A DNA stretch of 64,000 nt, taken from assembly GCA_965208835.1 (NCBI GenBank), contig OZ242358.1, positions 1,184,001 to 1,248,000 on the forward strand, written 5' to 3'. Numbering within the stretch: the stretch's first letter is position 1; each line of letters starts with the position of its first letter. The position numbers and the translations under genes were made by a program. The notes beneath the pieces are model-generated. The model did no database searches. It saw only the letters and a program-made list of their open reading frames with translations, and had not been told where the DNA came from. Positions 1-64,000 of this stretch are shown piece by piece. This stretch comes from Candidatus Latescibacterota bacterium. Lineage in GTDB: Bacteria; Latescibacterota; UBA2968; GCA-2709665.

Positions 1-44
1 GAATGAAGAATCGTCGCACACGGAAACTACGGATTGGAAACGAC

Positions 45-782
45 ATGGCGCTCACCGCCGCACAACTCGAACAGTACCGCAACGAGGGCTATGCCGTCGG
101 CGGAAGGATTCTCGATGACGACGAACTTGCAAGGCTTCGCGCCGCACTGGATTCCATTATCGATCGTCTTCCTCCTGACCGCAGGCCCGAGAACATGCCG
201 TCGCTTCATTACGGGAACGGGTACCTGCGCGATCTCTTCCTGAGCGACCGTCTCATCGACGTGGCGGAGCAGCTTGTGGGTCCGGACGTCGCGCTGTTCA
301 CGTCCTACGTCATCAGCAAACGTCCGGACGACGGCCTGGCCGTGGACTGGCATCAGGATGCCGCGTTTTTTCCTGTCGCGCCGATGGATACGTTCACCCT
401 CTGGCTGGCCGTGGACGACTCCGACGTGGATAACGGCTGCATGCGGGTGCTTCCCGGTACCCACCGGCAGCAGTCAGTGCTCTTGCACAAGGTGGATCTC
501 GACTCCGGTACGACGCTCCCGATGTCGCTGGAAGACCTCGACCTCTCCGAAGCCAGAGACGTGCAGCTGTGCGCGGGTGAGTATTCCGTTCACGATCCCT
601 GGATTCTGCATGGGTCCAATCCGAACAAGTCATCCCGGCGGCGCTGCGGTATAACATTGAAATACATCTCGACCCACGCCGAAATCGACCGCACGTTCGT
701 GTCTCCGTCCGGGTTCGACTGGGACGGGCTCCGTCTCTACCTTGCTCGCGGGAATCCCGGCCGCCACAGCTATGTAAACTGA
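45..782 (+). CDS. Phytanoyl-CoA dioxygenase (PhyH) family Fe(II)/2-oxoglutarate dioxygenase
   Basis: WHQD (HxD) motif, W-x-A-x-DD-x(4)-NGC, distal HGS-x-PN-x-S-x-RRR. ATG at 45 preferred over ATG at 3. Confidence 0.88.
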   Translation: MALTAAQLEQYRNEGYAVGGRILDDDELARLRAALDSIIDRLPPDRRPENMPSLHYGNGYLRDLFLSDRLIDVAEQLVGPDVALFTSYVISKRPDDGLAVDWHQDAAFFPVAPMDTFTLWLAVDDSDVDNGCMRVLPGTHRQQSVLLHKVDLDSGTTLPMSLEDLDLSEARDVQLCAGEYSVHDPWILHGSNPNKSSRRRCGITLKYISTHAEIDRTFVSPSGFDWDGLRLYLARGNPGRHSYVN

Positions 783-826
783 TTCTTCGTGTCCTTCCAT
801 GAAGTCTGCGAGATGATAGACAAGAT

Positions 827-2491
827 ATGACGGCAAGCGCTCATCGTTTTGTCCTGCTGACCGACCTCCATCTTTCGGACAACCCGGATACGGCGGCACA
901 CCAGGCGCTTCAGTGGGCCGTCGACCGTGTGAACATGGAGAGACCCGACTTCCTGGCCGTGGCCGGAGACGTCACGACCTTTTCAACGGGCGTTTCGGCC
1001 GAACGCTGCCTGCAAGCGCTGGACCGGGTCGAAGTCCCGGTGCTCTTCACCCCGGGCAACGCTGAACGGCGGGGCGGGCACGCGATGCCGGTGTTTGAAA
1101 CTCTGGCGGCCCCCGATCGCCGGGTGGACGCGTTCGGCGACCTGCGGGTTCTCCTGCCCGATACGTCTACCGGGACCCTTCCTTCCGACGAGCGCTCGTG
1201 GCTGGTCCGGAGCATCGGGTCCAGTCGCGGGGAGCGGCGGTTGGTCATCACCCACTATCCGCTGGACAGGATGGACGGAGAGAGCCGGACGTGGCTGACG
1301 CGCTGGCTCTGTGAAAACCGCGTCGAGCTTCTCGTTGCGGGACACAGCCATTTCCACCGGACCCGGCGCGAAAACGGCGTCGTCGAGGCCGTGGTCCGCG
1401 GACTGGATCCGGACAAGGCCATCGGCGATCTACCCGGAATCAGTCTCTTCGAGAGCGGGCAAAAGGGGGCATGGACGGAGACATTCATCCCCTGGTCGCC
1501 GGCGATCCGGCTGCTGCCGTCGGACCTCCCGAACGACATGCAGCCGGTGGGCTGGTCGATACAGGGCGACCCGGTGACGGCAGCCCGGGAGACCCTCGGT
1601 TCCGGCCTGCACTGCCTCGAAATCCGGCCCGCGGATTTGGATTTTTCCCGGCAGGCGCTTTCCGCGGCGCTTGGCGACGTCCGGGATCAGGGACCGCTGT
1701 ATCTGTCCTATCATCTGCCCGACCTGCGTTGGAATTCAGGGGCCGGACGCGTCGACGGTGTGGATGCGGTCCGGGCGCACCTGGATTGCGCGATGGAAGC
1801 GGGCGCGGACAGCCTGACGGTCCACGTTCCCCGGGCGACCGCCCGCGAAATGGAGCGCGTTCGGGAGCATCGACCGGAAGCGACAGGATGTTTTCTTGCC
1901 TTCGCCAGGACATTCGGAAGCCTGTTCAGGCAGGCGGTCCGCGAGGGTGTGGGGATCGCGATCGAGAATATTCACAATCCCGACAATACGCCTGTGGACT
2001 CGCCGGATCGGGAATTCGCCACGCGGATCGACGAGTACCTGAGATGGATCGACGTGGTTGCGGCGGAGATGGCTGACTTGCCCGGAGCAAGGGTGGGCGC
2101 GTTGCTGGACGTGGGTCATGCGCGGAACAACGGGGGCGATCTGGATAATCTGCAACCGCTCGGCGACTGGTACGCCAGACTCGGGAGGCGAATCCTGGGA
2201 TATCACATCCACCAGGTGGAAACGGATCCCGGGTCGGGCCTCCTTTCCAATCATCACGAAATTACGGATCTGTTCGGCAGCCGGATTTCCTTTGCCGGTT
2301 TCCTGTGGGCGTGGTCCACGCACCAGATCACCCGCGGTCCGCTCTTCGTGGAGGTCCGCGACGCCGAGGGCCGGGTGAAGACGGTCCGACGATTCCAGCG
2401 CCTGTTTGAGAACGCATGCAGGATCCGGGAAGCAGCGGACCTGCCCGGGAGAACCACCTGCACAGTCTCGGGAGCTAACCTTGATTCATAA
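827..2491 (+). CDS. Metallophosphoesterase fused to an AP-endonuclease-2/xylose-isomerase-like TIM barrel
   Basis: N-half has TDLH, GD, GN, THYP and GHSH calcineurin-like motifs. C-half has SYHLP, TVHVP, IEN, LDVGHA, HIHQ and VEVR motifs. The last codons (NLDS*) lie in repeat A1. Confidence 0.75.
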   Translation: MTASAHRFVLLTDLHLSDNPDTAAHQALQWAVDRVNMERPDFLAVAGDVTTFSTGVSAERCLQALDRVEVPVLFTPGNAERRGGHAMPVFETLAAPDRRVDAFGDLRVLLPDTSTGTLPSDERSWLVRSIGSSRGERRLVITHYPLDRMDGESRTWLTRWLCENRVELLVAGHSHFHRTRRENGVVEAVVRGLDPDKAIGDLPGISLFESGQKGAWTETFIPWSPAIRLLPSDLPNDMQPVGWSIQGDPVTAARETLGSGLHCLEIRPADLDFSRQALSAALGDVRDQGPLYLSYHLPDLRWNSGAGRVDGVDAVRAHLDCAMEAGADSLTVHVPRATAREMERVREHRPEATGCFLAFARTFGSLFRQAVREGVGIAIENIHNPDNTPVDSPDREFATRIDEYLRWIDVVAAEMADLPGARVGALLDVGHARNNGGDLDNLQPLGDWYARLGRRILGYHIHQVETDPGSGLLSNHHEITDLFGSRISFAGFLWAWSTHQITRGPLFVEVRDAEGRVKTVRRFQRLFENACRIREAADLPGRTTCTVSGANLDS

Positions 2492-2670
2492 GTTTTCGTG
2501 GACGTTAATTCGGATATGTGCGAGTTAATAAAGGCGATTAGACGGCGGATTACCAGGATACACCAGGTCACTGGACGTAAACTGAAAAAACGTCCTTTTG
2601 GTCGACCTCTACGCCCCATTTCAGGGGTTTTTGTGGCGTCGCCGCGTTGCTGTTTTGTTTCGAATTGGGG
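2479..2670. mobile_element. MITE-like repeat family A, copy 1
   Basis: 192 bp, homologous to 6861-7051, 49480-49670 and 54414-54603. Imperfect TIRs CCTTGATTC...GAATTGGGG, flanked by CTAA/CTAA. Confidence 0.85.
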
Positions 2671-2676
2671 CTAACG

Positions 2677-3750
2677 ATGATTCCTGAATTTGAAGTGAAG
2701 GGATCTCCTTTTCAACGCGGGGAACAGATCGGCCGCCGGTTCATGGCGGAGATACGGGGAAGTCTCGCCCGTTTCTCCGTGATCAGGGAAGTGCGGACTC
2801 GACAGGCCGCCCTGATGGAGGCGATGCGTGGACACCTTCAGAAGGAGTTTCCGGAGATCATCGAAGAGATTCGCGGCATTGCAAGAGGTGCGGAGATATC
2901 CGACGAGGAAGCGTTCTACAAAAATACCTATAACGCCGTCGGTCCCGCGATGGCCGACGATCTCGGCTGCAGCAGCGTGGCATTCGCCACAAGCGACGTT
3001 GGGCCCATCCTCGGCAAGACCGACGACGGGAGATTTCGACCCGATTCGAATCGTCTGGGGGGATTGACGATTCTGACGATACGACCGGAGGCGGGGTACG
3101 ACGTTCTGTGCATCAACCAGATCGGGACGGTGTGGACCGAGTGTGGCGTGAACGAGGCGGGGCTATGCATGGGGACGAACTCCGGACATCCCACGATGAA
3201 AGGGCAGGACGGATCCGGCGTGCCCCAGCACATCGCCCCCCGCCTTGTATTGCAACGGTGCGCGAACGTGAAGGAGTCGGTCGATTTCCTGAGGCAGACA
3301 AGACTGACCGGCAAGGGCATCAACATCGTGCTGGCCGATGCCGAGGGAAACGCGGCCGCTACGGAAAACGCCTGCGACATGAATGGCGTGCGGGGTCCGG
3401 AGCACGGGGTCGTATTCTCCACGAACCACTACTACAGCGAAGAAATGCAGGCCGTGGGCTGGAAGTGGGATCCGGAGTTCATCAGTACGCGGTATTTTCA
3501 GAATTCGATGAACCGGATCGCTCACCTTTACGGGAGATTCGGAGGCGGAGAAAAATCGCTCACGCTGCGGGAAATGCGGGAAGTTCTGATGGATGAACAC
3601 AATCCGGGCGGTCTTTGCCAGCGTCCGCGCAATAACGAAAACAACATGATCACGAATTTCGGCGTGATCCTGGCGTGCCGGAATCGCGAAATGTGGCTAA
3701 ACGAAGGGCTCCCTTCTCTAGACAGGTTCACGCGATATGCGCTGGGTTGA
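2677..3750 (+). CDS. C45 family (Ntn-hydrolase, acyl-CoA:IPN acyltransferase-like) peptidase/amidase
   Basis: G-S-P-F-Q-R-G-x-Q-x-G N-terminus, EEIRGIA, G|CSSVA autocleavage Cys, GVNEAGL, STNHY. Confidence 0.8.
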   Translation: MIPEFEVKGSPFQRGEQIGRRFMAEIRGSLARFSVIREVRTRQAALMEAMRGHLQKEFPEIIEEIRGIARGAEISDEEAFYKNTYNAVGPAMADDLGCSSVAFATSDVGPILGKTDDGRFRPDSNRLGGLTILTIRPEAGYDVLCINQIGTVWTECGVNEAGLCMGTNSGHPTMKGQDGSGVPQHIAPRLVLQRCANVKESVDFLRQTRLTGKGINIVLADAEGNAAATENACDMNGVRGPEHGVVFSTNHYYSEEMQAVGWKWDPEFISTRYFQNSMNRIAHLYGRFGGGEKSLTLREMREVLMDEHNPGGLCQRPRNNENNMITNFGVILACRNREMWLNEGLPSLDRFTRYALG

Positions 3751-3788
3751 ATCCGCAGACGGACCCGTCAGGAGATAGCGAATACCGT

Positions 3789-4601
3789 ATGTCTCAACGT
3801 TCATCGTCCCCGCTGGCCGTTGTGACCGGCGCCGCGAGCGGCATCGGAAAGGCCACGGTGGCGCGCTTCGTCGAAGCGGGTTTCTTCGTTGCGGCTCTGG
3901 ACCGTTCGCGGGACGGGCTGGACCGGCTGAAGCAAACGACAATCGGCCCGCACGTCCACGCGTTCCCCTGCGACATGGCCGAGGTGGGGACCCTCACACC
4001 GCTTGCCGGGCGCATCGTTGCGAAGTTCGGGCCGCCGCGGGCGCTGGTGAATAACGCGGGCGTGTGCCTGTACGCGGATATCACCGAAACGACTGACGAG
4101 ATGTGGGAAACCTCGCTGAACACCAATCTCGTCGGCGCATCGGCGCTCATCCGCGGGTTCGTACCCGGTATGAAGGGCGTGGAGGGGGCGGCGATCGTAA
4201 ACGTGGCTTCGCGCAACGCCCTGTCGAGCAGCCCGCGCGCGGCGACCTATGACGCCGCAAAGGCGGCGCTGCTGGCGCTCACGCGCACGCTGGCCGTGGA
4301 ACTGGGCGGCGATGACATCCGCGTGAACGCGGTGCTGCCGGGGTTTGTCGACACGCCGATTCACGGGGACCTGCTTGAAGACCGGGTTTTCGTGGAGAAC
4401 TACCTCAGGCTGATACCGCTCAACCGGATTGGCAGCCCCGCGGACATCGCCAACATCATCTTCTTCCTGGCGTCGGACGCGGCCGCGTTCGTCACCGGTC
4501 AGGGCATCGTGGCGGACGGAGGGCAGATGTCCGGCCAGAACTACGTCAAGGTGTTCGGAGAACGGGAGTCATTCCGGGCTCGCCAGGAACCGGAAACATA
4601 G
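3789..4601 (+). CDS. SDR family NAD(P)-dependent oxidoreductase
   Basis: TGAASGIG, VNNAG, YDAAK (YxxxK), IRVNAVLPG, ADGG. Confidence 0.92.
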   Translation: MSQRSSSPLAVVTGAASGIGKATVARFVEAGFFVAALDRSRDGLDRLKQTTIGPHVHAFPCDMAEVGTLTPLAGRIVAKFGPPRALVNNAGVCLYADITETTDEMWETSLNTNLVGASALIRGFVPGMKGVEGAAIVNVASRNALSSSPRAATYDAAKAALLALTRTLAVELGGDDIRVNAVLPGFVDTPIHGDLLEDRVFVENYLRLIPLNRIGSPADIANIIFFLASDAAAFVTGQGIVADGGQMSGQNYVKVFGERESFRARQEPET

Positions 4602-4641
4602 ACTGGATACCGGAAATGGTGTTTTTCACAGGAGGTGGGAG

Positions 4642-6822
4642 GTGACGATACAGATTCGCGGAAGGGTGATCGATGAGGGTTCGCAACAGGGCCTGACCGG
4701 GGTTTCGGTTTCGAACGGAGAGCAGATCGTACAGACGGATGGAGACGGTCTGTACGAACTCACCGTGGAAAGCAGCACGCAGCGTTTCGTGTTTATCACG
4801 GTTCCGGACGGGTTTTCCGCGCAGGACGGGTACTACCATTCCACGTTGGACTGGTCGGAAGCGCAAGACGGAGTGAACTTCCGACTTTCGCCGTCTCCAG
4901 ACCGGGCCCGATCGTCGTTCACGCTCGCGCAGATTACCGATACGCACATTGTCACGGAAGATGATACGCACACCTCCGGTCCCGTGCTTGCGCAAGCGCT
5001 GCGCCAGATCGAACAGGAGGCGAAGCCCGACCTGATTTTCGCCAGCGGAGACCTTACGGATTGGGGGACGATTGACCAGTTGACCGCCTTTCGCGACGCC
5101 GTCCGGACGATTTCGACGGCGGTTTTTCCACTGTTCGGCGGACACGACGGAAACCAGGAGCGGATGGGAGGTATTTCCATTGATGAGTTCCTTGAGTTGA
5201 AAGCCACGCCGAACAATCCGAAATTGGCGGAGATCGGCAGAGAGTTCGCCGGTATCCCGGCTACGCTGCACTTCGAGGCGTTTCTCGGTCCAACGTATTA
5301 CAGTCTGGATTGGGGCGGACGCCATTTTGCATTTTTCCCGAATGAAGACTCGTACTACCCTCCGGAGGCCCTTGAGCGCAAGGCGCAGTGGCTCAGGGCG
5401 GACCTGGCGCTGCAACCTGCGGACCGCGAAATCGTCGTCGTGGTACATACGCCGCCGCCCGAATCATTTCTGCGCGAATTGAGCAGGTACAATGTCCGCC
5501 TCGTCCTTCACGGACACTGGCACTCAAGCAGAGTTTCCTCATACGGCGACATGGTGGTGGCCGCCGCGCCGCCGGTCTGTTTCGGTGGAATCGACACCTC
5601 TCCCCGGGGTTACCGCGTGGTGCAGTTCAGCGATCAGGGCGCGGCCCTGGGCCTTCGAGTGCTCCAGGCCGCCGGCACCGCGGCGGAATCCGGTGAGAGT
5701 TCCCCGCGAGACATCGGATTCGACGGGGGATCGCTCCGCCTGCGATGGGAGAGGGAGGTTCCGGGCGGGATTCACCGGGCGGCGCCGGTCTCGTCCGGAG
5801 AACGCGTGTTTCTCAGCCTGCGCGACGAAGGCTGGCCGATACAGGCCGGCGTCTGCTGCCTCGATGCCGCCAGCGGGGAGACGGTCTGGCACACCGTGAC
5901 GGATGCGGCGGTAAAGAACAGCGTGGCTGTCGACGGCGGCGCCTGCGCCGCGGTGTCGGTTAACGGCCGCGTACATCTGTTGGACGCGGAATCCGGCGGC
6001 TCGACGTGGGAAGCTGACCTGCCTGATTATCCCCATCGCTGGGTCTATACCTCTCCGGTGATCGCGGATGGAACGGTCTACGCGGGCGCCAAGGTTGGCT
6101 ACGCGGCTTTCGATCTGGCCACCGGGCGCCGGCTATGGCATTCGGTGAACGAAGACGGTGACAACTGGGCGTGCTACGCCGGCCCGCAGGTCTCCGATGA
6201 CCTGCTTATCCTTCTGGTTCAGCGACGGGGGCTTGTGGCGCTGGACCGCGCGACGGGAGACGTCGTCTGGGAACGTCCGGCGGGTGTCGAATTCCCCTAC
6301 GCCAGGCCGGTTCTGTCGGGAGACCTGATCGTAAGCGGGGGCGGCTCGGCCGACCTTCACCACTACTCAGGCGAGCCCTCGCTTCTCATCGCCGTCGAAA
6401 GGGACTCGGGAGGGGTCGTCTGGAAAAGGCCGATTCTACCCTCCAGGTATCCCACGGGGCTGCTCGTCCACGGCGAACGGATCTTCGCGACCACGCCGGA
6501 CGGCGAAGCCCTTTGTTTCGGCCTGGACGACGGGGCATTGCACTGGCGGTTCCGGACGGGAGACGACCTGCTGGATATGGTTCCCTATCGCCGGGGAGTG
6601 CGGTCCATACTGGCGGCGCCGGTGATGTTCGAAGGTTGCCTGATCGTCTGCGGGTGCGACGGGTTGCTGTACGTGCTGGATCCGGCGACGGGTGCATGTC
6701 TGGGAAGCGCTGCGTTCGGCTCACCGATGACGGCGCCGCCATGCGCGGTGGCGGGCGGGCTGGTTGTTGGAACCAATGACGGGCGGGTCTTCTGTTATGG
6801 GTCGAACGGGACGGGCGTCTGA
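4642..6822 (+). CDS. Metallophosphoesterase with N-terminal beta-sandwich and C-terminal PQQ-like beta-propeller
   Basis: GVSVSNG..TDGDGLY N-domain; TDTH, SGDLTD, GGHD and HGHWH motifs; repeated ALD..G...W propeller blades. GTG start after GGAGG. Confidence 0.8.
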   Translation: MTIQIRGRVIDEGSQQGLTGVSVSNGEQIVQTDGDGLYELTVESSTQRFVFITVPDGFSAQDGYYHSTLDWSEAQDGVNFRLSPSPDRARSSFTLAQITDTHIVTEDDTHTSGPVLAQALRQIEQEAKPDLIFASGDLTDWGTIDQLTAFRDAVRTISTAVFPLFGGHDGNQERMGGISIDEFLELKATPNNPKLAEIGREFAGIPATLHFEAFLGPTYYSLDWGGRHFAFFPNEDSYYPPEALERKAQWLRADLALQPADREIVVVVHTPPPESFLRELSRYNVRLVLHGHWHSSRVSSYGDMVVAAAPPVCFGGIDTSPRGYRVVQFSDQGAALGLRVLQAAGTAAESGESSPRDIGFDGGSLRLRWEREVPGGIHRAAPVSSGERVFLSLRDEGWPIQAGVCCLDAASGETVWHTVTDAAVKNSVAVDGGACAAVSVNGRVHLLDAESGGSTWEADLPDYPHRWVYTSPVIADGTVYAGAKVGYAAFDLATGRRLWHSVNEDGDNWACYAGPQVSDDLLILLVQRRGLVALDRATGDVVWERPAGVEFPYARPVLSGDLIVSGGGSADLHHYSGEPSLLIAVERDSGGVVWKRPILPSRYPTGLLVHGERIFATTPDGEALCFGLDDGALHWRFRTGDDLLDMVPYRRGVRSILAAPVMFEGCLIVCGCDGLLYVLDPATGACLGSAAFGSPMTAPPCAVAGGLVVGTNDGRVFCYGSNGTGV

Positions 6823-6860
6823 CGAGGGCAGAGCCCAACCGCCATCGTTCCCGGAATTAA

Positions 6861-7051
6861 CCTTGATTCGTAAGTCTTCGTGGACGTTAATTCGAATATG
6901 TGGATGTAAATAAAGGCGATTAGAAGGCGGATTACCAGGATACACCAGGTCACTGGACGTGAAGGAAAAAGACGTCCTTCTTTACGTCGACAACGCCCCG
7001 TTTCGGAGGGTTTTATCGCGTCGCCGCGTTGCTGTTTTTTTCGGATTGAGG
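6861..7051. mobile_element. MITE-like repeat family A, copy 2
   Basis: 191 bp, CCTTGATTCG...CGGATTGAGG, flanked by TTAA/TCAA. Confidence 0.85.
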
Positions 7052-7057
7052 TCAAGT

Positions 7058-8485
7058 ATGGATAGACCGGCGTTACATGCAGGCGCGGCACGGCGGGTGA
7101 TCACACCGCCGGTGGGCGTGTCGATGTCGGGGTGGAACCCGCGGGCTTCGGGGAATATCAGGTCGCGGTACGTGCGGGACGACCTCTACGCGAAGGCGCT
7201 GGTGCTGTCCGCCGGTGAACGGGCGTGGGCCCTGGTTGCCGTGGATCTGTCCGGAGTGGATGCGGTTGCGACGGAGGAGATCCGTCACGGCGCTGCGGAG
7301 CGGACCGGACTGAGTCCCGACACGATCATGGTCTGTGCGACGCACACCCATTCGGGACCGGCTTTCTGCCCCGTGGCCACCGCGTACAGCCCTGAAGATA
7401 TGGCCCGCCTGACAATAAGGGGCGACGGATCGGCGCCTGCCGCGATGGGCGAGTTAACGACGGTATCGTCGTCTGCCAGCTGGGTGGGCGAGACGGACGC
7501 GGATTGGAAATCGCGGTTTGTCGCGCAGGCCGTGGAGGCGGTGGAGGAGGCGCACGGCGCGCGGCGTCCGGCTTCGGTGGGGTTCGGTGAGGCCCGGGTT
7601 GCCGGCGTGGCCAGTTCGAGGCGCGTGCTGATGTCCGACGGAAGTTGGGGAGACCCGAGGCGTGACCCCGTCGAGGGCGTCCGCGTGGTTTCGCGCACGA
7701 ATATCGACCCGCTGGTGCGAGTATTCGCGGTGAGAGAGAAGGGGACGGAAGCGCCGCTGGCGGCCGTGATCAATTACGGTACCCATCCGTGGATTTTCTG
7801 CGGATCGGGGATTTCCGCCGAGATCGCGGGCGCGGCGTCCGACCGGGTGGCAAAGACGTTGGGACGGGACGGGGGCGAACCGCCGGTTGTTCTGTATACG
7901 TCCGGCCCCGAGGGCGACGCGACGCCAATTTGGAATGTCGATATCGACGCGGTATGGAAGACCCGACCCGGTGAGGACACCGAAGCAAGTCTCGCAAGAA
8001 GGGAGCGCGGATTCGACCGTGAACTGGCGCGCCTGGGCGGTCGTGTGGCGGACGGGGCGCTGACGGCCGTCCGCGGGATCGTTGGCTGGGACGGGGCCCC
8101 GGAACTCCGGGCCCGCCGGAAGGAGGTCGCACTGCCATTTAAAGAGGGCTACCGTCACGTGGATGACGTCATTCTGGCCGACTGGCAGCGGGACGCGCCT
8201 GAATGTCATCACCTTACAGAAGTGCAGGCGCTCCGGGTCGGCGAAGGGATCTTTCTGGGGCTCCCGGGAGAACCGTTTGTGTCCCTCGGCACGGAAATCC
8301 GGGCTCGATCCGGATCCCGCCGGATGCTGATCGCCGCGCTCGCGAACGAGTTCGGCGCCGTCAGCTACATCGCCGAAAGAGAAGCCTTCGAACAGGGAGG
8401 GTACGAGACCGCGTTCACTCCGTTGGGGCCGGGGAGTGGCGAAGCGCTGGTGGACGGCGCAGTCTCGTTGTTGAACGCGGCGTGA
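7058..8485 (+). CDS. Neutral/alkaline ceramidase-like amidohydrolase
   Basis: ITPPVG, DDLYAKALVL, ATHTHSGP, NYGTHP, LPGEPF, GGYE. The ORF-track N-terminal extension is repeat A2. Confidence 0.78.
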   Translation: MDRPALHAGAARRVITPPVGVSMSGWNPRASGNIRSRYVRDDLYAKALVLSAGERAWALVAVDLSGVDAVATEEIRHGAAERTGLSPDTIMVCATHTHSGPAFCPVATAYSPEDMARLTIRGDGSAPAAMGELTTVSSSASWVGETDADWKSRFVAQAVEAVEEAHGARRPASVGFGEARVAGVASSRRVLMSDGSWGDPRRDPVEGVRVVSRTNIDPLVRVFAVREKGTEAPLAAVINYGTHPWIFCGSGISAEIAGAASDRVAKTLGRDGGEPPVVLYTSGPEGDATPIWNVDIDAVWKTRPGEDTEASLARRERGFDRELARLGGRVADGALTAVRGIVGWDGAPELRARRKEVALPFKEGYRHVDDVILADWQRDAPECHHLTEVQALRVGEGIFLGLPGEPFVSLGTEIRARSGSRRMLIAALANEFGAVSYIAEREAFEQGGYETAFTPLGPGSGEALVDGAVSLLNAA

Positions 8486-8493
8486 CTCCCCGT

Positions 8494-8675
8494 CTACAAA
8501 ACGCGTTCGCGCTGCGCGGCGGCGTCAAGCCCGGATACGATACGGAGGTGTACAGTCTTGGACTGGGATTGAAGGTAAAACCGTGCAGGGCAAGGTGGTT
8601 CGTGTAGATTTCGCTTACAGCGACGGCAACGATTTCGAACCCCCGCTTCGGTTCAGCCTGAGCGGGTCGTTCTGA
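8494..8675 (+). pseudogene. C-terminal remnant of an outer-membrane beta-barrel (PorV/PorQ-like)
   Basis: LQNAFALRGGVKPGYDTEVYSLGLGLKVK, frameshift at AAAA 8577-8580, then TVQGKVVRVDFAYSDGNDFEPPLRFSLSGSF*. Amphipathic strands and terminal Phe; no start or N-terminal part. Confidence 0.55.
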
Positions 8676-8715
8676 CCGGCGCCTGACATCGTCTCATCCT
8701 CTTTAATCAATTCAC

Positions 8716-8748
8716 AAGAAAAACCCCGGTTTTGCCGGGGTTTTTCTT
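8716..8748. terminator. Bidirectional intrinsic terminator
   Basis: AAGAAAAACCCCGG-ttttg-CCGGGGTTTTTCTT perfect inverted repeat with A/T tails. Confidence 0.85.
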
Positions 8749-9322
8749 ATACGTGTTCAATTGCCTTGCGTCGAAAGCCATCCTGAGTTCGCCCTCGGTC
8801 CGCCAGCGTTCGGACGGTGATCAGGGCAGCCGCCGTGATGCGTGAAAGTTGCGACTGTTCGAATGGCGGCGGCTAAGGCCGTTGGCCTGCGTCCGTGGCA
8901 GTCAGGGATGATCACGTCTGGCGTACTGCCCGGTTCAAATCGACACAAAACGCTAAATTTCATCAAAAAATCATCATATAGATGCTCGAATTCAATGATA
9001 GTTCAACGATTTGTCGTTATCTTAAGAATGCCGGGGCACGAAAAGATCGAATCGCGACTTATGAGAAAAAAAGAATTCCTGAAGCGCATTGCACGTATAC
9101 CGCCTCCACGAATGTCGGCTGTTGTTCTCCGCTGCAGGCACACAAATCAACCGGAGTGCGTAACGGAAGGATGTTCAAAGACCGCGTCTTCAATTGGCAT
9201 CACCGGTAGACTACAATTAAGTGAAGGTTCGATCCGACGCTAGAGTACGAGATCTCTGAAGGGGGAAAACCATCCGTAGTCACCTTCGTGAACCCGCAGA
9301 TATCGAAAGGAGAACCGTTATA

Positions 9323-11176
9323 ATGAGATTTCGAACACCGCACGCTTCGGCAACCATGATTGCCGTTGCCGGCCTGCTCGTGCTGGCCTGCGTCTGTACC
9401 AATGCGGCTCCCGCCCTCGCAGCGTGTCCGCTTCCTCCCGGCGTTACGCCTCCTGATAACCCCGGTGTGACGGCGCGACAGGTCGTAGACGGCAGCGCGA
9501 GCCTGGAGGAATTCGCGCTGGCCGCGAGAGATTTCTACAGGAGCGAGTCCCGGGGCCAAGCGACACTTGAACGAGCGGCATACCTCGGATGTCTCACCAG
9601 GCAGGACGATGGAGTCTGGCGTTCCGGTTCCACGTATATCGTGAGCCTGACGCCCGACGGAAGGGTGTTCATTCACGCTAAGGAGATGGCATTATCGGGC
9701 AGGTTGCTTAACCCCTTGGTTTATGGAGCGATCCTTTCTGGCTTGGGCGTATCCTCAGCCGATCTGGCCAACATGGCCTCACCGGACCCTGCTACCGCCG
9801 CCCGGGCATTTGGAGCTGTGATGGGCGTGTTGATGCAAGAGCCGGACGGCCCATTCGATGCGACCACACCTGTTCCTGGCCTGCGACCCGGCATACCAGG
9901 CGCCTCAGGCCATGCAAGCGTCTACTTCTCACTCAATTTCAAGAGCCCGATCGTGATACTCGCCGGTTTCGATCTCAATGAAACTCACGTGACTGAAGAA
10001 GACATCGATTTCGGCGACCCGTCCGTTACCGCCGAGGACGTGGTGGACCGCGGGACTTTGAAGGCCTTCGTCACGGAGGCGATGAATTACTTTCGCGCAG
10101 CCTACGAATCTGGAGGAATAAGTGCTATCTCGAAGGTCAGGACAGCCTTTCGGGATCCGAATGGGCCCTGGAGACACGGTTCGGTGTATCTCTACATCCT
10201 GGATCGCACCAGCAACACAATTCTGCTTCACGGCGCGTTTCCTAATAGATTCGAGCTACAGCCTCTGGTAGCGACTGTTCGCGATGTCGTGAGCGGACAT
10301 CTCGTTCTGCCGCAGGTAATCGAAGCGGCGGCCGGCAGCAGGGAAGGCGGCTTCGTGGAGTATTACTTTGACGACCCCAATGACGAAACCGACAGAGCCG
10401 ACATCCCGAAGGTGGGATACGCACGCGAGTTCACCGGTGAAATCCAACGGCCGGACGGAAGCGTTGTCCCAACTCACTATGTTATTGGGTCAGGTTTCTA
10501 CGGACGCGCTGCCGATGCTGCGACCGGTCCCGGCACGGTCGTGGAGGCCGCGGTGCTGGGCAACGCCGTCGAGGGGCTGGACGTGGCGTTTTCCCGCGCT
10601 ATTGCCGGTCGCCAGTCCGACTACGCCTGGAGTGCCGTCACCGATGCTGCCGGCCTTTTCACCCTGACGATCACCAGCAAGCATGGCGTGAGCGGTTACT
10701 ATCGTGCCCGGGCCACCAAACCCGACGGCGAGGTCGTGGGCCGCTGGAGCAGCATTCCCCTTAATGTCGATCAACGGCAGGTGTTGGAACTGACGTTGGG
10801 CGGCGGCGCTCGAGTTGTGCGGGTCCAGCCGCTGGCGGCATCCAGTCCTGAGGCAGCAGCCAAACCGGCGTTCTCGGCCGAGGCCGTGCCGGAGGCCAGC
10901 GGTCTGTCGCCCAATTCACCCAACCCGTTCAACAGCGCCACGCTGATCACGTACCATTTGTCGAGCCCGGGGCCGGTGACGCTGGTGATCTTCAACGTGC
11001 TGGGTCAGCCCGTAAGGACGCTGGTGGACGAGACCCGCGGGGCGGGCACGTATCATGTCAGGTGGGACGCGCGCGACGACGGCGGCGGCGGCGCGTTGCT
11101 GTCGACCGGGGTGTATATCGCCCGCCTGAACTATCCCGGCGGTGTATCGACGCAACGGCTTCTCTACCTCAAGTAA
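9323..11176 (+). CDS. Secreted tandem-Cache protein with C-terminal T9SS-type/FlgD sorting domain, paralog 1
   Basis: Signal peptide ending ALA; Cache-like motifs WRHGSVYLYILD, HGAFP, GGFVEYYFDDP, PKVGYA, IGSGFY; C-terminal NSPNPFNSAT...IFNVLGQPVRTLVD...WDARDD...GVYIARL. Confidence 0.85.
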   Translation: MRFRTPHASATMIAVAGLLVLACVCTNAAPALAACPLPPGVTPPDNPGVTARQVVDGSASLEEFALAARDFYRSESRGQATLERAAYLGCLTRQDDGVWRSGSTYIVSLTPDGRVFIHAKEMALSGRLLNPLVYGAILSGLGVSSADLANMASPDPATAARAFGAVMGVLMQEPDGPFDATTPVPGLRPGIPGASGHASVYFSLNFKSPIVILAGFDLNETHVTEEDIDFGDPSVTAEDVVDRGTLKAFVTEAMNYFRAAYESGGISAISKVRTAFRDPNGPWRHGSVYLYILDRTSNTILLHGAFPNRFELQPLVATVRDVVSGHLVLPQVIEAAAGSREGGFVEYYFDDPNDETDRADIPKVGYAREFTGEIQRPDGSVVPTHYVIGSGFYGRAADAATGPGTVVEAAVLGNAVEGLDVAFSRAIAGRQSDYAWSAVTDAAGLFTLTITSKHGVSGYYRARATKPDGEVVGRWSSIPLNVDQRQVLELTLGGGARVVRVQPLAASSPEAAAKPAFSAEAVPEASGLSPNSPNPFNSATLITYHLSSPGPVTLVIFNVLGQPVRTLVDETRGAGTYHVRWDARDDGGGGALLSTGVYIARLNYPGGVSTQRLLYLK

Positions 11177-11270
11177 CGCGAGAGCAAATTTAAAACTGCT
11201 TCTCAGAAAGAGGACAACCGTCCCACGTCACCCTGGTGAACCCGTTTTTCCTGGAAGGAGAATCGCTGAG

Positions 11271-13118
11271 ATGAAGATTCGAACATTGTTCACGTCGGCA
11301 TCCATGATTCCTGTTGTCGGGCTGCTCGCGCTGGCCAGCGTGCTTTCCACCGCACACCATGCAGAGGCGCAGGATCCTTGCCCGCTTCCTCCCGGTGTGA
11401 CTGCCCCGCCGGACCCGGCTGTGACGGCGCAACAGGTGGAAGAAGGCAGCGCCAGCCTGACCGAATTCGGACTGTCCACGAGAGACGCGTTCAGGAATCG
11501 CAGCCATGCGGAAGCGGTAACGAGCTTCGGGCAAATATCCTACTTCGGATGTCTCGTCAGGCGGGAGAACGGGCCGTGGCGCTCCGGTTCCACTTACGTC
11601 GTGATGTTGACGCCCAACGGCAGGGTGTTACTTCACTCGAAGGAAATGGCATTATCGGGCGGGCTGCTCAATCCCGCCATTTACGGAGCAATCCTCGCTT
11701 CGTTGGGCGTGTCCCTGTCGGATCTTGCCAATCTGGCGTCCCCGGATCCTGCTACCGCCGCCCAGGCGTTCGGCGCGGTCATGGCAGTTTTGTCGCAGGA
11801 ACCGGACGGCGTATTCGATGCGACCATCTCGATTCCGGGACGAACGCCAGGCATTCCGGGCGCCTCCGGCCATGCCAGCGCCTATGTCTCGGGCAGTGTA
11901 CGGCAGCCGTTCATCCTGCTCACCGGATTCGATCTCCAACGAATTCACCTGGCGCAGGAAGAGATCGACTACGGAGACCCGGCCGTTACGGCCATGGACG
12001 TGATGGACCGCGAATCCCTGAAGGCTTTCGTCAACGAAGCAGGACGGTACTGTATCGGACTCCAGGGGAGAGACGATATTGACAGAGCCAAGATTGCTCT
12101 GCGGGATCCCAACGGGCCCTGGAGACACGGTTCGGTGTACCTCTACGTCCTGGACCTTGTTTCGAACATCATCCTGATTCACGGCGCGTTTCCGGACAGA
12201 TTCGAGCTTAGACCCCTGACACCGACCGTCAAGGACGTCGTTACCGGAGAGTTCGTTCTGCCGCAGGTCCTCGAAGCAGCGAGGAGCAACCCGGAAGGCG
12301 GCTTCGTAGAGTATTACTTCGACGATCCCAATGACGACTCCGACAGCGCGGATATCCCAAAGGTCGGCTACGCCCGACAGTTCACAACTGAACTCGATAT
12401 TGGCGGACGGGTCATACCTCTCAATTTCATCATCGGATCGGGTTTTTATGGGCGTGCGGCCGATGTCGTGACGGGTCCCAGTACGGTCGTGGAGGCCACG
12501 GTGCTGGGTGATGCTGTGGAGGGGCTGGACGTTGAATTTTCCCGCGCTATCGCCGGTCGCCGGCCCGACTACGCCTGGAGTACCGTCACCGATGCTGCCG
12601 GCCTTCTAACGTTGACAATCTCCAGCCCGGATGGTGTGAGCGGTTACTACCGGGCCCGTGCCACGAACGCCGATGGCGACGTTATGGGCCGGTGGAGCAG
12701 CATTCCGCTCAATGTCAATCAACGGCAGGTTCTGGAATTGACACTGGGCGGCGGTGCGAGGGTCGTTCGTGTGCAACAGCTGGCTACAGACGCGCCGGTG
12801 GCTGCCGCCAAGCCTTCGTTCGCGGCAGAGGCCGTGCCGGTGGCCAGCGGACTTTCGCCAAATTCGCCGAACCCGTTCAACAGCGCCACGCTGATCACGT
12901 ACCACCTGGCCAGCCCGGGTCCGGCAAAGCTGGTGATCTACAATGTGCTGGGCCAGCCCGTACGGACGCTGGTGGATGAGGCCGGTGGGGCGGGCACCTA
13001 TCATGTGAGGTGGGACGCGCGCGACGACGGCGGCGCGTTGCTGTCGACGGGGGTGTATATCGCACGGCTGAGCTATCCCGGTGGGGTGCATACACAGCGA
13101 CTGCTGTACCTGAAATAG
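11271..13118 (+). CDS. Secreted tandem-Cache protein, paralog 2
   Basis: Same architecture; ATG 11271 after GAAGGAG aligns with the other paralog starts. Confidence 0.85.
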   Translation: MKIRTLFTSASMIPVVGLLALASVLSTAHHAEAQDPCPLPPGVTAPPDPAVTAQQVEEGSASLTEFGLSTRDAFRNRSHAEAVTSFGQISYFGCLVRRENGPWRSGSTYVVMLTPNGRVLLHSKEMALSGGLLNPAIYGAILASLGVSLSDLANLASPDPATAAQAFGAVMAVLSQEPDGVFDATISIPGRTPGIPGASGHASAYVSGSVRQPFILLTGFDLQRIHLAQEEIDYGDPAVTAMDVMDRESLKAFVNEAGRYCIGLQGRDDIDRAKIALRDPNGPWRHGSVYLYVLDLVSNIILIHGAFPDRFELRPLTPTVKDVVTGEFVLPQVLEAARSNPEGGFVEYYFDDPNDDSDSADIPKVGYARQFTTELDIGGRVIPLNFIIGSGFYGRAADVVTGPSTVVEATVLGDAVEGLDVEFSRAIAGRRPDYAWSTVTDAAGLLTLTISSPDGVSGYYRARATNADGDVMGRWSSIPLNVNQRQVLELTLGGGARVVRVQQLATDAPVAAAKPSFAAEAVPVASGLSPNSPNPFNSATLITYHLASPGPAKLVIYNVLGQPVRTLVDEAGGAGTYHVRWDARDDGGALLSTGVYIARLSYPGGVHTQRLLYLK

Positions 13119-13151
13119 CGTCGAACGGTTGGATAGATTGCCTTATCCCGG

Positions 13152-13218
13152 AGAACCCGTTTGGAATTGCCCCATTCAGCCTTTAGTTCGAGGCGTGCGG
13201 GGATTTCAGACGGGTTCT
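13152..13218 (+). repeat. Conserved ~66-bp hairpin after paralog 2 (probable terminator/3' RNA element)
   Basis: AGAACCCGT...ACGGGTTCT followed by a T-run; 33 bp after the stop. Confidence 0.75.
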
Positions 13219-13423
13219 TTTTTCGTGGCGGACACTCACTGAAAAAGCCTGATAACCAACAGGACCTGCTTGACCACGGTTTCCTTTGCGTGCGCTGAAC
13301 ACGGATGCTGTCGTGCGACCGCATTGCGAATTTCCAGATTGGGGTGCCGGATCCAGGAACTTCCGGCGGTCAGTTTGGCAACATCGGTACAATTCAGGAA
13401 GTATCGTAGACGGTATTTTTCGA

Positions 13424-13452
13424 TTGCATGACGGATGGAATGGTCTTAACAT
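13424..13452 (+). promoter_or_regulatory. Sigma70-type promoter of paralog 3
   Basis: TTGCAT-N17-TAACAT; same arrangement before paralogs 4-6. Confidence 0.7.
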
Positions 13453-13558
13453 GCGCGTCTGCAAGATTCGGTCCGTAGCGACAGTCTCATTTCTCAGAGC
13501 GAGGACAACCAGCCGCATTCACGCTAGAGAGCTTGTCTTTACGTGAGGGAGAACCGTC

Positions 13559-15403
13559 ATGACGAAAGTTCGAACACTGTTCACTTCGGCATCCATTATT
13601 CCTGTTGTCAGCCTGTTGGTACTGGCCGCCGTCTCTGCCCAGGCGCCTCCCGCCCTGGCATATTGTCCACCCCCACCCGGCGTGACTACCCCCGAGGAAC
13701 CGAGCGTGACGGCGCAGCAGGTGGAAGACGGAAGCGCAAGCCTGAAGGACTTCGCGCTGGCCTCGAGGGAACGATTTGTTATGCAGATCCAGACGGCTGA
13801 GAATCTGGGACAAGTGGTATACTATGGATGTCTCTTCCGGCAAGAGGGGAGCTTTTGGCATTCCGGTTCCACCTACCTCGTGATTCTGAGGGCCGATGGC
13901 AGTATTCTGATTCACGCGAAGAACATGGCATTGGCGAGCAGACGACTCAACCCCCTTGTCTATGCAGAGATCCTTTCTTCGTTGGGATTACCCTCAACCG
14001 TTCTGGGCAACCTGGCATCTCCCGATTCTGCTGTTGCCGCCCAGGCTAGTGCCGATGTCTTTGATATGTTGTCGCAAGGACCGGATGCCGCATTCGATGC
14101 GACCACCCCTATACCAGGCCTGCGACCCGGCATACCGGGTGCCTCCGGCTATGCCGCCGCATATTGGTCGGACTTCTTTAGAGGCCCGCTTGTGATGGTA
14201 GCCGGTTTCGAACTCGATGATACTCACCTGATTGAAGAAGAGATCGATCACATTACACCGGCCGTTTCCGCCAGGGACGTGGTGGATCGAGAAACCCTGA
14301 AGGCCTTCGTCACGGAGGCCGGGGAGTACTGTCTCGAACTTAGGAAAACCGGCAATTTCCCCGGTGGGATAGCCAGGATCGCCCTGCGGGATCCGAACGG
14401 GCCCTGGAGACACGGTTCCGTGTACCTCTATGTCTTGGATACGACCAGCAACATAATCCAGATACACGCTGCGTTTCCGAACAGATACGAGCTTCGACCT
14501 CTGATAGCCACCGTCCGGGACGCGGTTACCGGAAAACTCATACTTCCGCAGGTCATCGAAGCGGCGAAGAGTGACCCGGAGGGCGGCTTCGTGGAGTATT
14601 ACTTTGACGATCCCAATGACGACACCGACAGTGCCGATATCCCCAAGGTGGGATACGCACGCGAGTTCAAGACGAAAACCGAGTTAGGTGGAAGGGTAGT
14701 CCCATACAACTTCATTATCGGGTCGGGTTTTTATGGGCGCGCGCCCGAAGTCGCGACGGGTCCCAGAACGGTCGTGGAGGCCACGGTGCTGGGCGATGCG
14801 GTGGAAGGGCTGGACGTCGAGTTTTCCCGCGCCATCGCCGGCCGCGTTTCCAACTACGCGTGGAGTGCCGTCACCGATGCTGCAGGCCTTCTGTCGCTGA
14901 CCATCTCCGGCGCGGATGGCGTGAGCGGTTACTATCGAGCCCGCGCCACGAACGTGGATGGTGAGGTCGTCGGTCAGTGGAGCAGCATTCCTCTGAACGA
15001 AGGCCACCGACAGACCCTGGAACTAACGCTGGGCGGGGGCGCGAGGGTCGTACGGGTCACGTCGCTGGATGCGGCAGAGCCGGTGGCTGCCGCCAAGCCG
15101 GTTTTCGAAGCTGAGACTGTGCCGGAAGCCAGCGGTCTTTCACCTAATTCGCCCAATCCATTCAACAGCGCCACCGTGATCACCTACCACCTGTCCAGCG
15201 CGGGCCCGGTGCAACTGGTGATCTACAATGTGCTGGGTCAGCCCGTACGGACGCTCATGGACGAGTCCAGCGCGGCGGGCACTTATAAGGTCAGGTGGGA
15301 CGCACGTGACGAGTTTGGCGTCTCTCTGTCGACGGGAGTCTATATCGCACGCCTGAGCTATCCCGGTGGTGCGCAGACTCAGCGGCTGCTGTACCTCAAA
15401 TAG
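13559..15403 (+). CDS. Secreted tandem-Cache protein, paralog 3
   Basis: Same architecture, intact 614 aa. Confidence 0.85.
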   Translation: MTKVRTLFTSASIIPVVSLLVLAAVSAQAPPALAYCPPPPGVTTPEEPSVTAQQVEDGSASLKDFALASRERFVMQIQTAENLGQVVYYGCLFRQEGSFWHSGSTYLVILRADGSILIHAKNMALASRRLNPLVYAEILSSLGLPSTVLGNLASPDSAVAAQASADVFDMLSQGPDAAFDATTPIPGLRPGIPGASGYAAAYWSDFFRGPLVMVAGFELDDTHLIEEEIDHITPAVSARDVVDRETLKAFVTEAGEYCLELRKTGNFPGGIARIALRDPNGPWRHGSVYLYVLDTTSNIIQIHAAFPNRYELRPLIATVRDAVTGKLILPQVIEAAKSDPEGGFVEYYFDDPNDDTDSADIPKVGYAREFKTKTELGGRVVPYNFIIGSGFYGRAPEVATGPRTVVEATVLGDAVEGLDVEFSRAIAGRVSNYAWSAVTDAAGLLSLTISGADGVSGYYRARATNVDGEVVGQWSSIPLNEGHRQTLELTLGGGARVVRVTSLDAAEPVAAAKPVFEAETVPEASGLSPNSPNPFNSATVITYHLSSAGPVQLVIYNVLGQPVRTLMDESSAAGTYKVRWDARDEFGVSLSTGVYIARLSYPGGAQTQRLLYLK

Positions 15404-15435
15404 CGCCAGAAGGTCAGGCGGGAAACCCTCTCCTT

Positions 15436-15501
15436 AGAACCCGTCCGGAAACACCCGATAGGCCTTGATTTCAAGGCCATAGGGGTTCTCAGACGGGTTC
15501 T
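15436..15501 (+). repeat. Conserved hairpin after paralog 3
   Basis: AGAACCCGT...GGCCTTGA-tt-TCAAGGCC...ACGGGTTCT; 32 bp after the stop. Confidence 0.75.
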
Positions 15502-15629
15502 ATTCGAATCAACCGAAGACCTGCTCCGGTCCAGAATACGACATAAGTAACAGGCAATCAACACGTTAAAGAAATCGTGGCCCGACGAGAAGGCAATAAT
15601 AACAAGGCGATCGTCGGCGGTTTTTTTAT

Positions 15630-15658
15630 TTGCATGCCGGGCAGAATTCCTTTAACAT
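15630..15658 (+). promoter_or_regulatory. Sigma70-type promoter of paralog 4
   Basis: TTGCAT-N17-TAACAT. Confidence 0.7.
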
Positions 15659-15763
15659 GCCAACTTGGGCGCACGGTCCGAAGCGTTTACCCGATATCTC
15701 AAAAAGAGGACAACCAGTAGTTGCCACGTCAGTGAGCGATTTTTCTCGAGAGGGAGATCCGTT

Positions 15764-17572
15764 ATGAAGAAAGCTCGAACACCGTTAATATCGGCATCCA
15801 TAATTCCTGTTGTCAGCCTCTTGGCGCTCGTCGCCGTCTTTGCCAACGCGGGTTCCTCCGTTGCTCAGGATCGGGGAGAATGCGTACTCCCTGAAGGCGT
15901 GACCCCTCCGGCGGACCCAAGCGTGACCGCGCAACAGGTGGAAGACGGAAGCGCTACCTTGAAAGAATTCGGGTTGGAAGCAAGAAATCGATTCAGTCAA
16001 GGGGCAGGTTCTCGTGAACTGCAACTGTACGTCGGTTGCGTCCTGCGGCAAGAGGGGAGCCATTTGAACTCCGGTTCCACATATCTTGTGCAATTGACGC
16101 CTGATGGAAGGGTGTTTATTCACGCGAAAAATATGGCGCTGTCGGGAAGGTTGCTCAATCGCCTGATTTATGGAACTATTCTTCGAGCATTGGAAATCGA
16201 TTTGGCTGGATTGCAGGACGATCCTGCCGCGTTAACGGCTGCCTTCATTGAGGCTGCAGGCAGGGATGGCGGCGAGTTCAACATGCCTGCTATCCCAGGG
16301 GCTTCAGGCTATGCCGCTGTCTACTTTTCGAGAAATTTCAGACTCCCTATTGTGTTGCTTGCCGGATTCGACCTCAACGAGTCCCACCTGGTCGAAGAGG
16401 AAATCGACTATGGTATTCCCGCCGTTACTGCAAGTGAAGTGGTGGACAGGTAAACTCTAAAAGCCTTTGTTACCCAGGCAGGGGAGGCTTTTCTCAATCA
16501 GCAGAAGGGAGGCGACCTGTCCGCGACCTCGAAGGCCAGAGTGGCCTTGAGAGACCCGAATGGGCCCTGGAGACACGGTTCCGTATACCTCTATGTCCTG
16601 GATCTAACAAGCAACATCATCCTGTTCCACGGCGCGTTTCCTGACCTGTACGAACTGCGGCCTCTGATAGCGACCGTCCGGGACGTGGTTACCGGAGAGC
16701 TTGTTTTGCCGCAGGTCATCGAGGCGGCGAAAAGCAGCCCGGATGGCGGCTTCGTGGAGTATTACTTTGACGATCCCACTGACGACACGGACAGCGCAGA
16801 TATCCCCAAAGTGGGTTATGCCCGTCAGTTTACCGGTCAACGCGAGAGAGAAGACGGGACTGTACTTCCTATAAATTTCATCGTCGGGTCAGGATTTTAC
16901 GGACGCGCGCCCGATGTTGTCGCAACGGGTCCCAGTACGGTCGTTGAGGCCACGGTACTGGGGGACGCGGTGGAGGGACTGGACGTCGAGTTTTCCCGCG
17001 CCATCGCCGGACGTCAGTCCGAGTACGCGTGGAGCGCCGTCACCGATGCTGCCGGCATTCTGTCGCTGACCATCTCCAGTGCGGATGGGGTGAGCGGTTA
17101 CTATCGTGCCCGGGCCACCAATGCCGATGGCGAGGTCGTGGGCCGGTGGAGCAGTATACCTCTGACCGAAGGCCGCCGCCAGGCCCTGGAACTGACGCTG
17201 GGCGGGGGCGCGAAGGTCGTACGGGTCGCGTCGCTGTCTGCGGCGGAGCTGGTGGCTGCCGCCAAGCCGGTTTTCGAAGCTGAGACTGTGCCGGAAGCCA
17301 GCGGTCTTTCACCTAATTCGCCCAATCCATTCAACAGCGCCACCGTGATCGCCTACCACCTGTCCAGCGAGGGTCCGGTGCAACTGGTGATCTATAATGT
17401 GCTGGGTCAGCCCGTACGGACGCTGGTGGATGAGACCCGCGGGGCGGGCAGGTATCAAGTCAAGTGGGACGCGCGCGACGACGGTGGCGCGTTGCTGTCA
17501 ACCGGAGTGTATATTGCCCGCCTGAGCTATCCTGGCGGCGTGCAGACGCAACGGCTGCTCTACCTGAAATAG
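15764..17572 (+). pseudogene. Secreted tandem-Cache protein, paralog 4, with in-frame nonsense codon
   Basis: VVDR-TAA(16451-16453)-TLKAFVTQAG continues in the same frame; most paralogs have VxDRE, so GAA>TAA. Confidence 0.85.
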
Positions 17573-17604
17573 CGCCAGTCATCGAAGCAGAACGTGATAG
17601 TTTG

Positions 17605-17671
17605 AGAACCCGTTTGGAAACGCCCCATATAGCCTTGAGTACGAGGCTTGCGGTGTTTACGGACGGGTTCT
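17605..17671 (+). repeat. Conserved hairpin after paralog 4
   Basis: AGAACCCGT...ACGGGTTCT; 32 bp after the stop. Confidence 0.75.
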
Positions 17672-17805
17672 TCCTTTTGGGGTGTGAAGGCGGACGATCG
17701 TACCGAAAACCTTTAGTTGCGGCAACGGGTCAAGGGCCGCCAGGCGGTCATGCCGTCCCGATCGTGGACAAAGACGCAAAGACGCAAGGGATCGTGACAT
17801 TTTCG

Positions 17806-17834
17806 TTGCATAAAGAGTCGAACCCACTTAATTT
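17806..17834 (+). promoter_or_regulatory. Sigma70-type promoter of paralog 5
   Basis: TTGCAT-N17-TAATTT. Confidence 0.65.
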
Positions 17835-17938
17835 ACACATTCGTGCGATTCGGTCCCAGGCGACAGCCTCATATCACAGAGAGGGTAGGCAGCCGCAGAT
17901 ACGCTACTGAGCCCGGCTCTCCAGGAGGGAGAACCGTC

Positions 17939-19789
17939 ATGAAGGAAATTCGAACATCGTCCACTTCGGCATCCATAATTCCTGTTGTCGGCCTGCTGAT
18001 GCTGGCCGGCGTCTTTTTCGATCCGGGTCCCGCCGCGGCACAGGGGCTGGGAGATTGCGTACTCCCTGAAGGCGCGAATCCACCCACTGAACCGCATACG
18101 ACGGCGCAGGACGTTGAGAACGGCAGCGCAACCCTGAAGGACTTCGCGCTGGCCGCGAGAGATCAGTTCAAGGTGGGATCTCCAACTCCGGAAGAAGCGT
18201 TCTACTTCGGATGTCTCGTCAGGCAGGAGGGGAGCCATTGGCGTTCCGGTTCCACCTACATCGTGTCAATGCTGGCCGACGGAAGGGTGTTCGTTCACGC
18301 AAAGGATATGGCACTGTCGGGCAGGCTGCTCAACCCTGTAATATACGGAACGATCCTCGCCGCGCTGGGCGTATCTCCAGGCGATCTGGCCAATTTGGCT
18401 TCTCCGGATCCCGCTGTCGCCGCCCAGGCTTTCGGCGCCGTCATGGGCACATTGATGCAGGAACCGGATGGCGCATTCGATGCGACCGCCCCGATTCCAG
18501 GTCTGTCGCCCGGTATACCGGGCGCCTCCGGCTATGCCGCCGTATATTTATCGGGCAATTTCGCGCTTCCGGTTGTAATGCTCGTCGGATTTGACATCAA
18601 TGAAACTCACTTGGCTAAAGAAGACATCGATTACGGCGCCCCTGCCGTCGCCGCCGAGGACGTGGTGGACCGGGAATCCCTGAAGGCCTTCGTCACGCAA
18701 GCGGGAGAATTCATCCTCGAACTCCAGAAGACCGGCGATCTGGCCGCTTCCTCGAAACTCAGGATCGCCCTGCGGGACGCGGACGGACCCTGGAGACACG
18801 GTTCCGTTTACCTTTACGTCCTGGACCTTACCAGCAACATCATCCTGTTCCACGGCGCGTTTCCGGACAGATTCGAGCTGCGGCCTCTTGTCGCGACCGT
18901 CAAGGACGCGGTTACCGGTCAGCTCGTTCTGCCGCAGGTCATCGAGGCGGCGAAGAGCAGCCCGGAAGGCGGCTTCGTGGAGTATTATTTCGACGATCCC
19001 ACCGACGACACGGACAGTGCCGATATTCCCAAGGTGGGCTACGCCCGCGAGTACCACGGGGAATTTGACACAGGCCAACGCATACTCAGACTCAACTTCA
19101 TTGTCGGTTCAGGATTCTACGGGCGCCCGGCCGATGTCGGGACAGGTCCCAGCACGGTCGTGGATGCTACGGTGCTGGGCGACGCGGTGGAGGGGCTGGA
19201 CGTAGACTTTTCTCGCGCCATCGCCGGGCGCCAGTCCGAATACGCGTGGAGTGCGGTCACCGATGCTGCCGGCCTGTTCACCCTGACGATCTCGGGTGAA
19301 AATGACGTGACCGGTTACTACCGGGCCCGGGCCACGAACGCCGACGGAGAGGTCGTGGCCCGGTGGAGCAGCATACCTCTGAATGAGGGCAGGCGCCAGG
19401 TTCTCGAACTGACGCTGGGCGGAGGTGCGAGGGTCGTACGGGTCCGAGAGCTGACTACCGCCGAGCCGGTGGCTGCTGCCAAACCGGTTTTCGAAGCCGA
19501 GACCGTGCCGGAAGCCAGTGGTCTGTCGCCGAATTCGCCCAACCCGTTCAACAGCGCCACCGTGATCACTTACCGTATTTCCAGCGCGGGTCCCGTGAAA
19601 CTGGTGATCTACAATGTCCTGGGTCAGCCTGTACGGACGCTGGTGGATGAGTCCCGCGGGGCGGGCAGCTATCAGGTCAGGTGGGATGCGAAAGACGACG
19701 GTGGCGCGACGCTGTCGACCGGGGTGTATATCGCCCACCTGAGCTATCCCGGCGGTGCGCAGAACCAGCGACTGCTGTATCTCAAATAA
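17939..19789 (+). CDS. Secreted tandem-Cache protein, paralog 5
   Basis: ATG 17939 after GGAGGGAGAACCGTC; intact. Its TAA stop is formed at the repeat B1 insertion junction. Confidence 0.85.
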   Translation: MKEIRTSSTSASIIPVVGLLMLAGVFFDPGPAAAQGLGDCVLPEGANPPTEPHTTAQDVENGSATLKDFALAARDQFKVGSPTPEEAFYFGCLVRQEGSHWRSGSTYIVSMLADGRVFVHAKDMALSGRLLNPVIYGTILAALGVSPGDLANLASPDPAVAAQAFGAVMGTLMQEPDGAFDATAPIPGLSPGIPGASGYAAVYLSGNFALPVVMLVGFDINETHLAKEDIDYGAPAVAAEDVVDRESLKAFVTQAGEFILELQKTGDLAASSKLRIALRDADGPWRHGSVYLYVLDLTSNIILFHGAFPDRFELRPLVATVKDAVTGQLVLPQVIEAAKSSPEGGFVEYYFDDPTDDTDSADIPKVGYAREYHGEFDTGQRILRLNFIVGSGFYGRPADVGTGPSTVVDATVLGDAVEGLDVDFSRAIAGRQSEYAWSAVTDAAGLFTLTISGENDVTGYYRARATNADGEVVARWSSIPLNEGRRQVLELTLGGGARVVRVRELTTAEPVAAAKPVFEAETVPEASGLSPNSPNPFNSATVITYRISSAGPVKLVIYNVLGQPVRTLVDESRGAGSYQVRWDAKDDGGATLSTGVYIAHLSYPGGAQNQRLLYLK

Positions 19790-19943
19790 TGTCCTGTCCC
19801 AAAAATATCTCACCATTCGGTCGCCGATTCATCCCGTCTCGCTGCGTTGCCTTCGCTCGCCGACCTTACGCAGGTCGGTGGCGCCTTGCGAGCCGGGCGA
19901 CTCGACGGCCGAATTCAGGCAACCTATTTCTGGGACAGAACAG
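19789..19943 (+). mobile_element. MITE-like repeat family B, copy 1
   Basis: 155 bp, TIRs ATGTCCTGTCCC...GGGACAGAACAG, TA duplicated (19787-88 and 19944-45). Homologous to 36802-36963 and 45667-45828. Confidence 0.88.
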
Positions 19944-19978
19944 TAGCGCCACACGGTAAGGCAGGAAGGGTTTTTCTG

Positions 19979-20044
19979 AGAACCCGTCCGGAAACACCCG
20001 AATAGCGTTGAACACGAGGGTTGCGGGTTCTTCGGGCGGGTTCT
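19979..20044 (+). repeat. Conserved hairpin after paralog 5
   Basis: AGAACCCGTCCG...CGGGCGGGTTCT; 32 bp after the displaced TAG at 19944-19946. Confidence 0.75.
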
Positions 20045-20169
20045 CTTCGATTCAACCGAATACCTCCGTCGGCTCAGGACACTAGGTAGGACGTATTCAA
20101 CACGCAGAAGAAAGCCCCGCCCGAATTGAAGGCATTGATTGCAAACTGATCGCAGAAAGTCTTTTTAAT

Positions 20170-20198
20170 TTGCATAACCGGTGAATTTTAATTAATAT
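20170..20198 (+). promoter_or_regulatory. Sigma70-type promoter of paralog 6
   Basis: TTGCAT-N17-TAATAT. Confidence 0.7.
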
Positions 20199-20304
20199 CC
20201 CCGTTCGTATGATCGGTCCCGGGCGGTGGGCCGATGTTTCAGAGAGAAGAAAATCAGCCGTGGTCGCCGTTGCGGCCTTGTCTTTAACGGGAGGGAGAAC
20301 TGAT

Positions 20305-22169
20305 ATGATAAAGTTTCGAACACTGTTCGCGCAGGCAAACGTGAATCCGGTTGTCGGTCTGCTCGTTCTGGCCGTCGTCTTGTCATTCGTACGTCCGGCC
20401 GTGGCAGTTTGTCCGCTTCCCCCGGGCGTGACGGCCCCCGACGACCCCGCTGTGACCGCGCAGCAGGTGGTAGACGGCAGCGCCACCCTCAAGGAGTTTT
20501 CTCTGGCAGTAAGAGAGCGGTCCAGAGAATACGCCAAGGGGGCCGCGGCCACGGAACAAGCCGTATATATCGGATGCATCATAAGGCTGGACGATGGGAT
20601 CTGGCGTTCGGGTTCCACCTACATCGTGAGCCTGACGCCTGACGGCAGGATATACATTCACGCGAAGGACATGTCGTTGACGGGCAGGTTGCTAAACCCG
20701 GTGGTTTATGGAGCGATCCTTTCAGCGCTGGGCGTATCCCTATCTGATCTGGCGAATCTGGCGTCTCCCGATCCTGCGACTGCCGCACAGGCTTTCGGCG
20801 CTGTCATGGGCACATTGGCGCAGGAACCTGACGGCGCGTTCGATGCGACCGGTCCTGTTCCGGGTCTATCGCCAGGTATACCGGGCGCTTCGGGCCATGC
20901 CGCCGTCTATATCGAGCCCAATGTAGGGGGGGCTCCGATTGTAATGCTCATGGGTTTCGATCTCAATGAATCTCACCTGGTCCCATTAGCGATGAAGTCA
21001 TCGATTACGGCGACCCGGCCGTCACTGCCAGGGACGTGGTGGATCGCGAATCCCTGAAGGCCTTTGTTACCCAGGCTGGAAATTACTTTCTTGAACTTCA
21101 GAATTCCGGGGATTTCGCCGCTATTGCGAAAGCCAGGATCGCCTTGCGGGATCCGAACGGCCCGTGGAGACACGGTTCCGTGTACCTCTACGTTCTGGAT
21201 CTTGTCAGCAACATCATCATATTTCACGCGGCGTTCCCTGACAGATACGAGTATCGTCCTCTGATACCGACCGTCACCGACGCCGTGACAGGCGAGTTCA
21301 TCCTGCCGCAGGTCATCGAGGCGGCGAAGGGCAGCCCTGATGGCGGCTTCGTGGAGTATTACTTCGACGATCCCACCGACGACACCGACAGCGCCGATAT
21401 CCCCAAGGTGGGATACGCCCGTGAGTTTGCCGCTGAAATTCGGCGGCCGGACGGAAGCACAATCCCGGCCGACTTCATCGTCGGTTCGGGCTTCTACGGG
21501 CGCGCGGGCGAGGTTGCCACGACGGATCCCAGCACGGTCGTGGAGGCCACCGTGCAGGGTGACGCGGTAGAGGGGTTGGACGTGGCATTTTCCCGCGCCA
21601 TTGCCGGGCGCGGGTCCGATTATGCCTGGAGCGCCGTCACCGATCCTGCCGGCCTGTTCTCCCTGACCATCTCCAGCGCGGATGGCGTGAGTGGTTACTT
21701 TCGGGCCCGGGCCACCAACGCCGATGGCGAGGTCGTGGGCCGTTGGAGCAGCATACCCCTGAATGAAGGCCGCCGCCAGGTTCTGGAACTGACGTTGGGC
21801 GGCAACGCACGGGTCGTAGGTGTCGAAGCCCTGGCCTCATCCAGGTCTGAGGCCGCCGCCAAGCCGGCGTTTGCGGTCGAGGCCGTGCCGGAAGCCAGCG
21901 GTCTGGCGCCCAATTCGCCGAACCCATTCAACAGCGCCACGCTGATCACCTACCATCTGTCCGGCGCGGGTCCTGTGAAGCTGGTGATCTACAATGTGTT
22001 GGGCCAGCCCGTACGGACGCTTGTGGATGAGTCCCGTGCGGCGGGCACGTATAAGGTCAAATGGGATGCGCGCGACGAGGGTGGCGCGTTACTGTCGACA
22101 GGTGTGTATATCGCCCATCTGAGCTATCCCGGCGGTGTGCAGTCGCAACGGCTGCTGTACCTCAAGTAG
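20305..22169 (+). pseudogene. Secreted tandem-Cache protein, paralog 6, frameshifted (or sequencing error)
   Basis: ORFs 20209-21057 and 21036-22169 join if one base is added at GTCCCATT (20980-20987), restoring HLVPISDEVIDYGDPAVTARDVVDRES. Confidence 0.8.
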
Positions 22170-22200
22170 CACCAGAGGGAAGGCAGCAAGCGATATCCTG

Positions 22201-22266
22201 AGAACCCGTTCGGAATCACCCCGTGAGCCATGCGCCCTGGGCTTGCACGGATTTCGAACGGGTTCT
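22201..22266 (+). repeat. Conserved hairpin after paralog 6
   Basis: AGAACCCGTTCGGAATC...GATTTCGAACGGGTTCT followed by TTTT; 31 bp after the stop. Confidence 0.75.
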
Positions 22267-22349
22267 TTTTGCGTTGGGCCCGGTATCTTCTGACTCCCCG
22301 GCTTGACCGTCTGTGTTCCATTTCGAAACCCGCGAGTACGGGTTTGAGC

Positions 22350-22377
22350 TTGACTTCCGGCCGTTGGGTCGTAATAT
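22350..22377 (+). promoter_or_regulatory. Possible sigma70 promoter
   Basis: TTGACT-N16-TAATAT, ~300 bp upstream of the C45 gene at 22676. Confidence 0.4.
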
Positions 22378-22675
22378 TGGCCTTGCGGATGAGGGCTCCG
22401 GCCTGCGGGTTTTTTCACGTCGCTGCGGGTTCCCTGGCTGGTTCTACACCATTCCGAAGGTCTGGCAGATTCAGGTTACAAGCGTGCGAGGCGATGACGG
22501 AGGAATCAGCAAACATATAGATTCTGCACCGAAATCGGTTGGTTGTTCTCCACAGATTTTCGTCGAATGCACGCAGTACGGACGGCAGCCTCAGGGGGCT
22601 GCCGTTTCTGTTCAGGTACGCATTGTCCGACGGGTCTGATTCCTGAAATTGCCTTAGGTATTCGAGGAGATTTCA

Positions 22676-23779
22676 TTGGGCGAACCCGTGGTATTGCTTC
22701 GTGAAGGACCGTTGAAATTCCACGTGTTCAGGGGAAGCTCCGTCGAGATGGGCCGGGCTCATGGTTCTCTTGACCCGGAGTTTCTCCGATCGCGGCTGGA
22801 CGAATGGCTGACGTGGCCTCACGATTTCGATCACCCGTATTTTCGGAAGAACATGGCGTTCATGCGGCGCGAGTTTCCGGATTTCATCGAACGCATGGAA
22901 GCTTACGGCGCGGCGGCGGGTATCGACAACTTCGATCACACCTACTATCTGCACATGGTCGACACCGGCCGAGAGCAAGAAGCATGTTCCGCGTTCGGAA
23001 TCCTGCTGAGCGACGATGGGCCGGCCCTGCTGCGAACCTACGACCCTTCTGATTCCACCGGGACGAGCTACTTTGTCAGGGATCGCTTCGTGGCGGCGTT
23101 TCCGGATTGCCGCCCGCACGGATACCTCGGCATGGGCGGGCATCACTTCTGTGTCGTACATACCTCAGTCAACGACGCCGGCCTGCTTACGGGATGGGCT
23201 TCGGGGGCGCCGAAATTCCATTGGCCCGACAACCCGGAACACGTCAATCTCTTTCAGATCACCGGACTCGTGCCACAGCATTGCGGTGACTGCGAGGACG
23301 TGAGGCGGTTTCTCAACGAATACCGGATTTCCGGGCTGAAAGGGCTGACCGGCACGTCCGTGGACGCCAGGGGTAACATACTCGGTATCGAACTGGAATC
23401 TGAGAATATCGCATTTCGCGAACCCGAAAATGACATGGTACTGGAGGTGAACCACTGGCAGCATCCCGACCTCCAGCGCCTGGCACGGAAGAGAAAACCG
23501 GAATTCTGGACGAGCCCCTATTACTACAATTCACAGAACCGCGTGCAGTACGTGGAATACCACCGGGACAGGTTCCTGCGGATGTCCACACTCGAAGAGC
23601 TGATTGACTTTACGTTCGACGTGCACGCTCCCGGTCGAATCCTGCAGATGCCGGACGCCAACATTGCCAACTGGATGACCTCGCATGCGATCTATATGAC
23701 TGCCGCCGACCGGAGAATGCGGGTACACCCGTATCCGCTTGATAAAGACAGATACACCGAAGTCGCATATCTCGGTTGA
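22676..23779 (+). CDS. C45 family Ntn-hydrolase/amidase
   Basis: GSSVEMGRAHG, A|CSAFG, SVNDAGL, VNHW; TTG start after GAGGAG. Confidence 0.7.
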   Translation: MGEPVVLLREGPLKFHVFRGSSVEMGRAHGSLDPEFLRSRLDEWLTWPHDFDHPYFRKNMAFMRREFPDFIERMEAYGAAAGIDNFDHTYYLHMVDTGREQEACSAFGILLSDDGPALLRTYDPSDSTGTSYFVRDRFVAAFPDCRPHGYLGMGGHHFCVVHTSVNDAGLLTGWASGAPKFHWPDNPEHVNLFQITGLVPQHCGDCEDVRRFLNEYRISGLKGLTGTSVDARGNILGIELESENIAFREPENDMVLEVNHWQHPDLQRLARKRKPEFWTSPYYYNSQNRVQYVEYHRDRFLRMSTLEELIDFTFDVHAPGRILQMPDANIANWMTSHAIYMTAADRRMRVHPYPLDKDRYTEVAYLG

Positions 23780-23831
23780 CCACGGACCGGACAGCGCGCG
23801 CCTACCGTTCGATGCCTTTGTCGGGCGGCGT

Positions 23832-24164
23832 ATGCTCGAGCCCAGTCCGATCTTCACCAGAGAGATTCTGTATCTGGGCCTTGGCGGCGCCATTGCGGCG
23901 TCATTGGCGGTGATGCGTGCGCGGTTCGTGTGGTGGCCCCTGCATCCTGTCGCGCTTCCCGTCAGCACGATTGCCTATACGGATTGCCTCTTTATCAATG
24001 TCTTTCTGGCCTGGGGAGCAAAGAGCCTGGTGTTGCGGTTTGGTGGCGCCCGGTCCACCCGGCCGTTTTTCATGGGAATCACACTGGGTGAGGCTGTTTG
24101 TACCGGGCTCTGGATTGCCGTGGACTACTTTACGGGGACGGTCTCCAATGCTTTCTTTCCATAA
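23832..24164 (+). pseudogene. C-terminal fragment of a DUF6784/DUF6785-like multi-pass membrane protein
   Basis: RARFVWWPLHPVA...FLAWGAKSLVLRFGG...RPFFMGITLGE resembles the conserved end of these large membrane proteins; no N-terminal portion or clear RBS. Confidence 0.55.
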
Positions 24165-24202
24165 GCGTAGCTGAGGCCGGGTGTACGATACGGAGGGAAG
24201 AT

Positions 24203-24970
24203 ATGAAGTCGGATAGAACAGAGGAAACGGGCGGCGGAGTACCGGCTGTCGAGTTGAATCAGACCTGGGATATGGGACGGCTGGTCGACCTCACCTGTGA
24301 TTACTTCAACGGGATGCCGGTCGACATGACGGGAACCCTGCCTTCGTTTCGGATGCGGGAACTTGACGAAGAGATGGAAGCTCTTTGCAGGGGCCGTGAG
24401 TACCGCAGCTACACGCAGGAAGTCCGGATGTGCGTGCAGGCCGGCAACTACCTGGAAACCGGAGCGCACCTCTATCCGGAAATGGAATCGGTTGCCGACG
24501 TCGGCCTGGAACGGCTGTTCTTGTCCGCGGTGGTGTTGCATATCCCCAGAGGCAAGGATGAAAAAGTGACCGCCGCTGACCTGGGCATTGCTCTTGGAGA
24601 ACTTGGAGAGAAGATCCATCCGGGGGACGCGATTCTGGTCGCCACGGGTTACAACCGGTTCGGCAGCAGTGACGTTCGCTGCGAACTGACGCCACATTTC
24701 AGCTACGACGCGATCGACTGGGCGGTGAGTCGGAAACCTTCGATCCTGGCATCGGACATGGCGAGTTGGCACGATGGGGAGGAAGAACCGAGTTTCTGGC
24801 CCATGCTGATGAGGTCCGGCGTTCTGGTGATCGGATCGCTGATGAACGTGTCGGCGATAACCGTTCACCGCATCCGGTTGATCGCCCTTCCGATGAAAAT
24901 TCGAGGCGCATGCGCGGCGCCCTGCCGGCTGATCGCCGTTCTCCCTTCGTGCGGCGGACGGGCAGGGTAG
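24203..24970 (+). CDS. Cyclase/kynurenine formamidase family protein with degenerate metal motif
   Basis: LVDLT..MPV, PGDAILVATG, P-x-FS-x-DA, ALPMKIRG..APCR; QAGNYLETGAH in place of HxGTHxDxPxH. Confidence 0.72.
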   Translation: MKSDRTEETGGGVPAVELNQTWDMGRLVDLTCDYFNGMPVDMTGTLPSFRMRELDEEMEALCRGREYRSYTQEVRMCVQAGNYLETGAHLYPEMESVADVGLERLFLSAVVLHIPRGKDEKVTAADLGIALGELGEKIHPGDAILVATGYNRFGSSDVRCELTPHFSYDAIDWAVSRKPSILASDMASWHDGEEEPSFWPMLMRSGVLVIGSLMNVSAITVHRIRLIALPMKIRGACAAPCRLIAVLPSCGGRAG

Positions 24971-25022
24971 ATACGAGGATGCCCGCGGCGGCAACGAAAC
25001 ATACTGACCAGAGGAGGTCACG

Positions 25023-26153
25023 ATGAAGATCAAGAGGATATCGACCCATCGGCTGCGAGAATGTGAAATCAGCATGGAGAAGTGGACGCACTTCACGAAG
25101 TGGAAGGCAAGCGAGGAATGGATCGAAGACGAAGTCTTCGGTAAAAAGTGGATCTCTCCGACGTGCGTGTGCTACAACCCGACCGACGGCCTCGTCTACG
25201 TGGGGCTGACCGCCCTCGACAGGGATATCTTCTACACGTTCGACCCCGCGACGGATACGTGGTCGTCACTGAACTATCCCGGGGAACGGGACCGGTACGG
25301 GAGCAAGATCCACCAGGGCCTGGAGGTGGACGATGAGGGGCGCGTGTACGCGGGGGTGGCCACGCTGGGAGACGCCGATATCTGGCCGAAAGCCTCGGGT
25401 GGTCCGATCTTCCGATACGATCCCCGGAGCGGGGAGTACGAGTTCCTGTGCATCCCGATCGAGCATGACTACGTTCAGGGATTCGTCATGGACCGCCGAC
25501 GGGGCATCATCTACGGCGATACGTTTCCCGGGCGAAAGATGTTTCGATACGATGTCGGAAGCGACAGCGCGCGCGTGCTGACCATGCTGGGCGACGTATC
25601 CACCGAGCATCTTGCGCTGGACGCGGACGGAGGCGCCTGGCACACGTACGAACTCATGCAATGGGCCGGGCGCTACCCACTGCTGCGATACGATCCCGAC
25701 CGGGACGAGATCGACTTCACCAACGTCGATCTGCCGGACGTTTCACCTGGAATTAAAGGATCGAATCAGATGGATTCGTCGTTACTGACGGAGGACGGGA
25801 CGATGTACATCGGCACGACCGCCGGGGCGCTCGTACAGGTGGATCACCGGGGTCCAGGGGTGAACGCGACGTATCTGGGAAAACCCTACGTCGCGCCGCG
25901 CATGAAGGGACTGATCGAGGGTCCCGACGGCCTGATCTACGGGGTGAGCGGGGGAGACTACGATACGCATTTCTTCACGTATGACCGTCGAACGGGATTG
26001 TACAACAACCTGGGGCCGATTCGGGATACGCAGGACGGGACGCGGTGCTGGCTGGCGCACCATATGTGCATGGTGGACGCGAAGACATTCATCGTGGCCG
26101 AATCGGACAACCACTTCCGCGCGAGCTTCCTGTTCAAAGTGGAGCTGGCTTAG
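25023..26153 (+). CDS. Beta-propeller protein of unknown function
   Basis: Repeated DG-x-(V/I)Y-x-G and FRYDP blades; strong SD GAGGAGG. Confidence 0.65.
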   Translation: MKIKRISTHRLRECEISMEKWTHFTKWKASEEWIEDEVFGKKWISPTCVCYNPTDGLVYVGLTALDRDIFYTFDPATDTWSSLNYPGERDRYGSKIHQGLEVDDEGRVYAGVATLGDADIWPKASGGPIFRYDPRSGEYEFLCIPIEHDYVQGFVMDRRRGIIYGDTFPGRKMFRYDVGSDSARVLTMLGDVSTEHLALDADGGAWHTYELMQWAGRYPLLRYDPDRDEIDFTNVDLPDVSPGIKGSNQMDSSLLTEDGTMYIGTTAGALVQVDHRGPGVNATYLGKPYVAPRMKGLIEGPDGLIYGVSGGDYDTHFFTYDRRTGLYNNLGPIRDTQDGTRCWLAHHMCMVDAKTFIVAESDNHFRASFLFKVELA

Positions 26154-26227
26154 CCGCCGGAAAGACCAATCGCAGGCCTGTTCCCGGATTGAACTCCGCG
26201 CGGATTGATCGGGTTGGTGAGAAGCGG

Positions 26228-26782
26228 ATGGCACTGATTGCAATAGGCGGATTCCCGGGCGCCGGGAAGACGACGATATGCCGGAGACTTTCCAGTGAGT
26301 TAAATCTGCCTTGCCTGAGTTCAGATACCATCGGCAGGACGATCGAGGACTCGTCCGGAATCAAGAGCGGCCGCATTGAAGCGTACCGGGTGGCGTACGA
26401 TGTGCTTTTCCGCCTTTGCGAGGAGTTCATCCGGACGTCCGCCAGCGTAATTCTCGACCTGACCCTGGGGTGGGATTTCCAGTGGCGGAAACTGAACGGC
26501 ATTCTCGAACGGCATCCACAGACTCTATTCCTGCCCGTCGTACTACAATGCTCACGCGAGTTGTGCCTGGAGCGGCTCGAGGCGCGTCACAGGGCGATGC
26601 CGGAGGCGTACGCCGCTCCGTCTTACTTCAGGAATGAGCGGAAGGTCCACGATATCTGGGAATACCTTAGGGAACTGGATCGTCCGGAGGTTTGCTTCGT
26701 CGATGCCAGCGGAGACGAGGATCAGGTGTATGAGAAAGTAAAACAGTATGTTACAGGCGCGTTTCCGAAGGCTGAAACTTAA
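26228..26782 (+). CDS. P-loop small-molecule kinase (AAA_33-like)
   Basis: GFPGAGKTT Walker A, LSSD, lid RLEAR. Confidence 0.75.
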   Translation: MALIAIGGFPGAGKTTICRRLSSELNLPCLSSDTIGRTIEDSSGIKSGRIEAYRVAYDVLFRLCEEFIRTSASVILDLTLGWDFQWRKLNGILERHPQTLFLPVVLQCSRELCLERLEARHRAMPEAYAAPSYFRNERKVHDIWEYLRELDRPEVCFVDASGDEDQVYEKVKQYVTGAFPKAET

Positions 26783-26893
26783 AGCAAACAGAATCTGTCC
26801 ATCAATAGTACCACAACGACGGAAATGGCACATACAGGATACTGCGCCAGGAATTGCGATTTCGCACGCCAGACTGATGAATTATGGCAAATT

Positions 26894-26924
26894 AAAACCC
26901 CGTGGTCCCAAAAAGGGCCACGGG
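26894..26924 (-). terminator. Probable intrinsic terminator of the hicBA-like pair
   Basis: Imperfect stem CCCGTGGTCCC-aaaaa-GGGCCACGGG with T4 on the minus strand. Confidence 0.5.
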
Positions 26925-26953
26925 ATCGAAAGTTATTCGGCTGTAAGTGATTG

Positions 26954-27208
26954 TTATTTTATGAGCCTGAGTCGCTTCAGGTCCGCTTCCGACCACCCTA
27001 TGCTTTCGAGAATGCCCCTCAGGATTTTTGGACCGAACGTCTTCCCGGGATGATAGTGAATCACGATTCGGGCTCCATCCTTATAGAATGGCCTTGTGCC
27101 GCTTCTTCTTTTTTCTTCTGCCCATCCATCCGTCCTTAGCGCACGAATGAGCTTCTCGACCGAAATTCCCCTTATCTGACTCCAGGCATGTCTGCCATAG
27201 TGGGCCAT
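26954..27208 (-). CDS. hicA: HicA-like type II toxin
   Basis: Small basic protein: LIRALRTDGW...RIVIHYHPGKTFGPKILRGIL; adjacent to a HicB-like gene. Alternative start 27223. Confidence 0.65.
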   Translation of the reverse strand: MAHYGRHAWSQIRGISVEKLIRALRTDGWAEEKRRSGTRPFYKDGARIVIHYHPGKTFGPKILRGILESIGWSEADLKRLRLIK

Positions 27209-27501
27209 GTCAACCCGGTCCATTCGTTGGGCGTGGAGCTGGAAGGTTCTCCGATACTTGTGAAGCCCATTTCCAGGTCTTCAACCTTCTCAATTATCAA
27301 ATCCGGGCCAACGGGCAATGCCTCCCCGTGTTTTTTCAATGAATCCAGATAGGCCCTGATTCCATCCTTCGTTCGCCGAAGCGCTGTCTGCCTCGTTGGC
27401 CCGTCAATGTGAAGGCCAGGCAGTGCCGGCGCCGTGACATAGTATTGATCTTCGTCCGGTTCTACGATAACGCGGACGCGAATCTTGTACCGTGCCTGCA
27501 T
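27172..27501 (-). CDS. hicB: HicB-like antitoxin (no obvious DNA-binding domain)
   Basis: Y-x-V-IVEPDED-x-YYV-x-x-PALPG-x-x-x-DG-x-T...YL-x-SL-x-x-x-GEALP. Confidence 0.78.
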   Translation of the reverse strand: MQARYKIRVRVIVEPDEDQYYVTAPALPGLHIDGPTRQTALRRTKDGIRAYLDSLKKHGEALPVGPDLIIEKVEDLEMGFTSIGEPSSSTPNEWTGLTWPTMADMPGVR

Positions 27502-27693
27502 TTTTCATGGTCCTTTGCCAGTGGGTCTGCTCTTCTTCCCCGGGAGCGTCTGCTACTGGACTTCGCGTCTTGTCGGCACGCCTTGTCGGATCGACGATGA
27601 GGGCCGGTGTGTGCGGATAATTACGAAAACTCAGGTAGAATCCGCGACGTGAAATCGGAATTGGTACTCCGCGGGCAGACTGAATGCGCTTGT

Positions 27694-27723
27694 AATATAT
27701 ACAGCAGATTGTCGAATTGTCAA
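27694..27723 (-). promoter_or_regulatory. Probable sigma70 promoter for hicBA
   Basis: Minus strand TTGACA-N18-TATATT (or N16-TATATA). Confidence 0.5.
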
Positions 27724-27958
27724 TGCGCTTTTGGCGCACAAGCCGCGTAAATCGCCCCCAACAGTCTCTCGTTCTGTCGGAACTTTGGTACGTGCAAGAA
27801 TTCACTTGCCGTTTTGCGTGAATCGGTAAGACGTGGTCGCAATTACCGAGTCCAGTCCCACCATAGCCTATCGAATTCCAGACGTCTGGCCTCTGACTCT
27901 CCAGGGTGGAAGACGTCCGGATTTGAAAGAGATGCCGACTTGCTGAGGAAATGTCCTG

Positions 27959-28546
27959 ATGCTCCCCGATCCTTCCCTCTACATCTCCGATCTGGATGGC
28001 ACACTTCTGGATAGAGAAACGACTCTGTCCCGATACAGCAAGGATACGCTCAACGCGCTGATGGATCAGGGTCTGCTATTCACCGTGGCCAGCGCACGCA
28101 GTGTCGCCTCCATGCGCCACGTGCTGGCTGGCCTGCGCCTTTGTTTGCCGGTCGTTGAAGTCAACGGCGCCTTCGTCTCCGATCTGGCTGGCGGTCGGCA
28201 CTATGTGGTCCACGAACTGCACCGCGATATTCTGCCCGGATTGTGGCAGCAAATCACCGACGCGGGCTACCTGCCCTTCATCTCCACGTACGACGGAACG
28301 GCAGATCGTTGTTACTACCGCGATGTCACCAATGACGGCATGGCATGGTACGTGAGAAACAGGAAGCTTAACCAGGACCCGCGAATGCACTATCTGCACG
28401 ACCTGGAGCGCGGCCTGGAAGAGCAGGTGGTCAGTCTGAGGGTCATTGGAACGGGACGGGAAATGGAGGAACCTGCATTGGTCGCGTACTTCAGTTCTCG
28501 ACTGCAAAGAGAATCTTGTAAAGCACTGGCACGAACAGCAAGGTGA
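27959..28546 (+). pseudogene. Truncated Cof-type HAD hydrolase
   Basis: SDLDGTLL, ASAR and NGA present; motifs III/IV (K, GDxxND) absent. The frame runs into the 3' end of the convergent RND gene. Confidence 0.7.
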
Positions 28547-31500
28547 TCACAGTGGCAAACAGCAAGCCCACCATGATAGCCACCGCCATCGGCTCCCACA
28601 TCAACCCACCGCCCAGATAGAGGGGGACAAGGCCCAACGTCGTCGTACACGTGGTCAGCAGGATGGGGCGAAAACGCTGCTGAGCCGCGGAGACGATCGC
28701 CTCAATTGACGCCTCTTCAGACCGGTCCAGTTCGATCTGTATGCGGTCTATGAGCACGATCGCGTTGTTTATGACGATACCGGCCAGCGAGATCAATCCG
28801 AGAAAGGCAAAAAAACCAAAGAACGAGCGAAAGATAAGCAATCCGGCAATGACTCCGATTAGACCAAGAGGAATGGTGCTCAGCACGATAAAGGTCTTGC
28901 GGAAGGAATTGAACTGTACGATCAACAGCGCCAGAATGATAAAGCCGGATAGAGGCAGTTTGGCGACCACCGCGCTCATGGCCTCGCTGCTTTGTTCCGA
29001 CTCGCCGCCCAACTCGTAGCGATAGCTCTGCTTCCACGATTTGCTGTCTTCTTCGAGCCACGGGAAGAGTACGTCGGTGATATCCTGCGCCGTAAAACCG
29101 CTCTTAGCGTCGCAGGTCACGGTCAGGGTGCGGTACAGGTCGCGCCGTTTGATCTTGGCGAGTTGCCACACAGGCACGATCTGGGCCACCTGTCCGAGCG
29201 GCACGTTATCGCCGGAACTCTGGGCGTAGATGTTAATGCTCTCCAGTTGGCGCACATCCACATCCTGGCTGCTTTCGTTGAGCAGGATTACGGGGAGACT
29301 CTGATCGCCTTCGCGGAATGCTCCCGTATTGAACCCCGTGAGCGCGGTCTGCAACGAAAGGGCGATATCCTGGTTGGTCAGGCCGGCGTTCCGGGTCCTG
29401 GACTGGTCAATGTCAACGACGACTTTCTTGATCTTTGGTCCCCAATCGTCGCCGATATTCTGCGTGCTTGAGATCTCATTGAGTTTTTGCTTGATGCGCT
29501 CGGCGAGGCCGAACAGCTCGTTTGGATCCGGCCCTGTAATTCGCACGGCCACGTCACTGCCGCCTCCGCCTCCCGCCAACCGCGAAACTCGTATTTTGGC
29601 ATCCGGAAAGGAGCGGAAGCTAAAGGCATCCAGACGGTCAATGACCCACTGGTTGTCGTCGCCCGAACTGGTATTGAGCAACATATGGGCGTACCCCGAG
29701 TTGGCTTCGCCCGACTGATAACCCTGATCGTATGAGGGCGGCCCCTCGCTGACAAAGGTCGCCCAATCCGTTACCCCGCGTTGGCGGTTTTTGCTCACCA
29801 AGAGGCTATCCGAAATATACGACTCGAGCTGTTCCACCCGGGCAGTCGTCGTCTCAATCTTGGTGCCCAGGGGCAAATTCAGATTTACCGTCAATAAGTT
29901 GCGCTCGCTGTCGGGGAAGAAGATGAACGGCAATAAACCAAAGCCGAAGAGCGACAATACAAACAGACCGGCGATGATCCCCATAAATGAATAGGGGCGA
30001 CCAAGGGCCTTGAGGAGCAGCTCTTTATACTGGCTGTTGAGACGATCGATAAAAGTGCTTTTCTCGGATTGGGATGCTTGCCGTTTCACCCGGATGAAAA
30101 ACACCGCCAACAAAGTGACCATGGTTAGGGAGAGTACCCAGGAAGAAAGCAGGGCTATGGTAATCACACTGAAAAGCGGCCCCATCATCTCGCCCATGAT
30201 GGAAGCGGCCAAAAAGAAGGACAAGAACGCGGCTGAAGTGGTCAGCGAAGAGACCAAAAGCGGTACGGCCAGTTCCCGAGCCGATTCAATGGCAGCCTCT
30301 TCGGCGTCGGTGCCCCTTTCCATCTTGACCATGATGGCTTCGGACACCACGATGGCATTATCCACCAGCATGCCCAGCGCCATGATCAACGCCGCCAGCG
30401 ACACCTGATTGAGACCGATATCGAGTATCCCCATGACGAAAAGGGTCGCGACAATGGTCATGGGAATGAGGCTGGCTACCACCAGGCCAGTGCGCAGTCC
30501 CAAAAAGATCAGCATGGACAACAGCACAATGGCGACGCTCTGCAGAAGATTGTTGGTGAAATCGGCGACCGATTTCTCTACCTCAAAGTCCTGGGAAGCC
30601 ACTCTATTGAGGGTTATGCCCAGAGGCAGCCGCGCTTGGTGGAGGGCGGCCAGTTGGTCGATCTCCTCACCCAACTTGATGATGTTGGCCCCTTCGCTGA
30701 GCGCCACCGAGAGCGACAACCCCGGCTGACCGTTGATCTTGAACAGGCGTTGCCGGGGCGTCTCGTAGGTTCGCACGATGCGAGTTACATCGCCAAGGTA
30801 CACGCTCCCGTCCTTGCCCACTGAAATCAACGTCCTCCCCAGTTCGTCCAGGTCGGCGTAACTGCCGGTCGGTTCGAGCACCAGGCGTTCATCCTCCAGG
30901 CTGACCTCGCCGCCGGAAAAAACGATGTTGGTGCTGGCAATGCTGTTCTTGATTTTTTGCGCCGAGAGACCCAAATCGGCCAGCCGGGCGTCGTTGAATT
31001 TCAGGTAGATCCGTTCTTTCTGAATGCCGCTAATCTTGACCCCGGCAGCGTCTGGCAGCTTTATCAGGTCGTCTCTCAGGTCCTTTGCGTAGGACTCCAG
31101 TTCAGCAAAGGTGAAACCATCCCCGGTCAGACCGATCACGATGCCGTACACCACCCCGACCCCATCGTCCTTGACCTCGGGTCCACGGATGCCTTCGGGC
31201 AGGTCCGGGCGGATGGTCTCAATCTTGCGGCGCAGACGGTCCCATACGGCCTGCAGTTCTTCCGGATGTACTTCCTGTTTGAGTGCTACCGAAACGACTG
31301 ACAGCCCCGTCCGCGATTCACTCGTGACGGTATTCAGCTCGGGCAATTCTTGCGCGGCTTCTTCGATCCTGCTGGTGATCAGGGCTTCGACTCGCTCGGG
31401 ACCTGCACCGGGAAATCCAGTCACAACCGACGCGACTCGGACGGTATAAGGGGGCATACTGTCGCGTGGCATCGTCTGATAGCCGGCGATGCCCAGCAGC

Positions 31501-31565
31501 GCAACGACGAGCAATACCACGATGGTGGCGCGGTTGTTTTCCAGGGCAATTCGGGCCAGGTTCAT
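28491..31565 (-). CDS. RND efflux transporter permease (AcrB/AcrD/AcrF family)
   Basis: 1024 aa; FPGAGPERVE, GMLVDNAIVV, GIVINNAIVL, RFRPILLT. Confidence 0.95.
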   Translation of the reverse strand: MNLARIALENNRATIVVLLVVALLGIAGYQTMPRDSMPPYTVRVASVVTGFPGAGPERVEALITSRIEEAAQELPELNTVTSESRTGLSVVSVALKQEVHPEELQAVWDRLRRKIETIRPDLPEGIRGPEVKDDGVGVVYGIVIGLTGDGFTFAELESYAKDLRDDLIKLPDAAGVKISGIQKERIYLKFNDARLADLGLSAQKIKNSIASTNIVFSGGEVSLEDERLVLEPTGSYADLDELGRTLISVGKDGSVYLGDVTRIVRTYETPRQRLFKINGQPGLSLSVALSEGANIIKLGEEIDQLAALHQARLPLGITLNRVASQDFEVEKSVADFTNNLLQSVAIVLLSMLIFLGLRTGLVVASLIPMTIVATLFVMGILDIGLNQVSLAALIMALGMLVDNAIVVSEAIMVKMERGTDAEEAAIESARELAVPLLVSSLTTSAAFLSFFLAASIMGEMMGPLFSVITIALLSSWVLSLTMVTLLAVFFIRVKRQASQSEKSTFIDRLNSQYKELLLKALGRPYSFMGIIAGLFVLSLFGFGLLPFIFFPDSERNLLTVNLNLPLGTKIETTTARVEQLESYISDSLLVSKNRQRGVTDWATFVSEGPPSYDQGYQSGEANSGYAHMLLNTSSGDDNQWVIDRLDAFSFRSFPDAKIRVSRLAGGGGGSDVAVRITGPDPNELFGLAERIKQKLNEISSTQNIGDDWGPKIKKVVVDIDQSRTRNAGLTNQDIALSLQTALTGFNTGAFREGDQSLPVILLNESSQDVDVRQLESINIYAQSSGDNVPLGQVAQIVPVWQLAKIKRRDLYRTLTVTCDAKSGFTAQDITDVLFPWLEEDSKSWKQSYRYELGGESEQSSEAMSAVVAKLPLSGFIILALLIVQFNSFRKTFIVLSTIPLGLIGVIAGLLIFRSFFGFFAFLGLISLAGIVINNAIVLIDRIQIELDRSEEASIEAIVSAAQQRFRPILLTTCTTTLGLVPLYLGGGLMWEPMAVAIMVGLLFATVITLLFVPVLYKILFAVEN

Positions 31566-31593
31566 AGCAAATTCCGTTCAGGACGGTTCCGTC

Positions 31594-32724
31594 TCATTGT
31601 TGCAAGAGGCGCACCTTCATACCGTTCAACAGCGATCTGAGGCCAGCGGTCGCGACCAGCTCCCGGTCGGAGAGGCCGTGTTCCACGACAAAACCGTCTG
31701 CCAGCAAACTGCCGACACGAATTGGCCGACGGCGAACCGTCCCCACGCCATTTTCGACACCGTCTATGACAAATACATATTGGCCGTTGGCGTCTTCGCC
31801 AACCGCTTTAACGGGCACCACGAGCGGGTCCTCCGACGGCTCGCCTGCGCCGAAGCTGAATTCCACATCACCGGCCATGCCGGGCCGGATGGACCGGGAC
31901 GGCGCGTCGAGTTGAACAATGACCGGATATGTACTGGAGGCACCGAGCGCGTATGCAATCTCGCGGACCCGGGCCGAAAAATCCACTCCCGGCAGTGCTG
32001 AAAAACGTACGCGCGCGTGCTGTCCGGTCCGGATCTGGGCGATATAACCCTCGGGGACCCCTACCTCCATTTCAATATCCTCGCCGGCGCTCAATTCCAC
32101 CAGGGGCGCGCCAGCCTGGATTACTTCGTTGACCGCGCTGTGTACCACGGTGACGATGCCGGCGATAGGGGCATATATCTCATTGTATCTTAGCTGGCGC
32201 GCCTGCAAATCCAGACTCTTTTGCGCCGATTCGTAACTGGAAGTGGCCGAGGCAAATCCGTTTTTGGCCTGCTCGTACTCGGCGAGGGAAACATTGTCGG
32301 CCTGGTAGAGTTGACGCACGCGTATTAGCCTGGATTGAGCATTGGCCTTTTGCACGCTGGCGCTTTCAAGCGCAGCCCTTGCCCGCTGATGCGCGAGAAC
32401 CGCATCCCGGTTATCGAGCATGGCAATGCGCTGCCCCGCCTTGACCTGGTCGCCCACCTTAACGCCTAGCGATTCGATGAGACCACCGGTTCTGAAGCTG
32501 AGCCTGGCTTCTATGCCGGCTTTGGCTGTGCCGGCAAATCGCTGGCTCTGGACGGCGCTGGCGGGTCGGACTTCGGCGTATTTTACCGGGCGAACGGGTT
32601 CGGCAACCTGTGGTTCGTCGCCGCAGCCGGTCCACATGCCCGTCGCTAAGAGAAGGGCCCACGCAGCTCTTCCTATTCCGGGACAGAACACCGGTTTTCG
32701 CTTTGACATGAACCCTCGCTTCAT
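31594..32724 (-). CDS. RND periplasmic adaptor (membrane fusion protein)
   Basis: Lipobox-like WTGC, VRPVK, LSFRTGG..VKVGD, APIAG, RPGMAG; ATGA overlap with the TolC stop. Confidence 0.92.
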   Translation of the reverse strand: MKRGFMSKRKPVFCPGIGRAAWALLLATGMWTGCGDEPQVAEPVRPVKYAEVRPASAVQSQRFAGTAKAGIEARLSFRTGGLIESLGVKVGDQVKAGQRIAMLDNRDAVLAHQRARAALESASVQKANAQSRLIRVRQLYQADNVSLAEYEQAKNGFASATSSYESAQKSLDLQARQLRYNEIYAPIAGIVTVVHSAVNEVIQAGAPLVELSAGEDIEMEVGVPEGYIAQIRTGQHARVRFSALPGVDFSARVREIAYALGASSTYPVIVQLDAPSRSIRPGMAGDVEFSFGAGEPSEDPLVVPVKAVGEDANGQYVFVIDGVENGVGTVRRRPIRVGSLLADGFVVEHGLSDRELVATAGLRSLLNGMKVRLLQQ

Positions 32725-35093
32725 TGTGAACGCTTCCTTACGGAGAAGAAGGTCTCCAGGCGCCCGATAAAGGCTTCCCGCTCCTCTGAAGTCATGAACA
32801 TGGTGTAGCCTCCAATGCTGTTTTCCAGCTGCAGATAGCTGACCAGGTATTCGTAAACGGCCGCGGCTTCGGCCTGACGGGCCGAAAGGGCGACGCGCTG
32901 GGCATCCACAAGTTGGGCGATCTCCAGTTGCCCATTTTGATAGGCGTTCTGAACCAGGTCATAGTTCTTCCCGGCGCTCTCAGCCGCCACGCCGGCAAAG
33001 TGAATATTCGTGCGCCTGGATACCAGGTTCGTCATCCGCACCCGGACGGCCTGCGAGAGCTGCTGGCGCAAACTTTCCTCCTGAAGGCGGAGTTGCTGCT
33101 GCTGTATCTCGGTCTTGTCGATGTCGATCTTACGCTTATTGCCCTGAAAGAGGGGATAGGTGAAGTTAAGGGCCAGGTTCCAGGTGCCTCTGGCAGGATC
33201 GGCGGAGGCCGTCGGCATTCCCTTGCCGCCCCGCCAGAAAGTGTAGTCGGCCTGTCCGCGCAAGGCCACGGAAGGCAGGTAGTACAGCCGGCGATTCATC
33301 TGCTGCTGGCGTTCGGCAGCTTTCATATTGGCCGCCAGCTGTTTGAGCGAAGGCATGTTCTGCAGAGCCTCTTCGACGAGAAAGTCGGTGAGGATTTCCA
33401 CGTCGCCTGCCCGGTCGATCAGCGGACCGATGCGGGCCGGGTCGAAGCGGTCGAAGAGTGCGTCAGAGAGCCGGGCGTCCTCCACCTCGAACTCCTCGCC
33501 GATATCCGTCCGGTTGAGCAATCGGTTGAGTTGTACTCTGGCCAGATAGACGTTGTTGAACGCCTCAATTGACGCTTGGGTGGCCCTGGCCACTTCACTC
33601 TCCCAACGGTATACATCGGCGACGCCGGCATAGCCGACCGAATTTCTGGTTCGGGCAATCTTAAGATTGCGGCGAGAGACCTCGAGGTTTTCATCCTGGA
33701 TGCGCGCCCCGGTCTTGGCCAGAAGGATATCGAAATAGGATGTGGCAAGATTCAGCACCACGTCGAGCGCGACCAGATCGGCGCGATGTCGGACGGCTTC
33801 GGCCAGGTAACGCTGTATTTCGACGTTGGCGAAGGCCGGTTCCGAAAATATCACCTGCTGTACAGTCCCCGTTCCCGTTATAGTCCGCTCCGGCTGTTGA
33901 CCACGAGCCGCTTCGGCGACGTCGGGATCGATCTGCAAGATCGTGGTCGAGGCGTCTACGGTGGGAAGGAGGGGTGATCTGGCTCGGCGGATGTCCTGAT
34001 CGGCCAAATCAACGCTGCGTTTTTCGAGACGCAGGTCGAGGTTGGTCTTCAAACCCTCCGCGATGACTTCCCTCAGGCTTAAACGTCGATCGGCCGCGGG
34101 TTCGTCGACCTGAAGGAAGCGGGCGGAAAACAGCGTTTCAAAGGGGAGGTCGAGACCGATTCGTCGGACCGTTGCCGCATTCAGTACCCATTGATCGTCG
34201 AGATTGCGCCGTACCGGCATCGCCGCAAGATCCTCTCCCAGCACCACTGCCTCGACAATCAGGGCCAGACTGCGGATGATCAGATCCTGGCCGTTCTCGT
34301 TGCCGATGCACGCCATCATCCCCGCATCCACAAAAGACCGGCTCAGGGCAAAGGATGGCAGTTTGCGATCGACAAGGAATGCCGCCAACCGGGAGACTTC
34401 ATCGGGCGTCCTGTCCAGGACCATCGCCAGGTAGACGGAGTCGACTGCGTCGCTCAGCGTCGGCAGGCCCTCTTCTGAACTCCAGAAAACCAATTCCAAC
34501 TCAGCCCCGTAGGCGGTTACCAGATGTCCTAAAAAACTCTCCAGTCCCGGCCTGTCTCTCAGGGATCCGCTGGCGATGACGGCCAGATGTCGAAACGGAT
34601 GGATGCGTCTGAACGCCTCCAGATCTTTTCGGAGCGGATGTGTGCTGAGGACATAGGTGAAATTGCCTATGCCGGAGATGCCGGGCTCCACGAGAGGAAT
34701 CTGTTGCATTTCGGCGTCCAGTATCCCAACGGCAATCGTTGGCTTCTGAAAGTCTCCGTGGGCGGTCAGAATCCCTGCGCTTGCGGGCCCGACCGCGATA
34801 ATCATATCGACCGCCGTGTCATTGACCAACGAAAGATAGTCTGCGAGCTCAGCCGAAAAGTGGATGTGCTCGGAGAGAAAGTAGACTGACTTTTCGGTCC
34901 CCAGTACTTTATGTATTTCCTCCTTCAAGTAAACGAGCTTGTTCCCGGTGCCGATGGCGGGCGCCGAAAAATCAAGTAGCAAGCCTATATGGAGGTCGCG
35001 TTTGTCGATCTGAGCCTGGGCCGGACATGACGGCCACATCAGCACAAGAATGACAATGACCGCTATAGCAATTCGTAGCATCGGGAGACTCAC
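32721..35093 (-). CDS. TolC-family outer-membrane factor with N-terminal ABC-substrate-binding-like domain
   Basis: C-terminal ~450 aa of OEP repeats (LSLREVI..GL..N, LLPTV, YYLPSV, YQNG...LVDAQ); ~330 aa periplasmic N-terminal extension. Confidence 0.82.
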   Translation of the reverse strand: MSLPMLRIAIAVIVILVLMWPSCPAQAQIDKRDLHIGLLLDFSAPAIGTGNKLVYLKEEIHKVLGTEKSVYFLSEHIHFSAELADYLSLVNDTAVDMIIAVGPASAGILTAHGDFQKPTIAVGILDAEMQQIPLVEPGISGIGNFTYVLSTHPLRKDLEAFRRIHPFRHLAVIASGSLRDRPGLESFLGHLVTAYGAELELVFWSSEEGLPTLSDAVDSVYLAMVLDRTPDEVSRLAAFLVDRKLPSFALSRSFVDAGMMACIGNENGQDLIIRSLALIVEAVVLGEDLAAMPVRRNLDDQWVLNAATVRRIGLDLPFETLFSARFLQVDEPAADRRLSLREVIAEGLKTNLDLRLEKRSVDLADQDIRRARSPLLPTVDASTTILQIDPDVAEAARGQQPERTITGTGTVQQVIFSEPAFANVEIQRYLAEAVRHRADLVALDVVLNLATSYFDILLAKTGARIQDENLEVSRRNLKIARTRNSVGYAGVADVYRWESEVARATQASIEAFNNVYLARVQLNRLLNRTDIGEEFEVEDARLSDALFDRFDPARIGPLIDRAGDVEILTDFLVEEALQNMPSLKQLAANMKAAERQQQMNRRLYYLPSVALRGQADYTFWRGGKGMPTASADPARGTWNLALNFTYPLFQGNKRKIDIDKTEIQQQQLRLQEESLRQQLSQAVRVRMTNLVSRRTNIHFAGVAAESAGKNYDLVQNAYQNGQLEIAQLVDAQRVALSARQAEAAAVYEYLVSYLQLENSIGGYTMFMTSEEREAFIGRLETFFSVRKRSQ

Positions 35094-35571
35094 TCAAACC
35101 GCTGGAAAGAGACAGAATAAACCGCAAATAACCGGTGTTCGGTCGCCGGGTAACGCTTGTGGGCTGCTCAAGATCGCTGCCGGCTACAGGAACGGAAGTT
35201 TTCCGGACGCAGACGGGCGGGGCAATCGCAGAGTCATCGCCCGCCTACTCGACGATATTCATCCAGGTTCGGGCGTCGAAGCCTTAACCGTCAGATCCGC
35301 TGGCGCGACTGTGCATGCTTAGTCTTGGGGGAGCACGATGGGTATACGACGGAGTTTTCGACATGAAACTAAAGATAGCCGGTTCTGTCAATCGAATTTC
35401 CTTTCTTGAAATGCATTTTACCTGCGAGGTGCCCCAGGATGCGCAGCAGATGAAGTTCCGAGGTCCCCGACGGGGGACGTTTCTGTTTGCCGTTAGGACC
35501 GTTAAGGGTTATTTTTATAATGACTTATTCAACGCAACGTCGTTCATTAACGCGATGGGAGAGCGTCTGGG

Positions 35572-36357
35572 GTGACGTTCCACGAAGCGTTACTTCTGGG
35601 AATTGTGCAGGGACTGTCCGAATTCCTGCCGGTGAGCAGTTCCGGGCATCTCGTGCTGGGGCAGGCGCTGCTGGGAATGCAGTCCGGAGACCTGGTTTTC
35701 GAGGTGATTGTCCACTTCGGCACATTGCTCGCAGTGCTCACGGTACTTGGGGACCGGATAAGAGCACTGGCAGCCGGCTGCGTCCGGCGGGACCCCGCGT
35801 CCTGGCGCTTGGTGCTGCTGTTGTCTGTCGGCACCATACCGGCCGGCGCCGTCGGGTTTTTTTTCGAGGACTACCTCGCGCTGGCGTTTCAAAGCCCCGC
35901 CGCGGCGGCCGGTTGCCTCGGGGCAACGGGCGCGGTCCTCTGGAGTACACGTTACGTTACGCGCAGCCGCGAAGAAATCGGGGTCGGCGATGCATTGATC
36001 ATCGGGTTCGCGCAGGCGTTTGCGATACTGCCCGGGATTTCGCGCTCGGGCCTTACCATCTGTGCCGGGCTATGGAGAGGCATCGACGGCCGGGAAGCGG
36101 CGTCTTTTTCCTTCCTGCTTTCGATCCCCGTGATCCTCGGCGCGACCGTGTTGAAGGCGGACGGCCTCATCGCCGATCCGCCCGAATGGAACGTCGCCGG
36201 TCCACTGCTCATCGGTCTGATTGCCGCATTCATTTCGGGCGTGATTGCAATCCGGTGGCTGTTCGCCCTGTTGCAGGGCGGCCGGTTGGACCGGTTTTCG
36301 TACTATTGCTGGGCGATTGGTTTTACGGCGTTGACGGTATTTTGCCTGGGTAACTGA
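35572..36357 (+). CDS. uppP: Undecaprenyl-diphosphate phosphatase
   Basis: GIVQGLSEFLPVSSSGHL and PGISRSG signature motifs. Confidence 0.95.
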   Translation: MTFHEALLLGIVQGLSEFLPVSSSGHLVLGQALLGMQSGDLVFEVIVHFGTLLAVLTVLGDRIRALAAGCVRRDPASWRLVLLLSVGTIPAGAVGFFFEDYLALAFQSPAAAAGCLGATGAVLWSTRYVTRSREEIGVGDALIIGFAQAFAILPGISRSGLTICAGLWRGIDGREAASFSFLLSIPVILGATVLKADGLIADPPEWNVAGPLLIGLIAAFISGVIAIRWLFALLQGGRLDRFSYYCWAIGFTALTVFCLGN

Positions 36358-36368
36358 AGGGACTCTCT

Positions 36369-36764
36369 ATGCGAATGGCGATAGGTCTTGTTGTCCTGAT
36401 CGTATTGGCCGGGTGCGGGAGAAATCCGAAAGGATTGCAGGCCGAAGAACTGTCGAACATGCTGTCGATAACGAACCTGTCCGCGCAACCGGTGTACAAT
36501 CAGGCTGCGCCGCCGCTGATTGTCGCGGTGCGGATCGACGCGGACGTGGTGCACGTTGGGGACGTGCCGATCGAAGAGCCGTTTGTGCTGACGTGGCGGC
36601 TGGTGGACGATCAGAACGATACCGTGGGGCAGACGTCGAGACGACTCGAGGGAAATATGGAGCCGGGCGACGTCAGGCGCGTGGCGTTGACCGTGGAGTT
36701 CGAGGCCCGGGAAAGTGTCGCAGGACTCAGGAACGTGGCGACGTTTGATCCCGTATCCGGTTAG
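36369..36764 (+). CDS. Small lipoprotein of unknown function
   Basis: Signal peptide with LAGC lipobox; stop TAG is part of the repeat C1 target duplication. Confidence 0.65.
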   Translation: MRMAIGLVVLIVLAGCGRNPKGLQAEELSNMLSITNLSAQPVYNQAAPPLIVAVRIDADVVHVGDVPIEEPFVLTWRLVDDQNDTVGQTSRRLEGNMEPGDVRRVALTVEFEARESVAGLRNVATFDPVSG

Positions 36765-37088
36765 CAGTCCGTTGAGAAAGTCGCTCTGCAGGCGAGGCAT
36801 GGTGTCCCGTCCCGGAAAAATGTCACCATTCATCCGCCGATTCATCCCGTCTGGCGGCGTTGCCTTCGCTCGGCGACCACGGACAGGTCTCCTTGCTCAG
36901 GCGCCTTGCCAGCCGGCCGACTCGGCGGTCGAATTTCGGCAATCTATTTCCGGGACAGAACACTTGCCATTGTGGTTGAAGACAAGGCGCGTGAACGAGT
37001 CCCATCCGTCGATTCGGCGAGGGAGCGCAACGCAGTATTTCGTCCGCCAGGGCCGGCCGCAGCCCGGATGGACTTTTTCAACGGGCTG
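36765..37088. mobile_element. MITE-like repeat family C, copy 1 (interrupted by a family B element)
   Basis: TIRs CAGTCCGTTGAGAAAG...CTTTTTCAACGGGCTG, TTAG/TTAG duplication. Without the B insert it matches the reverse complement of 47461-47620. Confidence 0.88.
36802..36963 (+). mobile_element. MITE-like repeat family B, copy 2 (nested)
   Basis: 162 bp, GTGTCCCGTCCC...GGGACAGAACAC. Confidence 0.88.
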
Positions 37089-37206
37089 TTAGGCCAGAAT
37101 TGCCTTGATTGCGGGTTCCGGATGTGGTATTTTCCGATCCGTCCTTACACACAATGATTCCGACTCCGGCGACGTTGCCGGGTTTTTTTCGCCTGGAACT
37201 GAACGA

Positions 37207-37923
37207 ATGGAACTCTACATCATCCGGCACGGGCAGTCTGCGAATAATGCGACGGCGGACGTCGGTCAGCGTGTCTGCGACCCGCCGCTCACGGAAATCG
37301 GCGAAGCGCAGGCCGAACGGCTGGCCCGCTACCTGGCCTCGGCCGGAGAAGGGGTTGAGGAAATCCACGTCGCCGGGATGCAGCAGAATTGCGGCGGTTT
37401 TGTCTTCGACCGGATATTTTCGAGCCCGATGCTGCGGGCGATACAGACATCGGCGCCGGTAGGAAAGGCGCTGGGGGTCCGCCCCGAAATCTGGATCGAT
37501 ATTCACGAAGAGGGCGGCATCTGGCTGGATGAGGGGGACGGCAGGGGAGAGGTGGGATATCCCGGTCTCACGGCGAGTGAAATCAACTCGCGGTTCCCGG
37601 AGTTCGATGTACCCGAAGCGGTCACGGACCAGGGCTGGTGGAACCGGCCGCCGGAGATAAAGGAGGAGTGGCAGGCGCGGGCGAGGACGGTGGCATCCGT
37701 AATCCACGATCAATTTGCCGGTACCGAGGAACGGATAGCGCTGGTTTGCCACGGCGGATTCGCCAACGACCTGCTCCACGCCGTTTTTGCGGGTATGCCG
37801 GACGCCGTTTATTTCCAAAGCCCCAACACGGCCATCAGCCGCCTGGATTTCGATGGCGAGGGCCGGGTGCAGATGCGGTATCTGGCTCGCGTGGCTCATC
37901 TTACGCCGGAACTAACTACGTGA
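37207..37923 (+). CDS. Histidine phosphatase (phosphoglycerate-mutase-like) family protein
   Basis: IIRHGQS, LTEIG..QA, SSPMLRA.QT, VCHGG. Confidence 0.9.
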   Translation: MELYIIRHGQSANNATADVGQRVCDPPLTEIGEAQAERLARYLASAGEGVEEIHVAGMQQNCGGFVFDRIFSSPMLRAIQTSAPVGKALGVRPEIWIDIHEEGGIWLDEGDGRGEVGYPGLTASEINSRFPEFDVPEAVTDQGWWNRPPEIKEEWQARARTVASVIHDQFAGTEERIALVCHGGFANDLLHAVFAGMPDAVYFQSPNTAISRLDFDGEGRVQMRYLARVAHLTPELTT

Positions 37924-37988
37924 GAGATCGGGCCACGAAACGCAGAACGTAAATCATCCACTATTCATTAACGTCGAGGTGTCTGAAT

Positions 37989-38996
37989 ATGGCAACATCC
38001 GAAGTGATTCTTTCCGGATTTGCGGATGAGGGTCCGGTGAGCAAACGGGCCGAAGAGCAACTGACAATGATGTCCGCGCTCGGCCTATCCTATTACACGA
38101 TCCGGTTCATCGATCTCGGCAACGGCGTGAAGAACGTCATGGAGCTTTCAGACGAAGAAGTACAACGGCTTCAGGACCTGCACGGCGCGTTTCAGGTCGG
38201 CGTGTCGAGCGTGGGATCTCCCCTCGGTAAGGTCAAGCTCGTCGACGAGGACGACGGCACACAGAACCGGTACGTCCCGTTTGAATCCTATCTGAAAAAC
38301 GATGTTCAGCGGGCTATCGACCTGGCTCACGCCTTCGATACCAAACTGCTGCGGGGGTTCAGCTATTACCATCCACACGGGCAGGATCCATGGCCGTACC
38401 TGGACCAGGCCGCGGATCAACTCGGACAGATTGTCGAGAAATGCGCTTCTGCAGGCGTGGTTTACGGTATGGAGGTGGAGGCCGACCTGGTTGGCGGGGA
38501 CGGGGACACGTTGATCGCATTGTATGAAAAAGTCAACAGTCCCAATGTCTGCATCATTCCGGACGTGGGAAACATGGAATCCAGCGGTCACAGTCCGGAC
38601 AGCGCATACGAGCACTACGTCAAGATGAAGCCCGGCGTGGGGTGGATACACATCAAGGGTTTCAACAATCCGTCGAACCAGGGTATGCTGGATGCGGCCG
38701 GGGAGCGGGGATTGACCCGGTTCATCCCGGTGGACCGGGGCGATTCGGGCCACGAGCAGGTGCTGCGGGATTTCCGGACGCTGGTGCCTGAGATTCACGA
38801 GCGCCTGTCTCCGCTGGGTGTGCCGGGCGTATTCGTGGACCTGGAGCCGCACGTGAAGGGCGGCGGCCAGTTCGGCGGCGTCAGCGGCGTGGACGGGTTC
38901 GGCGTGGCATTTCGAAGTCTCTGCCGCCTTCTGGATTACCTGGAATTCGACTATCGTCTGACGGGCTACGAAGATATCTCAAATCCCGCGTCGTAA
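37989..38996 (+). CDS. Sugar phosphate isomerase/epimerase (xylose-isomerase-like TIM barrel)
   Basis: LSGFADE, VGSPLGK, DVGN, IHIK, LEPH. Confidence 0.8.
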   Translation: MATSEVILSGFADEGPVSKRAEEQLTMMSALGLSYYTIRFIDLGNGVKNVMELSDEEVQRLQDLHGAFQVGVSSVGSPLGKVKLVDEDDGTQNRYVPFESYLKNDVQRAIDLAHAFDTKLLRGFSYYHPHGQDPWPYLDQAADQLGQIVEKCASAGVVYGMEVEADLVGGDGDTLIALYEKVNSPNVCIIPDVGNMESSGHSPDSAYEHYVKMKPGVGWIHIKGFNNPSNQGMLDAAGERGLTRFIPVDRGDSGHEQVLRDFRTLVPEIHERLSPLGVPGVFVDLEPHVKGGGQFGGVSGVDGFGVAFRSLCRLLDYLEFDYRLTGYEDISNPAS

Positions 38997-39071
38997 GTCG
39001 TCGCGGGCCGACAACGCCAGGGGTGCGTGTCTCGCGTCCCTGGCCTTTTTGCTTTTCAGACCGAGGTCTCA

Positions 39072-41357
39072 GTGGCAGCATCCTCCCTTCCGCCGGAATC
39101 CAACAGGGTCACCTTTGCCAGGAGTCTGGGTTGCTTCGACGCATCGATGATCGGCATCGGCGCGATGATCGGCGCGGGGATCTTCGTTCTGACCGGGATT
39201 GCCGCCGGCGAGGCGGGGCCGGCTTCAATTCTGGCATTTGCGCTGAACGGCCTCGTGACGCTGATGACGGCGTTCTGCTACGCCGAGCTCGCCTCTGCGA
39301 TTCCCGAGGCCGGCGGCGGATATTCGTTCGTCAAGAAGGCGTTTCCCGGTCCGGTGGGGTTTCTGTCCGGATGGATGCTCTGGTTCGCCTACACGGTGGC
39401 GTGCAGCCTCTATGCGCTGGGCTTTGCAGGCTACTTCTGGGAGTTTTTCCACAAGTACCTGCCGGACGTCAGCTATACGATCCAGGCGACGACGGGGGTT
39501 CAGCCGTCTGTTGCGCTCGTAACGGTGATCGTAAGCTGCGTCTTTGTCTGGCTGAACGTGCGCGGCACGGAGGTCACGGGCAAGGCGGAGAACGTGATCA
39601 CCATGTCCAAGATTCTCGTGCTTCTGGTTTTCGTCTGGTTCGGACTGGCACATATCTTCGCGACGCCCGAACAGGCGGCGAAGAGCTTCTCCCCGTTCTT
39701 CCCAAAAGGACTGGGGGGCGTGCTGGTGGCCATGGGACTGACGTTTATCGCTTTTGAAGGGTACGATCTCATCGCGACGGTCGCAGAAGAAATCAAGCAG
39801 CCCGAGATCAATATTCCCAAGGCCACGTTCATTTCTCTTGGCGTGACCGTGGTCGTCTATCTGCTGATCGTCTTTGTGTCGTTGGCCGCGGTCCAACCGG
39901 AAGGCAGCACGTCGTGGGAATTTCTGGGCCGGTACCAGGAAACGGCGATTGTGAAGGCGGCAGACAGCTTCATGCCGGCGTTCGGCGTGGCAACCATCGT
40001 TTTCGGCGGGTTGCTCTCCACCATGTCCGCGCTGAACGCGACCGTGCTGGCCTCCAGCCGCGTGGCCTTTTCCATGGGCAGGGACCGGTGGCTGCCGGTG
40101 GGCATGGCCGCGATTCATTCCGACAGGCGGACCCCGCACATCGCTATTCTGGTCACCGGCGCGATTCTGACGGGCATCGCGCTGCTCTTGCCCATCCACG
40201 TGGTCGGGTCGGCGGCGAGCCTGATGTTCCTGCTCACGTTTACCCTGGTAAATCTGTCGCTGCTCGTCCTGCGGCGCCGGATGCCGGAAATCGAGCGCAG
40301 GTACAAAGTGCCACTCTTCCCGTGGCTGCCGCTGATTGGCGCGGCTTCGAATATGCTATTGGCGGTTTACCAGTTTCGTTTCGATCCAATGGCCTGGTAC
40401 GTCGCGCTGGGATGGATTGCGGTGGGATTCTTCGCGTATACCATCCATTTCCGGAAGGAATCGGGCGAGGCCGAGCCCCACGTGCTGGACGCGCTGCCCC
40501 TCGAGACCGCCCGCGCACCCTACAGGGTCCTGGTACCCGTGGCCAATCCCGGTACGATCGAATCGCTGCTGGATATCTCCATACCCATCGCAAAAGCGAG
40601 GAGCGGCGACCTGATCGTCAATACCACCGTGGAGGTGCCAATCCAGCTACCCATCCAGGAAGGGATGAAGTACATCAACCACCGGATGCCGCTGCTGCGA
40701 ACCGCGCAGGCCTATGCGCAGAAGCAGAATTTCCGCATGGTTTCGGACATCCGCGTGGCGCACCGCGTGGACGAAGGCATTCTGTCGGCGGTATCCGACG
40801 AACACGCGGACCTGCTGGTGATCGGATGGAAGGGATTTACGACCACGCGAGAGCGGATTTTTGGCGAAGTACTCGACAGGGTGGTGAACCGGGCAACCGC
40901 GGACGTGGCGGTTGTCAAGTTGCAGGACCAGGCCCGGTTCAATCGCATTCTGCTGCCAACGGCCGGCGGACCCCATACGCGGTTCGCCGTTGAGCTGCTG
41001 GAGCCGATCGTCGCGGCCTACGGCTCGCGCGTAACAGCCTGCTCCGTGATACCCGAAGATGCGGACGCGGAGCGGGAGAGCGAGGCCATGGGATGGATCG
41101 ACCAGACGCTGAAAAACGCAAACCTGGGCGACGTGGAATGCCGCGCGATCCGATCTCGGTCCGTACCCGCGGGAATCGTCAGGGCGGGAGCGGAATTCGA
41201 TCTGATCGTGATGGGCTCGGCCGATACAGGCCTCTTCCAGCAACTCCTGTTCGGTGAGGTGCCCGACCGGGTTGGGCGATTCGCCAAAACTTCAGTGATG
41301 CTGGTCAAACAGCGCGAGGGCCGTGGCAAGGCGTGGCTGCGGCGATTGATGAGTTGA
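39072..41357 (+). CDS. APC-family amino acid permease fused to two universal stress protein domains
   Basis: GAMIGAGIF, YAELASAIPEAGGGY, AEEIK.P; C-terminal RVLVPVANP and RILLPTAGGPH USP domains. GTG start after GAGG. Confidence 0.88.
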   Translation: MAASSLPPESNRVTFARSLGCFDASMIGIGAMIGAGIFVLTGIAAGEAGPASILAFALNGLVTLMTAFCYAELASAIPEAGGGYSFVKKAFPGPVGFLSGWMLWFAYTVACSLYALGFAGYFWEFFHKYLPDVSYTIQATTGVQPSVALVTVIVSCVFVWLNVRGTEVTGKAENVITMSKILVLLVFVWFGLAHIFATPEQAAKSFSPFFPKGLGGVLVAMGLTFIAFEGYDLIATVAEEIKQPEINIPKATFISLGVTVVVYLLIVFVSLAAVQPEGSTSWEFLGRYQETAIVKAADSFMPAFGVATIVFGGLLSTMSALNATVLASSRVAFSMGRDRWLPVGMAAIHSDRRTPHIAILVTGAILTGIALLLPIHVVGSAASLMFLLTFTLVNLSLLVLRRRMPEIERRYKVPLFPWLPLIGAASNMLLAVYQFRFDPMAWYVALGWIAVGFFAYTIHFRKESGEAEPHVLDALPLETARAPYRVLVPVANPGTIESLLDISIPIAKARSGDLIVNTTVEVPIQLPIQEGMKYINHRMPLLRTAQAYAQKQNFRMVSDIRVAHRVDEGILSAVSDEHADLLVIGWKGFTTTRERIFGEVLDRVVNRATADVAVVKLQDQARFNRILLPTAGGPHTRFAVELLEPIVAAYGSRVTACSVIPEDADAERESEAMGWIDQTLKNANLGDVECRAIRSRSVPAGIVRAGAEFDLIVMGSADTGLFQQLLFGEVPDRVGRFAKTSVMLVKQREGRGKAWLRRLMS

Positions 41358-41383
41358 AACCGGTTCGATCACGAGGAGGCATT

Positions 41384-42658
41384 ATGTTGAACGGTGGCGC
41401 AATCACCCTTGACATCACGCCGCCGCTGGGAACGCTGATTCCGGGCCTGTTTCACGAACGCAGGGCGGAGGGGATCCACGATCCGCTGAACGTGCGCAGT
41501 TTTGTCCTGGAGCGTGACGGTACGGGCATCGCGATCTCCGTCTGCGATCTCGTCGGCGTGTCGCGGACATACCTGGACGCGGCAAAGGCGCGAATTGCCG
41601 GGACCACCGGTCTGGCTCCGGAACGGGTGATGATCTGCTGTACCCACACCCACTCCGGCGCCCAGACGGGAGATGACGCATATACGGCATTCCTGGTGGA
41701 ACGGATTGCCGATTCCGTGCGCATCGCCTGGGACGGACGCGACGCGGTGGGTGCAGGCTGGGGGCGCGCGGAAGAGGGCCGGCCGGTGTTCAACCGGCGG
41801 TTTCATATGGCAGACGGCACGGTGCGGACCAACCCCGGTACCGGCAATCCCGACGTGGTGCGGGCCGCGGGCCCCGTTGACCCGGACGTGGGTGTGCTCT
41901 GTATTCAGAAAACGGATGGCGCAACCGTGGGACTGTTGTGCAACTACGCGTTGCACTACGTGGGCGGGGGTGACCACGAGCGGGAGATCTCGGCAGACTA
42001 TTTCGGATATTTTTCGAGTCTCATTCAGCGCATGCGAGGCCAACGGTTTACGGCGGCGCTTTCGAACGGCGCTTCGGGCGACATCAACAACCACGACGTG
42101 ATCGGAGGCAGCCGAAGCGCGAACGACCGGCACCAGCATTCGGAACGCGTCGCCGCGCTGGTGGCTGCCCAGGCCTTCTGGGCATGGAACGGGATGGATT
42201 TCGCCCGTGACCTGCCTCTCGGCGCTGAAATGGTGGAAGTGGCGCTTCAGCGCAAGGCCGGCCCTTCTCCGGCCGATATCACCCGGGCCAGGGAAATCGA
42301 CCAAGAGGGTCGAGGGACCATGGCGGAGCGGGCGTTCGCCCGGCGGATTCTGCGCCGCATGGCGGAAGTGCCGGAAGCGTCGCGAACGTGGGTGCAGGCG
42401 CTTCGAATCGGAAACCTGGCCCTCGTGGGCGTGCCGGGAGAACTGCTGGTAAGACTCGGGCTGGAAATCAAGCGTCGGTCTCCGTTCGGTCAGACGATGG
42501 TCCTGGAACTGGCAAACGACAGTGTGGGTTATCTGCCGGACGAACAGGCCTATAGAGAAGGCGGTTACGAACCCGAAGCGGCCCTCTTCACGCCGGGATC
42601 GGGCGAACAGATCGTGGAAGCAGCCGTTAACCTGCTGGACAGGTTGCATGCATCGTAG
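41384..42658 (+). CDS. Neutral/alkaline ceramidase-like amidohydrolase
   Basis: DITPPLG, HDPL, THTHSG, FNRR, GPVDP, NYALH, SADY, GASGDIN, PGE, GGYE. Confidence 0.82.
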   Translation: MLNGGAITLDITPPLGTLIPGLFHERRAEGIHDPLNVRSFVLERDGTGIAISVCDLVGVSRTYLDAAKARIAGTTGLAPERVMICCTHTHSGAQTGDDAYTAFLVERIADSVRIAWDGRDAVGAGWGRAEEGRPVFNRRFHMADGTVRTNPGTGNPDVVRAAGPVDPDVGVLCIQKTDGATVGLLCNYALHYVGGGDHEREISADYFGYFSSLIQRMRGQRFTAALSNGASGDINNHDVIGGSRSANDRHQHSERVAALVAAQAFWAWNGMDFARDLPLGAEMVEVALQRKAGPSPADITRAREIDQEGRGTMAERAFARRILRRMAEVPEASRTWVQALRIGNLALVGVPGELLVRLGLEIKRRSPFGQTMVLELANDSVGYLPDEQAYREGGYEPEAALFTPGSGEQIVEAAVNLLDRLHAS

Positions 42659-42707
42659 ATCCCGGCCCAATTGGGTTTTTCAAAAAAACAGCTTCCAAGG
42701 AGGAAAA

Positions 42708-43751
42708 ATGGCGGACAAAGTTCGAATTGGCATCATCGGCGCCGGCGGCATTTTCCGGAGCCGTCATTTCCCCGGGCTGGCGAAGATCGGGGATGCGGAG
42801 GTGGTTGCCATCTGCAACCGGAGCGAGGCAAGCGCGGGCGCAATCGCGCGCGAATTCGGCCTGTCGCCGAGACTGATGTCGGATCCGTACGCGTTGATCG
42901 GGAGCGAGGACGTGGACGCGGTGATGATCGGTACGTGGCCGTACCGCCACTGCGAATACGTGCTGGCGTCCCTTGATGCGGGAAAGCACGTCTTCGTGCA
43001 GGCGAGGATGGCGATGAACCTTCGCGAGGCAAAGGCCATGTACGCCAGGGCGCAGGAGACGGGCCTCGTCACGCAGATCTGCCCGTCGCCGATGGCGATG
43101 AAGGGCGACTGGTTCATCCAGCGGCTGATCCGGGAGGGATACCTGGGAGACATCTACCATGTCTATACCCGGTCGTTCAGCGGCGACAGCTGTGACCCCG
43201 ACAATCCGCTTCACTGGCGGCAGATTGACCGGTATTCGGGTTTGAACGCGCTGAACATGGGCATCCTGGTGGAAATCGTGCAACGCTGGGCAGGCCAGAT
43301 GAAGACGATTTCGGCGCACGCGGAGACGTTCATCAGGACGCGGCCGCTGGATAACGGTCAGGGTAAGGGACCGGTGGAACGCCCCGATTCGGTACACATC
43401 ATGGGTCAGATGGAGAACGGCGCGCAGGCCGCATTTTTGTTTTCCTCCGTGGCGAGGTTCGGCATGGATCCGCAGGTGGAACTCTACGGCAGCGAGGGGA
43501 CCCTGGTCTACAAGCTGGACAGCGATACCATTCTGGGCGGGCGAGTCGGAGACGTCGGATTGTCCGAAATCTCCATTCCGGACGGCGAGGCGCGCGAGTG
43601 GACCGTGGAACAGGATTTCGTGAGCGCGATTCAGGGCGGGCCTCCGGGAGATACCACCTTCAAAGCCGGCCTTAAGTACATGGCGTTTACGGAGGCAGTC
43701 TTCCGATCCGTGGAACGCGGTAGCGTTGTGCGTCTGCCCCTGGTGGATTGA
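42708..43751 (+). CDS. Gfo/Idh/MocA family oxidoreductase
   Basis: IGIIGAG, AGKHVFVQARMA (variant of the EKP motif), LYGSEG. Confidence 0.88.
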   Translation: MADKVRIGIIGAGGIFRSRHFPGLAKIGDAEVVAICNRSEASAGAIAREFGLSPRLMSDPYALIGSEDVDAVMIGTWPYRHCEYVLASLDAGKHVFVQARMAMNLREAKAMYARAQETGLVTQICPSPMAMKGDWFIQRLIREGYLGDIYHVYTRSFSGDSCDPDNPLHWRQIDRYSGLNALNMGILVEIVQRWAGQMKTISAHAETFIRTRPLDNGQGKGPVERPDSVHIMGQMENGAQAAFLFSSVARFGMDPQVELYGSEGTLVYKLDSDTILGGRVGDVGLSEISIPDGEAREWTVEQDFVSAIQGGPPGDTTFKAGLKYMAFTEAVFRSVERGSVVRLPLVD

Positions 43752-43777
43752 ACGTATCAGCCGAAAGGACCGTTGTC

Positions 43778-44794
43778 GTGTCAGCTGAATATCGAGTCGC
43801 CGTGGTCGGTACAGGATACATCGGCCTGGAGCACATCAAGGCGATCGCGGCCCATCCGCGTGCGAGGTTGCGCGCGATCTGCGGATCGGCGCGCAGCGCC
43901 GGTCGATTGGAGGAGTTGAAGGCCGAATACGGCGCCGATCGCGTGACGGCGGATTACGGGGGGGTTGTCGTGGACGAGGCGGTTGACGTGGTGTACCTCT
44001 GCACGCCCAACCGGCTGCACGCCGACGAGGCCGTTGCCGCGCTGGAGGCCGGCAAGCACGTGTTCTGCGAGAAGCCGATGGCGACCACGTTGCAGGACTG
44101 CCGCCGCATGGTTGCCGCGGTAGAAGGATCGGGCCGTCAGTTGATGGTGGGCCACGGCGCGCGTTTCAGGCAATTGCACCGGGCCGTGAAGGACCTGTTC
44201 GATTCGGGCAAGCTCGGCGAGGCCTGTTTCTGCGAATCGGATTACGTCCATTCGCTGGGGCCGTTTCTCGCGGGCACGGGTCACCAATGGTGGCGGCACC
44301 GGGAGGAGGGTCAGTTCGCGGTGATCGGCGGGGCGTGCCATCCGCTGGACCTGATGCGCTGGATCGTGGGGGAGATGGAGGAGGTTTCGGCCTACGGCGT
44401 TACGAAGGTCCTGCACGACGTGGACTGGCACGATACGGTGATCGCTTCGCTGAAGTTCAGGAACGGCGCGGTGGGAAAGTGCCTGGTGTCCGTTGGCGCA
44501 CCGCGGCCCTATTCGATGACGTTCAATCTCTATGGCACCGAGGGCACGGTAGAAGAGAACCGGCTCTATCTGAGAGAGTTCGGAGAAATTGAGGAGTTTG
44601 CGGAGATCCCGTTTCCGGTGCTGGGCGAGGTACACGCCTGTGCCGAGGAACTGTCGCATTTCCTGCACTGCCTGGACACGGGCGAATCGCCGATGATCGA
44701 CGTAAAGGACGGCGCGCGGACGATGGCGGCGTGTTTCGCGGTCGCTGAGTCGATCGAAACCGGCACGCCTGTCAGTGTGGTAACGGAATTCTGA
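43778..44794 (+). CDS. Gfo/Idh/MocA family oxidoreductase
   Basis: VVGTGYIG, CTPN..H, AGKHVFCEKP, CHPLD. Confidence 0.92.
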   Translation: MSAEYRVAVVGTGYIGLEHIKAIAAHPRARLRAICGSARSAGRLEELKAEYGADRVTADYGGVVVDEAVDVVYLCTPNRLHADEAVAALEAGKHVFCEKPMATTLQDCRRMVAAVEGSGRQLMVGHGARFRQLHRAVKDLFDSGKLGEACFCESDYVHSLGPFLAGTGHQWWRHREEGQFAVIGGACHPLDLMRWIVGEMEEVSAYGVTKVLHDVDWHDTVIASLKFRNGAVGKCLVSVGAPRPYSMTFNLYGTEGTVEENRLYLREFGEIEEFAEIPFPVLGEVHACAEELSHFLHCLDTGESPMIDVKDGARTMAACFAVAESIETGTPVSVVTEF

Positions 44795-44828
44795 AGGGGT
44801 TTCAGTGTGTCATTGAAGGGTTTCAAGG

Positions 44829-45686
44829 ATGGGTGACGTACGGCTCGTGGCGTTCGATCTGGATGGTACGCTGCTCGACGACCGGGGCCGGATGTCAAAC
44901 GAGTCTGTGGAGGCGCTTCGGCGACTGGCGCTCTCCGGCATCGCGATGGCATCGATCAGCGGCCGAAACGTGGGGAAGAGTCTGGCGCCGTTTTCGCCCG
45001 ATCTGAGACCGGCGCTGCACGTGGGAAGTTATAATGGCGCGATGGTGCTGGGAACGGGCGCGGATGACGAACGGCCGTTGTTGCACGAACAACGATTGCC
45101 GGAGGATGGCTTTCCCGGTGTGCTGGACTTCATCGGCGACAGCCGGTTGAATTTCATCTATTGCCGGTGCGAGGCCGACGCTCCCGGTCTCAACGAGGCC
45201 TATCTTACGGACGATGAGACCCGGTGGATCCGATATCTCGTGCGGATGACCGGCGTGAGAATCGTGGTGAAGCCGGATCTGTTGGCCGGGGCGCGGGATT
45301 TCGTGCCGCCGCCGAAGATGATTGTGCTGCCCGGTCCTGAGCGACGGGAAGCGGTGTTCCAGGACATGCGTGCGGCGTTCGGGGGGCAATTCTATCTCGC
45401 CCGCACGGGTGACGACCGGATCGAGATCATGCATCCCGAGGTGAACAAGGCGGTCGCGTTGCGTGAAATCTGCGATGCGTGCGGCGTCGCTCCTTCACAG
45501 TCGCTTGCGATTGGAGACGGGGACAACGATCTGCCGATGCTGAAGGCGGCGGGCATCGGCGTGCTGATGGGAAACGCGGACCGTCTGACCAGGGATTCAG
45601 CCGCCGAGGGGGGCGTGCGGATGTGCGGGTCGCTGGAGCATGAAGGGTTCTCGAAGACCGTGGCGAGTGTTCTGTCCTGGAAATAG
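44829..45686 (+). CDS. Cof-type HAD-IIB hydrolase
   Basis: FDLDGTLL, SGR, NK, IGDGDND; final codons and stop are supplied by repeat B3. Confidence 0.9.
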   Translation: MGDVRLVAFDLDGTLLDDRGRMSNESVEALRRLALSGIAMASISGRNVGKSLAPFSPDLRPALHVGSYNGAMVLGTGADDERPLLHEQRLPEDGFPGVLDFIGDSRLNFIYCRCEADAPGLNEAYLTDDETRWIRYLVRMTGVRIVVKPDLLAGARDFVPPPKMIVLPGPERREAVFQDMRAAFGGQFYLARTGDDRIEIMHPEVNKAVALREICDACGVAPSQSLAIGDGDNDLPMLKAAGIGVLMGNADRLTRDSAAEGGVRMCGSLEHEGFSKTVASVLSWK

Positions 45687-45828
45687 GTTGCCGAAATTCG
45701 GTGGCTGAGTCGCACGGCTGGCAAGGCGCCTGAGCGAGGTGACCTGGGCAAGGTCAGCGAGCGAAGGCAACGAAGCAAGACGGGATGAATCAGCCGAAGA
45801 ATGGTGACATATTTCCGGGACGGGACAC
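45667..45828 (-). mobile_element. MITE-like repeat family B, copy 3 (inverted)
   Basis: 162 bp, GTGTTCTGTCC...GGGACGGGACAC; reverse-complement homolog of copies 1 and 2. Confidence 0.85.
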
Positions 45829-45854
45829 CATGTACGTGTCGGACGGCTAGCGTT

Positions 45855-46622
45855 TCATTCCGATCGGTTCTCGGAATCACCGTCGATACGCGCCCGAAGG
45901 TCCACGCTGCTGGACAGAATGTGCTCCTCCATGGCCCGCTGCGCGGCTTCGGCGTCGCGTTTCCGGATGGCTCGCACGATTTTTACGTGTTCTTCCACCG
46001 ACATCCGGGCCCGCACCTCCGCCGTATGGGTTGCGGATTCCTCCAGGCTGGCCCCGATCCACTCCTGAAGGTAGTTACGTATCATTACAAGGAGGTTGCG
46101 GAGGATCGAATTCTGGGTTGCCCGGGCAATGGCCAGATGGAACTGCACGTCGAACTCAAGGAATTCGCCGGGCCGGTTCAGAGATGCCTCGATTCCACGG
46201 ATCGTTCGGTCGAATTCCCGGAGGTCGGCTTCCGTGGCGCGCCCGGCGGCAAGGAATGCATTACGTGATTCCAGCATAAGCCGCGTTTCCACGAGGTCCG
46301 TGACTTCCTTCGGATCCAGCAGCAGGCCCCAGCTCAGGGATTTCTCCAGGTATCGGCCAGTATTGTCGCTGACGAACGTACCCTCACCCACCCGGGGTTC
46401 CAGGATGCCCATCACGGAGAGTGTGCGGAGGGCTTCCCTGAGGGAGGTCCTGCCGACCCCGAACTGTTTGCACAGGCTTCGTTCCGGCGGCAGCCGATCG
46501 CCCGGTTTCAGCACGTCCCGGGAGATCAGGTCGATGATCTGGCCGACGATTTCGTCGCTCAGCGACGTGCGCCTGACGGGCGTCATCTGCTCGAGTGCCG
46601 GGGCCTTCGGTTTTCGAGTCAC
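45855..46622 (-). CDS. GntR/FadR family transcriptional regulator
   Basis: LKPGDRLPPER.L...FGVGRTSLREAL wHTH; FCD domain FHLAIARAT.N, EH..I. Confidence 0.93.
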   Translation of the reverse strand: MTRKPKAPALEQMTPVRRTSLSDEIVGQIIDLISRDVLKPGDRLPPERSLCKQFGVGRTSLREALRTLSVMGILEPRVGEGTFVSDNTGRYLEKSLSWGLLLDPKEVTDLVETRLMLESRNAFLAAGRATEADLREFDRTIRGIEASLNRPGEFLEFDVQFHLAIARATQNSILRNLLVMIRNYLQEWIGASLEESATHTAEVRARMSVEEHVKIVRAIRKRDAEAAQRAMEEHILSSSVDLRARIDGDSENRSE

Positions 46623-46723
46623 GATATCTCAAACCTTTCTTCTTGATGCGCGAATCGCCCGTTCGTCACGCCCGTAAGATTTCGCTTTACAATGACTTCT
46701 TTTTAGGTTACCCTTAAATGCAG

Positions 46724-46738
46724 AATTGGTCTGACCAT
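46724..46738. promoter_or_regulatory. FadR/PdhR-type operator palindrome
   Basis: AATTGGTCTGACCAT contains TGGTC-N-GACCA, between the divergent regulator and the methyl-transfer cluster. Confidence 0.7.
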
Positions 46739-46806
46739 CATCATAACAGTAAAAGAATAGACGGGGTTCCCCGCTGTCAAGGGAAAACTTGCCGGAGGAT
46801 GGCACA

Positions 46807-47436
46807 ATGGGCCAAACCGTCGATATCGGAACGCGCATCGAACTGGTGCCCATGGATCCGCATTTTCATGAAATCACGATCGGCCTCTACCGGCAGGAGT
46901 ACGACGGGGCTCCCGTGTATTGCGTACATACGTACAGCGGAAGAGCAGGAGCCGACCAACGGATCGCATTCGTCTCCAACGCGATGGTGGTTCTGGGCGG
47001 AATGGCGCAGACACCCGACGGGCTGCTTCGATTTCCGTGCGGAGAAGCCCACGAACTGGCCTGCCGGCGGGTCTTCCTCGAGGCGTGCAAGCTGGATTCC
47101 GGCGGCGAGCTGAAAGCCCGTCCACTGACGATTGTCGACAGGAAGTCCGGATTGAACATCACGGTGTCCCGTGCGGGCAGCGGCGAGTACCGCGTCGAAG
47201 CCGCAGGGGAGGGAAAGGACGGCGCGCGGAGAATCGCGGCAATCGCGGGCGGGTTGGCCAAGCTCGGAGAAATGCAGTCTCGAAGCCCGGATACGGTCGC
47301 ATTTTCGTGCGGACACTACCACGACGCTGTTGTGGGACTGCTTCTGGTTCGGGCCCCGAACGTCCGGGCAGCGGTTCGCGAACAGGAGACGTCGGGTGCC
47401 CGCGGTGTCCTGGCTGCGCCCAGCCAGCAGCGGTAG
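46807..47436 (+). CDS. Hypothetical protein with two F-x-C-G-x-x-H motifs
   Basis: ATG after GGAGG; motifs FPCGEAH and FSCGHYH; first gene of the cluster. Confidence 0.7.
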   Translation: MGQTVDIGTRIELVPMDPHFHEITIGLYRQEYDGAPVYCVHTYSGRAGADQRIAFVSNAMVVLGGMAQTPDGLLRFPCGEAHELACRRVFLEACKLDSGGELKARPLTIVDRKSGLNITVSRAGSGEYRVEAAGEGKDGARRIAAIAGGLAKLGEMQSRSPDTVAFSCGHYHDAVVGLLLVRAPNVRAAVREQETSGARGVLAAPSQQR

Positions 47437-47460
47437 TGCCGGCGCGTAAACGATCTATAA

Positions 47461-47620
47461 CAGCCCGTTGAAAAAGCCCATCCGGGCTACGGCCGGCCCT
47501 TGCGGTCGAAATACTGCGTTGCGCGCTCTCGCCGAATCGCAGGATGGGACTCGGTTGCGCGCCTTGTCTTCGGCCACAATGGCTCGGCCTCGCCTGCAGA
47601 GCGACTTTGTCAACGGACTG
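47461..47620. mobile_element. MITE-like repeat family C, copy 2
   Basis: 160 bp, CAGCCCGTTGAAAAAG...CTTTGTCAACGGACTG; degenerate flanks ATAA/TCAA. Confidence 0.85.
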
Positions 47621-47640
47621 TCAAACAGGAGAGTGAGAAT

Positions 47641-48687
47641 ATGGCGACTCAACCGGTGGGTCCGATGACCGGCCGCGAGCGCGTTCTGGCGGCGCTGAAC
47701 CGGGAGCCGGTGGACCGTACGCCCGTGTGCAATCCGACGTCGGTGGCGACGGTGGAGTTGATGGATCTGGTGGACGCGCCCTTTCCGCAGGCGAACCGCG
47801 ACCCGGAACTGATGGCCCGCCTTGCCGCAACGGGGCATACGGAGCTGGGGTTCGATTCGGTCATGCCGGTGTTCACGATTATACAGGAGTCGTCCGCATT
47901 GGGCTGCAAGATCCAGTGGGAGCAGAAAGACAACTGGCCCACCGTAAGGATGCGCGAGCCCATCTGGGAAGACGTGGACGACATTCAGATTCCACCTGAC
48001 CTGCTCACGCACCAGGATACGAAGTGCGTGCTGGATGCGATCCGGATTCTGAAGAAGGAATACGGAGATGACGTGGCCGTTATCGGCAAGACAATGGGCC
48101 CATGGTCGCTGGGATATCACTGCTTCGGCGTGGAGCCCTTTCTGCTCATGTCTCTGGACGACCCGGACAAGACCAAGGAATGTCTTGACAGAATGAAAGA
48201 CGTGACCGTGGACTTTGGAGTGGCGCAGATCGAGGCGGGCGCGGATGCGCTCACGGTGCCCGATCACGCGACGGGCGACCTGGTGAGCGGGGAATACTAC
48301 AAGCGGTATCTGCGCGACCTGCATATCGAGTTCGTGGAGCGGATCCCGATTCCGCTGATTCTGCACATCTGCGGGCGGACGGTGGACCGGATGGAGTACA
48401 TCGCGCAGACGGGAATGTCCGCATTCCATTACGACTCGAAAAACGAGCCGGGCGAATCCATGGCGGCGGTGAAGGAGCGGATCTCGCTGGTGGGCAACAT
48501 CAATAATCCGGAGACGCTGTTTTCAAAAGGGCCGGAGGCGGTCCGCCAGGAGGTCTTCAGGAACCTGGACGCAGGCGTGCATCTCGTCGGTCCGGAGTGC
48601 GCGATACCGCTGCAGACGTCAATCGAGAACCTGAAGGAGATTCCCGGAGCAGTCCGGGACTGGCACCGGGAGATGCAGGCGGGATAA
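47641..48687 (+). CDS. MtaA/CmuA family (UROD-fold) Zn-dependent corrinoid methyltransferase
   Basis: MTGRER..AAL...PVDR.PV; Zn ligands LHICG (HxC) and GPEC; LVGNI. Confidence 0.88.
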   Translation: MATQPVGPMTGRERVLAALNREPVDRTPVCNPTSVATVELMDLVDAPFPQANRDPELMARLAATGHTELGFDSVMPVFTIIQESSALGCKIQWEQKDNWPTVRMREPIWEDVDDIQIPPDLLTHQDTKCVLDAIRILKKEYGDDVAVIGKTMGPWSLGYHCFGVEPFLLMSLDDPDKTKECLDRMKDVTVDFGVAQIEAGADALTVPDHATGDLVSGEYYKRYLRDLHIEFVERIPIPLILHICGRTVDRMEYIAQTGMSAFHYDSKNEPGESMAAVKERISLVGNINNPETLFSKGPEAVRQEVFRNLDAGVHLVGPECAIPLQTSIENLKEIPGAVRDWHREMQAG

Positions 48688-48702
48688 GGGGGCAGGTGAG
48701 AA

Positions 48703-49473
48703 ATGGCGGAAATCACCGACATCGTAAACGAATTCATCCGCGACGAAATCGAGGAGTTCCTCGAGCGGGAAGACGAACGGGAGCGGGCGATCGCCACGTT
48801 CGCCGAGGTTACTCCCGATATGCAGGCGATTGCCGCGGCCCTGATCGACGGCGACCATCACGAAGTGGACGCGTTGACCAAAGCCGCTCTGGATGCCGGC
48901 ACCGGTGCGCTGGAGGTGATGGACGACGGATTGATCGCGGGAATGGGCATTGTGGGGATCAAATTCCGCGAGAACTTCATCTTCGTTCCGGAAGTGCTGG
49001 CCTGCGCACGTGCGATGAAGGCCGGTATGGCCTATATCGAACCCATTCTGTCCGCGTCGGGCATCGAGCCGATCGGAACGGTAATCATGGGAACTGTAAA
49101 AGGCGACCTGCACGACATCGGAAAGAACCTCTGCATCATGATGCTTCGCGGCGCGGGGTTTGTCGTTCACGATCTGGGGGTGGACACGTCGGAGGACGAA
49201 TTCATGGATGCCGTGGAGGAACACGGCGCACCGCTGCTGGGGATGTCGGCGCTGCTGACGACCACAATGCCCAATATGGGCAAGACGATCGAGGCCTTCA
49301 TCGACGCGGATCTGCGTGAAGACGTGAAGATCATGGTGGGGGGCGCGCCCGTTACGCAGGAATTCGCCGACGATATGGGCGCGGACGGGTACGGCAAAGA
49401 CGCGATGGCGTGCGTGACCCTGGCCAAAGACCTGCTCGACGAGATGAAGGCAGAGACCAACCTGAATGTGTGA
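48703..49473 (+). CDS. Corrinoid (B12-binding) protein
   Basis: Cap domain GLIAGM..VG..F....FVPEV; GDLHDIGKN (DxHxxG), MSALLTTT, VGGAPV. Confidence 0.95.
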   Translation: MAEITDIVNEFIRDEIEEFLEREDERERAIATFAEVTPDMQAIAAALIDGDHHEVDALTKAALDAGTGALEVMDDGLIAGMGIVGIKFRENFIFVPEVLACARAMKAGMAYIEPILSASGIEPIGTVIMGTVKGDLHDIGKNLCIMMLRGAGFVVHDLGVDTSEDEFMDAVEEHGAPLLGMSALLTTTMPNMGKTIEAFIDADLREDVKIMVGGAPVTQEFADDMGADGYGKDAMACVTLAKDLLDEMKAETNLNV

Positions 49474-49479
49474 GCCTAA

Positions 49480-49670
49480 CCTCGATTCGTACGGTTTCGT
49501 GGACGTTAAATCGAATTCATGCAAATTGATAGCGGCGATTAAACTGCGGATTACCAGGATACACCAGGGCACTGGACGTGAACGGAAACAATGTCCCTCC
49601 GGACGACCTTTTCGCCCCGTTTCGGTAGGCTTCGTCGCGTTACCGCGTTGCCGTTTTTTTCGAATTGAGG
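49480..49670. mobile_element. MITE-like repeat family A, copy 3
   Basis: 191 bp, CCTCGATTCG...CGAATTGAGG; flanks CTAA/CTTA. Confidence 0.85.
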
Positions 49671-49676
49671 CTTACC

Positions 49677-49952
49677 GTGCAGAAGATTGACAAAGAGGAA
49701 TATCAGAAGCGTCTGGACAGGATCACGGAACTGTTCGCCGGAATGATCGCCCATGCCGATGAACTTTCAACCGTCCGGTGCCCCTACAAGAACCGTTTCG
49801 ACGAGTGTACCGCCAGGTTCGGCTGCAGAAATCAGCGGAGGCCGCGTCCGGGCGGAACGCTGCTGATGTGCGGTGGAGACGACAAGCTGGACTACCGCGG
49901 CGCGTGGGAAACGGAGACAGAACTTGGCGCATTCGTCGGGAGCGACGAATAG
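49677..49952 (+). CDS. Small Cys-rich hypothetical protein
   Basis: GTG start 6 nt after GAGG; RCPYKN...CTA.FGC.NQ...C; ends 5 nt before the next gene. Confidence 0.65.
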   Translation: MQKIDKEEYQKRLDRITELFAGMIAHADELSTVRCPYKNRFDECTARFGCRNQRRPRPGGTLLMCGGDDKLDYRGAWETETELGAFVGSDE

Positions 49953-49957
49953 TACGC

Positions 49958-51580
49958 ATGGGTACCATATCTCACGACGGAAAGCGGAGGGCCCTGACAG
50001 CCGGAAAGACGGTTTTCGACTATGCGGATGAGCTGGCGGTCCAGGTGCCCACTTCCTGCGGACGCACCGGACACTGTCACGAGTGCGTGGTTGAAATCGG
50101 GTGCGGGATGGAAGCATTGCGGCCACGGAACGACGTGGAGTCGTTCCTGCGGGAGAATTACCGTCTGGCTTGTCTGGCGGTGGTTGAAAACGACGAAGCC
50201 GATATCGAGTTCTCGCCGTTGAGGCGCAAGCCCAAGATTCTCTCACATTCCCTGGAAAGACCGCTGGATCCGGACCCCCTGGTCACGCGCCTGGGGGACG
50301 TTGTTTATTATGACGGCGTCGCCGTCGACAGGTATCGCGGTCACCTTTACGGAATCGCGGTCGATCTGGGCACGACGACGGTGGTCATGGACCTGGTGGA
50401 TCTGGCCACGGGCGAGAGCGTCCACGTGAGTTCGTTCGAGAACCCGCAGCGTTTCGGCGGCAGCGACGTGATGAATCGCATTTCCTACGACGGGGAGTTT
50501 CACGGCGAACTTCAGAAGGCGGCCGTAAACGCGATCAATCACGAAATCCTGGAACTGGGAAGACGATTCGGGTTTGTCCGCCAGGAGATCTACGAGATCG
50601 TCGTGGCGGGAAACTCCACGATGCGGGACATCTTCTTCAAGCTGGACGTTCAGAGCATCGGCCAGAGACCGTACAAATCCCGCGTGGAGCACGCCTGTCT
50701 GGAGGGCGAACGGGAGACGACTTCCCTGCTGGAGGGTTCCAGGCGGCTGGGGCTGCGCGTCAATCCCAGGGCGAGGGTCTACGGGATGCCGCTGATCGCC
50801 AGCCATGTGGGGGCCGATACCGCGGCGGACCTCGTGGCGACGGACCTGACGTCTCAGGATGGCGTGGTGATGCTGGTGGACGTGGGGACCAATACCGAGG
50901 TGGTGGTGCGAAGCCCCGACCGGCTGCTCACCGCCTCCTGCCCGGCGGGGCCCGCGTTCGAGGGCGGGCTGGTCCGGTACGGGATGCCCGGACATGAAGG
51001 CGCTATCGAGTCGATCCGTCTCGAAAACGGCGGGTTCCAATACCGGACCATCGGAAACGTCGAGCCGGAGGGAATGTGCGGGTCCGGGTTGATCGATCTG
51101 CTGGCGGAACTCCGGCGGCACGATCTCATGGCGCCCAAAGGGATGTTTGCCGACCGGTCCTTTGAAATCCCGGTTGTCCCGGATTACGGGATCACGCTGT
51201 CCCGCGAAGACGCCAGCAACCTTGCCCAGGCCAAGGCCGCGAATTTCTGCGGACAGTTCATCCTGATGCGACACCTCGGGGTTGGGCCTGAAGATATCGA
51301 CACGCTATACCTTGCCGGAGGTTTCGCGAATTACGTGAACGTCCGGAACGCGGTCGAGATCGGATTTCTGGCGCCGGTCGAAGAAGAACGCGTGGTTAAG
51401 ACGGGAAATGCGGCGGTCCAGGGGGCGCGGGAGGTCCTGCTGTCGCGCGGGAAACGGGCGTCCGTCGAGGCGCTGGTGAAAGAGATCGAACACGTCGAAC
51501 TCGAAACGACTCCGGACTTCTTCGAGGTGTTCGTGGAAGGCTGCCAGTTCAAGCCGATGCCCTTTTCAAAAGCCGGGTAG
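49958..51580 (+). CDS. ASKHA-domain reductive activator of corrinoid proteins (RamA/RACo, DUF4445-like) with N-terminal 2Fe-2S domain
   Basis: SCGRTGHCHEC...RLAC, DLGTTT, NPQ..G.DV..RI, DVGTNTE, AGPAFEG, CGSG, LAGGF. Confidence 0.92.
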   Translation: MGTISHDGKRRALTAGKTVFDYADELAVQVPTSCGRTGHCHECVVEIGCGMEALRPRNDVESFLRENYRLACLAVVENDEADIEFSPLRRKPKILSHSLERPLDPDPLVTRLGDVVYYDGVAVDRYRGHLYGIAVDLGTTTVVMDLVDLATGESVHVSSFENPQRFGGSDVMNRISYDGEFHGELQKAAVNAINHEILELGRRFGFVRQEIYEIVVAGNSTMRDIFFKLDVQSIGQRPYKSRVEHACLEGERETTSLLEGSRRLGLRVNPRARVYGMPLIASHVGADTAADLVATDLTSQDGVVMLVDVGTNTEVVVRSPDRLLTASCPAGPAFEGGLVRYGMPGHEGAIESIRLENGGFQYRTIGNVEPEGMCGSGLIDLLAELRRHDLMAPKGMFADRSFEIPVVPDYGITLSREDASNLAQAKAANFCGQFILMRHLGVGPEDIDTLYLAGGFANYVNVRNAVEIGFLAPVEEERVVKTGNAAVQGAREVLLSRGKRASVEALVKEIEHVELETTPDFFEVFVEGCQFKPMPFSKAG

Positions 51581-51703
51581 ACGCAAGACGTAAGACGGGA
51601 GAAGAAATCCTCGCCGGGTATGTTATACCTTCTTGCCTCCGGCATGAGAGGAAGCCTTTCAAGGCAGGTCATCTCTACCCTCTTCCGTCTCCCGTCTTAC
51701 CGC
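51575..51703 (+). repeat. Intergenic repeat family D, copy 1 (heptamer-flanked hairpin)
   Basis: Aligns end to end with the reverse complement of 59941-60068. Purine-rich 7-mers on the left pair with pyrimidine-rich 7-mers on the right (GTAAGACGGGAGA/TCTCCCGTCTTAC). Confidence 0.75.
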
Positions 51704-51754
51704 TTCTAAGGGGCCGTGTGGCAAGGTCCCCCGCAAAAACACGAGTGAGTTCGC

Positions 51755-53356
51755 ATGGCGGCAACTTTAGGAAAGTCAGATCCAGCCGGCGTCGATGGGC
51801 AGAGACAGTCCCTGCGCCATTTGCTCGAGGAAACGGACGCGTTCGTCGTCTGCGTGGAACTGGTCAATTCCCGGGGCGTGATCACCGAACGCCGCGGGCG
51901 ACGCGTCCTCGACCTCGCGCGGGCGCTGGCCGACCACCCCGGCGTACACGCACTGAGCATCACGGACAATCCCGGCGGGAACGCCACAAACAGCCCGGAC
52001 GCGATGGGAATGGACCTGCTGGGCCGGGGCAAGGAAGTCATCATTCACCTGTCGTGCAAGGACTGGAACCGGAATGCGCTGCTCAGCCGGGGCTGGGAGC
52101 TGGCAAGCGAAGGATTCGAAAACGTGCTTGCGCTCTCCGGCGACTACCCCGCAACCGGATATCACGGGCAGGCGGGCGCCGTGTTCGATACGGATTCGGT
52201 CGGCCTCCTGAAGATGCTCTCAGAGATGAATTCAGGCATGCGGCTCGAAGGCGTCAGAGGCGATCAGGTCCTGAAGCCTACACGTTTCTTCCTCGGCGCG
52301 GTGGTAAACAACCACAAGCGATACGAACGCGAGGTGATGCCGCAGTACTTCAAGCTGGAAAAAAAGATCCGGAACGGCGCGGAGTTCATCATCAACCAGA
52401 TCGGGTACGACACCCGCAAGCAGCACGAACTGTTGAAGTACATGGCCCGTTGCGGCCTCCGCACACCGGCGATTGCAAACGTGTACGTGCTGAGCCCCGC
52501 CTCGGCCAGGTTCTTCCACGGAGGAAATATCCCCGGCGTGATCGTAACCGACGAGTTGCTTGAACTCACGGCGAAGCACGCCCGCTCCCGCGACAAGGGC
52601 AAGGCTTTCTTTCTGGAGTTCGCCGCGAAGCAGTGCGCAATAGCCCGGGGGTTGGGGTACCGCGGGGTGTACCTTGGGGGGCACCTGAAGTTCGAGGACT
52701 ATGCGCGGATCCTGGACATCTGCGGCGGCTACGGAGACGCGGACTGGAAAGACTTCGCTTCCGAGATTTGCTTCCAGCAGCCGGAAGAGTTCTTCTTTTT
52801 TGAACCAGACAGGGAAACGGGGCTGAGTTCGGACGAGGTCAACCGCGCGTATCGTCATTCGAAGCAACCCGAGGTGTTGCGGGCGGCCAGAAGCCGCGTA
52901 TCCACGGCCTACAAGATCAACCGCTTCGTGCACGAACAGGTCTTCGAGAAGGATCGTCCGGCCTTTCGCATCGGCAGAAGGTTCTTCGAGGCCGTCGACC
53001 GCGCCGGAAGCAGGGTGCGCAGGGCTTTGCACGGCGCCGAGCAGGCGGTGAAGATTCCGTGCTTCGATTGCCGGGACTGCGGCGATTGTTCGCTTCCGGA
53101 TATCGCGTTCCTCTGTCCCGAGTCGCAGTGCGTCAAGAATCAGCGAAACGGCCCCTGCGGCGGGACCCGCCGGGGACTGTGCGAAGTGGGGGACAAGGAA
53201 TGTATCTGGTCGCTGGCCTACGAACGCCTCAAGGCGTACGGCGAGGAAGAGACGATGCTGGACGGGCCGGTGGTCTTCAGAAACGGCGCCCTCAAAGGCA
53301 CCAGCGCCTGGGCGAACGCGTTTCTGGACCGGGACCACCACGCGCGCAAGGAGTGA
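51755..53356 (+). CDS. Methylene-THF reductase (MetF-like) fused to a C-terminal Cys-rich MetV-like domain
   Basis: SITDNPGG, HLSCKD.NR, LALSGDYP; C-terminal CRDCGDC...CPESQC.KNQRNGPCGG...CEV...CIW. Confidence 0.85.
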   Translation: MAATLGKSDPAGVDGQRQSLRHLLEETDAFVVCVELVNSRGVITERRGRRVLDLARALADHPGVHALSITDNPGGNATNSPDAMGMDLLGRGKEVIIHLSCKDWNRNALLSRGWELASEGFENVLALSGDYPATGYHGQAGAVFDTDSVGLLKMLSEMNSGMRLEGVRGDQVLKPTRFFLGAVVNNHKRYEREVMPQYFKLEKKIRNGAEFIINQIGYDTRKQHELLKYMARCGLRTPAIANVYVLSPASARFFHGGNIPGVIVTDELLELTAKHARSRDKGKAFFLEFAAKQCAIARGLGYRGVYLGGHLKFEDYARILDICGGYGDADWKDFASEICFQQPEEFFFFEPDRETGLSSDEVNRAYRHSKQPEVLRAARSRVSTAYKINRFVHEQVFEKDRPAFRIGRRFFEAVDRAGSRVRRALHGAEQAVKIPCFDCRDCGDCSLPDIAFLCPESQCVKNQRNGPCGGTRRGLCEVGDKECIWSLAYERLKAYGEEETMLDGPVVFRNGALKGTSAWANAFLDRDHHARKE

Positions 53357-53366
53357 GGGGAATACA

Positions 53367-54413
53367 ATGAAACTGGATGGACGGGACGGCGAGTTTATCG
53401 TCATCGGTGAAAACATCCACACGACACGGATTGTCCTGAGAAAGGGACGACTCGTCGTGAAGAACCCCGATGGGTTGGAGGCGGTCCGCTATTACGACAC
53501 CCGCAAGAAGCGGCGCTTCCTGACGATTCCCGACGATTTCAAGCGGACGCAGGACTATGAAGAAGGGCGCGTCAAGTACGTCAAGATCGCGGTGCAGGCG
53601 GCGATGTCCGGCCTCGCGCCACAGGCGGAAGACGGGCAGGCGTACCTGCACCGGATGATTCAGCGCCAGGTGGAAGCGGGAGCGGACTACCTGGATCTGA
53701 ACGTGGACGAGGTCTCACTGCGACTGGACGAACAGAAGAAGGCCATGCGATGGCTGGTGGGCGCCGTTCAGGAGGTAAGCCCCGTTCCGATATCCGTTGA
53801 CTCCTCCAATGTGGAGACCATTGGAGAAGGACTCGGGGCCTGCAACGGCGGGACTGGACGGCCGCTGCTGAACTCGGCCTCGCTGGAACGCCTGGAGGCG
53901 CTGGACCTGGCCTTGAGGTTCAACGCCAGGGTTGTCGTGACGGCCGCCGGCGAGAGCGGAATGCCCCAGGACGCGGAGGAGCGGGTCGAGAACGCGTCGC
54001 GGATGGTGGACGCGGCGCTGTCGAGAGGGATCGCGATCGAGGATATTTTCGTGGATGCCCTGGTCTTTCCGATATCGGTGGACGGCGGTTTCGGCAACCA
54101 TTGCTTCGAGGCCATTCGCAGGCTTCGAGCGGGATTCGGCCCAGGGATTCACGTCACGGGCGGATTCAGCAACGTTTCGTTCGGGCTGCCGTGCCGGCGC
54201 CTGATCAACGACGTGTTCACGATTCTGGCCGTCGAGGCCGGAGCCGACAGCGGGATCGTCGACCCGGTCACCAGCAGCCCGCAGCGTATATTCACCCTGG
54301 ACCGGGATACGGAACCGTACCGGCTCGCGGAAGACATGCTTCTGGGCAGGGATCGCATGTGCAAGGCCTTTCTGCGTGCGTATCGGAAGGGTGCGCTGGA
54401 CGCTTACCGTTAA
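53367..54413 (+). CDS. Pterin-binding methyl-THF:corrinoid methyltransferase (AcsE/MetH folate-domain-like)
   Basis: IVIGENI, GADYLDLN, SVDSS, LLNS, GGFSNVSFGLP.R..IN; TAA stop lies in the A4 target duplication. Confidence 0.88.
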   Translation: MKLDGRDGEFIVIGENIHTTRIVLRKGRLVVKNPDGLEAVRYYDTRKKRRFLTIPDDFKRTQDYEEGRVKYVKIAVQAAMSGLAPQAEDGQAYLHRMIQRQVEAGADYLDLNVDEVSLRLDEQKKAMRWLVGAVQEVSPVPISVDSSNVETIGEGLGACNGGTGRPLLNSASLERLEALDLALRFNARVVVTAAGESGMPQDAEERVENASRMVDAALSRGIAIEDIFVDALVFPISVDGGFGNHCFEAIRRLRAGFGPGIHVTGGFSNVSFGLPCRRLINDVFTILAVEAGADSGIVDPVTSSPQRIFTLDRDTEPYRLAEDMLLGRDRMCKAFLRAYRKGALDAYR

Positions 54414-54603
54414 CCTTGATTCGTAAGTTTTCGCGGACGTTAATTCGAATAAGTGCAAGTTAATAAAGGCGATTAGAAGGCTGATTACCGGGATAAACCA
54501 GGTCACTGGACGTGAACGGAAGAAATGCCCTTCCGGACGACGTTTGCTCCCCGTTTCGGAGGGCTTTATCACGACGCCCGGTCGCTGTTTTTTCGAATTG
54601 GGG
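54414..54603. mobile_element. MITE-like repeat family A, copy 4
   Basis: 190 bp, CCTTGATTCG...CGAATTGGGG; perfect TTAA/TTAA duplication. Confidence 0.88.
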
Positions 54604-54633
54604 TTAATTCATTGAGGAGGAATCGGGGAGGAG

Positions 54634-55713
54634 ATGAAGACATTTCTCGATCGGATGGAAGACGCCCGGCCTATGGTTTACGACGGGGGATTCGGTTCGG
54701 AGTTGTTCAAGGGGCGCATCGAACTGACGAACAGCGCGCTCGCGAATGAACTGCATCCCGCTGCAGTGGTCGATATCCATGCCGCCTATATTGAAGCGGG
54801 GACCGACGTCATCGGCACGAACACATTCGTGGCTTCGCCACTGCACCTGGAAATGGCTGGGAAAGCCGCGAACGACGCCGGAAAGATTGCCAGGCTGGCT
54901 GTGGAACACGCGAAAACGGCGGTCGAAGTGAGCGAAAGGGAGGTCTATATCGCGGGGTCCGTCGGACCGTCTCCCGGGGCTATCGAGTCGGACGCGGGCG
55001 ATACCGACTTCGGCATCGCGGACGTGAAGGTAAGGGATGCGCACGAGCAGGTCATCCACGCGCTCGCGCAGGCCGGGGTGGACCTGATCTGCATCGAGAC
55101 CATGTTTTCCGCAAAGGAGGCCGCCATTGCGGCTGACGTGGCCCGGAAGACCGGATTGCCCGTCGCGATCAACCTCACGTGCAAGTACACGAAGGACCGG
55201 AAAACCGGCGAGGTGATCTACCGGACGGACTGGGGGCATTCGCCGGGCGATCTTCTGGATTTCCTCGGTTCCGGCGAGTTTTCGGACGGTGACAATCTGC
55301 TGGAGCACGTAGGGATCGTCGGGATGAATTGCGGAGCGGAGACCCGGCGGGTGGAACATACGGGGATGGCTTACGCGATCAACGGAATCCGGCAGTTCAG
55401 AGACGCAATGGTGTCGCGGGGCGTCGAGGGGATCGGGCTGATGGCCTATCCCAACGCGGGGCTTCCGCAGCTGGAGCGAAAGACTGGACGGACGACGTAT
55501 TCTCAGACCGCCGCGGACATGGTGCAGTCCGTGCCCGAGTTGATTGACAGCGGCGCCGCCATCATCGGAGGCTGTTGCGGGACCGGACCGTCGCACATTC
55601 GGGCGTTCCACGGCGTGATGAACGGGGGTCAGGGAAAGACAGGGAGCGGCGGCAGGGGTCCCGGCATACACATCCGGCAAGACGATGGGAACGGCCGCGG
55701 GAAGAAGGGGTGA
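54634..55713 (+). CDS. Homocysteine S-methyltransferase (stand-alone MetH Hcy-binding domain-like)
   Basis: DGGFGSEL, H..YI.AG.D.I.TNTF, GMNCG, YPNAGLP, IGGCCGT.P.HI Zn ligands. Confidence 0.92.
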   Translation: MKTFLDRMEDARPMVYDGGFGSELFKGRIELTNSALANELHPAAVVDIHAAYIEAGTDVIGTNTFVASPLHLEMAGKAANDAGKIARLAVEHAKTAVEVSEREVYIAGSVGPSPGAIESDAGDTDFGIADVKVRDAHEQVIHALAQAGVDLICIETMFSAKEAAIAADVARKTGLPVAINLTCKYTKDRKTGEVIYRTDWGHSPGDLLDFLGSGEFSDGDNLLEHVGIVGMNCGAETRRVEHTGMAYAINGIRQFRDAMVSRGVEGIGLMAYPNAGLPQLERKTGRTTYSQTAADMVQSVPELIDSGAAIIGGCCGTGPSHIRAFHGVMNGGQGKTGSGGRGPGIHIRQDDGNGRGKKG

Positions 55714-55716
55714 ACG

Positions 55717-55989
55717 GTGGCCGAATACCAGGTGTTGTACTGGAAGGACATTCCCGCGCAGGTGCGGGTCTTCGACGGAAAGCGTCGCGTCGCCCGGCAG
55801 ATGCCCCCGGAATTCCAGGAGGCGATAGACCGGCGGGCGATGGCGGAGGGCCTGGCCGGAACGGACGCGTACCTGGCGCACTGGCACTGGAGCGAGCGGC
55901 GGGATCGTCCGGGCGACCCGCAGGCGGTCCTGCTGGCCGTTTCAGAAGAGCTTGAACGGACTTACGACGATCAGGGCGGTGAGGTATAA
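55717..55989 (+). CDS. Small 'Virulence_fact' (PF13769-like) domain protein
   Basis: YWKDIPAQV...FQEAIDRRAM..G..GTDAYLA.W motif; this domain is typically found near split methionine synthase/metF genes. Confidence 0.75.
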   Translation: MAEYQVLYWKDIPAQVRVFDGKRRVARQMPPEFQEAIDRRAMAEGLAGTDAYLAHWHWSERRDRPGDPQAVLLAVSEELERTYDDQGGEV

Positions 55990-56013
55990 AGGAACAACCC
56001 CAGGGTTGGCATT

Positions 56014-56049
56014 AAAAGAAGGGAGCCGGATTTTCCGGCTCCCTTTTTT
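56014..56049. terminator. Bidirectional intrinsic terminator
   Basis: AAGGGAGCCGGA-ttt-TCCGGCTCCCTT with A and T tails, between convergent operons. Confidence 0.88.
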
Positions 56050-56074
56050 GTCTTCGACAGTGCGCGACAACGCC

Positions 56075-57658
56075 CTACAACACCCCTGCCCCCTGAACAG
56101 GAGACGCGACGGTGAGTCTTTCCTGGATCCCGCGCGGCCGGTAGTACCGCGCCCGCATGGCTTCGATGATTCCCTTGACGCCTCCTGACTCCACGAGGAC
56201 CATCATGCTGCCTCCCAGGCCGGCGCCGGAAATCTGCGCGCCCACCGCTCCCGCATCAATTGCAAGGTCGACCATCTCGTCGATTTCGGGGATGCTGCAG
56301 TTGTAGTCGCCCGGCTGGAGGTGCAGGTCATTCGTCGGGTCGAATCGGGGCGCGTCCAGGTCGATGCGGTCGCCGTCGTGGGAGACGTTCATCAGTTGCC
56401 CGTACAGGTCCACGCGGTTCCTGTTGAGTACGTCCTTGAGATTTCTGCTTCGCGCGGATTCGGCGATGCCGTAGGCGATGACCATGCGAATCTCGTAGCC
56501 GCCGGCCGGTTCATCGTGGGTGGCGAACTGCTGTTTGAGAAATGCTTCCTGGTCCGGTAGCTGGCGCAGGAGCTCACGCCGGTCGATCCGTTCCGGCAGG
56601 GATTGTATCAGCGCGTAGATCTCTGGTTGGTCGAGACATTCGATAACGTCGCCGAGGTGGAACTTTTTCTCGATATCCAGATCCTTCCTGGACGCCACTA
56701 CGCACCGGATCGCATCGGAGTGGTGCGTTTCGAGATAGCTTCGGAGATAGACCTCTCCGATTTCATACGTCGCCGTCTTTTCGTTGAATTTCTGCCCCGC
56801 GCCGCCGGTTTTGTTCGCCTGTATGCCGGAGTCGAAGATGATGATCTGGTATCCGTCAGGGAACGGAAGATAGGCGTCGATCATCAATTCCGGGAGCGTC
56901 TTCATGTGGGTGATTCTTCCGAGTTGCCCGCACTTGATCGCAGCGTGGTCGCCGAATCCACCGCGCGTTCCCACGTACCACTCCGCGGTGCCCGCGTACC
57001 TCACGAACTGCCCGTCGTCCAGGTCGATATCGTTGATGCAAGTCATGATTTCGGTGGTCGCGACGATGACCGCGGACGAAGAGCTCAGTCCGCCCATGTC
57101 GGGAAGGCTGCTGCCCATCACCCCGTCAAAGCCCCTGAGTTGACTTTCGGGATAGCGGGTATGGAGGTAGGCCGGCGGCGCCTGAAGCTTGGTCACCCAG
57201 TCTTCGTTCACGCCCGCCGACTTGCGTTCGTCGGTCTTTTGCTGCGTCCATTCCAGCCACTCGGCGTCAGAACGGATTGGCGCGTCCGGACAAATATCGC
57301 ACATGTGGAAGCTGCGGGTTCCGTAGACGGGATCCAGATTGCGCACTTCCACGCGGTCGTCGTCTCTGCGGGAGAAACAGATGAGAATCTCTTTGTCGAG
57401 GGAGATGGGGTTGATGAAGGCGCCGCGGTGGTCGGCGTGCATGCCCACCGTGTTCAGCCTGCCCGGCGCCCTGACGAAACTGACGTCCCTCTCGCCGAAG
57501 GCCTCGCTGAATCGCATGGCGGTTTCCAGGAGCGCGTCGAGACGCTCTTCAATCAGGCTTTCATTGCTGCCGTAGATGGACTCCAGCCGCGAGATCAGTT
57601 CACGGCTGCGACTCCGAATCGCCTGGATCCAATGATGCGTGTTCTTCTGGCCAATCAT
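56075..57658 (-). CDS. Galactokinase-like GHMP sugar kinase
   Basis: RAPGRLN..G.H.D, GGLSSSSA, GAQISGAGLGG. Confidence 0.85.
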   Translation of the reverse strand: MIGQKNTHHWIQAIRSRSRELISRLESIYGSNESLIEERLDALLETAMRFSEAFGERDVSFVRAPGRLNTVGMHADHRGAFINPISLDKEILICFSRRDDDRVEVRNLDPVYGTRSFHMCDICPDAPIRSDAEWLEWTQQKTDERKSAGVNEDWVTKLQAPPAYLHTRYPESQLRGFDGVMGSSLPDMGGLSSSSAVIVATTEIMTCINDIDLDDGQFVRYAGTAEWYVGTRGGFGDHAAIKCGQLGRITHMKTLPELMIDAYLPFPDGYQIIIFDSGIQANKTGGAGQKFNEKTATYEIGEVYLRSYLETHHSDAIRCVVASRKDLDIEKKFHLGDVIECLDQPEIYALIQSLPERIDRRELLRQLPDQEAFLKQQFATHDEPAGGYEIRMVIAYGIAESARSRNLKDVLNRNRVDLYGQLMNVSHDGDRIDLDAPRFDPTNDLHLQPGDYNCSIPEIDEMVDLAIDAGAVGAQISGAGLGGSMMVLVESGGVKGIIEAMRARYYRPRGIQERLTVASPVQGAGVL

Positions 57659-57838
57659 CCAGTCGTCCTCTCAAGGGGGGAGCAATTGGCTCGTCAAACG
57701 GGTATTGGCGTTCGCTTCCACCCATCGGGCTGCGGCTGAGCACATCGAAATCCCGCCAAAGGAACTCAAAAAGAAAAAGACAACGCCTCCGTTGAAATCG
57801 AGAAGCGTTGTCGTTTCTTGCCCGGCAGAGACAGCATA

Positions 57839-58810
57839 CTAGAGCTTGTCCGGATCGAAGATGCCTTTCTGCGTGTCCACGACCCGCTCGGATCTGGTTT
57901 TGAACATCGTGCCAGCCGGATAGTAGCCGGCCTTGACGTAGGCGAGGCCGTAGGAGATGCACATTGGCCCCAGCAATGTTCCGGGATCCGTTAGGGAGTC
58001 ACAGGCCAGCTGCGTCCTGTCGCCGAGAACGACGCCCATTTTGGATCCCCCCAGGTCGTACCATTTGTCATTAATCTCGACCTTCAGGTTGACGCGCTTG
58101 TCGCGTTCACGGACGCCCTGGATAATACCCAGATTCGCGGCCGTGGCCTGGTTGCCGAAGTGGGTGGCGTACCCGCAGAGGCTGTCGCCAAGATACGAGG
58201 GATGGGGGAAGTTGGCCTCGTCGAGCATGAGGACGTTCTTGAGTTCTCCCCGGATGGCATTGTCACCGTGTTTCTTGTGGCCGCCCAGAACGATATTGCC
58301 CCGGAGATAGGCGCCCTGCCGGATGTCGTTATTCGGGCCGATAATTGTGGGACCCTTGACGCCCGCTGTCGGCTCGATTACGGCGCCGGAGCCGACGTAG
58401 ATGTCCCCGCCGTCGAGGTAAATCACGGCGCCGACCACCCTTGCGCCATTCGCGACGTATAGCGTATGGCCCTCGCCGTCGAGGGAACCGTGTACGAAGA
58501 GCGGTTCGCACACGCCCCCGGGCTCGACCAGCACCGTGTAGCTCCCGACGCCCGTCAGGCCGGTGCGTTCTTCCACGCCCTCAGCCGAACCGATTTTTTC
58601 GGCCAGCCAGTCCCTGGCGTATTTTTCGATGCCGTCTTTGCCGATGAGATCCACGACCGACCTTGCGCCGTCGACCAGGGCGCGATGCTCGAACGGGTAT
58701 CTTTCGAGGTCGAAGAAGTTGGAAGGTCTCAACTCGGCCGGGACCTCTTCCGCCGCCAGTTCGGTAACGATGACCGGATTGTCCTTCGTGCCGGTTCCGT
58801 TAATGGCCAT
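57839..58810 (-). CDS. Left-handed beta-helix (GlmU C-terminal-like) acyltransferase
   Basis: Hexapeptide repeats, GPTIIG..NDIRQGAYLRG, H.SYLGDS, K.GVVLGD; no nucleotidyltransferase domain. Confidence 0.72.
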   Translation of the reverse strand: MAINGTGTKDNPVIVTELAAEEVPAELRPSNFFDLERYPFEHRALVDGARSVVDLIGKDGIEKYARDWLAEKIGSAEGVEERTGLTGVGSYTVLVEPGGVCEPLFVHGSLDGEGHTLYVANGARVVGAVIYLDGGDIYVGSGAVIEPTAGVKGPTIIGPNNDIRQGAYLRGNIVLGGHKKHGDNAIRGELKNVLMLDEANFPHPSYLGDSLCGYATHFGNQATAANLGIIQGVRERDKRVNLKVEINDKWYDLGGSKMGVVLGDRTQLACDSLTDPGTLLGPMCISYGLAYVKAGYYPAGTMFKTRSERVVDTQKGIFDPDKL

Positions 58811-58813
58811 TGC

Positions 58814-59761
58814 CTATTCCTTTCTGCATTCCGCGATTTTCTCGAGGGTTTGATCGTGCAGGTCCTGTGTCCGGCTCACCAGAACGTCGAAGACGGTCTC
58901 GTAATCTTCCGTGGGCTTCGCCACTTCGTTTCCGTTGAAATCGGAGACGATCAGGCCGGCCTGTTCGGCAATTGCAATACCTGAGAAGACGTCGACGTAG
59001 GGCTGCTGTCTGGCAAAATAGACGTCGATCTGCCCCGCCGCGGCCTCTGCAAAAGCGTACGGGCCGCCATTGGGATGGAGCATCTTGAACGCATCGATGA
59101 CGGGTCTGTATTCATCGATGAGCGGCATGAGGAACTTGGCCGGTTTGAGGAGGTATGATTCCACACACGCGTCACCCACGTCGGAGGCGGGTTCTCCGTG
59201 CCGTTCCTTTCGATAGCTCTCGTTCAGTCGCTCCACGCCGGTCAACGCGTTGCCGTCCAGCCTGGCCATGAACGCGCCGTTGCCGTTGGCGAAGGCAAGG
59301 TCTCTGTTGAAGACGTCGCCGGTGATGGACGTCAGGTGATTGAAGTTGGCATCGAAGAGCGCCAGGGAACTGTACTGCATGAACGGCAGCCCTCTCTTGT
59401 ACAGCCAGCTGCCGTCGAAGGGATCCGAAACGCCATAAATCTTGCTGCCTTCCTTGCCGCCGGTGAGATCCACCATACCGGCTTCCTCGGAAAGCAGCAC
59501 GACCGGATGCGTGCTCTCTTTGAGTCTCCCGATATAGGCCCCTTCCGCGGCTTCGTCTACACCGAAAATCTCGGCGTCCCAATCCTTGTAGTCGCCCTCC
59601 CGGGTCCGGATGACCACGGAACCGCTGGCATCGCCCTGCAGATCGTGAAGAATATCCAGGGTCTCCGCCACGATGGCCAGGCCCAGCGCCGTGAGGTCGT
59701 CTACATTATCGGATCTACTGAAGTTGCTGATTCTATTTTCGAAAACCTGATCGTCACCCAT
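58814..59761 (-). CDS. Inositol monophosphatase/FBPase (FIG) superfamily phosphatase
   Basis: LLSEE, SDPFDGS, AAGQID, YVDV...IAEQAG..VSDFNG. Confidence 0.82.
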   Translation of the reverse strand: MGDDQVFENRISNFSRSDNVDDLTALGLAIVAETLDILHDLQGDASGSVVIRTREGDYKDWDAEIFGVDEAAEGAYIGRLKESTHPVVLLSEEAGMVDLTGGKEGSKIYGVSDPFDGSWLYKRGLPFMQYSSLALFDANFNHLTSITGDVFNRDLAFANGNGAFMARLDGNALTGVERLNESYRKERHGEPASDVGDACVESYLLKPAKFLMPLIDEYRPVIDAFKMLHPNGGPYAFAEAAAGQIDVYFARQQPYVDVFSGIAIAEQAGLIVSDFNGNEVAKPTEDYETVFDVLVSRTQDLHDQTLEKIAECRKE

Positions 59762-59848
59762 TCGTGAACCCTTCGGCGTAAAGTGTTTAAATTTAGGTTT
59801 TTACGAGACAAATTGGACTCGTATAAGTACTGGATCGAACAGTCAATG

Positions 59849-59877
59849 AGTATACCATATTCCACCGGGTATGTCAA
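59849..59877 (-). promoter_or_regulatory. Near-consensus sigma70 promoter for the IMPase-LbH-kinase operon
   Basis: Minus strand TTGACA-N17-TATACT with TG extended -10. Confidence 0.78.
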
Positions 59878-59940
59878 GCCAAAACATATTGCGGAACGGT
59901 TGCGCGGGTGTTATCGTTAGTCGAAAGCAAAACCTTAAGA

Positions 59941-60068
59941 GCGGGAAGACGTGAGAGGGGAGAGGGTAGAGATCGCATGCCGAAAAGGGGTTCTCTTTAT
60001 GTCGCAGGCAAGACGGAGGAACATATCGGCAAGGGCATCTTCTCCCGGCTCACCTCTACCGTCTACCC
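59941..60068 (-). repeat. Intergenic repeat family D, copy 2
   Basis: Reverse-complement homolog of 51575-51703; further TCTC-type heptamers extend to ~60103. Confidence 0.75.
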
Positions 60069-60176
60069 GCATTTCTTCTACCGTCTCACGTCTCGCATCT
60101 CACTGCATCGCGTAAAGGACACGGGAATGGGAGACTTTATGGTTGTCGGGAGATTCTAAACGGAAAAGGAGTAACA

Positions 60177-61340
60177 ATGGTTCTTCGCGGGAAGATTGTA
60201 GGCACGGAAACACCCGTGTCGGTATCTATTGAAGACGGACTGATCGCGGGCATCGAAGACGAGGGACCCGCGGAATTCGGAGGCGACGACGTGTGGATTT
60301 CGCCCGGGATATTCGACGTCCAGGTCAATGGCGCCGGCGGGATCAACTACAGTTCCGGAGACCTGACGGTGGAGCGCGTGCTCCAGGCCAGCGAGTGGCC
60401 GTACCGGGCGGGAACCGCGCTGTTCTGTCCCACGGTCACGACCTCTCCGGCGGAGCAGGCGATTGCGGGATTGCGGACGCTGGCCCGGGCGTGCGAGCAG
60501 TCGGCTGCCGCGAAAGCGTCATTCGTCGGTTTCCACGTGGAAGGGCCGTACATCGCGTCCGAAGACGGGCCGAGGGGGGCGCATCCCCTCGAACATACGC
60601 GGGACCCGGACTGGGACGAGTTCCGCCGCTACCAGGACGCCGCGGGCGGCCGGATCAGAATTCTGACCCTCGCGCCCGAACGGGAGGGATCGCTGGCCTT
60701 TATCGAGAAGGCCGCGGAGGCCGGTGTCATCGTGGCTCTGGGGCATACGGGCGCCAGCCGTGCGCGGATACGTGAAGCCGTGGCGGCCGGAGCGCAGATG
60801 TCCACGCACCTGGGCAACGGGGCGCACGCGGAGATTCCGCGCCACGACAATTATATTTGGGAGCAGCTTGCCGCGGACGAACTCTGGGCGGGAATCATCC
60901 CGGACGGGCACCATCTTCCGCCGCCCGTGCTGAAGAGCTTCTGCAGGGCCAAGCAGAAAGCGCGCCTGTGTCTGGTCAGCGACGTGTCGTCCATCGCGGG
61001 GCTGCCGCCGGGCATCTACGGCCGGAGCTACGGAACCGACGCGGTGGAGATCCACGAGAACGGGAAGATTTCCCTGGCGGGCACGCCGTATCTGGCCGGC
61101 GCATCCCTCTTTTTGGATTACGGGATTCCCAATACGGTGGCGTATACGGATGCCGCGCTGTCCGACGCGGTGGAGATGGCGTCCATCAACCCCGCGCGGC
61201 TGCTGGGCGTAGATGACCGACTGGGACGCGTGGAACCCGGGATGGAGGCCAGCCTCACGTTGTTCCGATGGACGGATGGAGAACGCGCGCTTTTCGTCGA
61301 GGCGACGATTGTCCGGGGTGAGATTGTCCACAAGGCGTGA
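60177..61340 (+). CDS. nagA: N-acetylglucosamine-6-phosphate deacetylase
   Basis: PG.FD.QVNG.GG, FHVEGPYI...GAH, TLAPE, GHT, THLGN, DGHH, VSD, LAG. Confidence 0.85.
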   Translation: MVLRGKIVGTETPVSVSIEDGLIAGIEDEGPAEFGGDDVWISPGIFDVQVNGAGGINYSSGDLTVERVLQASEWPYRAGTALFCPTVTTSPAEQAIAGLRTLARACEQSAAAKASFVGFHVEGPYIASEDGPRGAHPLEHTRDPDWDEFRRYQDAAGGRIRILTLAPEREGSLAFIEKAAEAGVIVALGHTGASRARIREAVAAGAQMSTHLGNGAHAEIPRHDNYIWEQLAADELWAGIIPDGHHLPPPVLKSFCRAKQKARLCLVSDVSSIAGLPPGIYGRSYGTDAVEIHENGKISLAGTPYLAGASLFLDYGIPNTVAYTDAALSDAVEMASINPARLLGVDDRLGRVEPGMEASLTLFRWTDGERALFVEATIVRGEIVHKA

Positions 61341-61372
61341 CATCTCCAATTGAGGATTCGGGGGTTAGAACA

Positions 61373-63532
61373 ATGGAACGGATCCAGGGTGTCGTGGAGC
61401 GGATCACGTTTCAGAATGAGGAGAGCGGCTACACGGTTGCCAGGTTTCAGCCCGAGGGCCGGGGAGAGCCGGTGACCGTGGTTGGCAATACGCTCTCGCT
61501 GACAGCGGGCGAGTGTGTGGCCGTGAAAGGCGAATGGACAACCCACGCGAAGTTCGGCCGCCAGTTCAAGATCGAGTCTTACGAAAAAGTACATCCTTCC
61601 ACGGTTGAAGGGATGCGAAAGTACCTGGGCTCCGGGCTGATCAAGGGAATCGGACCGGTCATGGCCGGACGGATCGTGGACCATTTCGGCGCGAAAACCC
61701 TGGAGGTGATCGAGAAGGCTTCGAAGCGGCTGATTGAGGTGGAAGGGCTGGGCAGGAAGCGTGCGGGGATGATCGAGGATGCCTGGAAGGAACAGCGCGA
61801 AATTCACAATGTAATGGTGTTCCTGCAGTCGCACGACGTGGGGACGGGTCATGCCGTAAAGATCTGGAAGCAATACGGTCAGGATGCGATTTCACTGATC
61901 CAGGAGAATCCCTACCGGTTGTCGGCCGACGTGTGGGGAATCGGGTTCACAAGCGCCGACCGGATCGCACAGAAAATGGGCGTTGAGACCCACTCCGATC
62001 AACGGATCATGGCGGGAATCAGATACGTGCTGGATACGGCCGCGGAAAAAGAAGGGCACGTGTACCTGCCAAGGGAGGAACTGTCGACGGTCTGCGCCGA
62101 GACGCTGGACGTATCGCCGGATCTGGTCGCCCCGTGCATCGACGGGTTACAGGTAGCCGAGGAAGTCGTCGTGGAGGAGGACCGCATCTACGTTCCGCCG
62201 CTCTACTTTGCCGAAAAGGGCGTTGCGACGCGCGTACATGGGTTTTCCAGCATAGAGCGGATTGAAACAGGCGATATCGGCCGGGAGATCGCGGCCATCG
62301 AGAAAAGGAACGGCGTCCGGTTTGCCGCGCGGCAGAAGGTCGCCCTGGAGAAAGCCCTCGCACACAGCCTGCTGGTGCTTACGGGTGGACCGGGCACGGG
62401 CAAGACCACGACCATCAGGGGATTGATTGCCCTCTTCGAAGCGCGGGGCAAGGTGGTCGCGCTGGCGGCGCCAACGGGACGGGCGGCGAAACGCATGGCC
62501 GAAGCCACGGCGCGGGAAGCAAGTACCATCCACAGGCTGCTGAAGTTCAGTCCGGGAGAGTATAAATTCGAGAAGGACTTCAACAATCAGCTGTCCGTGG
62601 ACGCGGTGATCGTGGACGAGGTCTCGATGATGGACGTGGGATTGATGAACAGCCTGCTGCAGGCGGTGCCGCTGAGCGCGTCACTGGTGCTCGTGGGCGA
62701 CGTGGACCAGTTGCCTTCGGTAGGACCGGGGAACATCCTGAAAGATATCATCGGATCCGGAAAGGCCGAGACGGTCGCGCTCAACGAAATCTTCCGGCAG
62801 GCACGGGAGAGCCGGATCGTGACGAACGCGCACAGCATTCTGGCCGGTGAAATTCCGGAGGTGGACAACAGCCGGAAATCGGATTTCTTCTTTTCGGAGG
62901 TGGACGACCCGGAGGAGGTGGTCGACACCGTCTGCGGACTCTGCCGGAACAGGCTGCCCCGCGCCTACGGAGTTGACGCGATTGACGATATCCAGGTCCT
63001 GGCGCCCATGTACCGGGGCGAGACCGGCGCGATCAATCTGAATCAGGTGCTCCAGGAGCGGCTCAATCCGGGCGGCCGGGAACTCCTTCGCGGCGGCGTA
63101 CGCTTCCGAGAGGGAGACAAGGTGATGCAGGTGCGCAACAACTACGACAAGGACGTGTTCAACGGGGATATCGGGCGCGTGGCGACGATCGATATGACGA
63201 ATCACGCGCTGGCGGTGAGGTATCCCGAGCGGATCGTGGGGTACGACTTCACGGAGCTGGACGAGATCGTGCTGGCCTACGCCACGAGCGTCCACAAGAG
63301 CCAGGGATCGGAGTATCCGGTTGTGGTGCTGCCCCTGACCACCCAGCACTACATGATGCTGCAGAGAAACCTGCTCTACACCGCCGTCACCAGAGCGAAG
63401 AACCTCGTTGTCATCGTCGGCACGCGCAAGGCCCTGGCCATCGCTATCAAGAACAATCGGGTTGCCGACCGGTACACCTCGCTGCCCCAACGCATCCGGG
63501 CGGGGCAGAGCGACGAGGCACACAAATCTTAA
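61373..63532 (+). CDS. recD2: ATP-dependent RecD-like DNA helicase
   Basis: YL.SG.IKGIG, NPYRL, GGPGTGKTT, APTGRAAKR, DEVSM, VHKSQGSEY, RNLLYTAVTRAK. Confidence 0.95.
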   Translation: MERIQGVVERITFQNEESGYTVARFQPEGRGEPVTVVGNTLSLTAGECVAVKGEWTTHAKFGRQFKIESYEKVHPSTVEGMRKYLGSGLIKGIGPVMAGRIVDHFGAKTLEVIEKASKRLIEVEGLGRKRAGMIEDAWKEQREIHNVMVFLQSHDVGTGHAVKIWKQYGQDAISLIQENPYRLSADVWGIGFTSADRIAQKMGVETHSDQRIMAGIRYVLDTAAEKEGHVYLPREELSTVCAETLDVSPDLVAPCIDGLQVAEEVVVEEDRIYVPPLYFAEKGVATRVHGFSSIERIETGDIGREIAAIEKRNGVRFAARQKVALEKALAHSLLVLTGGPGTGKTTTIRGLIALFEARGKVVALAAPTGRAAKRMAEATAREASTIHRLLKFSPGEYKFEKDFNNQLSVDAVIVDEVSMMDVGLMNSLLQAVPLSASLVLVGDVDQLPSVGPGNILKDIIGSGKAETVALNEIFRQARESRIVTNAHSILAGEIPEVDNSRKSDFFFSEVDDPEEVVDTVCGLCRNRLPRAYGVDAIDDIQVLAPMYRGETGAINLNQVLQERLNPGGRELLRGGVRFREGDKVMQVRNNYDKDVFNGDIGRVATIDMTNHALAVRYPERIVGYDFTELDEIVLAYATSVHKSQGSEYPVVVLPLTTQHYMMLQRNLLYTAVTRAKNLVVIVGTRKALAIAIKNNRVADRYTSLPQRIRAGQSDEAHKS

Positions 63533-63858
63533 TGAACATTCCGCACGCGCCGCTCTGCGCTTTCGTCACGCAGGGCGAATCGATCAGAGACCCGGTTGAG
63601 GCACACCGAGCACCGGGTTCTTCGAACGCACAAATTGCCTGAAGATGTACGTAACTCGCAATTACCTCGGCTTCTTCAGTCGGCTGAACACTCATTAACA
63701 CGGCAGATGAGGACACCCGCAAGGGACGCCTCGTCAGTCGACGCTCCTTCCCGTTAAACTCCGCAAATTCCCGCCTTCCCGGCGCCATCCCGCACGCCCC
63801 AGTCCAGGTTTTACGACCCTGTCTCGCACTGCCTCGATCTCCAACTACCTGTAACAGA

Positions 63859-64000
63859 CTATTCAGCAGTTCCAAGGCGATAGCCGACGTTGCGTTCGCT
63901 GAAGATATACGTTGGGGCTTTTGCGTCGTCGCCCAGCTTGCGGCGGATGTTTTTAACCGTGGCGTGGACGGGTCGCCTGTCGTCGGAACGACGCCGGGTC
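63859..64000 (-). CDS. 3' end of an OmpR/PhoB-type winged-helix DNA-binding domain (partial, runs off window)
   Basis: Minus strand reads ...VHATVKNIRRKLGDDAKAPTYIFSERNVGYRLGTAE*. Confidence 0.8.
   Translation of the reverse strand, partial: TRRRSDDRRPVHATVKNIRRKLGDDAKAPTYIFSERNVGYRLGTAE

What the first reader, a model, noticed from the sequence alone, without database searches (positions are those of the whole stretch)
9323..22169. Six-gene tandem array of secreted double-Cache proteins with no signalling output
Seen: each ~615-aa unit is signal peptide + two Cache-like modules + ~100-aa beta-sandwich + PNPFN/FlgD-type sorting domain, with no second transmembrane helix, HAMP, kinase or MCP domain. 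No partner receptor or transporter is adjacent. Knowledge: Cache domains normally sense small molecules for membrane receptors, and PNPFN-type C-termini mark T9SS-like export in FCB bacteria. Inference: a diversified repertoire of exported or surface ligand-binding proteins (scavengers, decoys or host-interaction binders). This is the best candidate here for an undescribed system.
Basis: partly seen in the sequence, partly recalled or inferred. Interest (0 to 1): 0.88.

Follow-up and report, generated by a model that had tools for sequence, protein, structure and literature searches.

The report
Exported double-Cache protein gene array
Six neighbouring copies (two of them broken) of a gene for an exported protein made of two sensor-type "Cache" binding modules with no signalling part; very different bacteria share this little-studied family, and each mounts it on its own surface-export device.

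Summary
The six tandem + strand units at 9323-22169 are real paralogues (57-77% identical to unit 1). Only four are intact: unit 4 has an in-frame TAA and unit 6 a frame break. Each unit has one N-terminal hydrophobic signal segment, two homologous sCache_2-like modules, an all-beta spacer and a T9SS type-A sorting domain (TIGR04183 above cut-off in 3 of 3 tested). The core model has pLDDT 90 and its best Foldseek matches are the chemoreceptor sensor domains 4K08, 5G4Y and 2QHK. No HAMP, kinase or MCP domain was found, and no second clear membrane segment. New here: the family is large. The ~365-aa double-Cache core recurs at 45-85% identity in bins labelled as seven or more phyla. There it sits on other C-terminal parts: an autotransporter beta-barrel in Proteobacteria-type bins, LRR repeats in an Opitutales bin, and unknown C-termini in Acidobacteriota. 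The array occupies a syntenic locus holding 2-6 copies in related Latescibacterota bins. The same spacer+sorting cassette carries LRR, WD40, pentaxin and other interaction domains on other proteins. Export is well supported. Ligand binding and a role in host or partner interaction are inferred. The family has only generic database names, and I found no paper describing it.

The parts
9323..11176 (+). g1, intact paralogue (617 aa): signal segment, Cache module 1, Cache module 2, beta-sandwich, T9SS sorting domain
   Evidence: ORF. Pfam dCache_2 23.7 bits and FlgD_ig 21.8 bits. TIGR04183 35.1 bits against cut-off 23. All four domains found by tblastn.
11271..13118 (+). g2, intact paralogue (615 aa). 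The start is taken at the ATG behind the conserved GGAG motif. Only 94 nt lie after g1, with no hairpin between them.
   Evidence: Nearest orthologue is L003:7703-9562, 93% nt.
13559..15403 (+). g3, intact paralogue (614 aa), used as reference. Signal 13559-13660; module N1 13661-14263; module N2 14264-14758; beta-sandwich 14759-15073; linker 15074-15163; sorting domain 15164-15400.
   Evidence: Pfam dCache_2 30.7 bits (above cut-off 26.5) and FlgD_ig 31.9. TIGR04183 35.8. AlphaFold models with pLDDT 84.1 (full length) and 90.1 (core). Foldseek.
15764..17572 (+). g4, paralogue interrupted by an in-frame TAA at 16451-16453, at the start of module N2. It also has a shorter helical insert in N1.
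   Evidence: The orthologue L012:12222-14028 (87% nt) has a different break, near its 5' end.
17939..19789 (+). g5, intact paralogue (616 aa)
   Evidence: (TIGR04183 31.5 bits).
20305..22169 (+). g6, paralogue with a frame break at 20983-20990 in the N1-N2 linker. The two halves are ORFs 20209-21057 and 21036-22169.
   Evidence: The orthologue L012:14666-16520 is broken at the same spot. dN/dS between the two is 0.19 (N half) and 0.17 (C half).
13152..13218 (+). Conserved ~66-nt hairpin about 33 nt after the g2 stop; terminator-like, followed by a T run
   Evidence: Pattern found 4 times against 0 in shuffles. RNA fold -39.6 kcal/mol, z -5.5.
15436..15501 (+). Same hairpin element after g3
   Evidence: Fold -40.4 kcal/mol, z -6.9.
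17605..17671 (+). Same hairpin element after g4
   Evidence: Fold -41.7 kcal/mol, z -6.8.
19978..20045 (+). Diverged copy of the hairpin element after g5. It departs from the exact search pattern.
   Evidence: Alignment. Fold -39.2 kcal/mol, z -2.9.
22201..22266 (+). Same hairpin element after g6, at the end of the array
   Evidence: Fold -38.2 kcal/mol, z -4.8.

Best explanation
This is a tandem array of paralogous genes, four intact and two disrupted, for non-signalling Cache proteins that are exported out of the cell.

Proposed route and mechanism:
- The protein crosses the inner membrane by a cleavable Sec-type signal (inferred from sequence).
- Its C-terminal type-A sorting domain hands it to a type IX secretion system (domain shown; machinery not seen).
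- It ends up on the cell surface or in the medium (inferred).
- The working part is a ~365-aa core of two tandem sCache_2-like modules that arose by internal duplication (shown). Such modules bind small molecules in chemoreceptors (known).
- With no transmembrane helix or output domain, binding cannot be passed on as a signal. The core therefore acts as a binder in its own right.
- Module 2 is nearly invariant across the family and probably holds a common ligand or contact. Module 1 is the most diverged part and probably tunes specificity (inferred).

The core behaves as a portable cassette. Bins labelled as at least seven phyla carry it, and only the Latescibacterota/'Gemmatimonadota' forms have the T9SS domain. 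Elsewhere it sits on an autotransporter barrel, LRR repeats or unknown C-termini. In this lineage the same spacer+sorting cassette also exports LRR, WD40, pentaxin, LDL-receptor-B and Calx-beta proteins.

The most likely role is surface recognition or binding of a molecule of a shared, probably host-associated, habitat.
For: Architecture.

Cache fold:
- The core model has pLDDT 90.1 and pTM 0.87.
- Foldseek against the PDB gives 7 matches at E<=0.001. The best single-domain ones are the sCache_2 sensor domains 4K08, 5G4Y and 4EXO/2QHK (prob 1.00, TM on target 0.62-0.65, 19-23% identity).
- The Atlas nearest clusters (score 0.95-0.96) are Cache/sCache_2.
- The two modules are homologous: hhalign prob 97.8%, E 1e-12 over 80 columns.

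No output domain:
- No signalling Pfam appears in the 8 window pieces.
- None appears in the precomputed Pfam of 120 + 120 listed relatives.

Export:
- TIGR04183 is above cut-off in 3 of 3 proteins tested.
- The sorting domain is under constraint (dN/dS 0.21).
- Of 102 core copies, 64 carry the T9SS domain. All 64 are in Latescibacterota (44), 'Gemmatimonadota' (12), window (5) or unlabelled (3) rows. None of the 25 rows of other phyla has it.
- The autotransporter beta-domain PF03797 is above cut-off in L046, L043, L059, L058, L031 and L040:7034-9580.
- The core is fused to LRR in Opitutales L032.

Cassette sharing: 15 of 15 proteins that match only g3 residues ~373-614 (spacer and sorting domain; 6 of them the sorting domain only) carry FlgD_ig, and 13 have interaction-type N-terminal domains.

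Exchange between phyla: the tree holding the 25 non-Latescibacterota/Gemmatimonadota rows together is rejected (dlnL 420, p-AU 1e-64). Those rows are nested among Latescibacterota clades.

Family size: 1429 and 1285 clusters at E<=1e-3.

Precedent: passages of PMC7848895 report Cache domains enriched in sponge-associated archaea and propose surface recognition.
Against: - No ligand, pocket or binding was tested. PDB sequence searches gave no usable alignment, so binding residues could not be mapped.
- Pfam Cache scores are mostly below the curated cut-off: 5 of 6 for dCache_2 and all for sCache_2.
- No T9SS machinery gene lies in the window, and the rest of the genome could not be searched.
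- Two of the six copies are broken here, and 8 of 104 in all loci, so individual copies are dispensable.
- Labels of bins can be wrong, and the AU group was named after the tree was seen.
- The habitat is not known from any call; the host-association idea rests on the kinds of co-exported domains and on recall.
Confidence: 0.6

Rival explanations
1. Nutrient-capture proteins. The surface-displayed Cache modules trap a scarce small metabolite outside the outer membrane and pass it to an uptake system encoded elsewhere. This would be analogous to hemophores or SusD-type surface binders.
For: The closest structural matches are sensor domains whose PDB titles refer to carboxylic-acid recognition or small amides. 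Versions with three cores in one polypeptide (L031, L035, L036) and gene arrays would raise capture capacity. A TonB-dependent receptor lies next to the Bryobacterales copy in L049.
Against: No transporter is conserved next to the gene in the 10 loci of other phyla examined; the TonB receptor appears in 1 of 10. None is adjacent in the window. The proteins sharing the export cassette are protein-interaction domains, not nutrient binders.
Confidence: 0.2
2. Trans-acting co-receptors. The free Cache protein binds a ligand and then docks on a membrane sensor encoded elsewhere, as solute-binding proteins do for some chemoreceptors and kinases.
For: More than 90% of Cache domains are fused to signalling modules, according to passages of bioRxiv 10.64898/2026.02.01.703092. 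A sensory role would therefore be the default for the fold.
Against: T9SS sorting domains and autotransporter barrels place the core outside the outer membrane, away from inner-membrane sensors. No sensor gene is conserved nearby. None of the 240 listed relatives has an output domain.
Confidence: 0.07
3. An extracellular enzyme built on a Cache-like scaffold. The many invariant H, D, E, K, R and Y residues of module 2 would form an active site rather than a binding pocket.
For: Module 2 is unusually conserved. Its invariant columns across 30 sequences include H269, E277, D287, Y313, D316, D317, D320, D323, K329 and R334. dN/dS is 0.22.
Against: No enzyme family was hit in Pfam, NCBIfam or the PDB. 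The closest structural matches are sensor domains. The conserved Y, H and K positions and the G-x-Y C-terminal motif resemble the sCache_2 pattern; this resemblance is recalled and was not mapped.
Confidence: 0.07
4. An abundant surface-coat or decoy protein. Its main role would be structural or protective, for example masking the cell from phages, grazers or host cells, with copy loss and gain driven by that pressure.
For: Copy number at the syntenic locus varies from 2 to 6 among related genomes. Disrupted copies occur: 8 of 104, with 3 of 4 in L012 and 2 of 6 here. Each unit has its own promoter-like region and terminator-like hairpin.
Against: All domains are under purifying selection, with no sign of diversifying selection. 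Paralogues are old and have conserved orthologues. No simple-sequence tracts were noted at the four frame breaks I looked at.
Confidence: 0.06

Closest known systems
sCache_2 ligand-binding domains of chemoreceptors (PDB 4K08 Adeh_3718, 5G4Y, 2QHK/4EXO, TlpB 3UB7/3UB8)
   Same: The fold matches: N-terminal helices followed by an antiparallel sheet with a helical insert after strand 2. Location is extracytoplasmic. There are weak Pfam dCache_2/sCache_2 matches on module 2.
   Different: There are no flanking transmembrane helices and no MCP, kinase or HAMP output. Two modules stand in tandem. A sorting domain sends the protein out of the cell. Sequence similarity to solved structures is undetectable by HMMER.
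Stand-alone sCache_heme proteins (DUF3365/Tll0287 family; bioRxiv 10.64898/2026.02.01.703092, passages read)
   Same: These are Cache-fold proteins with no fused signalling module and no signalling gene neighbour. That paper calls this organisation highly unusual for Cache.
   Different: That family binds c-type heme through CXXCH. None of the six units has CXXCH. Those are single-module proteins, and that text mentions no secretion domain ('secreted' 0 and 'autotransporter' 0 occurrences).
T9SS type-A cargo proteins (TIGR04183; structural matches to PorU 6ZA2 and the RgpB C-terminal domain 5AG8)
   Same: Both have an N-terminal signal, a cargo, an Ig-like spacer, and a C-terminal beta-sandwich sorting domain above the NCBIfam cut-off.
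   Different: The cargo is a double Cache core, not a protease, glycosidase or adhesin. The host is a Latescibacterota-type organism whose T9SS I could not inspect.
Classical (type Va) autotransporters
   Same: Relatives in bins labelled Alphaproteobacteria, Deltaproteobacteria/Myxococcota, Thermodesulfobacteriota and Ectothiorhodospiraceae carry the same core in front of a PF03797 beta-domain above cut-off. NCBI names them 'autotransporter domain-containing protein'.
   Different: The passenger is a globular double Cache core rather than the usual beta-helix (recalled). The window's own genes have no barrel.
Eukaryotic alpha2-delta calcium-channel subunits (Cache domains outside the cell without a prokaryote-type output)
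   Same: These are extracellular Cache modules. That they serve as binding parts rather than as sensor inputs of a signalling protein is recalled. Weak Foldseek matches to 7VFS_B, 8IF3_A and 8X90_B were seen.
   Different: The matches are low (TM 0.07 on target). The proteins have a different overall architecture (VWA plus dCache), and no homology is claimed.

Membership tests
Cache superfamily (sCache_2 / dCache_2 Pfam families) | Match to the family HMM at or above the curated cut-off | tested here: inconclusive
   dCache_2 scores 20.0-30.7 bits in 6 of 6 pieces that hold module 2. Only g3 (30.7) passes the 26.5 cut-off. sCache_2 scores 12.0-17.3 bits, all below 25. Module 1 has no hit. Relatives L052 and L061, which carry extra modules, score 85.8 and 111.8 bits.
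Cache superfamily (sCache_2 / dCache_2 Pfam families) | PDC/Cache fold: N-terminal helices, then an antiparallel sheet with an insert between strands 2 and 3 | tested here: met
   The core model has pLDDT 90.1 and both modules show that element order. Foldseek hits 4K08, 5G4Y and 4EXO/2QHK have prob 1.00 and TM on target 0.62-0.65. Atlas clusters score 0.95-0.96. Module 1 is homologous to module 2.
Cache superfamily (sCache_2 / dCache_2 Pfam families) | Extracytoplasmic location | tested here: met
   There is a single N-terminal hydrophobic segment with an A-x-A-type end, and a pair of conserved Cys in the mature part. This rests on sequence only; no signal-peptide predictor was available.
Cache sensor domains of signalling receptors | Flanked by membrane helices and coupled to an output module (MCP, kinase, GGDEF and the like) | tested here: not met
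   No output Pfam was found. There is no second clear hydrophobic segment: weak windows in g2, g5 and g6b lie on modelled strands. None of the 240 listed relatives has an output domain.
dCache (single bimodular domain with one long stalk helix) | Membrane-distal and membrane-proximal modules threaded on one long N-terminal helix | tested here: inconclusive
   The model shows two successive complete modules, each with its own N-terminal helices (H28-45/H49-59 and H210-230/H238-243 in core numbering). The modules are homologous to each other. This looks like tandem sCache, but no coordinates could be inspected.
Cache ligand-binding domains | Binds a small-molecule ligand in the module pocket | not testable with these tools
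   No residue-level alignment to a liganded structure could be obtained.
T9SS type-A cargo | C-terminal sorting domain matching TIGR04183 at the extreme C-terminus | tested here: met
   Scores are 35.1, 35.8 and 31.5 bits against cut-off 23 for g1, g3 and g5 (3 of 3 tested; g2, g4 and g6 were not submitted). Pfam Por_Secre_tail is below cut-off at 15.4-18.5 bits. A beta-sandwich is modelled at 539-612.
T9SS type-A cargo | Genome encodes the T9SS machinery (PorV/PorU/SprA/GldKLMN-type genes) | not testable with these tools
   None lies among the window's annotated ORFs.
sCache_heme (DUF3365/Tll0287) | CXXCH heme-binding motif | tested here: not met
   CXXCH is absent in all six units.
Type Va autotransporter (relatives only, not the window genes) | C-terminal PF03797 beta-domain | tested here: met
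   L046 31.6, L043 29.4, L059 42.3, L058 29.0 and L031 32.3 bits, and L040:7034-9580 31.3 bits, against cut-off 26. The window's six units have none.

The most novel reading that the evidence does not exclude
The double-Cache core is a habitat-wide, horizontally traded surface-recognition module. Co-resident bacteria of at least seven phyla have each bolted the same binder onto their own C-terminal device: a T9SS tail, an autotransporter barrel, LRR repeats or others. They do so to recognise or hold one molecule of a shared animal host or community. By recall, not checked, several bin labels look like marine-sponge microbiome series. Module 1 variants in tandem arrays would give a small repertoire of specificities. 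That would be the first use of Cache modules as displayed adhesin- or lectin-like binders rather than as sensor inputs. It would also be a new class alongside the eukaryote-like repeat proteins of symbionts.
Probability: 0.3. Interest if true: 0.85.

Novelty: new variant of a known kind. Interest (0 to 1): 0.68.

Why it matters
Cache is the largest family of extracellular sensor domains in prokaryotes, and it is almost always wired to a signalling output. Here a large family has cut that wire and sends the modules out of the cell. The family has over a thousand 90%-identity clusters and only generic database names. The same core has been re-mounted on different C-terminal devices in different phyla.

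That gives a clean natural experiment in modular protein export. It also marks a molecule that many unrelated bacteria apparently need to bind. Finding the ligand would say what these organisms compete for or recognise.

The core is small, folds confidently in prediction and could be expressed, so the question is directly testable.

Tried and rejected
Searches that found nothing:
- Sequence searches of the PDB with g3 and with profiles of either module found nothing usable. Searches gave 0 hits; one search gave one chance hit at E 1.6. Ligand-binding residues therefore could not be mapped.
- Foldseek with the full-length model was dominated by Ig-like matches to the C-terminal domains and said nothing about the core. 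I refolded the core alone.
- Rfam found nothing in the window.
- NCBIfam named none of the C-terminal regions of the Acidobacteriota-type relatives. For L032 it gave only generic LRR matches.
- A conserved partner gene was looked for in 44 neighbouring ORFs of 10 loci from other phyla. None recurred.

Ideas dropped:
- Phase variation by simple repeats was considered after finding broken copies. I rejected it as a general feature: 8 of 104 copies are disrupted, and no repeat tracts were noted at the four frame breaks I looked at.
- The 'up_ok' flag gave false alarms; it flagged the intact g3. One search replaced it.
- A lipoprotein anchor was considered. Only g1 has an L-A-A-C box, and it is not conserved.
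- Heme binding was rejected because there is no CXXCH.

Literature:
- 'Cache domain' + autotransporter + passenger: 0 papers.
- 'Versatilivorator': 0 papers.
- sponge + symbiont + 'Cache domain': 3 papers, one relevant.
- Searches gave background listings only.

Not run: no complex-prediction job, because no protein-protein binding is claimed.

Not checked:
- The collections metagenome contigs and viral contigs (closed).
- T9SS genes elsewhere in the genome.
- Isolation sources of the bins.
- Supplementary files of any paper.


Full report
WHAT IS THERE

Between 9323 and 22169 the + strand carries six head-to-tail units of one gene family.
- A tblastn scan with the four domains of unit 3 finds each domain six times, in order, and nowhere else in the 64-kb window.
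- Start codons were fixed from a conserved GGAG/GGGAG motif and 5' leader that precede every unit.
- The units are g1 9323-11176, g2 11271-13118, g3 13559-15403, g4 15764-17572, g5 17939-19789 and g6 20305-22169.
- Four are intact (614-617 aa).
- g4 has an in-frame TAA at 16451-16453, where the paralogues read E.
- g6 changes frame at 20983-20990, in the linker between the two modules.
- Against g1, the other units are 57-77% identical.

Units g2 to g6 are each followed, about 33 nt after the stop, by a conserved ~66-nt hairpin.
- The pattern occurs 4 times against 0 in 100 shuffles.
- The folds reach -38 to -42 kcal/mol, with z -4.8 to -6.9. The diverged copy after g5 has z -2.9.
- A conserved upstream region follows each hairpin.
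- The units therefore look like separate transcription units. Only g1 and g2, 94 nt apart without a hairpin, could share a transcript.

DOMAIN ANATOMY

A 19-residue hydropathy scan finds one strong hydrophobic segment per protein, at residues ~4-37.
- It follows a K/R-rich start and ends in an A-x-A-like motif.
- The few other windows over the threshold fall on modelled beta strands.
- Two Cys (36 and 91 in g3) are present in all six units, and neither is part of a CXXCH motif.

The AlphaFold model of g3 (39-row alignment, pLDDT 84.1) shows these elements:
- a helix at 13-26;
- module 1 at 52-215;
- module 2 at 244-392;
- an all-beta domain at 403-502;
- a low-confidence linker at 507-534;
- a C-terminal beta-sandwich at 539-612.

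Family scans give the following.
- Pfam sees dCache_2 on module 2 in 6 of 6 pieces (20.0-30.7 bits, cut-off 26.5; only g3 passes).
- FlgD_ig is above cut-off in 5 of 6.
- Pfam sees nothing on module 1 and no signalling domain.
- NCBIfam TIGR04183, the T9SS type-A sorting domain, scores 31.5-35.8 against a cut-off of 23 in g1, g3 and g5. These were the only three submitted.

ARE THE MODULES CACHE?

The core alone (g3 residues 35-400, 30-row alignment) folds with pLDDT 90.1 and pTM 0.87.
- Foldseek against the PDB gives 7 matches at E<=0.001.
- The best single-domain matches are the sCache_2 sensor domains 4K08, 5G4Y and 4EXO/2QHK (prob 1.00, TM on target 0.62-0.65, 19-23% identity).
- TlpB (3UB7/3UB8) follows further down.
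- The ESM Atlas places the core next to clusters named Cache/sCache_2, at scores of 0.95-0.96.
- A profile-profile comparison shows that module 1 and module 2 are homologous (97.8%, E 1e-12, 80 columns).

So the core is an internal duplication of an sCache_2-like module, not shown to be a classical single-stalk dCache. PDB sequence searches found nothing, so I could not map ligand-binding residues.

THE FAMILY ELSEWHERE

The family is large.
- There are 1429 clusters at E<=1e-3 among the 8000 candidates scored with g3.
- There are 1285 with the core of an alphaproteobacterial relative.
- Among 50%-identity representatives, 175 reach E<=1e-30.
- Source names are only 'T9SS type A sorting domain-containing protein', 'autotransporter domain-containing protein' or 'hypothetical protein'.
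- None of the 120 + 120 listed relatives has a signalling Pfam domain in its precomputed annotation.

A scan of one genome per species returned 136 relatives, of which the best 80 (62 loci) were kept.
- Full-length matches come from bins labelled Candidatus Latescibacterota or Gemmatimonadota, often several loci per genome.
- Bins labelled Opitutales, Alphaproteobacteria/Paracoccaceae, Deltaproteobacteria, Thermodesulfobacteriota, Ectothiorhodospiraceae, Acidobacteriota and others match only g3 residues ~1-400/450.
- Per-module identity there is 45-78% for module 1 and 64-94% for module 2.

What follows the core differs by phylum.
- A PF03797 autotransporter beta-domain above cut-off follows it in L046, L043, L059, L058 and L031 and in L040:7034-9580. 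These proteins end in the aromatic residue typical of outer-membrane barrels (the rule is recalled).
- LRR repeats follow it in Opitutales L032.
- Unnamed C-termini follow it in the Acidobacteriota-type proteins.
- Some 'Gemmatimonadota'-labelled proteins string three cores in front of one barrel (L031, L035, L036).
- Of 102 core copies, 64 are followed by the T9SS domain. All 64 are in Latescibacterota (44), Gemmatimonadota (12), window (5) or unlabelled (3) rows. None of the 25 rows of the other five phyla has it.

EVOLUTION

A maximum-likelihood tree was built from 102 cores (g6 left out because of its break; quick search, LG+G4).
- Each window paralogue sits nearer to orthologues in other genomes than to its neighbours. 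Examples are g2 with L003 at 97% and g1 with L016 at 91%.
- The duplications are therefore old.
- The copies from other phyla are scattered among Latescibacterota clades. Both Opitutales copies lie inside such clades. An Acidobacteriota trio lies within a well-supported clade (SH-aLRT 98) that also holds the g3 clade.
- The barrel-bearing clade with Pseudomonadota, Myxococcota and Thermodesulfobacteriota rows is sister to another Latescibacterota clade.

Holding the 25 non-Latescibacterota/Gemmatimonadota rows together costs 420 log-likelihood units (p-AU 1e-64).
- The group was named after seeing the tree.
- Bin labels can be wrong.
- Old paralogy with losses is not excluded.
- The phylum-specific C-terminal parts do argue that these are resident genes, not mis-binned contigs.

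Among the six window copies all domains are under purifying selection (Nei-Gojobori dN/dS).
- dN/dS is 0.29 for module 1, 0.22 for module 2, 0.18 for the spacer and 0.21 for the sorting domain.
- Divergence falls from 5' to 3': dS is 1.35 in module 1 and 0.48 in the sorting domain.
- Module 1 is thus the most diverged part. The 3' end is either homogenised or more constrained.

The array sits at a syntenic locus in several related genomes, and copy number there varies.
- A ceramidase-like gene lies upstream in L004, L012 and L017.
- Remnants of a C45/AAT-like gene, a cyclase-like gene, an unknown gene and an AAA gene lie downstream in L003, L012, L016 and L027. L004 keeps only the AAT-like gene, at full length.
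- Copy numbers are 5 (L003), 4 (L012), at least 4 (L017), 3 (L004, L027) and 2 (L016), against 6 here.

THE EXPORT CASSETTE IS SHARED

Representatives that match only g3 residues ~373-614 (52-61% identical) were scanned with Pfam.
- Nine match from the spacer through the sorting domain; six match the sorting domain only.
- 15 of 15 have FlgD_ig at the C-terminus.
- 13 carry other N-terminal cargo. These are LRR (5), WD40 propellers (6), PD40 with pentaxin/Laminin_G_3 (1), and LDL-receptor class B/NHL with Laminin_G_3 (1). Calx-beta accompanies LRR in one protein.
- Two have no named cargo.
- The double-Cache core is thus one of many interaction-type domains that this lineage exports with the same spacer+tail.

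Domains of that kind are discussed as eukaryote-like proteins of animal-associated symbionts. For this I have only the listing plus recall. Passages of PMC7848895 report Cache domains enriched in sponge-associated archaea and propose them as surface recognition candidates. I did not establish the habitat of the window or of any bin.

HOW IT MOST LIKELY WORKS

- Shown: the architecture; the Cache fold of the core; the absence of any output domain; a sorting domain above its curated cut-off; the different C-terminal parts in other phyla; purifying selection.
- Inferred: Sec export and signal cleavage; T9SS transit and surface attachment or release; ligand binding by the modules, with module 2 constant and module 1 tuning specificity; a role in recognising a host- or community-derived molecule.

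I put 0.6 on the composite statement that this is an exported, non-signalling binder family acting at or beyond the cell surface. About 0.9 of my belief is on 'exported double-Cache family' alone. The rivals are nutrient capture (0.2), trans-acting co-receptor (0.07), enzyme (0.07), and coat or decoy (0.06).

COMPARISON AND NOVELTY

It works like a Cache ligand-binding domain that has been detached from signalling.
- Stand-alone Cache proteins are known only as an unusual case. The sCache_heme family is one, and there over 90% of Cache domains are said to be fused to outputs (passages).
- The present family lacks the heme motif and adds secretion devices.
- I found no paper on Cache modules as autotransporter passengers or T9SS cargo. 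The searched library does not cover subscription journals.
- I rate it a new variant of a known kind.

UNEXPLAINED

g6 and its closest orthologue (L012:14666-16520, 84% nt) are both frame-broken at the same linker position, but differently.
- Yet dN/dS between them is 0.19 and 0.17 for the two halves, the same as for intact pairs at 0.19-0.22.
- Possible causes are independent recent hits at a fragile spot, assembly error, gene conversion from intact paralogues, or a tolerated break. None was tested.
- Over all loci, 8 of 104 copies are disrupted.

LEFT OPEN

- T9SS genes in the genome.
- Isolation sources.
- The closed collections (metagenome and viral contigs).
- Any experimental evidence.

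Noticed in passing
window 20983-20990 and L012:15339-15351: g6 and its closest orthologue are frame-broken at the same linker position by different insertions. Both halves still show dN/dS of 0.17-0.19 between the two genomes, as intact pairs do. In L012, 3 of 4 copies are disrupted.
   Followed up: partly
window 13152-13218, 15436-15501, 17605-17671, 19978-20045, 22201-22266: A conserved ~66-nt nested hairpin sits ~33 nt after the stops of g2-g6. The outer arms are kept while the inner stem differs in sequence between copies and still pairs. It is probably a terminator or RNA-stabilising element duplicated along with each gene.
   Followed up: partly
window 45855-54413: A likely corrinoid-dependent methyl-transfer cluster: a GntR/FCD regulator (- strand), a URO-D-like methyltransferase, a B12-binding protein, a RACo-type reductive activase, an MTHFR-like protein and a pterin-binding protein.
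   Followed up: no
window 28491-35093 (- strand): An RND efflux operon: an AcrB-type pump, a membrane-fusion protein, and an unusually long (790 aa) outer-membrane factor. No link to the array was found.
   Followed up: no
window 2647-3750 and 22676-23779; 6959-8485 and 41333-42658: Two C45/AAT-like genes and two ceramidase-like genes. One of each lies beside the array (ceramidase-like 6959-8485 just upstream, AAT-like 22676-23779 just downstream). These flanks are syntenic in related genomes, while the copy number of the array between them varies.
   Followed up: partly
P0177-P0226; L032:9959-12913 and 13441-16416: The spacer+T9SS-tail cassette of this family is also attached to LRR, WD40, pentaxin/Laminin_G, LDL-receptor-B/NHL and Calx-beta proteins. 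An Opitutales bin has two neighbouring genes with the Cache core fused to plant-type LRR repeats.
   Followed up: partly
window 3-782 and L046:5784-6728: A PhyH-family dioxygenase lies within ~9 kb upstream of the family gene both in the window and in an alphaproteobacterial locus. This may be coincidence.
   Followed up: no
window 39027-41357: An amino-acid permease is fused to two universal-stress-protein domains (776 aa).
   Followed up: no
L031, L035, L036: 'Gemmatimonadota'-labelled bins encode 1443-1886-aa proteins with three double-Cache cores in series. An autotransporter barrel was confirmed for L031, and L035 and L036 share its C-terminal sequence. This is an intragenic counterpart of the gene array seen here.
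   Followed up: partly

Follow-up and report, generated by a model that had tools for sequence, protein, structure and literature searches.

Lineage-specific loop segments in a tandem array of Cache-like paralogs with T9SS sorting domains in a Latescibacterota bacterium

Six tandem paralogs, two of them broken

The window analysed here is a stretch of 64,000 nucleotides from contig OZ242358.1 of a Candidatus Latescibacterota bacterium (contig positions 1,184,001 to 1,248,000). Between positions 9323 and 22169 of this window, the list of open reading frames (ORFs) holds six paralogs in tandem, here termed g1 to g6, and all genes and features described below lie on the forward (+) strand. Four of the six copies (g1, g2, g3 and g5) are intact. 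Specifically, g1 (9323..11176; 617 aa) and g3 (13559..15403; 614 aa) were delimited from their ORFs and from Pfam and TIGR04183 matches, and for g3 also from a structural model of its N-terminal part (mc3ed4a9ae4e0). The other two intact copies were taken from the ORF list: g2 (11271..13118) encodes 615 aa when counted from the Met that precedes the signal peptide, ahead of which its ORF starts at 11142, and g5 (17939..19789; ORF start at 17843) encodes 616 aa. The g2 and g5 sequences are clusters P0079 and P0075 respectively.

The g4 paralog (15764..17572, from ORF and alignment) carries an in-frame TAA at 16451..16453, directly 5′ of TLKAFV, at a codon that specifies Glu in four copies and Gly in g1. 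Contigs from runs X1 and X5 span this TAA with 0 differences. The helical insert of module 1 in g4 is shorter by approximately 16 residues. The g6 paralog (20305..22169) is split into two ORFs (20209-21057 and 21036-22169) by a frame change at 20978..20986 (near 20981-20985), after the His-Leu-Val of module 1. In related strains (runs X6 and X10), an extra T behind position 20980 places the two g6 halves in one frame; its depth is 368.3/578.3 in X6, 24.5/86.1 in X10, and 0 in X1 and X5. With two of its six copies broken, the array is in part decaying. The pooled dS between the six copies is 0.76.

Protein architecture and predicted export

Each copy corresponds to a protein of approximately 615 aa. 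A Sec signal peptide precedes two sCache_2-like modules, which are followed by a β-rich spacer and then by a T9SS type A sorting domain. In g1, Cache-like module 1 extends from 9425 to 9976, sCache_2-like module 2 from 10058 to 10507, the β-rich spacer from 10508 to 10825 and the T9SS CTD from 10898 to 11173. The N-terminal segment, read from the sequence, is hydrophobic and signal-like, and ends in Ala-x-Ala in several copies. Pfam matches are to dCache_2/sCache_2, FlgD_ig and Por_Secre_tail. For dCache_2 (PF08269), g3 scores 30.7 bits, above the cut-off of 26.5, and g1 (23.7 bits) and g5 (20.8 bits) fall below it; for sCache_2 (PF17200), g3 reaches 17.3 bits against a cut-off of 25. Longer relatives clear the Cache cut-offs of Pfam (P0046 with 106 bits, P0147 with 301.7 bits).

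The sorting domain forms the end of the protein, with no sequence beyond it. Its TIGR04183 score is 35.1 bits in g1 and 35.8 bits in g3 (cut-off 23), and a scan of the genome found this cut-off exceeded by all six copies, which make up 6 of the 24 sorting-domain frames in the genome. We searched the genome for the T9SS components SprA, PorU and PorV. SprA lies above its cut-off of 200: its main piece scores 485 bits, and 631.5 bits are reached when a neighbouring in-frame piece is included; the best PorU-like match (220 bits, cut-off 420) and the best PorV-like match (104 bits, cut-off 250) lie below theirs. Because the signal peptide is combined with a T9SS type A sorting domain, the Cache modules are most likely displayed at the cell surface or released, as predicted from these sequence features.

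The combination of a signal peptide with a TIGR04183 domain is shared with Bacteroidota T9SS type A cargo such as enzymes and adhesins, and the SprA translocon is likewise encoded in the genome that carries the array. The passenger differs, being of a Cache-type fold that binds small molecules, and our literature search found no paper that pairs a Cache-type passenger with a T9SS sorting domain. The host organism also differs from Bacteroidota, the names of related proteins pointing to Gemmatimonadota. Pfam analysis of the 614-648 aa proteins returned Cache, FlgD_ig and sorting-domain matches, and neither an output domain nor a TM receptor layout. In distant relatives the Cache unit stands on other anchors, namely autotransporter β-domains (P0147 and P0137), an OMP barrel (P0221) and LRRs (P0022).

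Two Cache-like modules

The AlphaFold model of g3 residues 34-424 (pLDDT 88.3, pTM 0.83) predicts two successive modules, each composed of a helix-loop-helix and five strands. In module 2, helices 211-230 and 238-244 are followed by the five strands, so that it has the N-terminal helix-loop-helix and the five-stranded antiparallel PAS-like sheet by which the sCache_2 fold is recognized. Its VIA matches include 2QHK (Z 13.2, rmsd 2.7 over 131), 4K08 (Z 12.7) and 5G4Y (Z 12.6), and the alignments to these three sCache_2 structures cover 130-133 residues. A sequence search of the PDB gave no match at E ≤ 1. The order of elements in module 1 is the same as in module 2, and hhalign aligns the two modules with a probability of 82.6% (E 9.7e-6). 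The two Cache-like modules arose through internal duplication. When module 1 was folded alone, which gave a mediocre model (pLDDT 72.4, six-row alignment), nearly all of its top structural matches were Cache/PDC sensors (Z 7.8-5.5).

Module 2 shares its fold with the sCache_2 domains of the chemoreceptors PscD (PscD-SD, 5G4Y/5G4Z), Adeh_3718 (4K08) and TlpB (3UB6) and with the Vibrio parahaemolyticus MCP domain 2QHK/4EXO, at Z 11-13. An extracytoplasmic location, predicted for the array proteins, would be a further common trait. The chemoreceptors possess TM helices and a signalling domain, whereas the array proteins have neither, carry two consecutive modules ahead of their spacer and T9SS sorting domain, are encoded by multi-copy tandem genes, and are too dissimilar for a PDB sequence match. 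The dCache domains (PctA/B/C, Mlp24, Tlp3) resemble the array proteins in having two PAS-like modules per extracytoplasmic unit, and dCache structures match the model at Z 9-10.5. In dCache domains a single long stalk helix spans both modules. By contrast, the modelled array modules each have their own helix-loop-helix, one after another, and the structures that match best are single-Cache domains, which align with one module only.

In a 55-row family alignment, the module 2 residues Y256 and H270 show no variation and Y314 reaches at least 90% conservation. According to the published account of PscD, its Tyr90, His103 and Tyr143 hydrogen-bond the ligand carboxylate (PMC5062169). The offsets between the module 2 Tyr, His and Tyr match those between these PscD residues and fit the aligned ranges (209-361 and 40-178), an equivalence of residue offsets between aligned ranges and not a residue-level superposition. 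At these putative equivalents of the carboxylate-binding positions of solved sCache_2 domains, module 2 appears invariant in all copies.

Four variable segments on a conserved framework

The initial annotation described a near-invariant framework interrupted by four hypervariable segments, V1 to V4. V1 lies at the helix-loop-helix junction of module 1 (9533..9580 in g1, 11487..11540 in g2, 13772..13819 in g3, 15989..16027 in g4, 18164..18202 in g5 and 20518..20565 in g6) and comprises residues 39-54 of the g3 model, with helices 29-46 and 50-61 on either side. V2 forms the last β-hairpin turn of the same module (9926..9946, 11886..11906, 14165..14185, 16325..16345, 18548..18568 and 20911..20934 in g1 to g6), at model residues 170-176 between strands 163-171 and 176-182; it is short and only weakly distinct. 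At the helix-loop-helix junction of module 2 is V3 (10073..10141, 12033..12092, 14312..14377, 16472..16540, 18695..18763 and 21069..21137), residues 219-240 of the model, between helices 211-230 and 238-244. V4 is the tip of the long last β-hairpin of module 2 (10427..10474, 12378..12422, 14663..14707, 16826..16873, 19049..19093 and 21423..21470), residues 336-350 between strands 325-343 and 346-359. The pLDDT of the g3 model is lower at the V segments, in blocks of 71-84.

In the six-copy alignment, conservation along the mature protein is lowest at V1-V4. A scan made blind to their positions, with a threshold of <0.35 on identity smoothed over 9 columns, recovered all four as low-identity columns 76-91 (V1), 212-215 (V2), 270-281 (V3) and 384-391 (V4), and also flagged the end of the signal peptide and isolated single columns. 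The number of low-identity windows was 42, shuffled alignments gave 0.61 on average, and 0 of 2000 column shuffles gave as many as 42. The proposed equivalence of V1 with V3 is borne out by the hhalign alignment of the two modules, in which the V1 and V3 stretches coincide; likewise, in the AlphaFold model, V2 and V4 each form the turn within the final pair of strands of their module.

Every V1 and V2 string quoted in that annotation was located. Of the blocks it listed as nearly identical, RDPNGPWRHGSVYLY is the same in five of the six copies (g5 has RDADGPW) and the block from GGFVEYYFDDP to KVGYAR fits all six. The Cys pair (CxxPxG, YxGC) is present in 6/6 copies and at least 90% conserved across 55 family rows. 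To call the framework near-invariant was an overstatement, with 275 of 589 mature columns (47%) invariant and a mean column identity of 0.68.

Selection within and between paralog lineages

Every paralog has orthologues in other genomes that retain its V1-V4, and in the g3 clade (15 proteins from different genomes) these segments are almost invariant. Among 28 sequences in six orthogroups, amino acid identity in V is 0.84 within and 0.29 between orthogroups, and in the framework 0.89 within and 0.68 between. The V types are discrete, forming 20 clusters in 101 family members, and V identity is 0.31-0.39 where framework identity is <0.80 and 0.79-0.98 where it is ≥0.85. Columns fixed within orthogroups and differing between them make up 18/66 of the V columns (27%) and 18/303 of the others (6%), which fits the expectation for specificity determinants. 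By the NG86 method, ω in V is 0.27 within orthogroups and 0.57 between them, where V dS is near saturation (pS 0.62).

A two-ratio codon likelihood analysis of 43 sequences gave a V ω of 0.31 on shallow (within-orthogroup) and 1.00 on deep (inter-paralog) branches, and a framework ω of 0.16 and 0.29, respectively; these values come from a custom script that rescales the branch lengths of a nucleotide tree, may be biased by recombination, and for V are based on codon alignments that contain indels. Equal shallow and deep ratios are rejected for V (2ΔlnL 60.3, p 8e-15), as is a shallow ω of 1 (2ΔlnL 99.7, p 1.8e-23), whereas a deep ω of 1 is not rejected (p 0.96). Segment by segment, ω is 0.17-0.70 on shallow and 0.90-1.33 on deep branches, and none is significantly >1. 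The deep value of 1.00 fits relaxed constraint and adaptive remodelling equally well.

One explanation for this pattern is that V1-V4 are the least constrained surface loops, which have drifted with indels since the duplications and confer no specificity, the paralogs being redundant or different elsewhere. A deep ω that does not exceed 1 agrees with this account, as do the loop, junction and hairpin-tip positions with their reduced pLDDT, the length differences inside the segments, and a shallow ω about twice that of the framework. Broken copies would also be expected if copies are dispensable, and the g6 lineage has been broken independently in another genome. However, V is constrained within orthogroups, lineage-fixed columns are enriched in V, and many genomes keep the same head types. 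Furthermore, the ratio of deep to shallow ω is 3.2× in V and 1.8× in the framework, so that rates have changed and were not uniformly lax. We judge drift rather unlikely as the explanation of V1-V4.

The initial annotation instead took the segments for one antibody-like binding surface under diversifying selection, as might be driven by phage, the host or competitors in an arms race. Variability does cluster strongly, at four elements that are equivalent between the two modules, which is compatible with this proposal, and the proteins are probably surface-exposed, judging by their predicted export. Codons in classes with ω ≥ 1 comprise 49/66 of those in V and 66/303 of the others. M2a fits better than M1a (2ΔlnL 11.8, p 0.003), so a few sites may be under positive selection; the site model places 1.4% of codons at ω 2.2. 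Just two sites have P(ω>1) > 0.8, one of them inside a V segment (1/66 V codons; P 0.85, in V1). Against an arms race, a dN excess is absent from every V segment, V1-V4 hardly vary over the 15 g3-type proteins, and the V types are discrete. V also holds 4 of the 28 best-supported variant positions of the g3 head (14%) against 17% of the bases, a count from the best 40 of 635 rows and from contigs, not reads. Antibody-like diversification thus did not hold up and is improbable here. The site-wise dN/dS check that the annotation had called for showed no dN excess, the outcome named there as counting against its proposal, although the segments are not evolving neutrally today.

Antibody CDRs and the variable proteins of diversity-generating retroelements (DGRs) resemble the array in having a conserved scaffold with few variable patches, but the array lacks ongoing diversification within lineages, its genome yields no reverse transcriptase match, and its variation lies between old gene copies and is not made within one gene. 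Targeted hypermutation of V by a DGR or similar cassette mechanism, which has this superficial pattern alone in its favour, can be set aside, as the V patches are not C-terminal and are conserved in orthologues; there were no reverse transcriptase (PF00078) matches in the single-contig genome (97.8% complete), where control genomes gave matches, and none among the scanned window ORFs, and the array holds no near-identical template repeat, its repeat copies being 62-87% alike.

Heads and tails have separate histories

When the proteins were divided into halves, the nearest neighbour belonged to the same orthogroup for 27/28 N-terminal halves and for 11/28 C-terminal halves. Each half rejects the tree of the other (ΔlnL 3132 and 1377; p-AU 8e-90 and 4e-60). 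The Cache heads and the C-terminal tails of spacer and sorting domain have separate evolutionary histories. Moreover, the heads of g3, g1 and g6 differ from their orthologues in a second family (f2) by a dS of 0.21-0.54, far below the divergence of two reference genes, RecD2 and URO-D, which are saturated against the same f2 genomes (pS 0.78-0.84). This comparison, made with these two genes only, suggests that Cache heads have been exchanged horizontally between the two bacterial families.

Discussion

On balance, we consider it probable that the array provides a discrete set of Cache binding proteins displayed at the surface, with loops that were remodelled once the copies had duplicated and have been retained since. 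Six old tandem paralogs would encode an exported, putative binding protein without a signalling output domain. V1-V4 were remodelled, at a near-neutral rate and with indels, as the paralog lineages diverged from one another, and each lineage has since kept them under purifying selection. Segments remodelled and then conserved in this manner imply that the array encodes a small, discrete set of heads and not a continuously diversifying one. We infer that the heads differ in the partner bound, or in how a shared pocket is presented. If the Tyr/His/Tyr assignment is right, the core pocket chemistry would be common to all copies, and V3 and V4, together with neighbouring lineage-specific positions, may tune specificity.

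A more tentative possibility is that the Cache heads are exchangeable cassettes on resident tails of spacer and T9SS domain, moved between families to give each genome its own set of specificities, with no signalling. Such heads could capture extracellular small molecules or recognize host or matrix ligands, and relatives would mount them on autotransporter barrels in place of T9SS tails.

The paralogous dCache receptors PctA/B/C, in which a common scaffold serves different ligand ranges, are comparable. Paralogs that combine a conserved scaffold with variable patches are not by themselves a sign of antibody-like selection. Among the extracellular sensors of bacterial signalling proteins, Cache domains are the most common. 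In the family described here, the Cache fold is predicted to be a secretion-system passenger without signalling output, present in multi-copy arrays with lineage-specific loops. The low synonymous divergence between families, together with the mosaic of heads and tails, suggests a trade in binding specificities among lineages. Should the ligands differ from head to head, the array proteins would form a new class of binding proteins at the cell surface, and would provide a natural set of scaffold-plus-loop variants for decoding Cache specificity.

Array organization and broken copies

The six paralogous genes are arranged head to tail on the + strand. Four are intact, namely g1 (9323-11176), g2 (11271-13118), g3 (13559-15403) and g5 (17939-19789), and two are broken, g4 (15764-17572) and g6 (20305-22169). 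The g4 reading frame ends early at an in-frame TAA (16451-16453). This stop occupies the codon preceding TLKAFV, which specifies Glu in four copies and Gly in g1. The g6 frame changes directly past His-Leu-Val, near 20981-20985 (site 20978-20986). Contigs from two sequencing runs of different studies (X1 and X5) span both lesions with zero differences. In related strains from two other runs (X6 and X10), an extra T behind 20980 places both halves of g6 in one frame. Variation within populations was viewed through assembled contigs, in which rare variants drop out, and through 40 of 635 variant rows. A g6-type gene in another genome (G006, locus L057, about 10070-10110) has lost its frame at the same position through a different change that runs the opposite way, which rules out a programmed frameshift in g6 and indicates that the two genes decayed independently. 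Inactivation is recurrent in the family, as further matches that carry stops or are split occur in four other genomes (G007, G028, G040 and G025).

The source genome is a single 5.18-Mb contig whose full-length family copies are confined to this cluster; its remaining matches cover the C-terminal part only or are to a remote Cache domain. Related genomes also carry tandem arrays of the family, which comprises 1392 proteins at E<=0.001 among 8000 candidates scored (438 representatives after clustering at 50% identity). Where the source names family members, they are Gemmatimonadota T9SS proteins. In run X10, which is labelled as a sponge metagenome, 722 contigs match parts of 9300-22200, many of them 90-99% alike and 80 at >=99%, and close relatives therefore occur in such samples.

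Protein architecture

Pfam yields weak dCache_2/sCache_2 matches at residues ~270-390 and FlgD_ig/Por_Secre_tail at the C-terminal end, where the NCBIfam T9SS type A sorting domain scores 35.1 and 35.8 bits (cut-off 23). An AlphaFold2 model of g3 residues 34-424, made from a 55-row alignment (pLDDT 88.3, pTM 0.83), has two modules that both begin with a helix-loop-helix and continue with five strands. Module 2 (model residues 207-366) resembles solved sCache_2 domains, with Z scores of 13.2 for 2QHK (rmsd 2.7, 131 aligned), 12.7 for 4K08 and 12.6 for 5G4Y. Module 1 aligns to module 2 and represents a diverged copy of it (hhalign probability 82.6%, E 9.7e-6); when modelled alone (pLDDT 72.4), its matches are almost all Cache/PDC sensor domains at middling Z scores of 7.8-5.5. 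The ESM Atlas again returned Cache relatives (scores 0.89-0.91). Sequence searches of the PDB gave 0 matches at E<=1 with the family profile, and just two chance-level matches to unrelated enzymes (E 1.4 and 1.7) with the module 2 profile.

The fold of these proteins is thus the same as that of sCache_2 sensors. Cache receptors, however, have a membrane anchor and an output domain, and the g1-g6 proteins are not receptors in this sense, as they have no transmembrane or signalling domain. By their sorting domain they belong instead with T9SS cargo. The genome encodes SprA above the cut-off, PorU-like and PorV-like matches beneath the cut-offs, and a sorting domain in 24 frames. In the limited literature collection searched, we found no paper on Cache domains with type IX secretion, and none on Gemmatimonadota together with sponge and T9SS.

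Distant relatives combine the same Cache unit with an autotransporter beta-domain (P0147 and P0137), an OMP barrel (P0221) or adjoining LRRs (P0022). Some relatives (P0121, P0122, P0124 and P0147) carry three to seven Cache units in polypeptides of 1270-2142 aa; P0147, which has seven sCache_2 stretches, ends in its autotransporter beta-domain.

Four variable segments at equivalent positions

The initial annotation had described four variable segments, V1-V4, set in a near-invariant framework and occupying equivalent positions in the two modules. A blind scan of the six-copy alignment found the lowest identity at columns 76-91, 212-215, 270-281 and 384-391, which correspond to V1-V4, and also flagged the end of the signal peptide and isolated single columns. 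There were 42 low-identity windows where column shuffles gave an expectation of 0.61, and none of 2000 shuffles reached 42. Placed on the model by secondary-structure position, V1 (residues 39-54) and V3 (219-240) are predicted to lie where the two N-terminal helices meet in modules 1 and 2, respectively, and V2 (170-176) and V4 (336-350) at the turn of the final hairpin in the same two modules; the hhalign alignment of the modules sets V1 directly over V3. The segments and their equivalent placement are therefore borne out. 'Near-invariant' is too strong a term for the framework, in which fewer than half of the mature columns (47%) are invariant, with a mean identity of 0.68 and a pooled dS of 0.76 between copies. 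These values point to conserved blocks kept by purifying selection rather than by recent duplication.

Selection on the variable segments

The comparison set added 37 full-length frames taken from 17 loci in related genomes. Two other frames were passed over, as were shorter, broken ones. In the tree of N-terminal halves the sequences form clean orthogroups, each being one paralog lineage across genomes. Within the g3 clade, V1-V4 are almost invariant among 15 proteins whose identity to g3 is 84-93%. Six orthogroups comprising 28 of the 43 sequences (the other 15 belong to none of them and were set aside) show a V identity of 0.84 within versus 0.29 between orthogroups, compared with 0.89 versus 0.68 for the framework. 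The NG86 omega of V is 0.27 inside orthogroups and 0.57 across them, with dS saturating. Columns fixed within but differing between orthogroups make up 18/66 in V versus 18/303 elsewhere. Across 101 family members, V identity rises from 0.31-0.39 to 0.79-0.98 above a framework identity of about 0.85, and there are 20 V types.

Codon likelihoods were obtained with our own script, using a GY-type model with F3x4 frequencies and rescaled branch lengths of the nucleotide tree. Overall omega is 0.64 for V, 0.23 for the framework and 0.19 for the C-terminal half. In a two-ratio model, where shallow branches are those inside eight orthogroups (32 sequences) and deep branches are all others, omega for V is 0.31 on shallow and 1.00 on deep branches. 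Equality of the two is rejected (p 8e-15), as is omega = 1 on shallow branches (2dlnL 99.7); omega = 1 on deep branches is not rejected (p 0.96). Corresponding framework values are 0.16 and 0.29. V1-V4 changed fast on the branches that separate paralog lineages and have been held since, which is the pattern of paralogs with diverged specificity, or of moderately constrained loops.

The variable segments had also been proposed to be under diversifying selection, like antibody loops. Site-wise analysis is partly favourable to this proposal, as model M2a fits better than M1a (2dlnL 11.8, p 0.003), but the class with omega 2.24 holds only 1.4% of codons, and just one of the two sites with P >0.8 is in V (V1). 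Classes with omega>=1 take up 49 of the 66 V codons versus 66 of 303 others. In no single V segment is deep omega significantly >1, the highest value being that of V2 (1.33, p 0.36). The low shallow omega, the deep omega of 1.00 and the discrete V types do not fit the pattern of continuing, antibody-like diversification. No reverse transcriptase match was present in the genome, and no near-identical template repeats were found. The original observation of variability is good, but the inference of selection drawn from it is not supported.

Mosaic histories of the gene halves

The double-Cache N-terminal half (head) and the C-terminal half of beta-rich spacer and sorting domain (tail) have different histories. 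The nearest neighbour lies in the same orthogroup for 27/28 N-terminal versus 11/28 C-terminal halves, and in the same genome for 6/28 C-terminal halves. Each half rejects the topology of the other (dlnL 3132 and 1377, p-AU 8e-90 and 4e-60). Exchange of the tail therefore accounts for part of the 'framework' likeness of the six copies; judged from these trees, the tail behaves as an exchangeable cassette. The tail (10508-11173 in g1, with equivalents in all copies) is also 55-56% identical to two unrelated shorter cargo genes of the source genome (L008 and L009 in G000).

Heads may also have moved between bacterial families. The g3 head (13664-14740) has a dS of 0.21-0.27 versus same-genus orthologues and of 0.21-0.23 versus three genomes of a second family (loci L047, L048 and L055); head dS versus genomes of that family is 0.35 for g1 and 0.47-0.54 for g6. 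RecD2 and URO-D, which served as the two reference genes from the window, share 93-96% identity among genomes of the genus (dS 0.23-0.40) and are saturated versus the same second-family genomes (pS 0.78-0.84; identity 67% and 81-82%). Similarity to the second family is restricted to coding sequence, within the genus it extends through intergenic DNA, and the flanking genes of the window adjoin arrays only in same-genus loci. This comparison with two reference genes suggests that heads were exchanged horizontally between families fairly recently, with unusual synonymous constraint as an alternative.

Regulatory DNA, repeats and neighbouring genes

A conserved inverted repeat, GAGAACCCGT ... ACGGGTTCT, lies directly past the stops of g2 (region 13133-13230), g3 (15404-15500), g4 (17573-17670) and g5 (19944-20040, beyond an inserted element), and looks like a putative terminator. 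Conserved blocks (TTGCAT..TTAA, TCTCAGAAAGAGGACAACC, and GGAGA ahead of the start) precede each gene, so the unit that was duplicated carries regulatory DNA of its own. The element inserted between g5 and g6 (19790-19942) is a palindrome of ~155 nt with terminal inverted repeats and a long hairpin (-37.8 kcal/mol, z -4.3). Because it is palindromic and has at least 40 further genome copies (81-93% identity), we regard it as MITE/REP-like, which accounts for the depth spike and for the many loose ends that the sequencing runs show at 19790 and 19942. An Rfam scan of 8400-23000 gave zero matches at gathering scores.

Neighbours in the window encode phosphoesterases, an SDR, a PQQ-type propeller, a ceramidase-like protein, a cyclase and an RND efflux pump, and their annotations show no functional link to the array. 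An ORF directly 3' of the array (22676-23779), without a Pfam match at E<=1e-5, is kept beside the arrays of several genomes of the genus, with 87% identity in G002 and G010. Another ORF (2647-3750) matches the acyl-CoA:6-aminopenicillanic-acid acyltransferase family.

Proposed function

The proteins would be exported by Sec, after which the invariant Cys pair probably forms a disulfide, and the sorting domain would direct them through the T9SS to the cell surface. PMC5062169 places the carboxylate ligand of PscD in a pocket built from strand 1, two short helices and strands 2-4, where Tyr90, His103 and Tyr143 hydrogen-bond to it. Judged by offset in the aligned ranges, the counterparts of these residues in the model would be Y256, H270 and Y314, which are invariant or nearly so in 55 family rows, and this conservation suggests that the canonical pocket of module 2 would be common to all paralogs. 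V3 and V4, and V1 and V2 in module 1, appear to fall outside the elements that the paper names for the PscD pocket. The V segments may tune access or specificity, or make a separate contact surface. The theme common to the family and its distant relatives would be display outside the cell.

Follow-up and report, generated by a model that had tools for sequence, protein, structure and literature searches.

A cobalamin-dependent methyl-transfer operon of the Mtg/split-MetH kind with an MtaA/CmuA-family enzyme and an unannotated partner as putative methyl entry module in a Latescibacterota bacterium

One GntR-controlled operon of a Candidatus Latescibacterota bacterium encodes a modular system for cobalamin-dependent methyl transfer to folate and methionine, of the Mtg or split-MetH kind. 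The new part of this system is its entry module, which consists of an enzyme of the MtaA/CmuA family (g2) and a previously unannotated protein (g1). In the reading that we favour, with a probability of about 0.5, g1 and g2 form the entrance to an Mtg-type core that moves the methyl group of a thioether to tetrahydrofolate (THF) and to methionine.

The operon lies in a stretch of 64,000 nucleotides, hereafter the window. Pfam and NCBIfam scans place all nine genes, together spanning 46807-55989, on the + strand; gene content and conserved motifs are direct observations, and so is the linkage of g1 to g2. The features are the following.

45855..46622, - strand: divergent transcriptional regulator of the GntR/FCD family (Pfam GntR + FCD)
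46727..46737, no strand: perfect palindrome TGGTCTGACCA, putative GntR operator, 80 nt 5' of g1
46807..47436, + strand: g1, uncharacterised 209-aa protein, predicted partner subunit of g2 (linkage, complex prediction)
47641..48687, + strand: g2, MtaA/CmuA-family UROD-fold zinc methyltransferase, 348 aa (Pfam, NCBIfam, PDB match)
48703..49473, + strand: g3, methyltransferase-cognate corrinoid protein, MtgC/MttC-like (Pfam B12-binding_2 + B12-binding)
49677..49952, + strand: small 4-Cys protein, 91 aa (tblastn conservation, invariant Cys)
49958..51580, + strand: g5, RACo/RamA-type ATP-dependent reductive activator of corrinoid protein (Fer2 + Raco_middle + RACo_C_ter)
51755..53356, + strand: g6, fusion of MTHFR (MetF-like) and a MetV-like Cys-rich domain (PF02219 + PF12225, DUF5981)
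53367..54413, + strand: g7, methyl-corrinoid:tetrahydrofolate methyltransferase, MtgD / MT II-like (Pterin_bind)
54634..55713, + strand: g8, homocysteine S-methyltransferase-family zinc enzyme, MtgE-like (PF02574, S-methyl_trans, E 1e-52)
55717..55989, + strand: g9, small PF13769 protein (PF13769, E 4e-21)
56019..56045, no strand: hairpin of 12 pairs (8 G-C) between convergent genes

An earlier note on this DNA had described a nine-gene cluster, and all nine genes are indeed there, on one strand, but two gene models had to be changed. The small Cys gene is the one at 49677-49952; the ORF 49466-49690 was rejected for this role, being unconserved and running through a dispersed intergenic repeat. 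For the MtaA-like gene, 47641 replaces the start of the mechanical ORF at 47500, since its database relatives are 348 aa long. The single terminator that had been proposed was found again as the strong 12-bp hairpin at 56019-56045, which likely acts bidirectionally and closes the operon against the convergent gene.

Conservation was assessed in 80 loci, the best 80 of 543 UROD relatives fetched, against which the window proteins were compared by tblastn. The loci were chosen with the UROD protein as bait, and the counts for the carrier, the pterin enzyme and MetF-MetV apply to g2-bearing loci only. Among the 80 loci, g1 occurs in 78, the corrinoid protein in 32, RACo in 31, MetF-MetV in 29, the pterin methyltransferase in 28, the PF13769 protein in 23 and the homocysteine methyltransferase in 16, while 30 have a GntR homologue in the equivalent divergent position. 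The genes g6 and g7, which adjoin each other in the window, are both present in 28 loci. In the remaining 48 loci, almost all titled Poribacteria, no cluster gene beyond g1 and g2 was found in the locus DNA covered; g1 is paired with g2 in all of them except L076 (cut upstream) and L080, and in two annotated cases housekeeping genes surround the pair. The earlier note had made its interpretation depend on conservation of the MtaA-like gene with the cluster, and the neighbourhoods bear it out: g1-g2 is present in all cluster-type loci. An Ldh_2-family gene lies within the Poribacteria clusters. The Ldh_2 family includes sulfolactate dehydrogenase.

The palindrome TGGTCTGACCA is likely the GntR operator. 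It is found, as such or with one base changed, 5' of g1 in loci L001-L012, ten of which have it near -80, and a related palindrome, GGTTGTCnGACAACC, is present in L025, L026, L030 and L058; overall, the operator pattern occurs 27 times in 1.5 Mb of locus DNA. GntR/FCD regulators with a conserved operator are typical for catabolic operons under carboxylate induction. In L013 a formate-THF ligase gene adjoins the GntR gene. In the loci neighbourhoods examined, genes for a substrate, a transporter or sulfur handling are not conserved beside the cluster; the genomic context therefore names no thioether, which counts against the favoured reading.

The carrier g3 has its best PDB matches in 1Y80 (2e-60) and 7XCN MttC (2e-40), while MetH is matched with only about 1e-26. 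His137 of its DxHxxG motif is unchanged in 32/32 sequences, and its top NCBIfam model is the glycine-betaine corrinoid protein MtgC_2, with 192.6 bits, under the cut-off. For g7 the best PDB match is the pterin-binding protein 4O0Q of Desulfitobacterium (1e-37), followed by MeTr (2e-27) and MetH (5e-20). The entry 4O0Q is deposited as 'Dihydropteroate synthase DHPS'; we take it to be the MT II of an O-demethylase. By these matches g3 and g7 are of the methylotrophic type and not fragments of MetH, a point in favour of the interpretation given in the earlier note.

The activator g5 has the domain set of a RACo protein, with 2Fe-2S ferredoxin, middle and ASKHA C-terminal domains, and scores 281 bits, under the cut-off, with the AcsV-like NCBIfam model. 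The frame of the small 4-Cys protein that precedes it was found by tblastn in 31 loci (53-96% identity), with C35, C44, C50 and C65 unchanged in 32/32 sequences. In Poribacteria it is fused to RACo as an N-terminal domain (L013:11948-13846), and the ESM Atlas holds stand-alone clusters of 80-92 aa. In g6, which has no sequence match in the PDB, eight Cys between residues 439 and 483 are unchanged in 30/30 sequences.

The homocysteine methyltransferase g8 keeps its zinc triad Cys233/Cys314/Cys315 in 16/16 sequences. It had been counted among the core parts, but it is present in just 16 of the 32 cluster-type loci, at three different positions, and is a variable member of the cluster. The core companion of the pterin methyltransferase is instead g9, which in its 23 loci lies directly 3' of g7 wherever g8 is absent; in one database protein Pterin_bind and PF13769 are fused. 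The AF2 model of g9 (pLDDT 90.8) has no fold match in the PDB.

The assignment of g2 to the MtaA/CmuA family follows from several comparisons. It matches Pfam URO-D PF01208 with E 1e-67 (228.9 bits) and exceeds the subfamily cut-offs of the NCBIfam models TIGR01463 mtaA_cmuA (255 bits, cut-off 235.4) and NF004889 (266.7 bits, cut-off 244), while it stays under the equivalog cut-offs for MtaA (NF040654, 245.7 vs 400) and MtbA (NF041608, 204.4 vs 600). Residues 8-337 match MtaA in PDB 4AY7 with E 1e-53, with the HxC...C motif aligned, and the zinc ligands H242, C244 and C320 are unchanged in 81/81 sequences. From these similarities g2 would transfer methyl groups to or from a corrinoid. CmuA binds zinc too, and the zinc site of g2 is therefore compatible with methyl halides as substrates. 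Within the UroD superfamily, the available text of PMC10418091 assigns His-Cys-Cys ligands to S/Se-methyltransferases, while O-demethylases have the Cys ligands replaced. The motif, read with that account, places the zinc site in the S/Se or halide type, and this upholds the earlier proposal of sulfur or halide methyl chemistry.

Relatives of g2 near its length are only 342-362 aa long among the best 120 (search window 217-692 aa), and identity is 82-97% across Latescibacterota, Poribacteria, Gemmatimonadota and Acidobacteriota, phyla that are typical of marine sponge microbiomes.

The most tightly linked partner of g2 is g1, which is thus not the bystander that the first gene had been taken for: it lies upstream of the UROD gene on the same strand, and mostly adjacent to it, in 78/80 loci, and the linkage is kept in loci that carry no other part of the cluster. 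Pfam assigns it to no family, not even at E 10, and its database relatives bear only "hypothetical" names. Its AF2 model (pLDDT 86.7, pTM 0.82), without fold match in the PDB, consists of two similar strand-helix halves and a tail that is disordered yet conserved. Three runs of complex prediction for g1-g2 gave 0.86, 0.00 and 0.85, i.e., a median of 0.85, and passed the comparison with 3 controls, the best of which gave 0.00. The mark used is reached by 58/80 solved complexes and 2/110 mismatched pairs, counts that are only a rough guide to the g1-g2 score because own alignments were used for it. Contact agreement among the runs was at least 0%, and partner pLDDT at least 77; the run at 0.00 counts against the entry reading. 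The predicted interface joins residues 38-47 and 324-332 of g2, the latter beside the zinc ligand C320, with residues 2-26 and 42-46 of g1. The models thus suggest that g1 binds g2 physically and docks beside the zinc site.

In the favoured mechanism, the substrate-specific module is a complex of g1 with g2, a zinc His-Cys-Cys enzyme not of the MttB type, and it would transfer the methyl group of a small methyl-thioether, of the methanethiol, dimethylsulfide or methylmercaptopropionate type, to the Co(I) form of g3. The corrinoid of g3 would be the methyl carrier, and cobalt oxidised to Co(II) would be returned to Co(I) by g5 and the 4-Cys protein at the expense of ATP. Methyl groups would then be exchanged with tetrahydrofolate by g7 and its companion g9 and interconverted between methyl-THF and methylene-THF by g6, so that they are oxidised into the C1 pool, while in a side branch g8 would pass them to homocysteine, giving methionine. 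We infer that methyl flows from substrate to THF and that the substrate of g1-g2 is an S-methyl compound, with a methyl-thioether favoured and a methyl halide as the main rival.

Consider now that methyl groups leave through g1-g2 instead. In this case g6 would reduce methylene-THF, g7 would load g3 in the manner of methionine synthesis, and g1-g2 would methylate a thiol other than homocysteine, with g8 acting in parallel on homocysteine. The acceptors proposed are a cofactor-like thiol, 3-mercaptopropionate, sulfide or selenide, and the purpose biosynthesis or detoxification. MtaA transfers methyl from methyl-corrinoid to a thiol, in the direction opposite to the proposed entry, and g2 is closest to MtaA; the cluster also encodes every step needed to get from methylene-THF to methyl-corrinoid, and the Ldh_2-family gene in Poribacteria clusters, with sulfolactate dehydrogenase in its family, would fit. 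The Ruegeria MtgD is, moreover, described as bidirectional in the available part of PMC12478193. We nevertheless consider methyl exit unlikely: thiol-cofactor biosynthesis genes were not found conserved nearby, the GntR/FCD control and the dedicated MetF-type enzyme resemble the catabolic cmu layout as generally known and the mtg layout as far as it is set out in PMC12478193, and the 82-97% identity of g1-g2 across phyla is not better accounted for. When the donor is taken to be a methyl halide, g1-g2 and g3 become a split CmuA acting on CH3Cl, CH3Br or CH3I, with g7 corresponding to CmuB and g6 to MetF2. The score of g2 above the joint MtaA/CmuA cut-off, and the parallel between cmu and the present set of UROD methyltransferase, corrinoid, pterin methyltransferase and MetF, speak for this; so do the placing of roseobacter MtgC near CmuA (PMC12478193, available text) and the dehalogenation of chloromethane by UroD-superfamily enzymes (PMC13222342, available text), where the uncatalysed rate of methyl-Co(III) formation from methyl halides is also given as appreciable. 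This route is rather improbable, as the cluster is without folD or purU, g2 and g3 are separate genes while CmuA is one protein with both domains, and a carboxylate-type GntR/FCD regulator would, on general knowledge, be odd as a halomethane sensor; also, a tblastn search with g2 in 72,556 plasmid records gave nothing above 27% identity, CmuA being compared by description only.

That the window holds no MttB or MtaB, as the earlier note had stated, is confirmed for 54 ORFs (43 hand-picked of at least 150 aa and 11 cluster ORFs). Other parts of the genome may encode MttB-type donor enzymes, metH or metE, and the cluster could then be a hub shared with other donors, in which an Mtg-type core serves MttB-family enzymes and g1-g2 is one of several modules that dock on g3. 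Such an arrangement, compatible with the favoured reading and not exclusive of it, is suggested by the MtgC_2 match of g3, by Ruegeria, where the mtgB genes lie apart from mtgC and mtgD and a genome can have as many as seven PF06253 paralogues (available text of PMC12478193), and by non-pyrrolysine mttB transcripts in a sponge microbiome (available text of PMC9999580). It is quite improbable in view of the absence of PF06253 (MtgB) from the 54 window ORFs, 71 ORFs of six loci and 26 family representatives. Finally, g3, g5, g7 and g8 would suffice to reproduce the split methionine synthase of Phaeobacter, as described in the available text of PMC5764234, and g1 and g2 could be unrelated neighbours outside the corrinoid pathway. 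Half of the cluster-type loci are, however, without g8 but none is without g1-g2, neither g3 nor g7 is of MetH type, and g2 keeps an intact corrinoid-methyltransferase zinc site, which makes an ordinary split MetH highly improbable.

Decades ago, physiological work pointed to a methyl-thioether:THF methyltransferase, which in 2019 still counted among the unidentified enzymes (PMC6548844, available text); no later identification came up in a literature search. It is conceivable, though doubtful, that g1-g2 is the gene pair of such a cobalamin-dependent route from methyl-thioethers (DMS or methanethiol type) to tetrahydrofolate in non-methanogenic, probably aerobic bacteria. In this reading the pair, which appears to have spread among the four phyla by gene transfer, would connect sulfur compounds derived from DMSP with methionine and with the C1 pool of folate. 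Of the earlier note, the observation itself is confirmed and the interpretation partly supported.

The cluster has points in common with several known systems. With MtaA, MtbA, MtsA and MtpA of methanogens it shares the UROD fold, the His-Cys-Cys zinc site, a small corrinoid protein and an ATP-dependent activator; unlike MtaA and MtbA, g2 is bacterial and below the equivalog cut-offs, and the pathway ends in THF instead of coenzyme M. We know of no methanogen MtaA-type system with an obligate extra subunit like g1. The CmuA/CmuB/MetF2 pathway of non-methanogenic bacteria combines a UROD-type methyltransferase, a corrinoid, a pterin methyltransferase and a dedicated MetF that oxidises methyl-THF, and the path of the methyl group from UROD methyltransferase via corrinoid and pterin enzyme to MetF is also the one proposed for the present cluster. 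CmuA, however, fuses the methyltransferase and corrinoid domains that are here separate in g2 and g3, and to our knowledge cmu clusters contain neither g1 nor PF13769 nor RACo. Type 1 mlp clusters, in the available text of PMC10418091, have two or three Mlp paralogues, at least an Mlp2 and an Mlp3 among them, are without THF methyltransferase and belong to obligate anaerobes, in contrast to the one UROD gene, the Pterin_bind/THF branch and the g1 partner found here. The O-demethylase and Cdm systems of acetogens and Desulfitobacterium (MT I, CP, MT II, AE) share the four-component logic, and g7 is nearest to 4O0Q, but their MT I has carboxylate ligands or no zinc (PMC10418091 and PMC13222342, available texts), whereas g2 keeps both Cys.

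The cluster is also like Mtg of Ruegeria pomeroyi and the split MetH of Phaeobacter inhibens, which, in the available texts of PMC12478193 and PMC5764234, have a separate corrinoid protein, a bidirectional pterin methyltransferase, a homocysteine methyltransferase, a RamA/RACo-type activator, a dedicated MetF paralogue beside the pterin enzyme, and one carrier common to a catabolic donor and methionine synthesis. The modular Mtg/split-MetH of Ruegeria (2025) serves both glycine-betaine demethylation and methionine synthesis, with MtgBCDE, MetF2 and RamA in dual use and with metF2, which adjoins mtgD, induced for methyl oxidation (PMC12478193, available text). The present cluster has the corresponding stand-alone DxHxxG corrinoid protein, pterin enzyme with adjacent MetF, zinc-triad MtgE-like g8 and RACo activator. 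The idea of dual use is already known, because g3, g5, g6, g7 and g8 match the Ruegeria system. The earlier note had spoken of an undescribed methyl-donor entry route that feeds methionine and methyl-THF oxidation; the scheme of carrier sharing is published for aerobic marine bacteria (PMC12478193, available text), and therefore only the entry enzyme is undescribed, and new. In Ruegeria, according to the same text, the donor enzyme is MtgB (PF06253, MttB family) and the system has DUF1638 as a companion of the activator, while here MtaA/CmuA-family g2 with g1 would take the place of the former, and none of the cluster proteins matched DUF1638 (PF07796), with g1 and the 4-Cys protein scanned to E 10. 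In the present cluster MetF is fused to a MetV-like Cys domain, RACo has an extra 4-Cys module, and PF13769 belongs to the core; unlike Ruegeria and Phaeobacter, it has all genes in one operon.

The methyl-transfer genes of the window, where G+C is about 60%, stand in a row of nine, all on the + strand, from 46807 to 55989, with a divergent regulatory gene on one side and a hairpin on the other. Except where another basis is given, the assignments below are from Pfam and NCBIfam.

45855-46622, divergent from the operon: GntR/FCD regulator, by family match
46807-47436, + strand: g1, a protein without family in Pfam or NCBIfam
47641-48687, + strand: g2, a URO-D fold protein above the curated cut-offs of the MtaA/CmuA subfamily
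48703-49473, + strand: g3, corrinoid protein
49677-49952, + strand: small Cys gene, recognised by conservation in this frame
49958-51580, + strand: g5, RACo-type activator
51755-53356, + strand: g6, an MTHFR domain fused to a MetV-like domain
53367-54413, + strand: g7, pterin-binding methyltransferase
54634-55713, + strand: g8, homocysteine S-methyltransferase family
55717-55989, + strand: g9, PF13769 protein
56019-56045: hairpin of 12 pairs, between g9 and a convergent gene

The open reading frame of g2, when delimited mechanically, starts at 47500, yet the database relatives of g2 are 348 aa long. Upstream of g1, at a distance of 80 nt, is a palindrome of GntR type, TGGTCTGACCA, which recurs in L001-L012, the first twelve of the related loci discussed below, while a related palindrome, GGTTGTCnGACAACC, is found in four Acidobacteriota loci. 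No Rfam family matches anywhere in the window at its gathering threshold, and no riboswitch was seen.

The earlier note had listed nine genes of these kinds, and that list stands, except that the mechanical ORF at 49466-49690 is not the small Cys protein. That frame has no homologue at the corresponding place in related loci, its translation is junk-like and it lies on a dispersed repeat. The real gene, at 49677-49952, is kept in 31 loci with 53-96% identity in its own frame, the overlapping frame of the RACo ORF giving far weaker matches, and its product has four invariant Cys. In Poribacteria it is fused to RACo, as the N-terminal domain of one 632-aa protein (L013:11948-13846). RACo of the window therefore begins at the ATG at 49958. 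The 600-aa RACo ORF overlaps the small gene, and its first 60 residues are out of frame.

The dispersed repeat is intergenic, about 195 nt long, and its copies are 77-83% identical to each other. They lie on the + strand of the window at 2475-2675, 6858-7055, 49474-49677 and 54411-54634, and on the - strand of two other loci (L006:7947-8146, L009:4798-4974). Two copies are thus inside the operon, 3' of the corrinoid gene and 3' of the pterin gene, and L001-L003 have none at matching positions. Its two ends, TTAATTCGAAT ... ATTCGAATTG, can pair in the manner of a MITE's inverted termini. Covariation among the predicted pairs is weak, at 5 of 45, and Rfam has no family for it. Another short repeat between genes, of about 165 nt and with about 90% identity between copies, is present at 47457-47630 and, on the - strand, at 36756-37091 of the window, and at L002:7856-8018 and L003:9748-9990. 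Because the first of these copies is inserted between g1 and g2, their gap is exceptionally long in the window, 204 nt against about 46 nt in L001. Elsewhere in the window, seven paralogous + strand genes follow each other at 9323-22169, with a weak dCache_2 match and a C-terminal FlgD_ig domain; two of them seem split (15665-16453 with 16541-17572, and 20209-21057 with 21036-22169).

The solved structure of Methanosarcina mazei MtaA (4AY7) can be aligned with g2 at an E value of 1e-53; the zinc ligands, HxC and C, fall in register, and all 81 of the 81 g2 sequences compared keep them. According to Kountz and Balskus (PMC10418091), a His-Cys-Cys set in the UroD superfamily marks S- or Se-methyltransferases, and O-demethylases swap out the Cys ligands. 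Since g2 scores below the NCBIfam equivalog cut-offs for MtaA and MtbA, it is an orthologue of neither; its placement relative to the characterised MtaA, MtsA, MtpA and CmuA rests on NCBIfam scores in place of a tree.

Database relatives of g2 number 2737 at E ≤ 0.001 among 8000 candidates scored, and the best 120 are 83-100% identical to it. When one genome per species was scanned with g2, 543 relatives were obtained, and the 80 best were taken with 10-kb flanks as loci L001-L080. By their titles these come from Latescibacterota, Poribacteria, Gemmatimonadota and Acidobacteriota (the last including Versatilivoraceae), phyla characteristic of the microbiomes of marine sponges. Closest is L001, from a chromosome of Latescibacterota, at 97% identity. 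The earlier note had proposed neighbourhood conservation as a check, and tblastn of the window proteins against the 80 loci bears it out: g1 accompanies g2 in 78 and the corrinoid protein does so in 32, with RACo in 31, GntR in 30, MetF-MetV in 29, the pterin methyltransferase in 28, PF13769 in 23 and the homocysteine methyltransferase in 16. As g2 was the bait, these counts show that the cluster frequently comes with g2; they do not bear on how regularly g2 comes with the cluster. Identity to the window is 82-97% for g2, 51-90% for g1, 73-98% for the corrinoid protein, 65-93% for RACo, 67-95% for MetF-MetV and 59-96% for the pterin enzyme. That g2 is nearly identical in four phyla suggests strong selection and lateral spread of the module.

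The 48 other loci have no further cluster gene in the available DNA, which in some ends early downstream; nearly all are titled Poribacteria, and one, L061, is titled 'uncultured bacterium' and nothing more. Even here g1 is kept with g2, except in L080 and in L076, whose sequence extends no more than 338 nt beyond the match on the upstream side. In all 78 loci the g1 homologue is an intact ORF of 209-219 aa. It is not always adjacent to g2, being 0.7-1.6 kb upstream in about ten Poribacteria loci and 8.7 kb away in L078. In the annotated loci L039 and L042 the pair stands amid housekeeping genes (serA-like, IMPDH); in the other cluster-less loci the flanks were grouped into families, and the neighbourhood family census contains no conserved transporter or sulfur gene.

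Some Poribacteria loci carry additional genes. A PhyH-family dioxygenase lies between the RACo and MetF-MetV genes in two clusters (L013:14548-15222, L017:13983-14780), and an Ldh_2-family dehydrogenase between PF13769 and the homocysteine methyltransferase in one (L017:18355-19416); both may be clues to the chemical nature of the substrate or product. Eight loci have g1 and g2 separated by a further ORF, of about 160 aa (L040, at 9369-9857 for example, L045, L048, L049, L051, L053, L062 and L065). Near or inside some clusters are an IS605 OrfB/Cas12f-like TnpB gene and a DDE transposase (L039:5075-6256, L013:16045-17055), consistent with mobility of the region.

The partner protein g1 has no Pfam match, even at an E value of 10, and no usable match in the ESM Atlas. 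Its 1223 database relatives include no named protein other than "hypothetical" among the 120 listed, and at 50% identity there are 276 representatives in 1.84 billion proteins, almost all of about 200-230 aa. Among the 150 representatives listed, P0203 alone runs into a URO-D fragment, and this apparent fusion is probably a read-through. The AF2 model is confident (pLDDT 86.7, pTM 0.82), with two similar strand-helix halves and a C-terminal tail that is disordered yet conserved; Foldseek finds no fold match for it in the PDB (best E 0.02, TM below 0.2). The predicted complex of g1 with g2 passed, with scores of 0.86, 0.00 and 0.85 (median 0.85) and 0.00 for the best of three controls, contact agreement being at least 0% and partner pLDDT at least 77. 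As many as 58 of 80 solved complexes attained this mark, as did 2 of 110 mismatched pairs, counts that are rough because the report's own alignments were used. In the predicted interface the N-terminal part of g1 (residues 2-26 and 42-46) faces residues 38-47 and 324-332 of g2, beside the zinc ligand C320. The model supports a putative physical binding of g1 to g2.

In the core, g3, judged by its PDB matches, resembles the Moorella protein 1Y80, MttC and MtmC more closely than MetH, and it carries the DxHxxG histidine. The nearest match of g7 is the Desulfitobacterium hafniense protein 4O0Q (1e-37), with MeTr (2e-27) and MetH (5e-20) further away. The MetV-like domain of g6 has eight invariant Cys. 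The zinc Cys triad is retained in g8, a gene that occupies three different places by lineage and is missing in half of the cluster loci. Where it is missing, as in L025, PF13769 lies directly 3' of the pterin gene, and one database protein is a fusion of Pterin_bind with PF13769; for these two reasons PF13769 is assigned to the pterin enzyme. Foldseek finds no fold match in the PDB for the g9 model (best E 0.8), and the literature found on PF13769 holds no account of this cluster.

These properties are best accommodated, with a probability of about 0.5, if g1-g2 is the methyltransferase that gives an Mtg-type system its substrate specificity. The pair would load the corrinoid protein, most probably from a methyl-thioether, and the methyl group would leave the corrinoid by THF oxidation and by methionine synthesis. 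Methyl entry is preferred because the core has a dedicated MetF-type enzyme, because the operon has a catabolic-style regulator and because, in L013, a formate-THF ligase gene adjoins the GntR gene; the reverse direction, with g1-g2 methylating a thiol, appears unlikely. Among substrates the main rival to a thioether is a methyl halide, which seems less likely still. A tblastn search of g2 against plasmids, in search of one bearing cmuA, gave no match above 27% identity. Aerobic bacteria have a cobalamin-dependent DMS methyltransferase that had still to be identified in 2019 (PMC6548844), and no later identification was found in the literature; the g1-g2 pair is a candidate for it, with low probability.

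Should the entry module function in the way suggested here, the modular B12 systems of non-methanogenic bacteria would reach beyond quaternary amines, the donors of MttB-type enzymes, to a second enzyme class, and g1 would be a new protein family, a subunit of an MtaA-like enzyme. The pair would also be a concrete candidate for a step that is missing from the turnover of organosulfur compounds or methyl halides, and these bacteria, already known to require cobalamin, would have one more use for it.

No description of the cluster in Poribacteria, Latescibacteria or sponge symbionts was found in the literature. Among known systems, the methionine synthase of Phaeobacter was shown by Price et al. 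(PMC5764234) to consist of three parts and to go with a RamA-like activator and DUF1638. In Ruegeria pomeroyi, as shown by Mausz et al. (PMC12478193), the corrinoid protein MtgC and the pterin enzyme MtgD are common to methionine synthesis via MtgE and glycine-betaine demethylation via the MttB-family MtgB, and MetF2, encoded beside mtgD, is induced to oxidise methyl-THF. Type 1 mlp clusters share His-Cys-Cys MtaA-like enzymes with the window but differ by several paralogues, the lack of a THF branch and an anaerobic host range (PMC10418091), and in Cdm and O-demethylase systems MT I is zinc-free or carboxylate-type (PMC13222342). Neither a PF06253 donor enzyme nor DUF1638 was found in the DNA scanned, which for PF06253 comprised 54 ORFs of the window, 71 ORFs of six loci and 26 family representatives, and for DUF1638 the cluster proteins. 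Further parts of the window cluster that may set it apart from Ruegeria and Phaeobacter are the MetV-like fusion, the 4-Cys module and PF13769. The earlier note had proposed an undescribed methyl-donor entry route feeding both methionine and methyl-THF oxidation; such a dual-use architecture is already published for Ruegeria, and the window cluster is this Mtg architecture packed into one operon. What sets it apart from Ruegeria is the donor side, where an MtaA-like enzyme with a new partner is present and no PF06253 enzyme was found.
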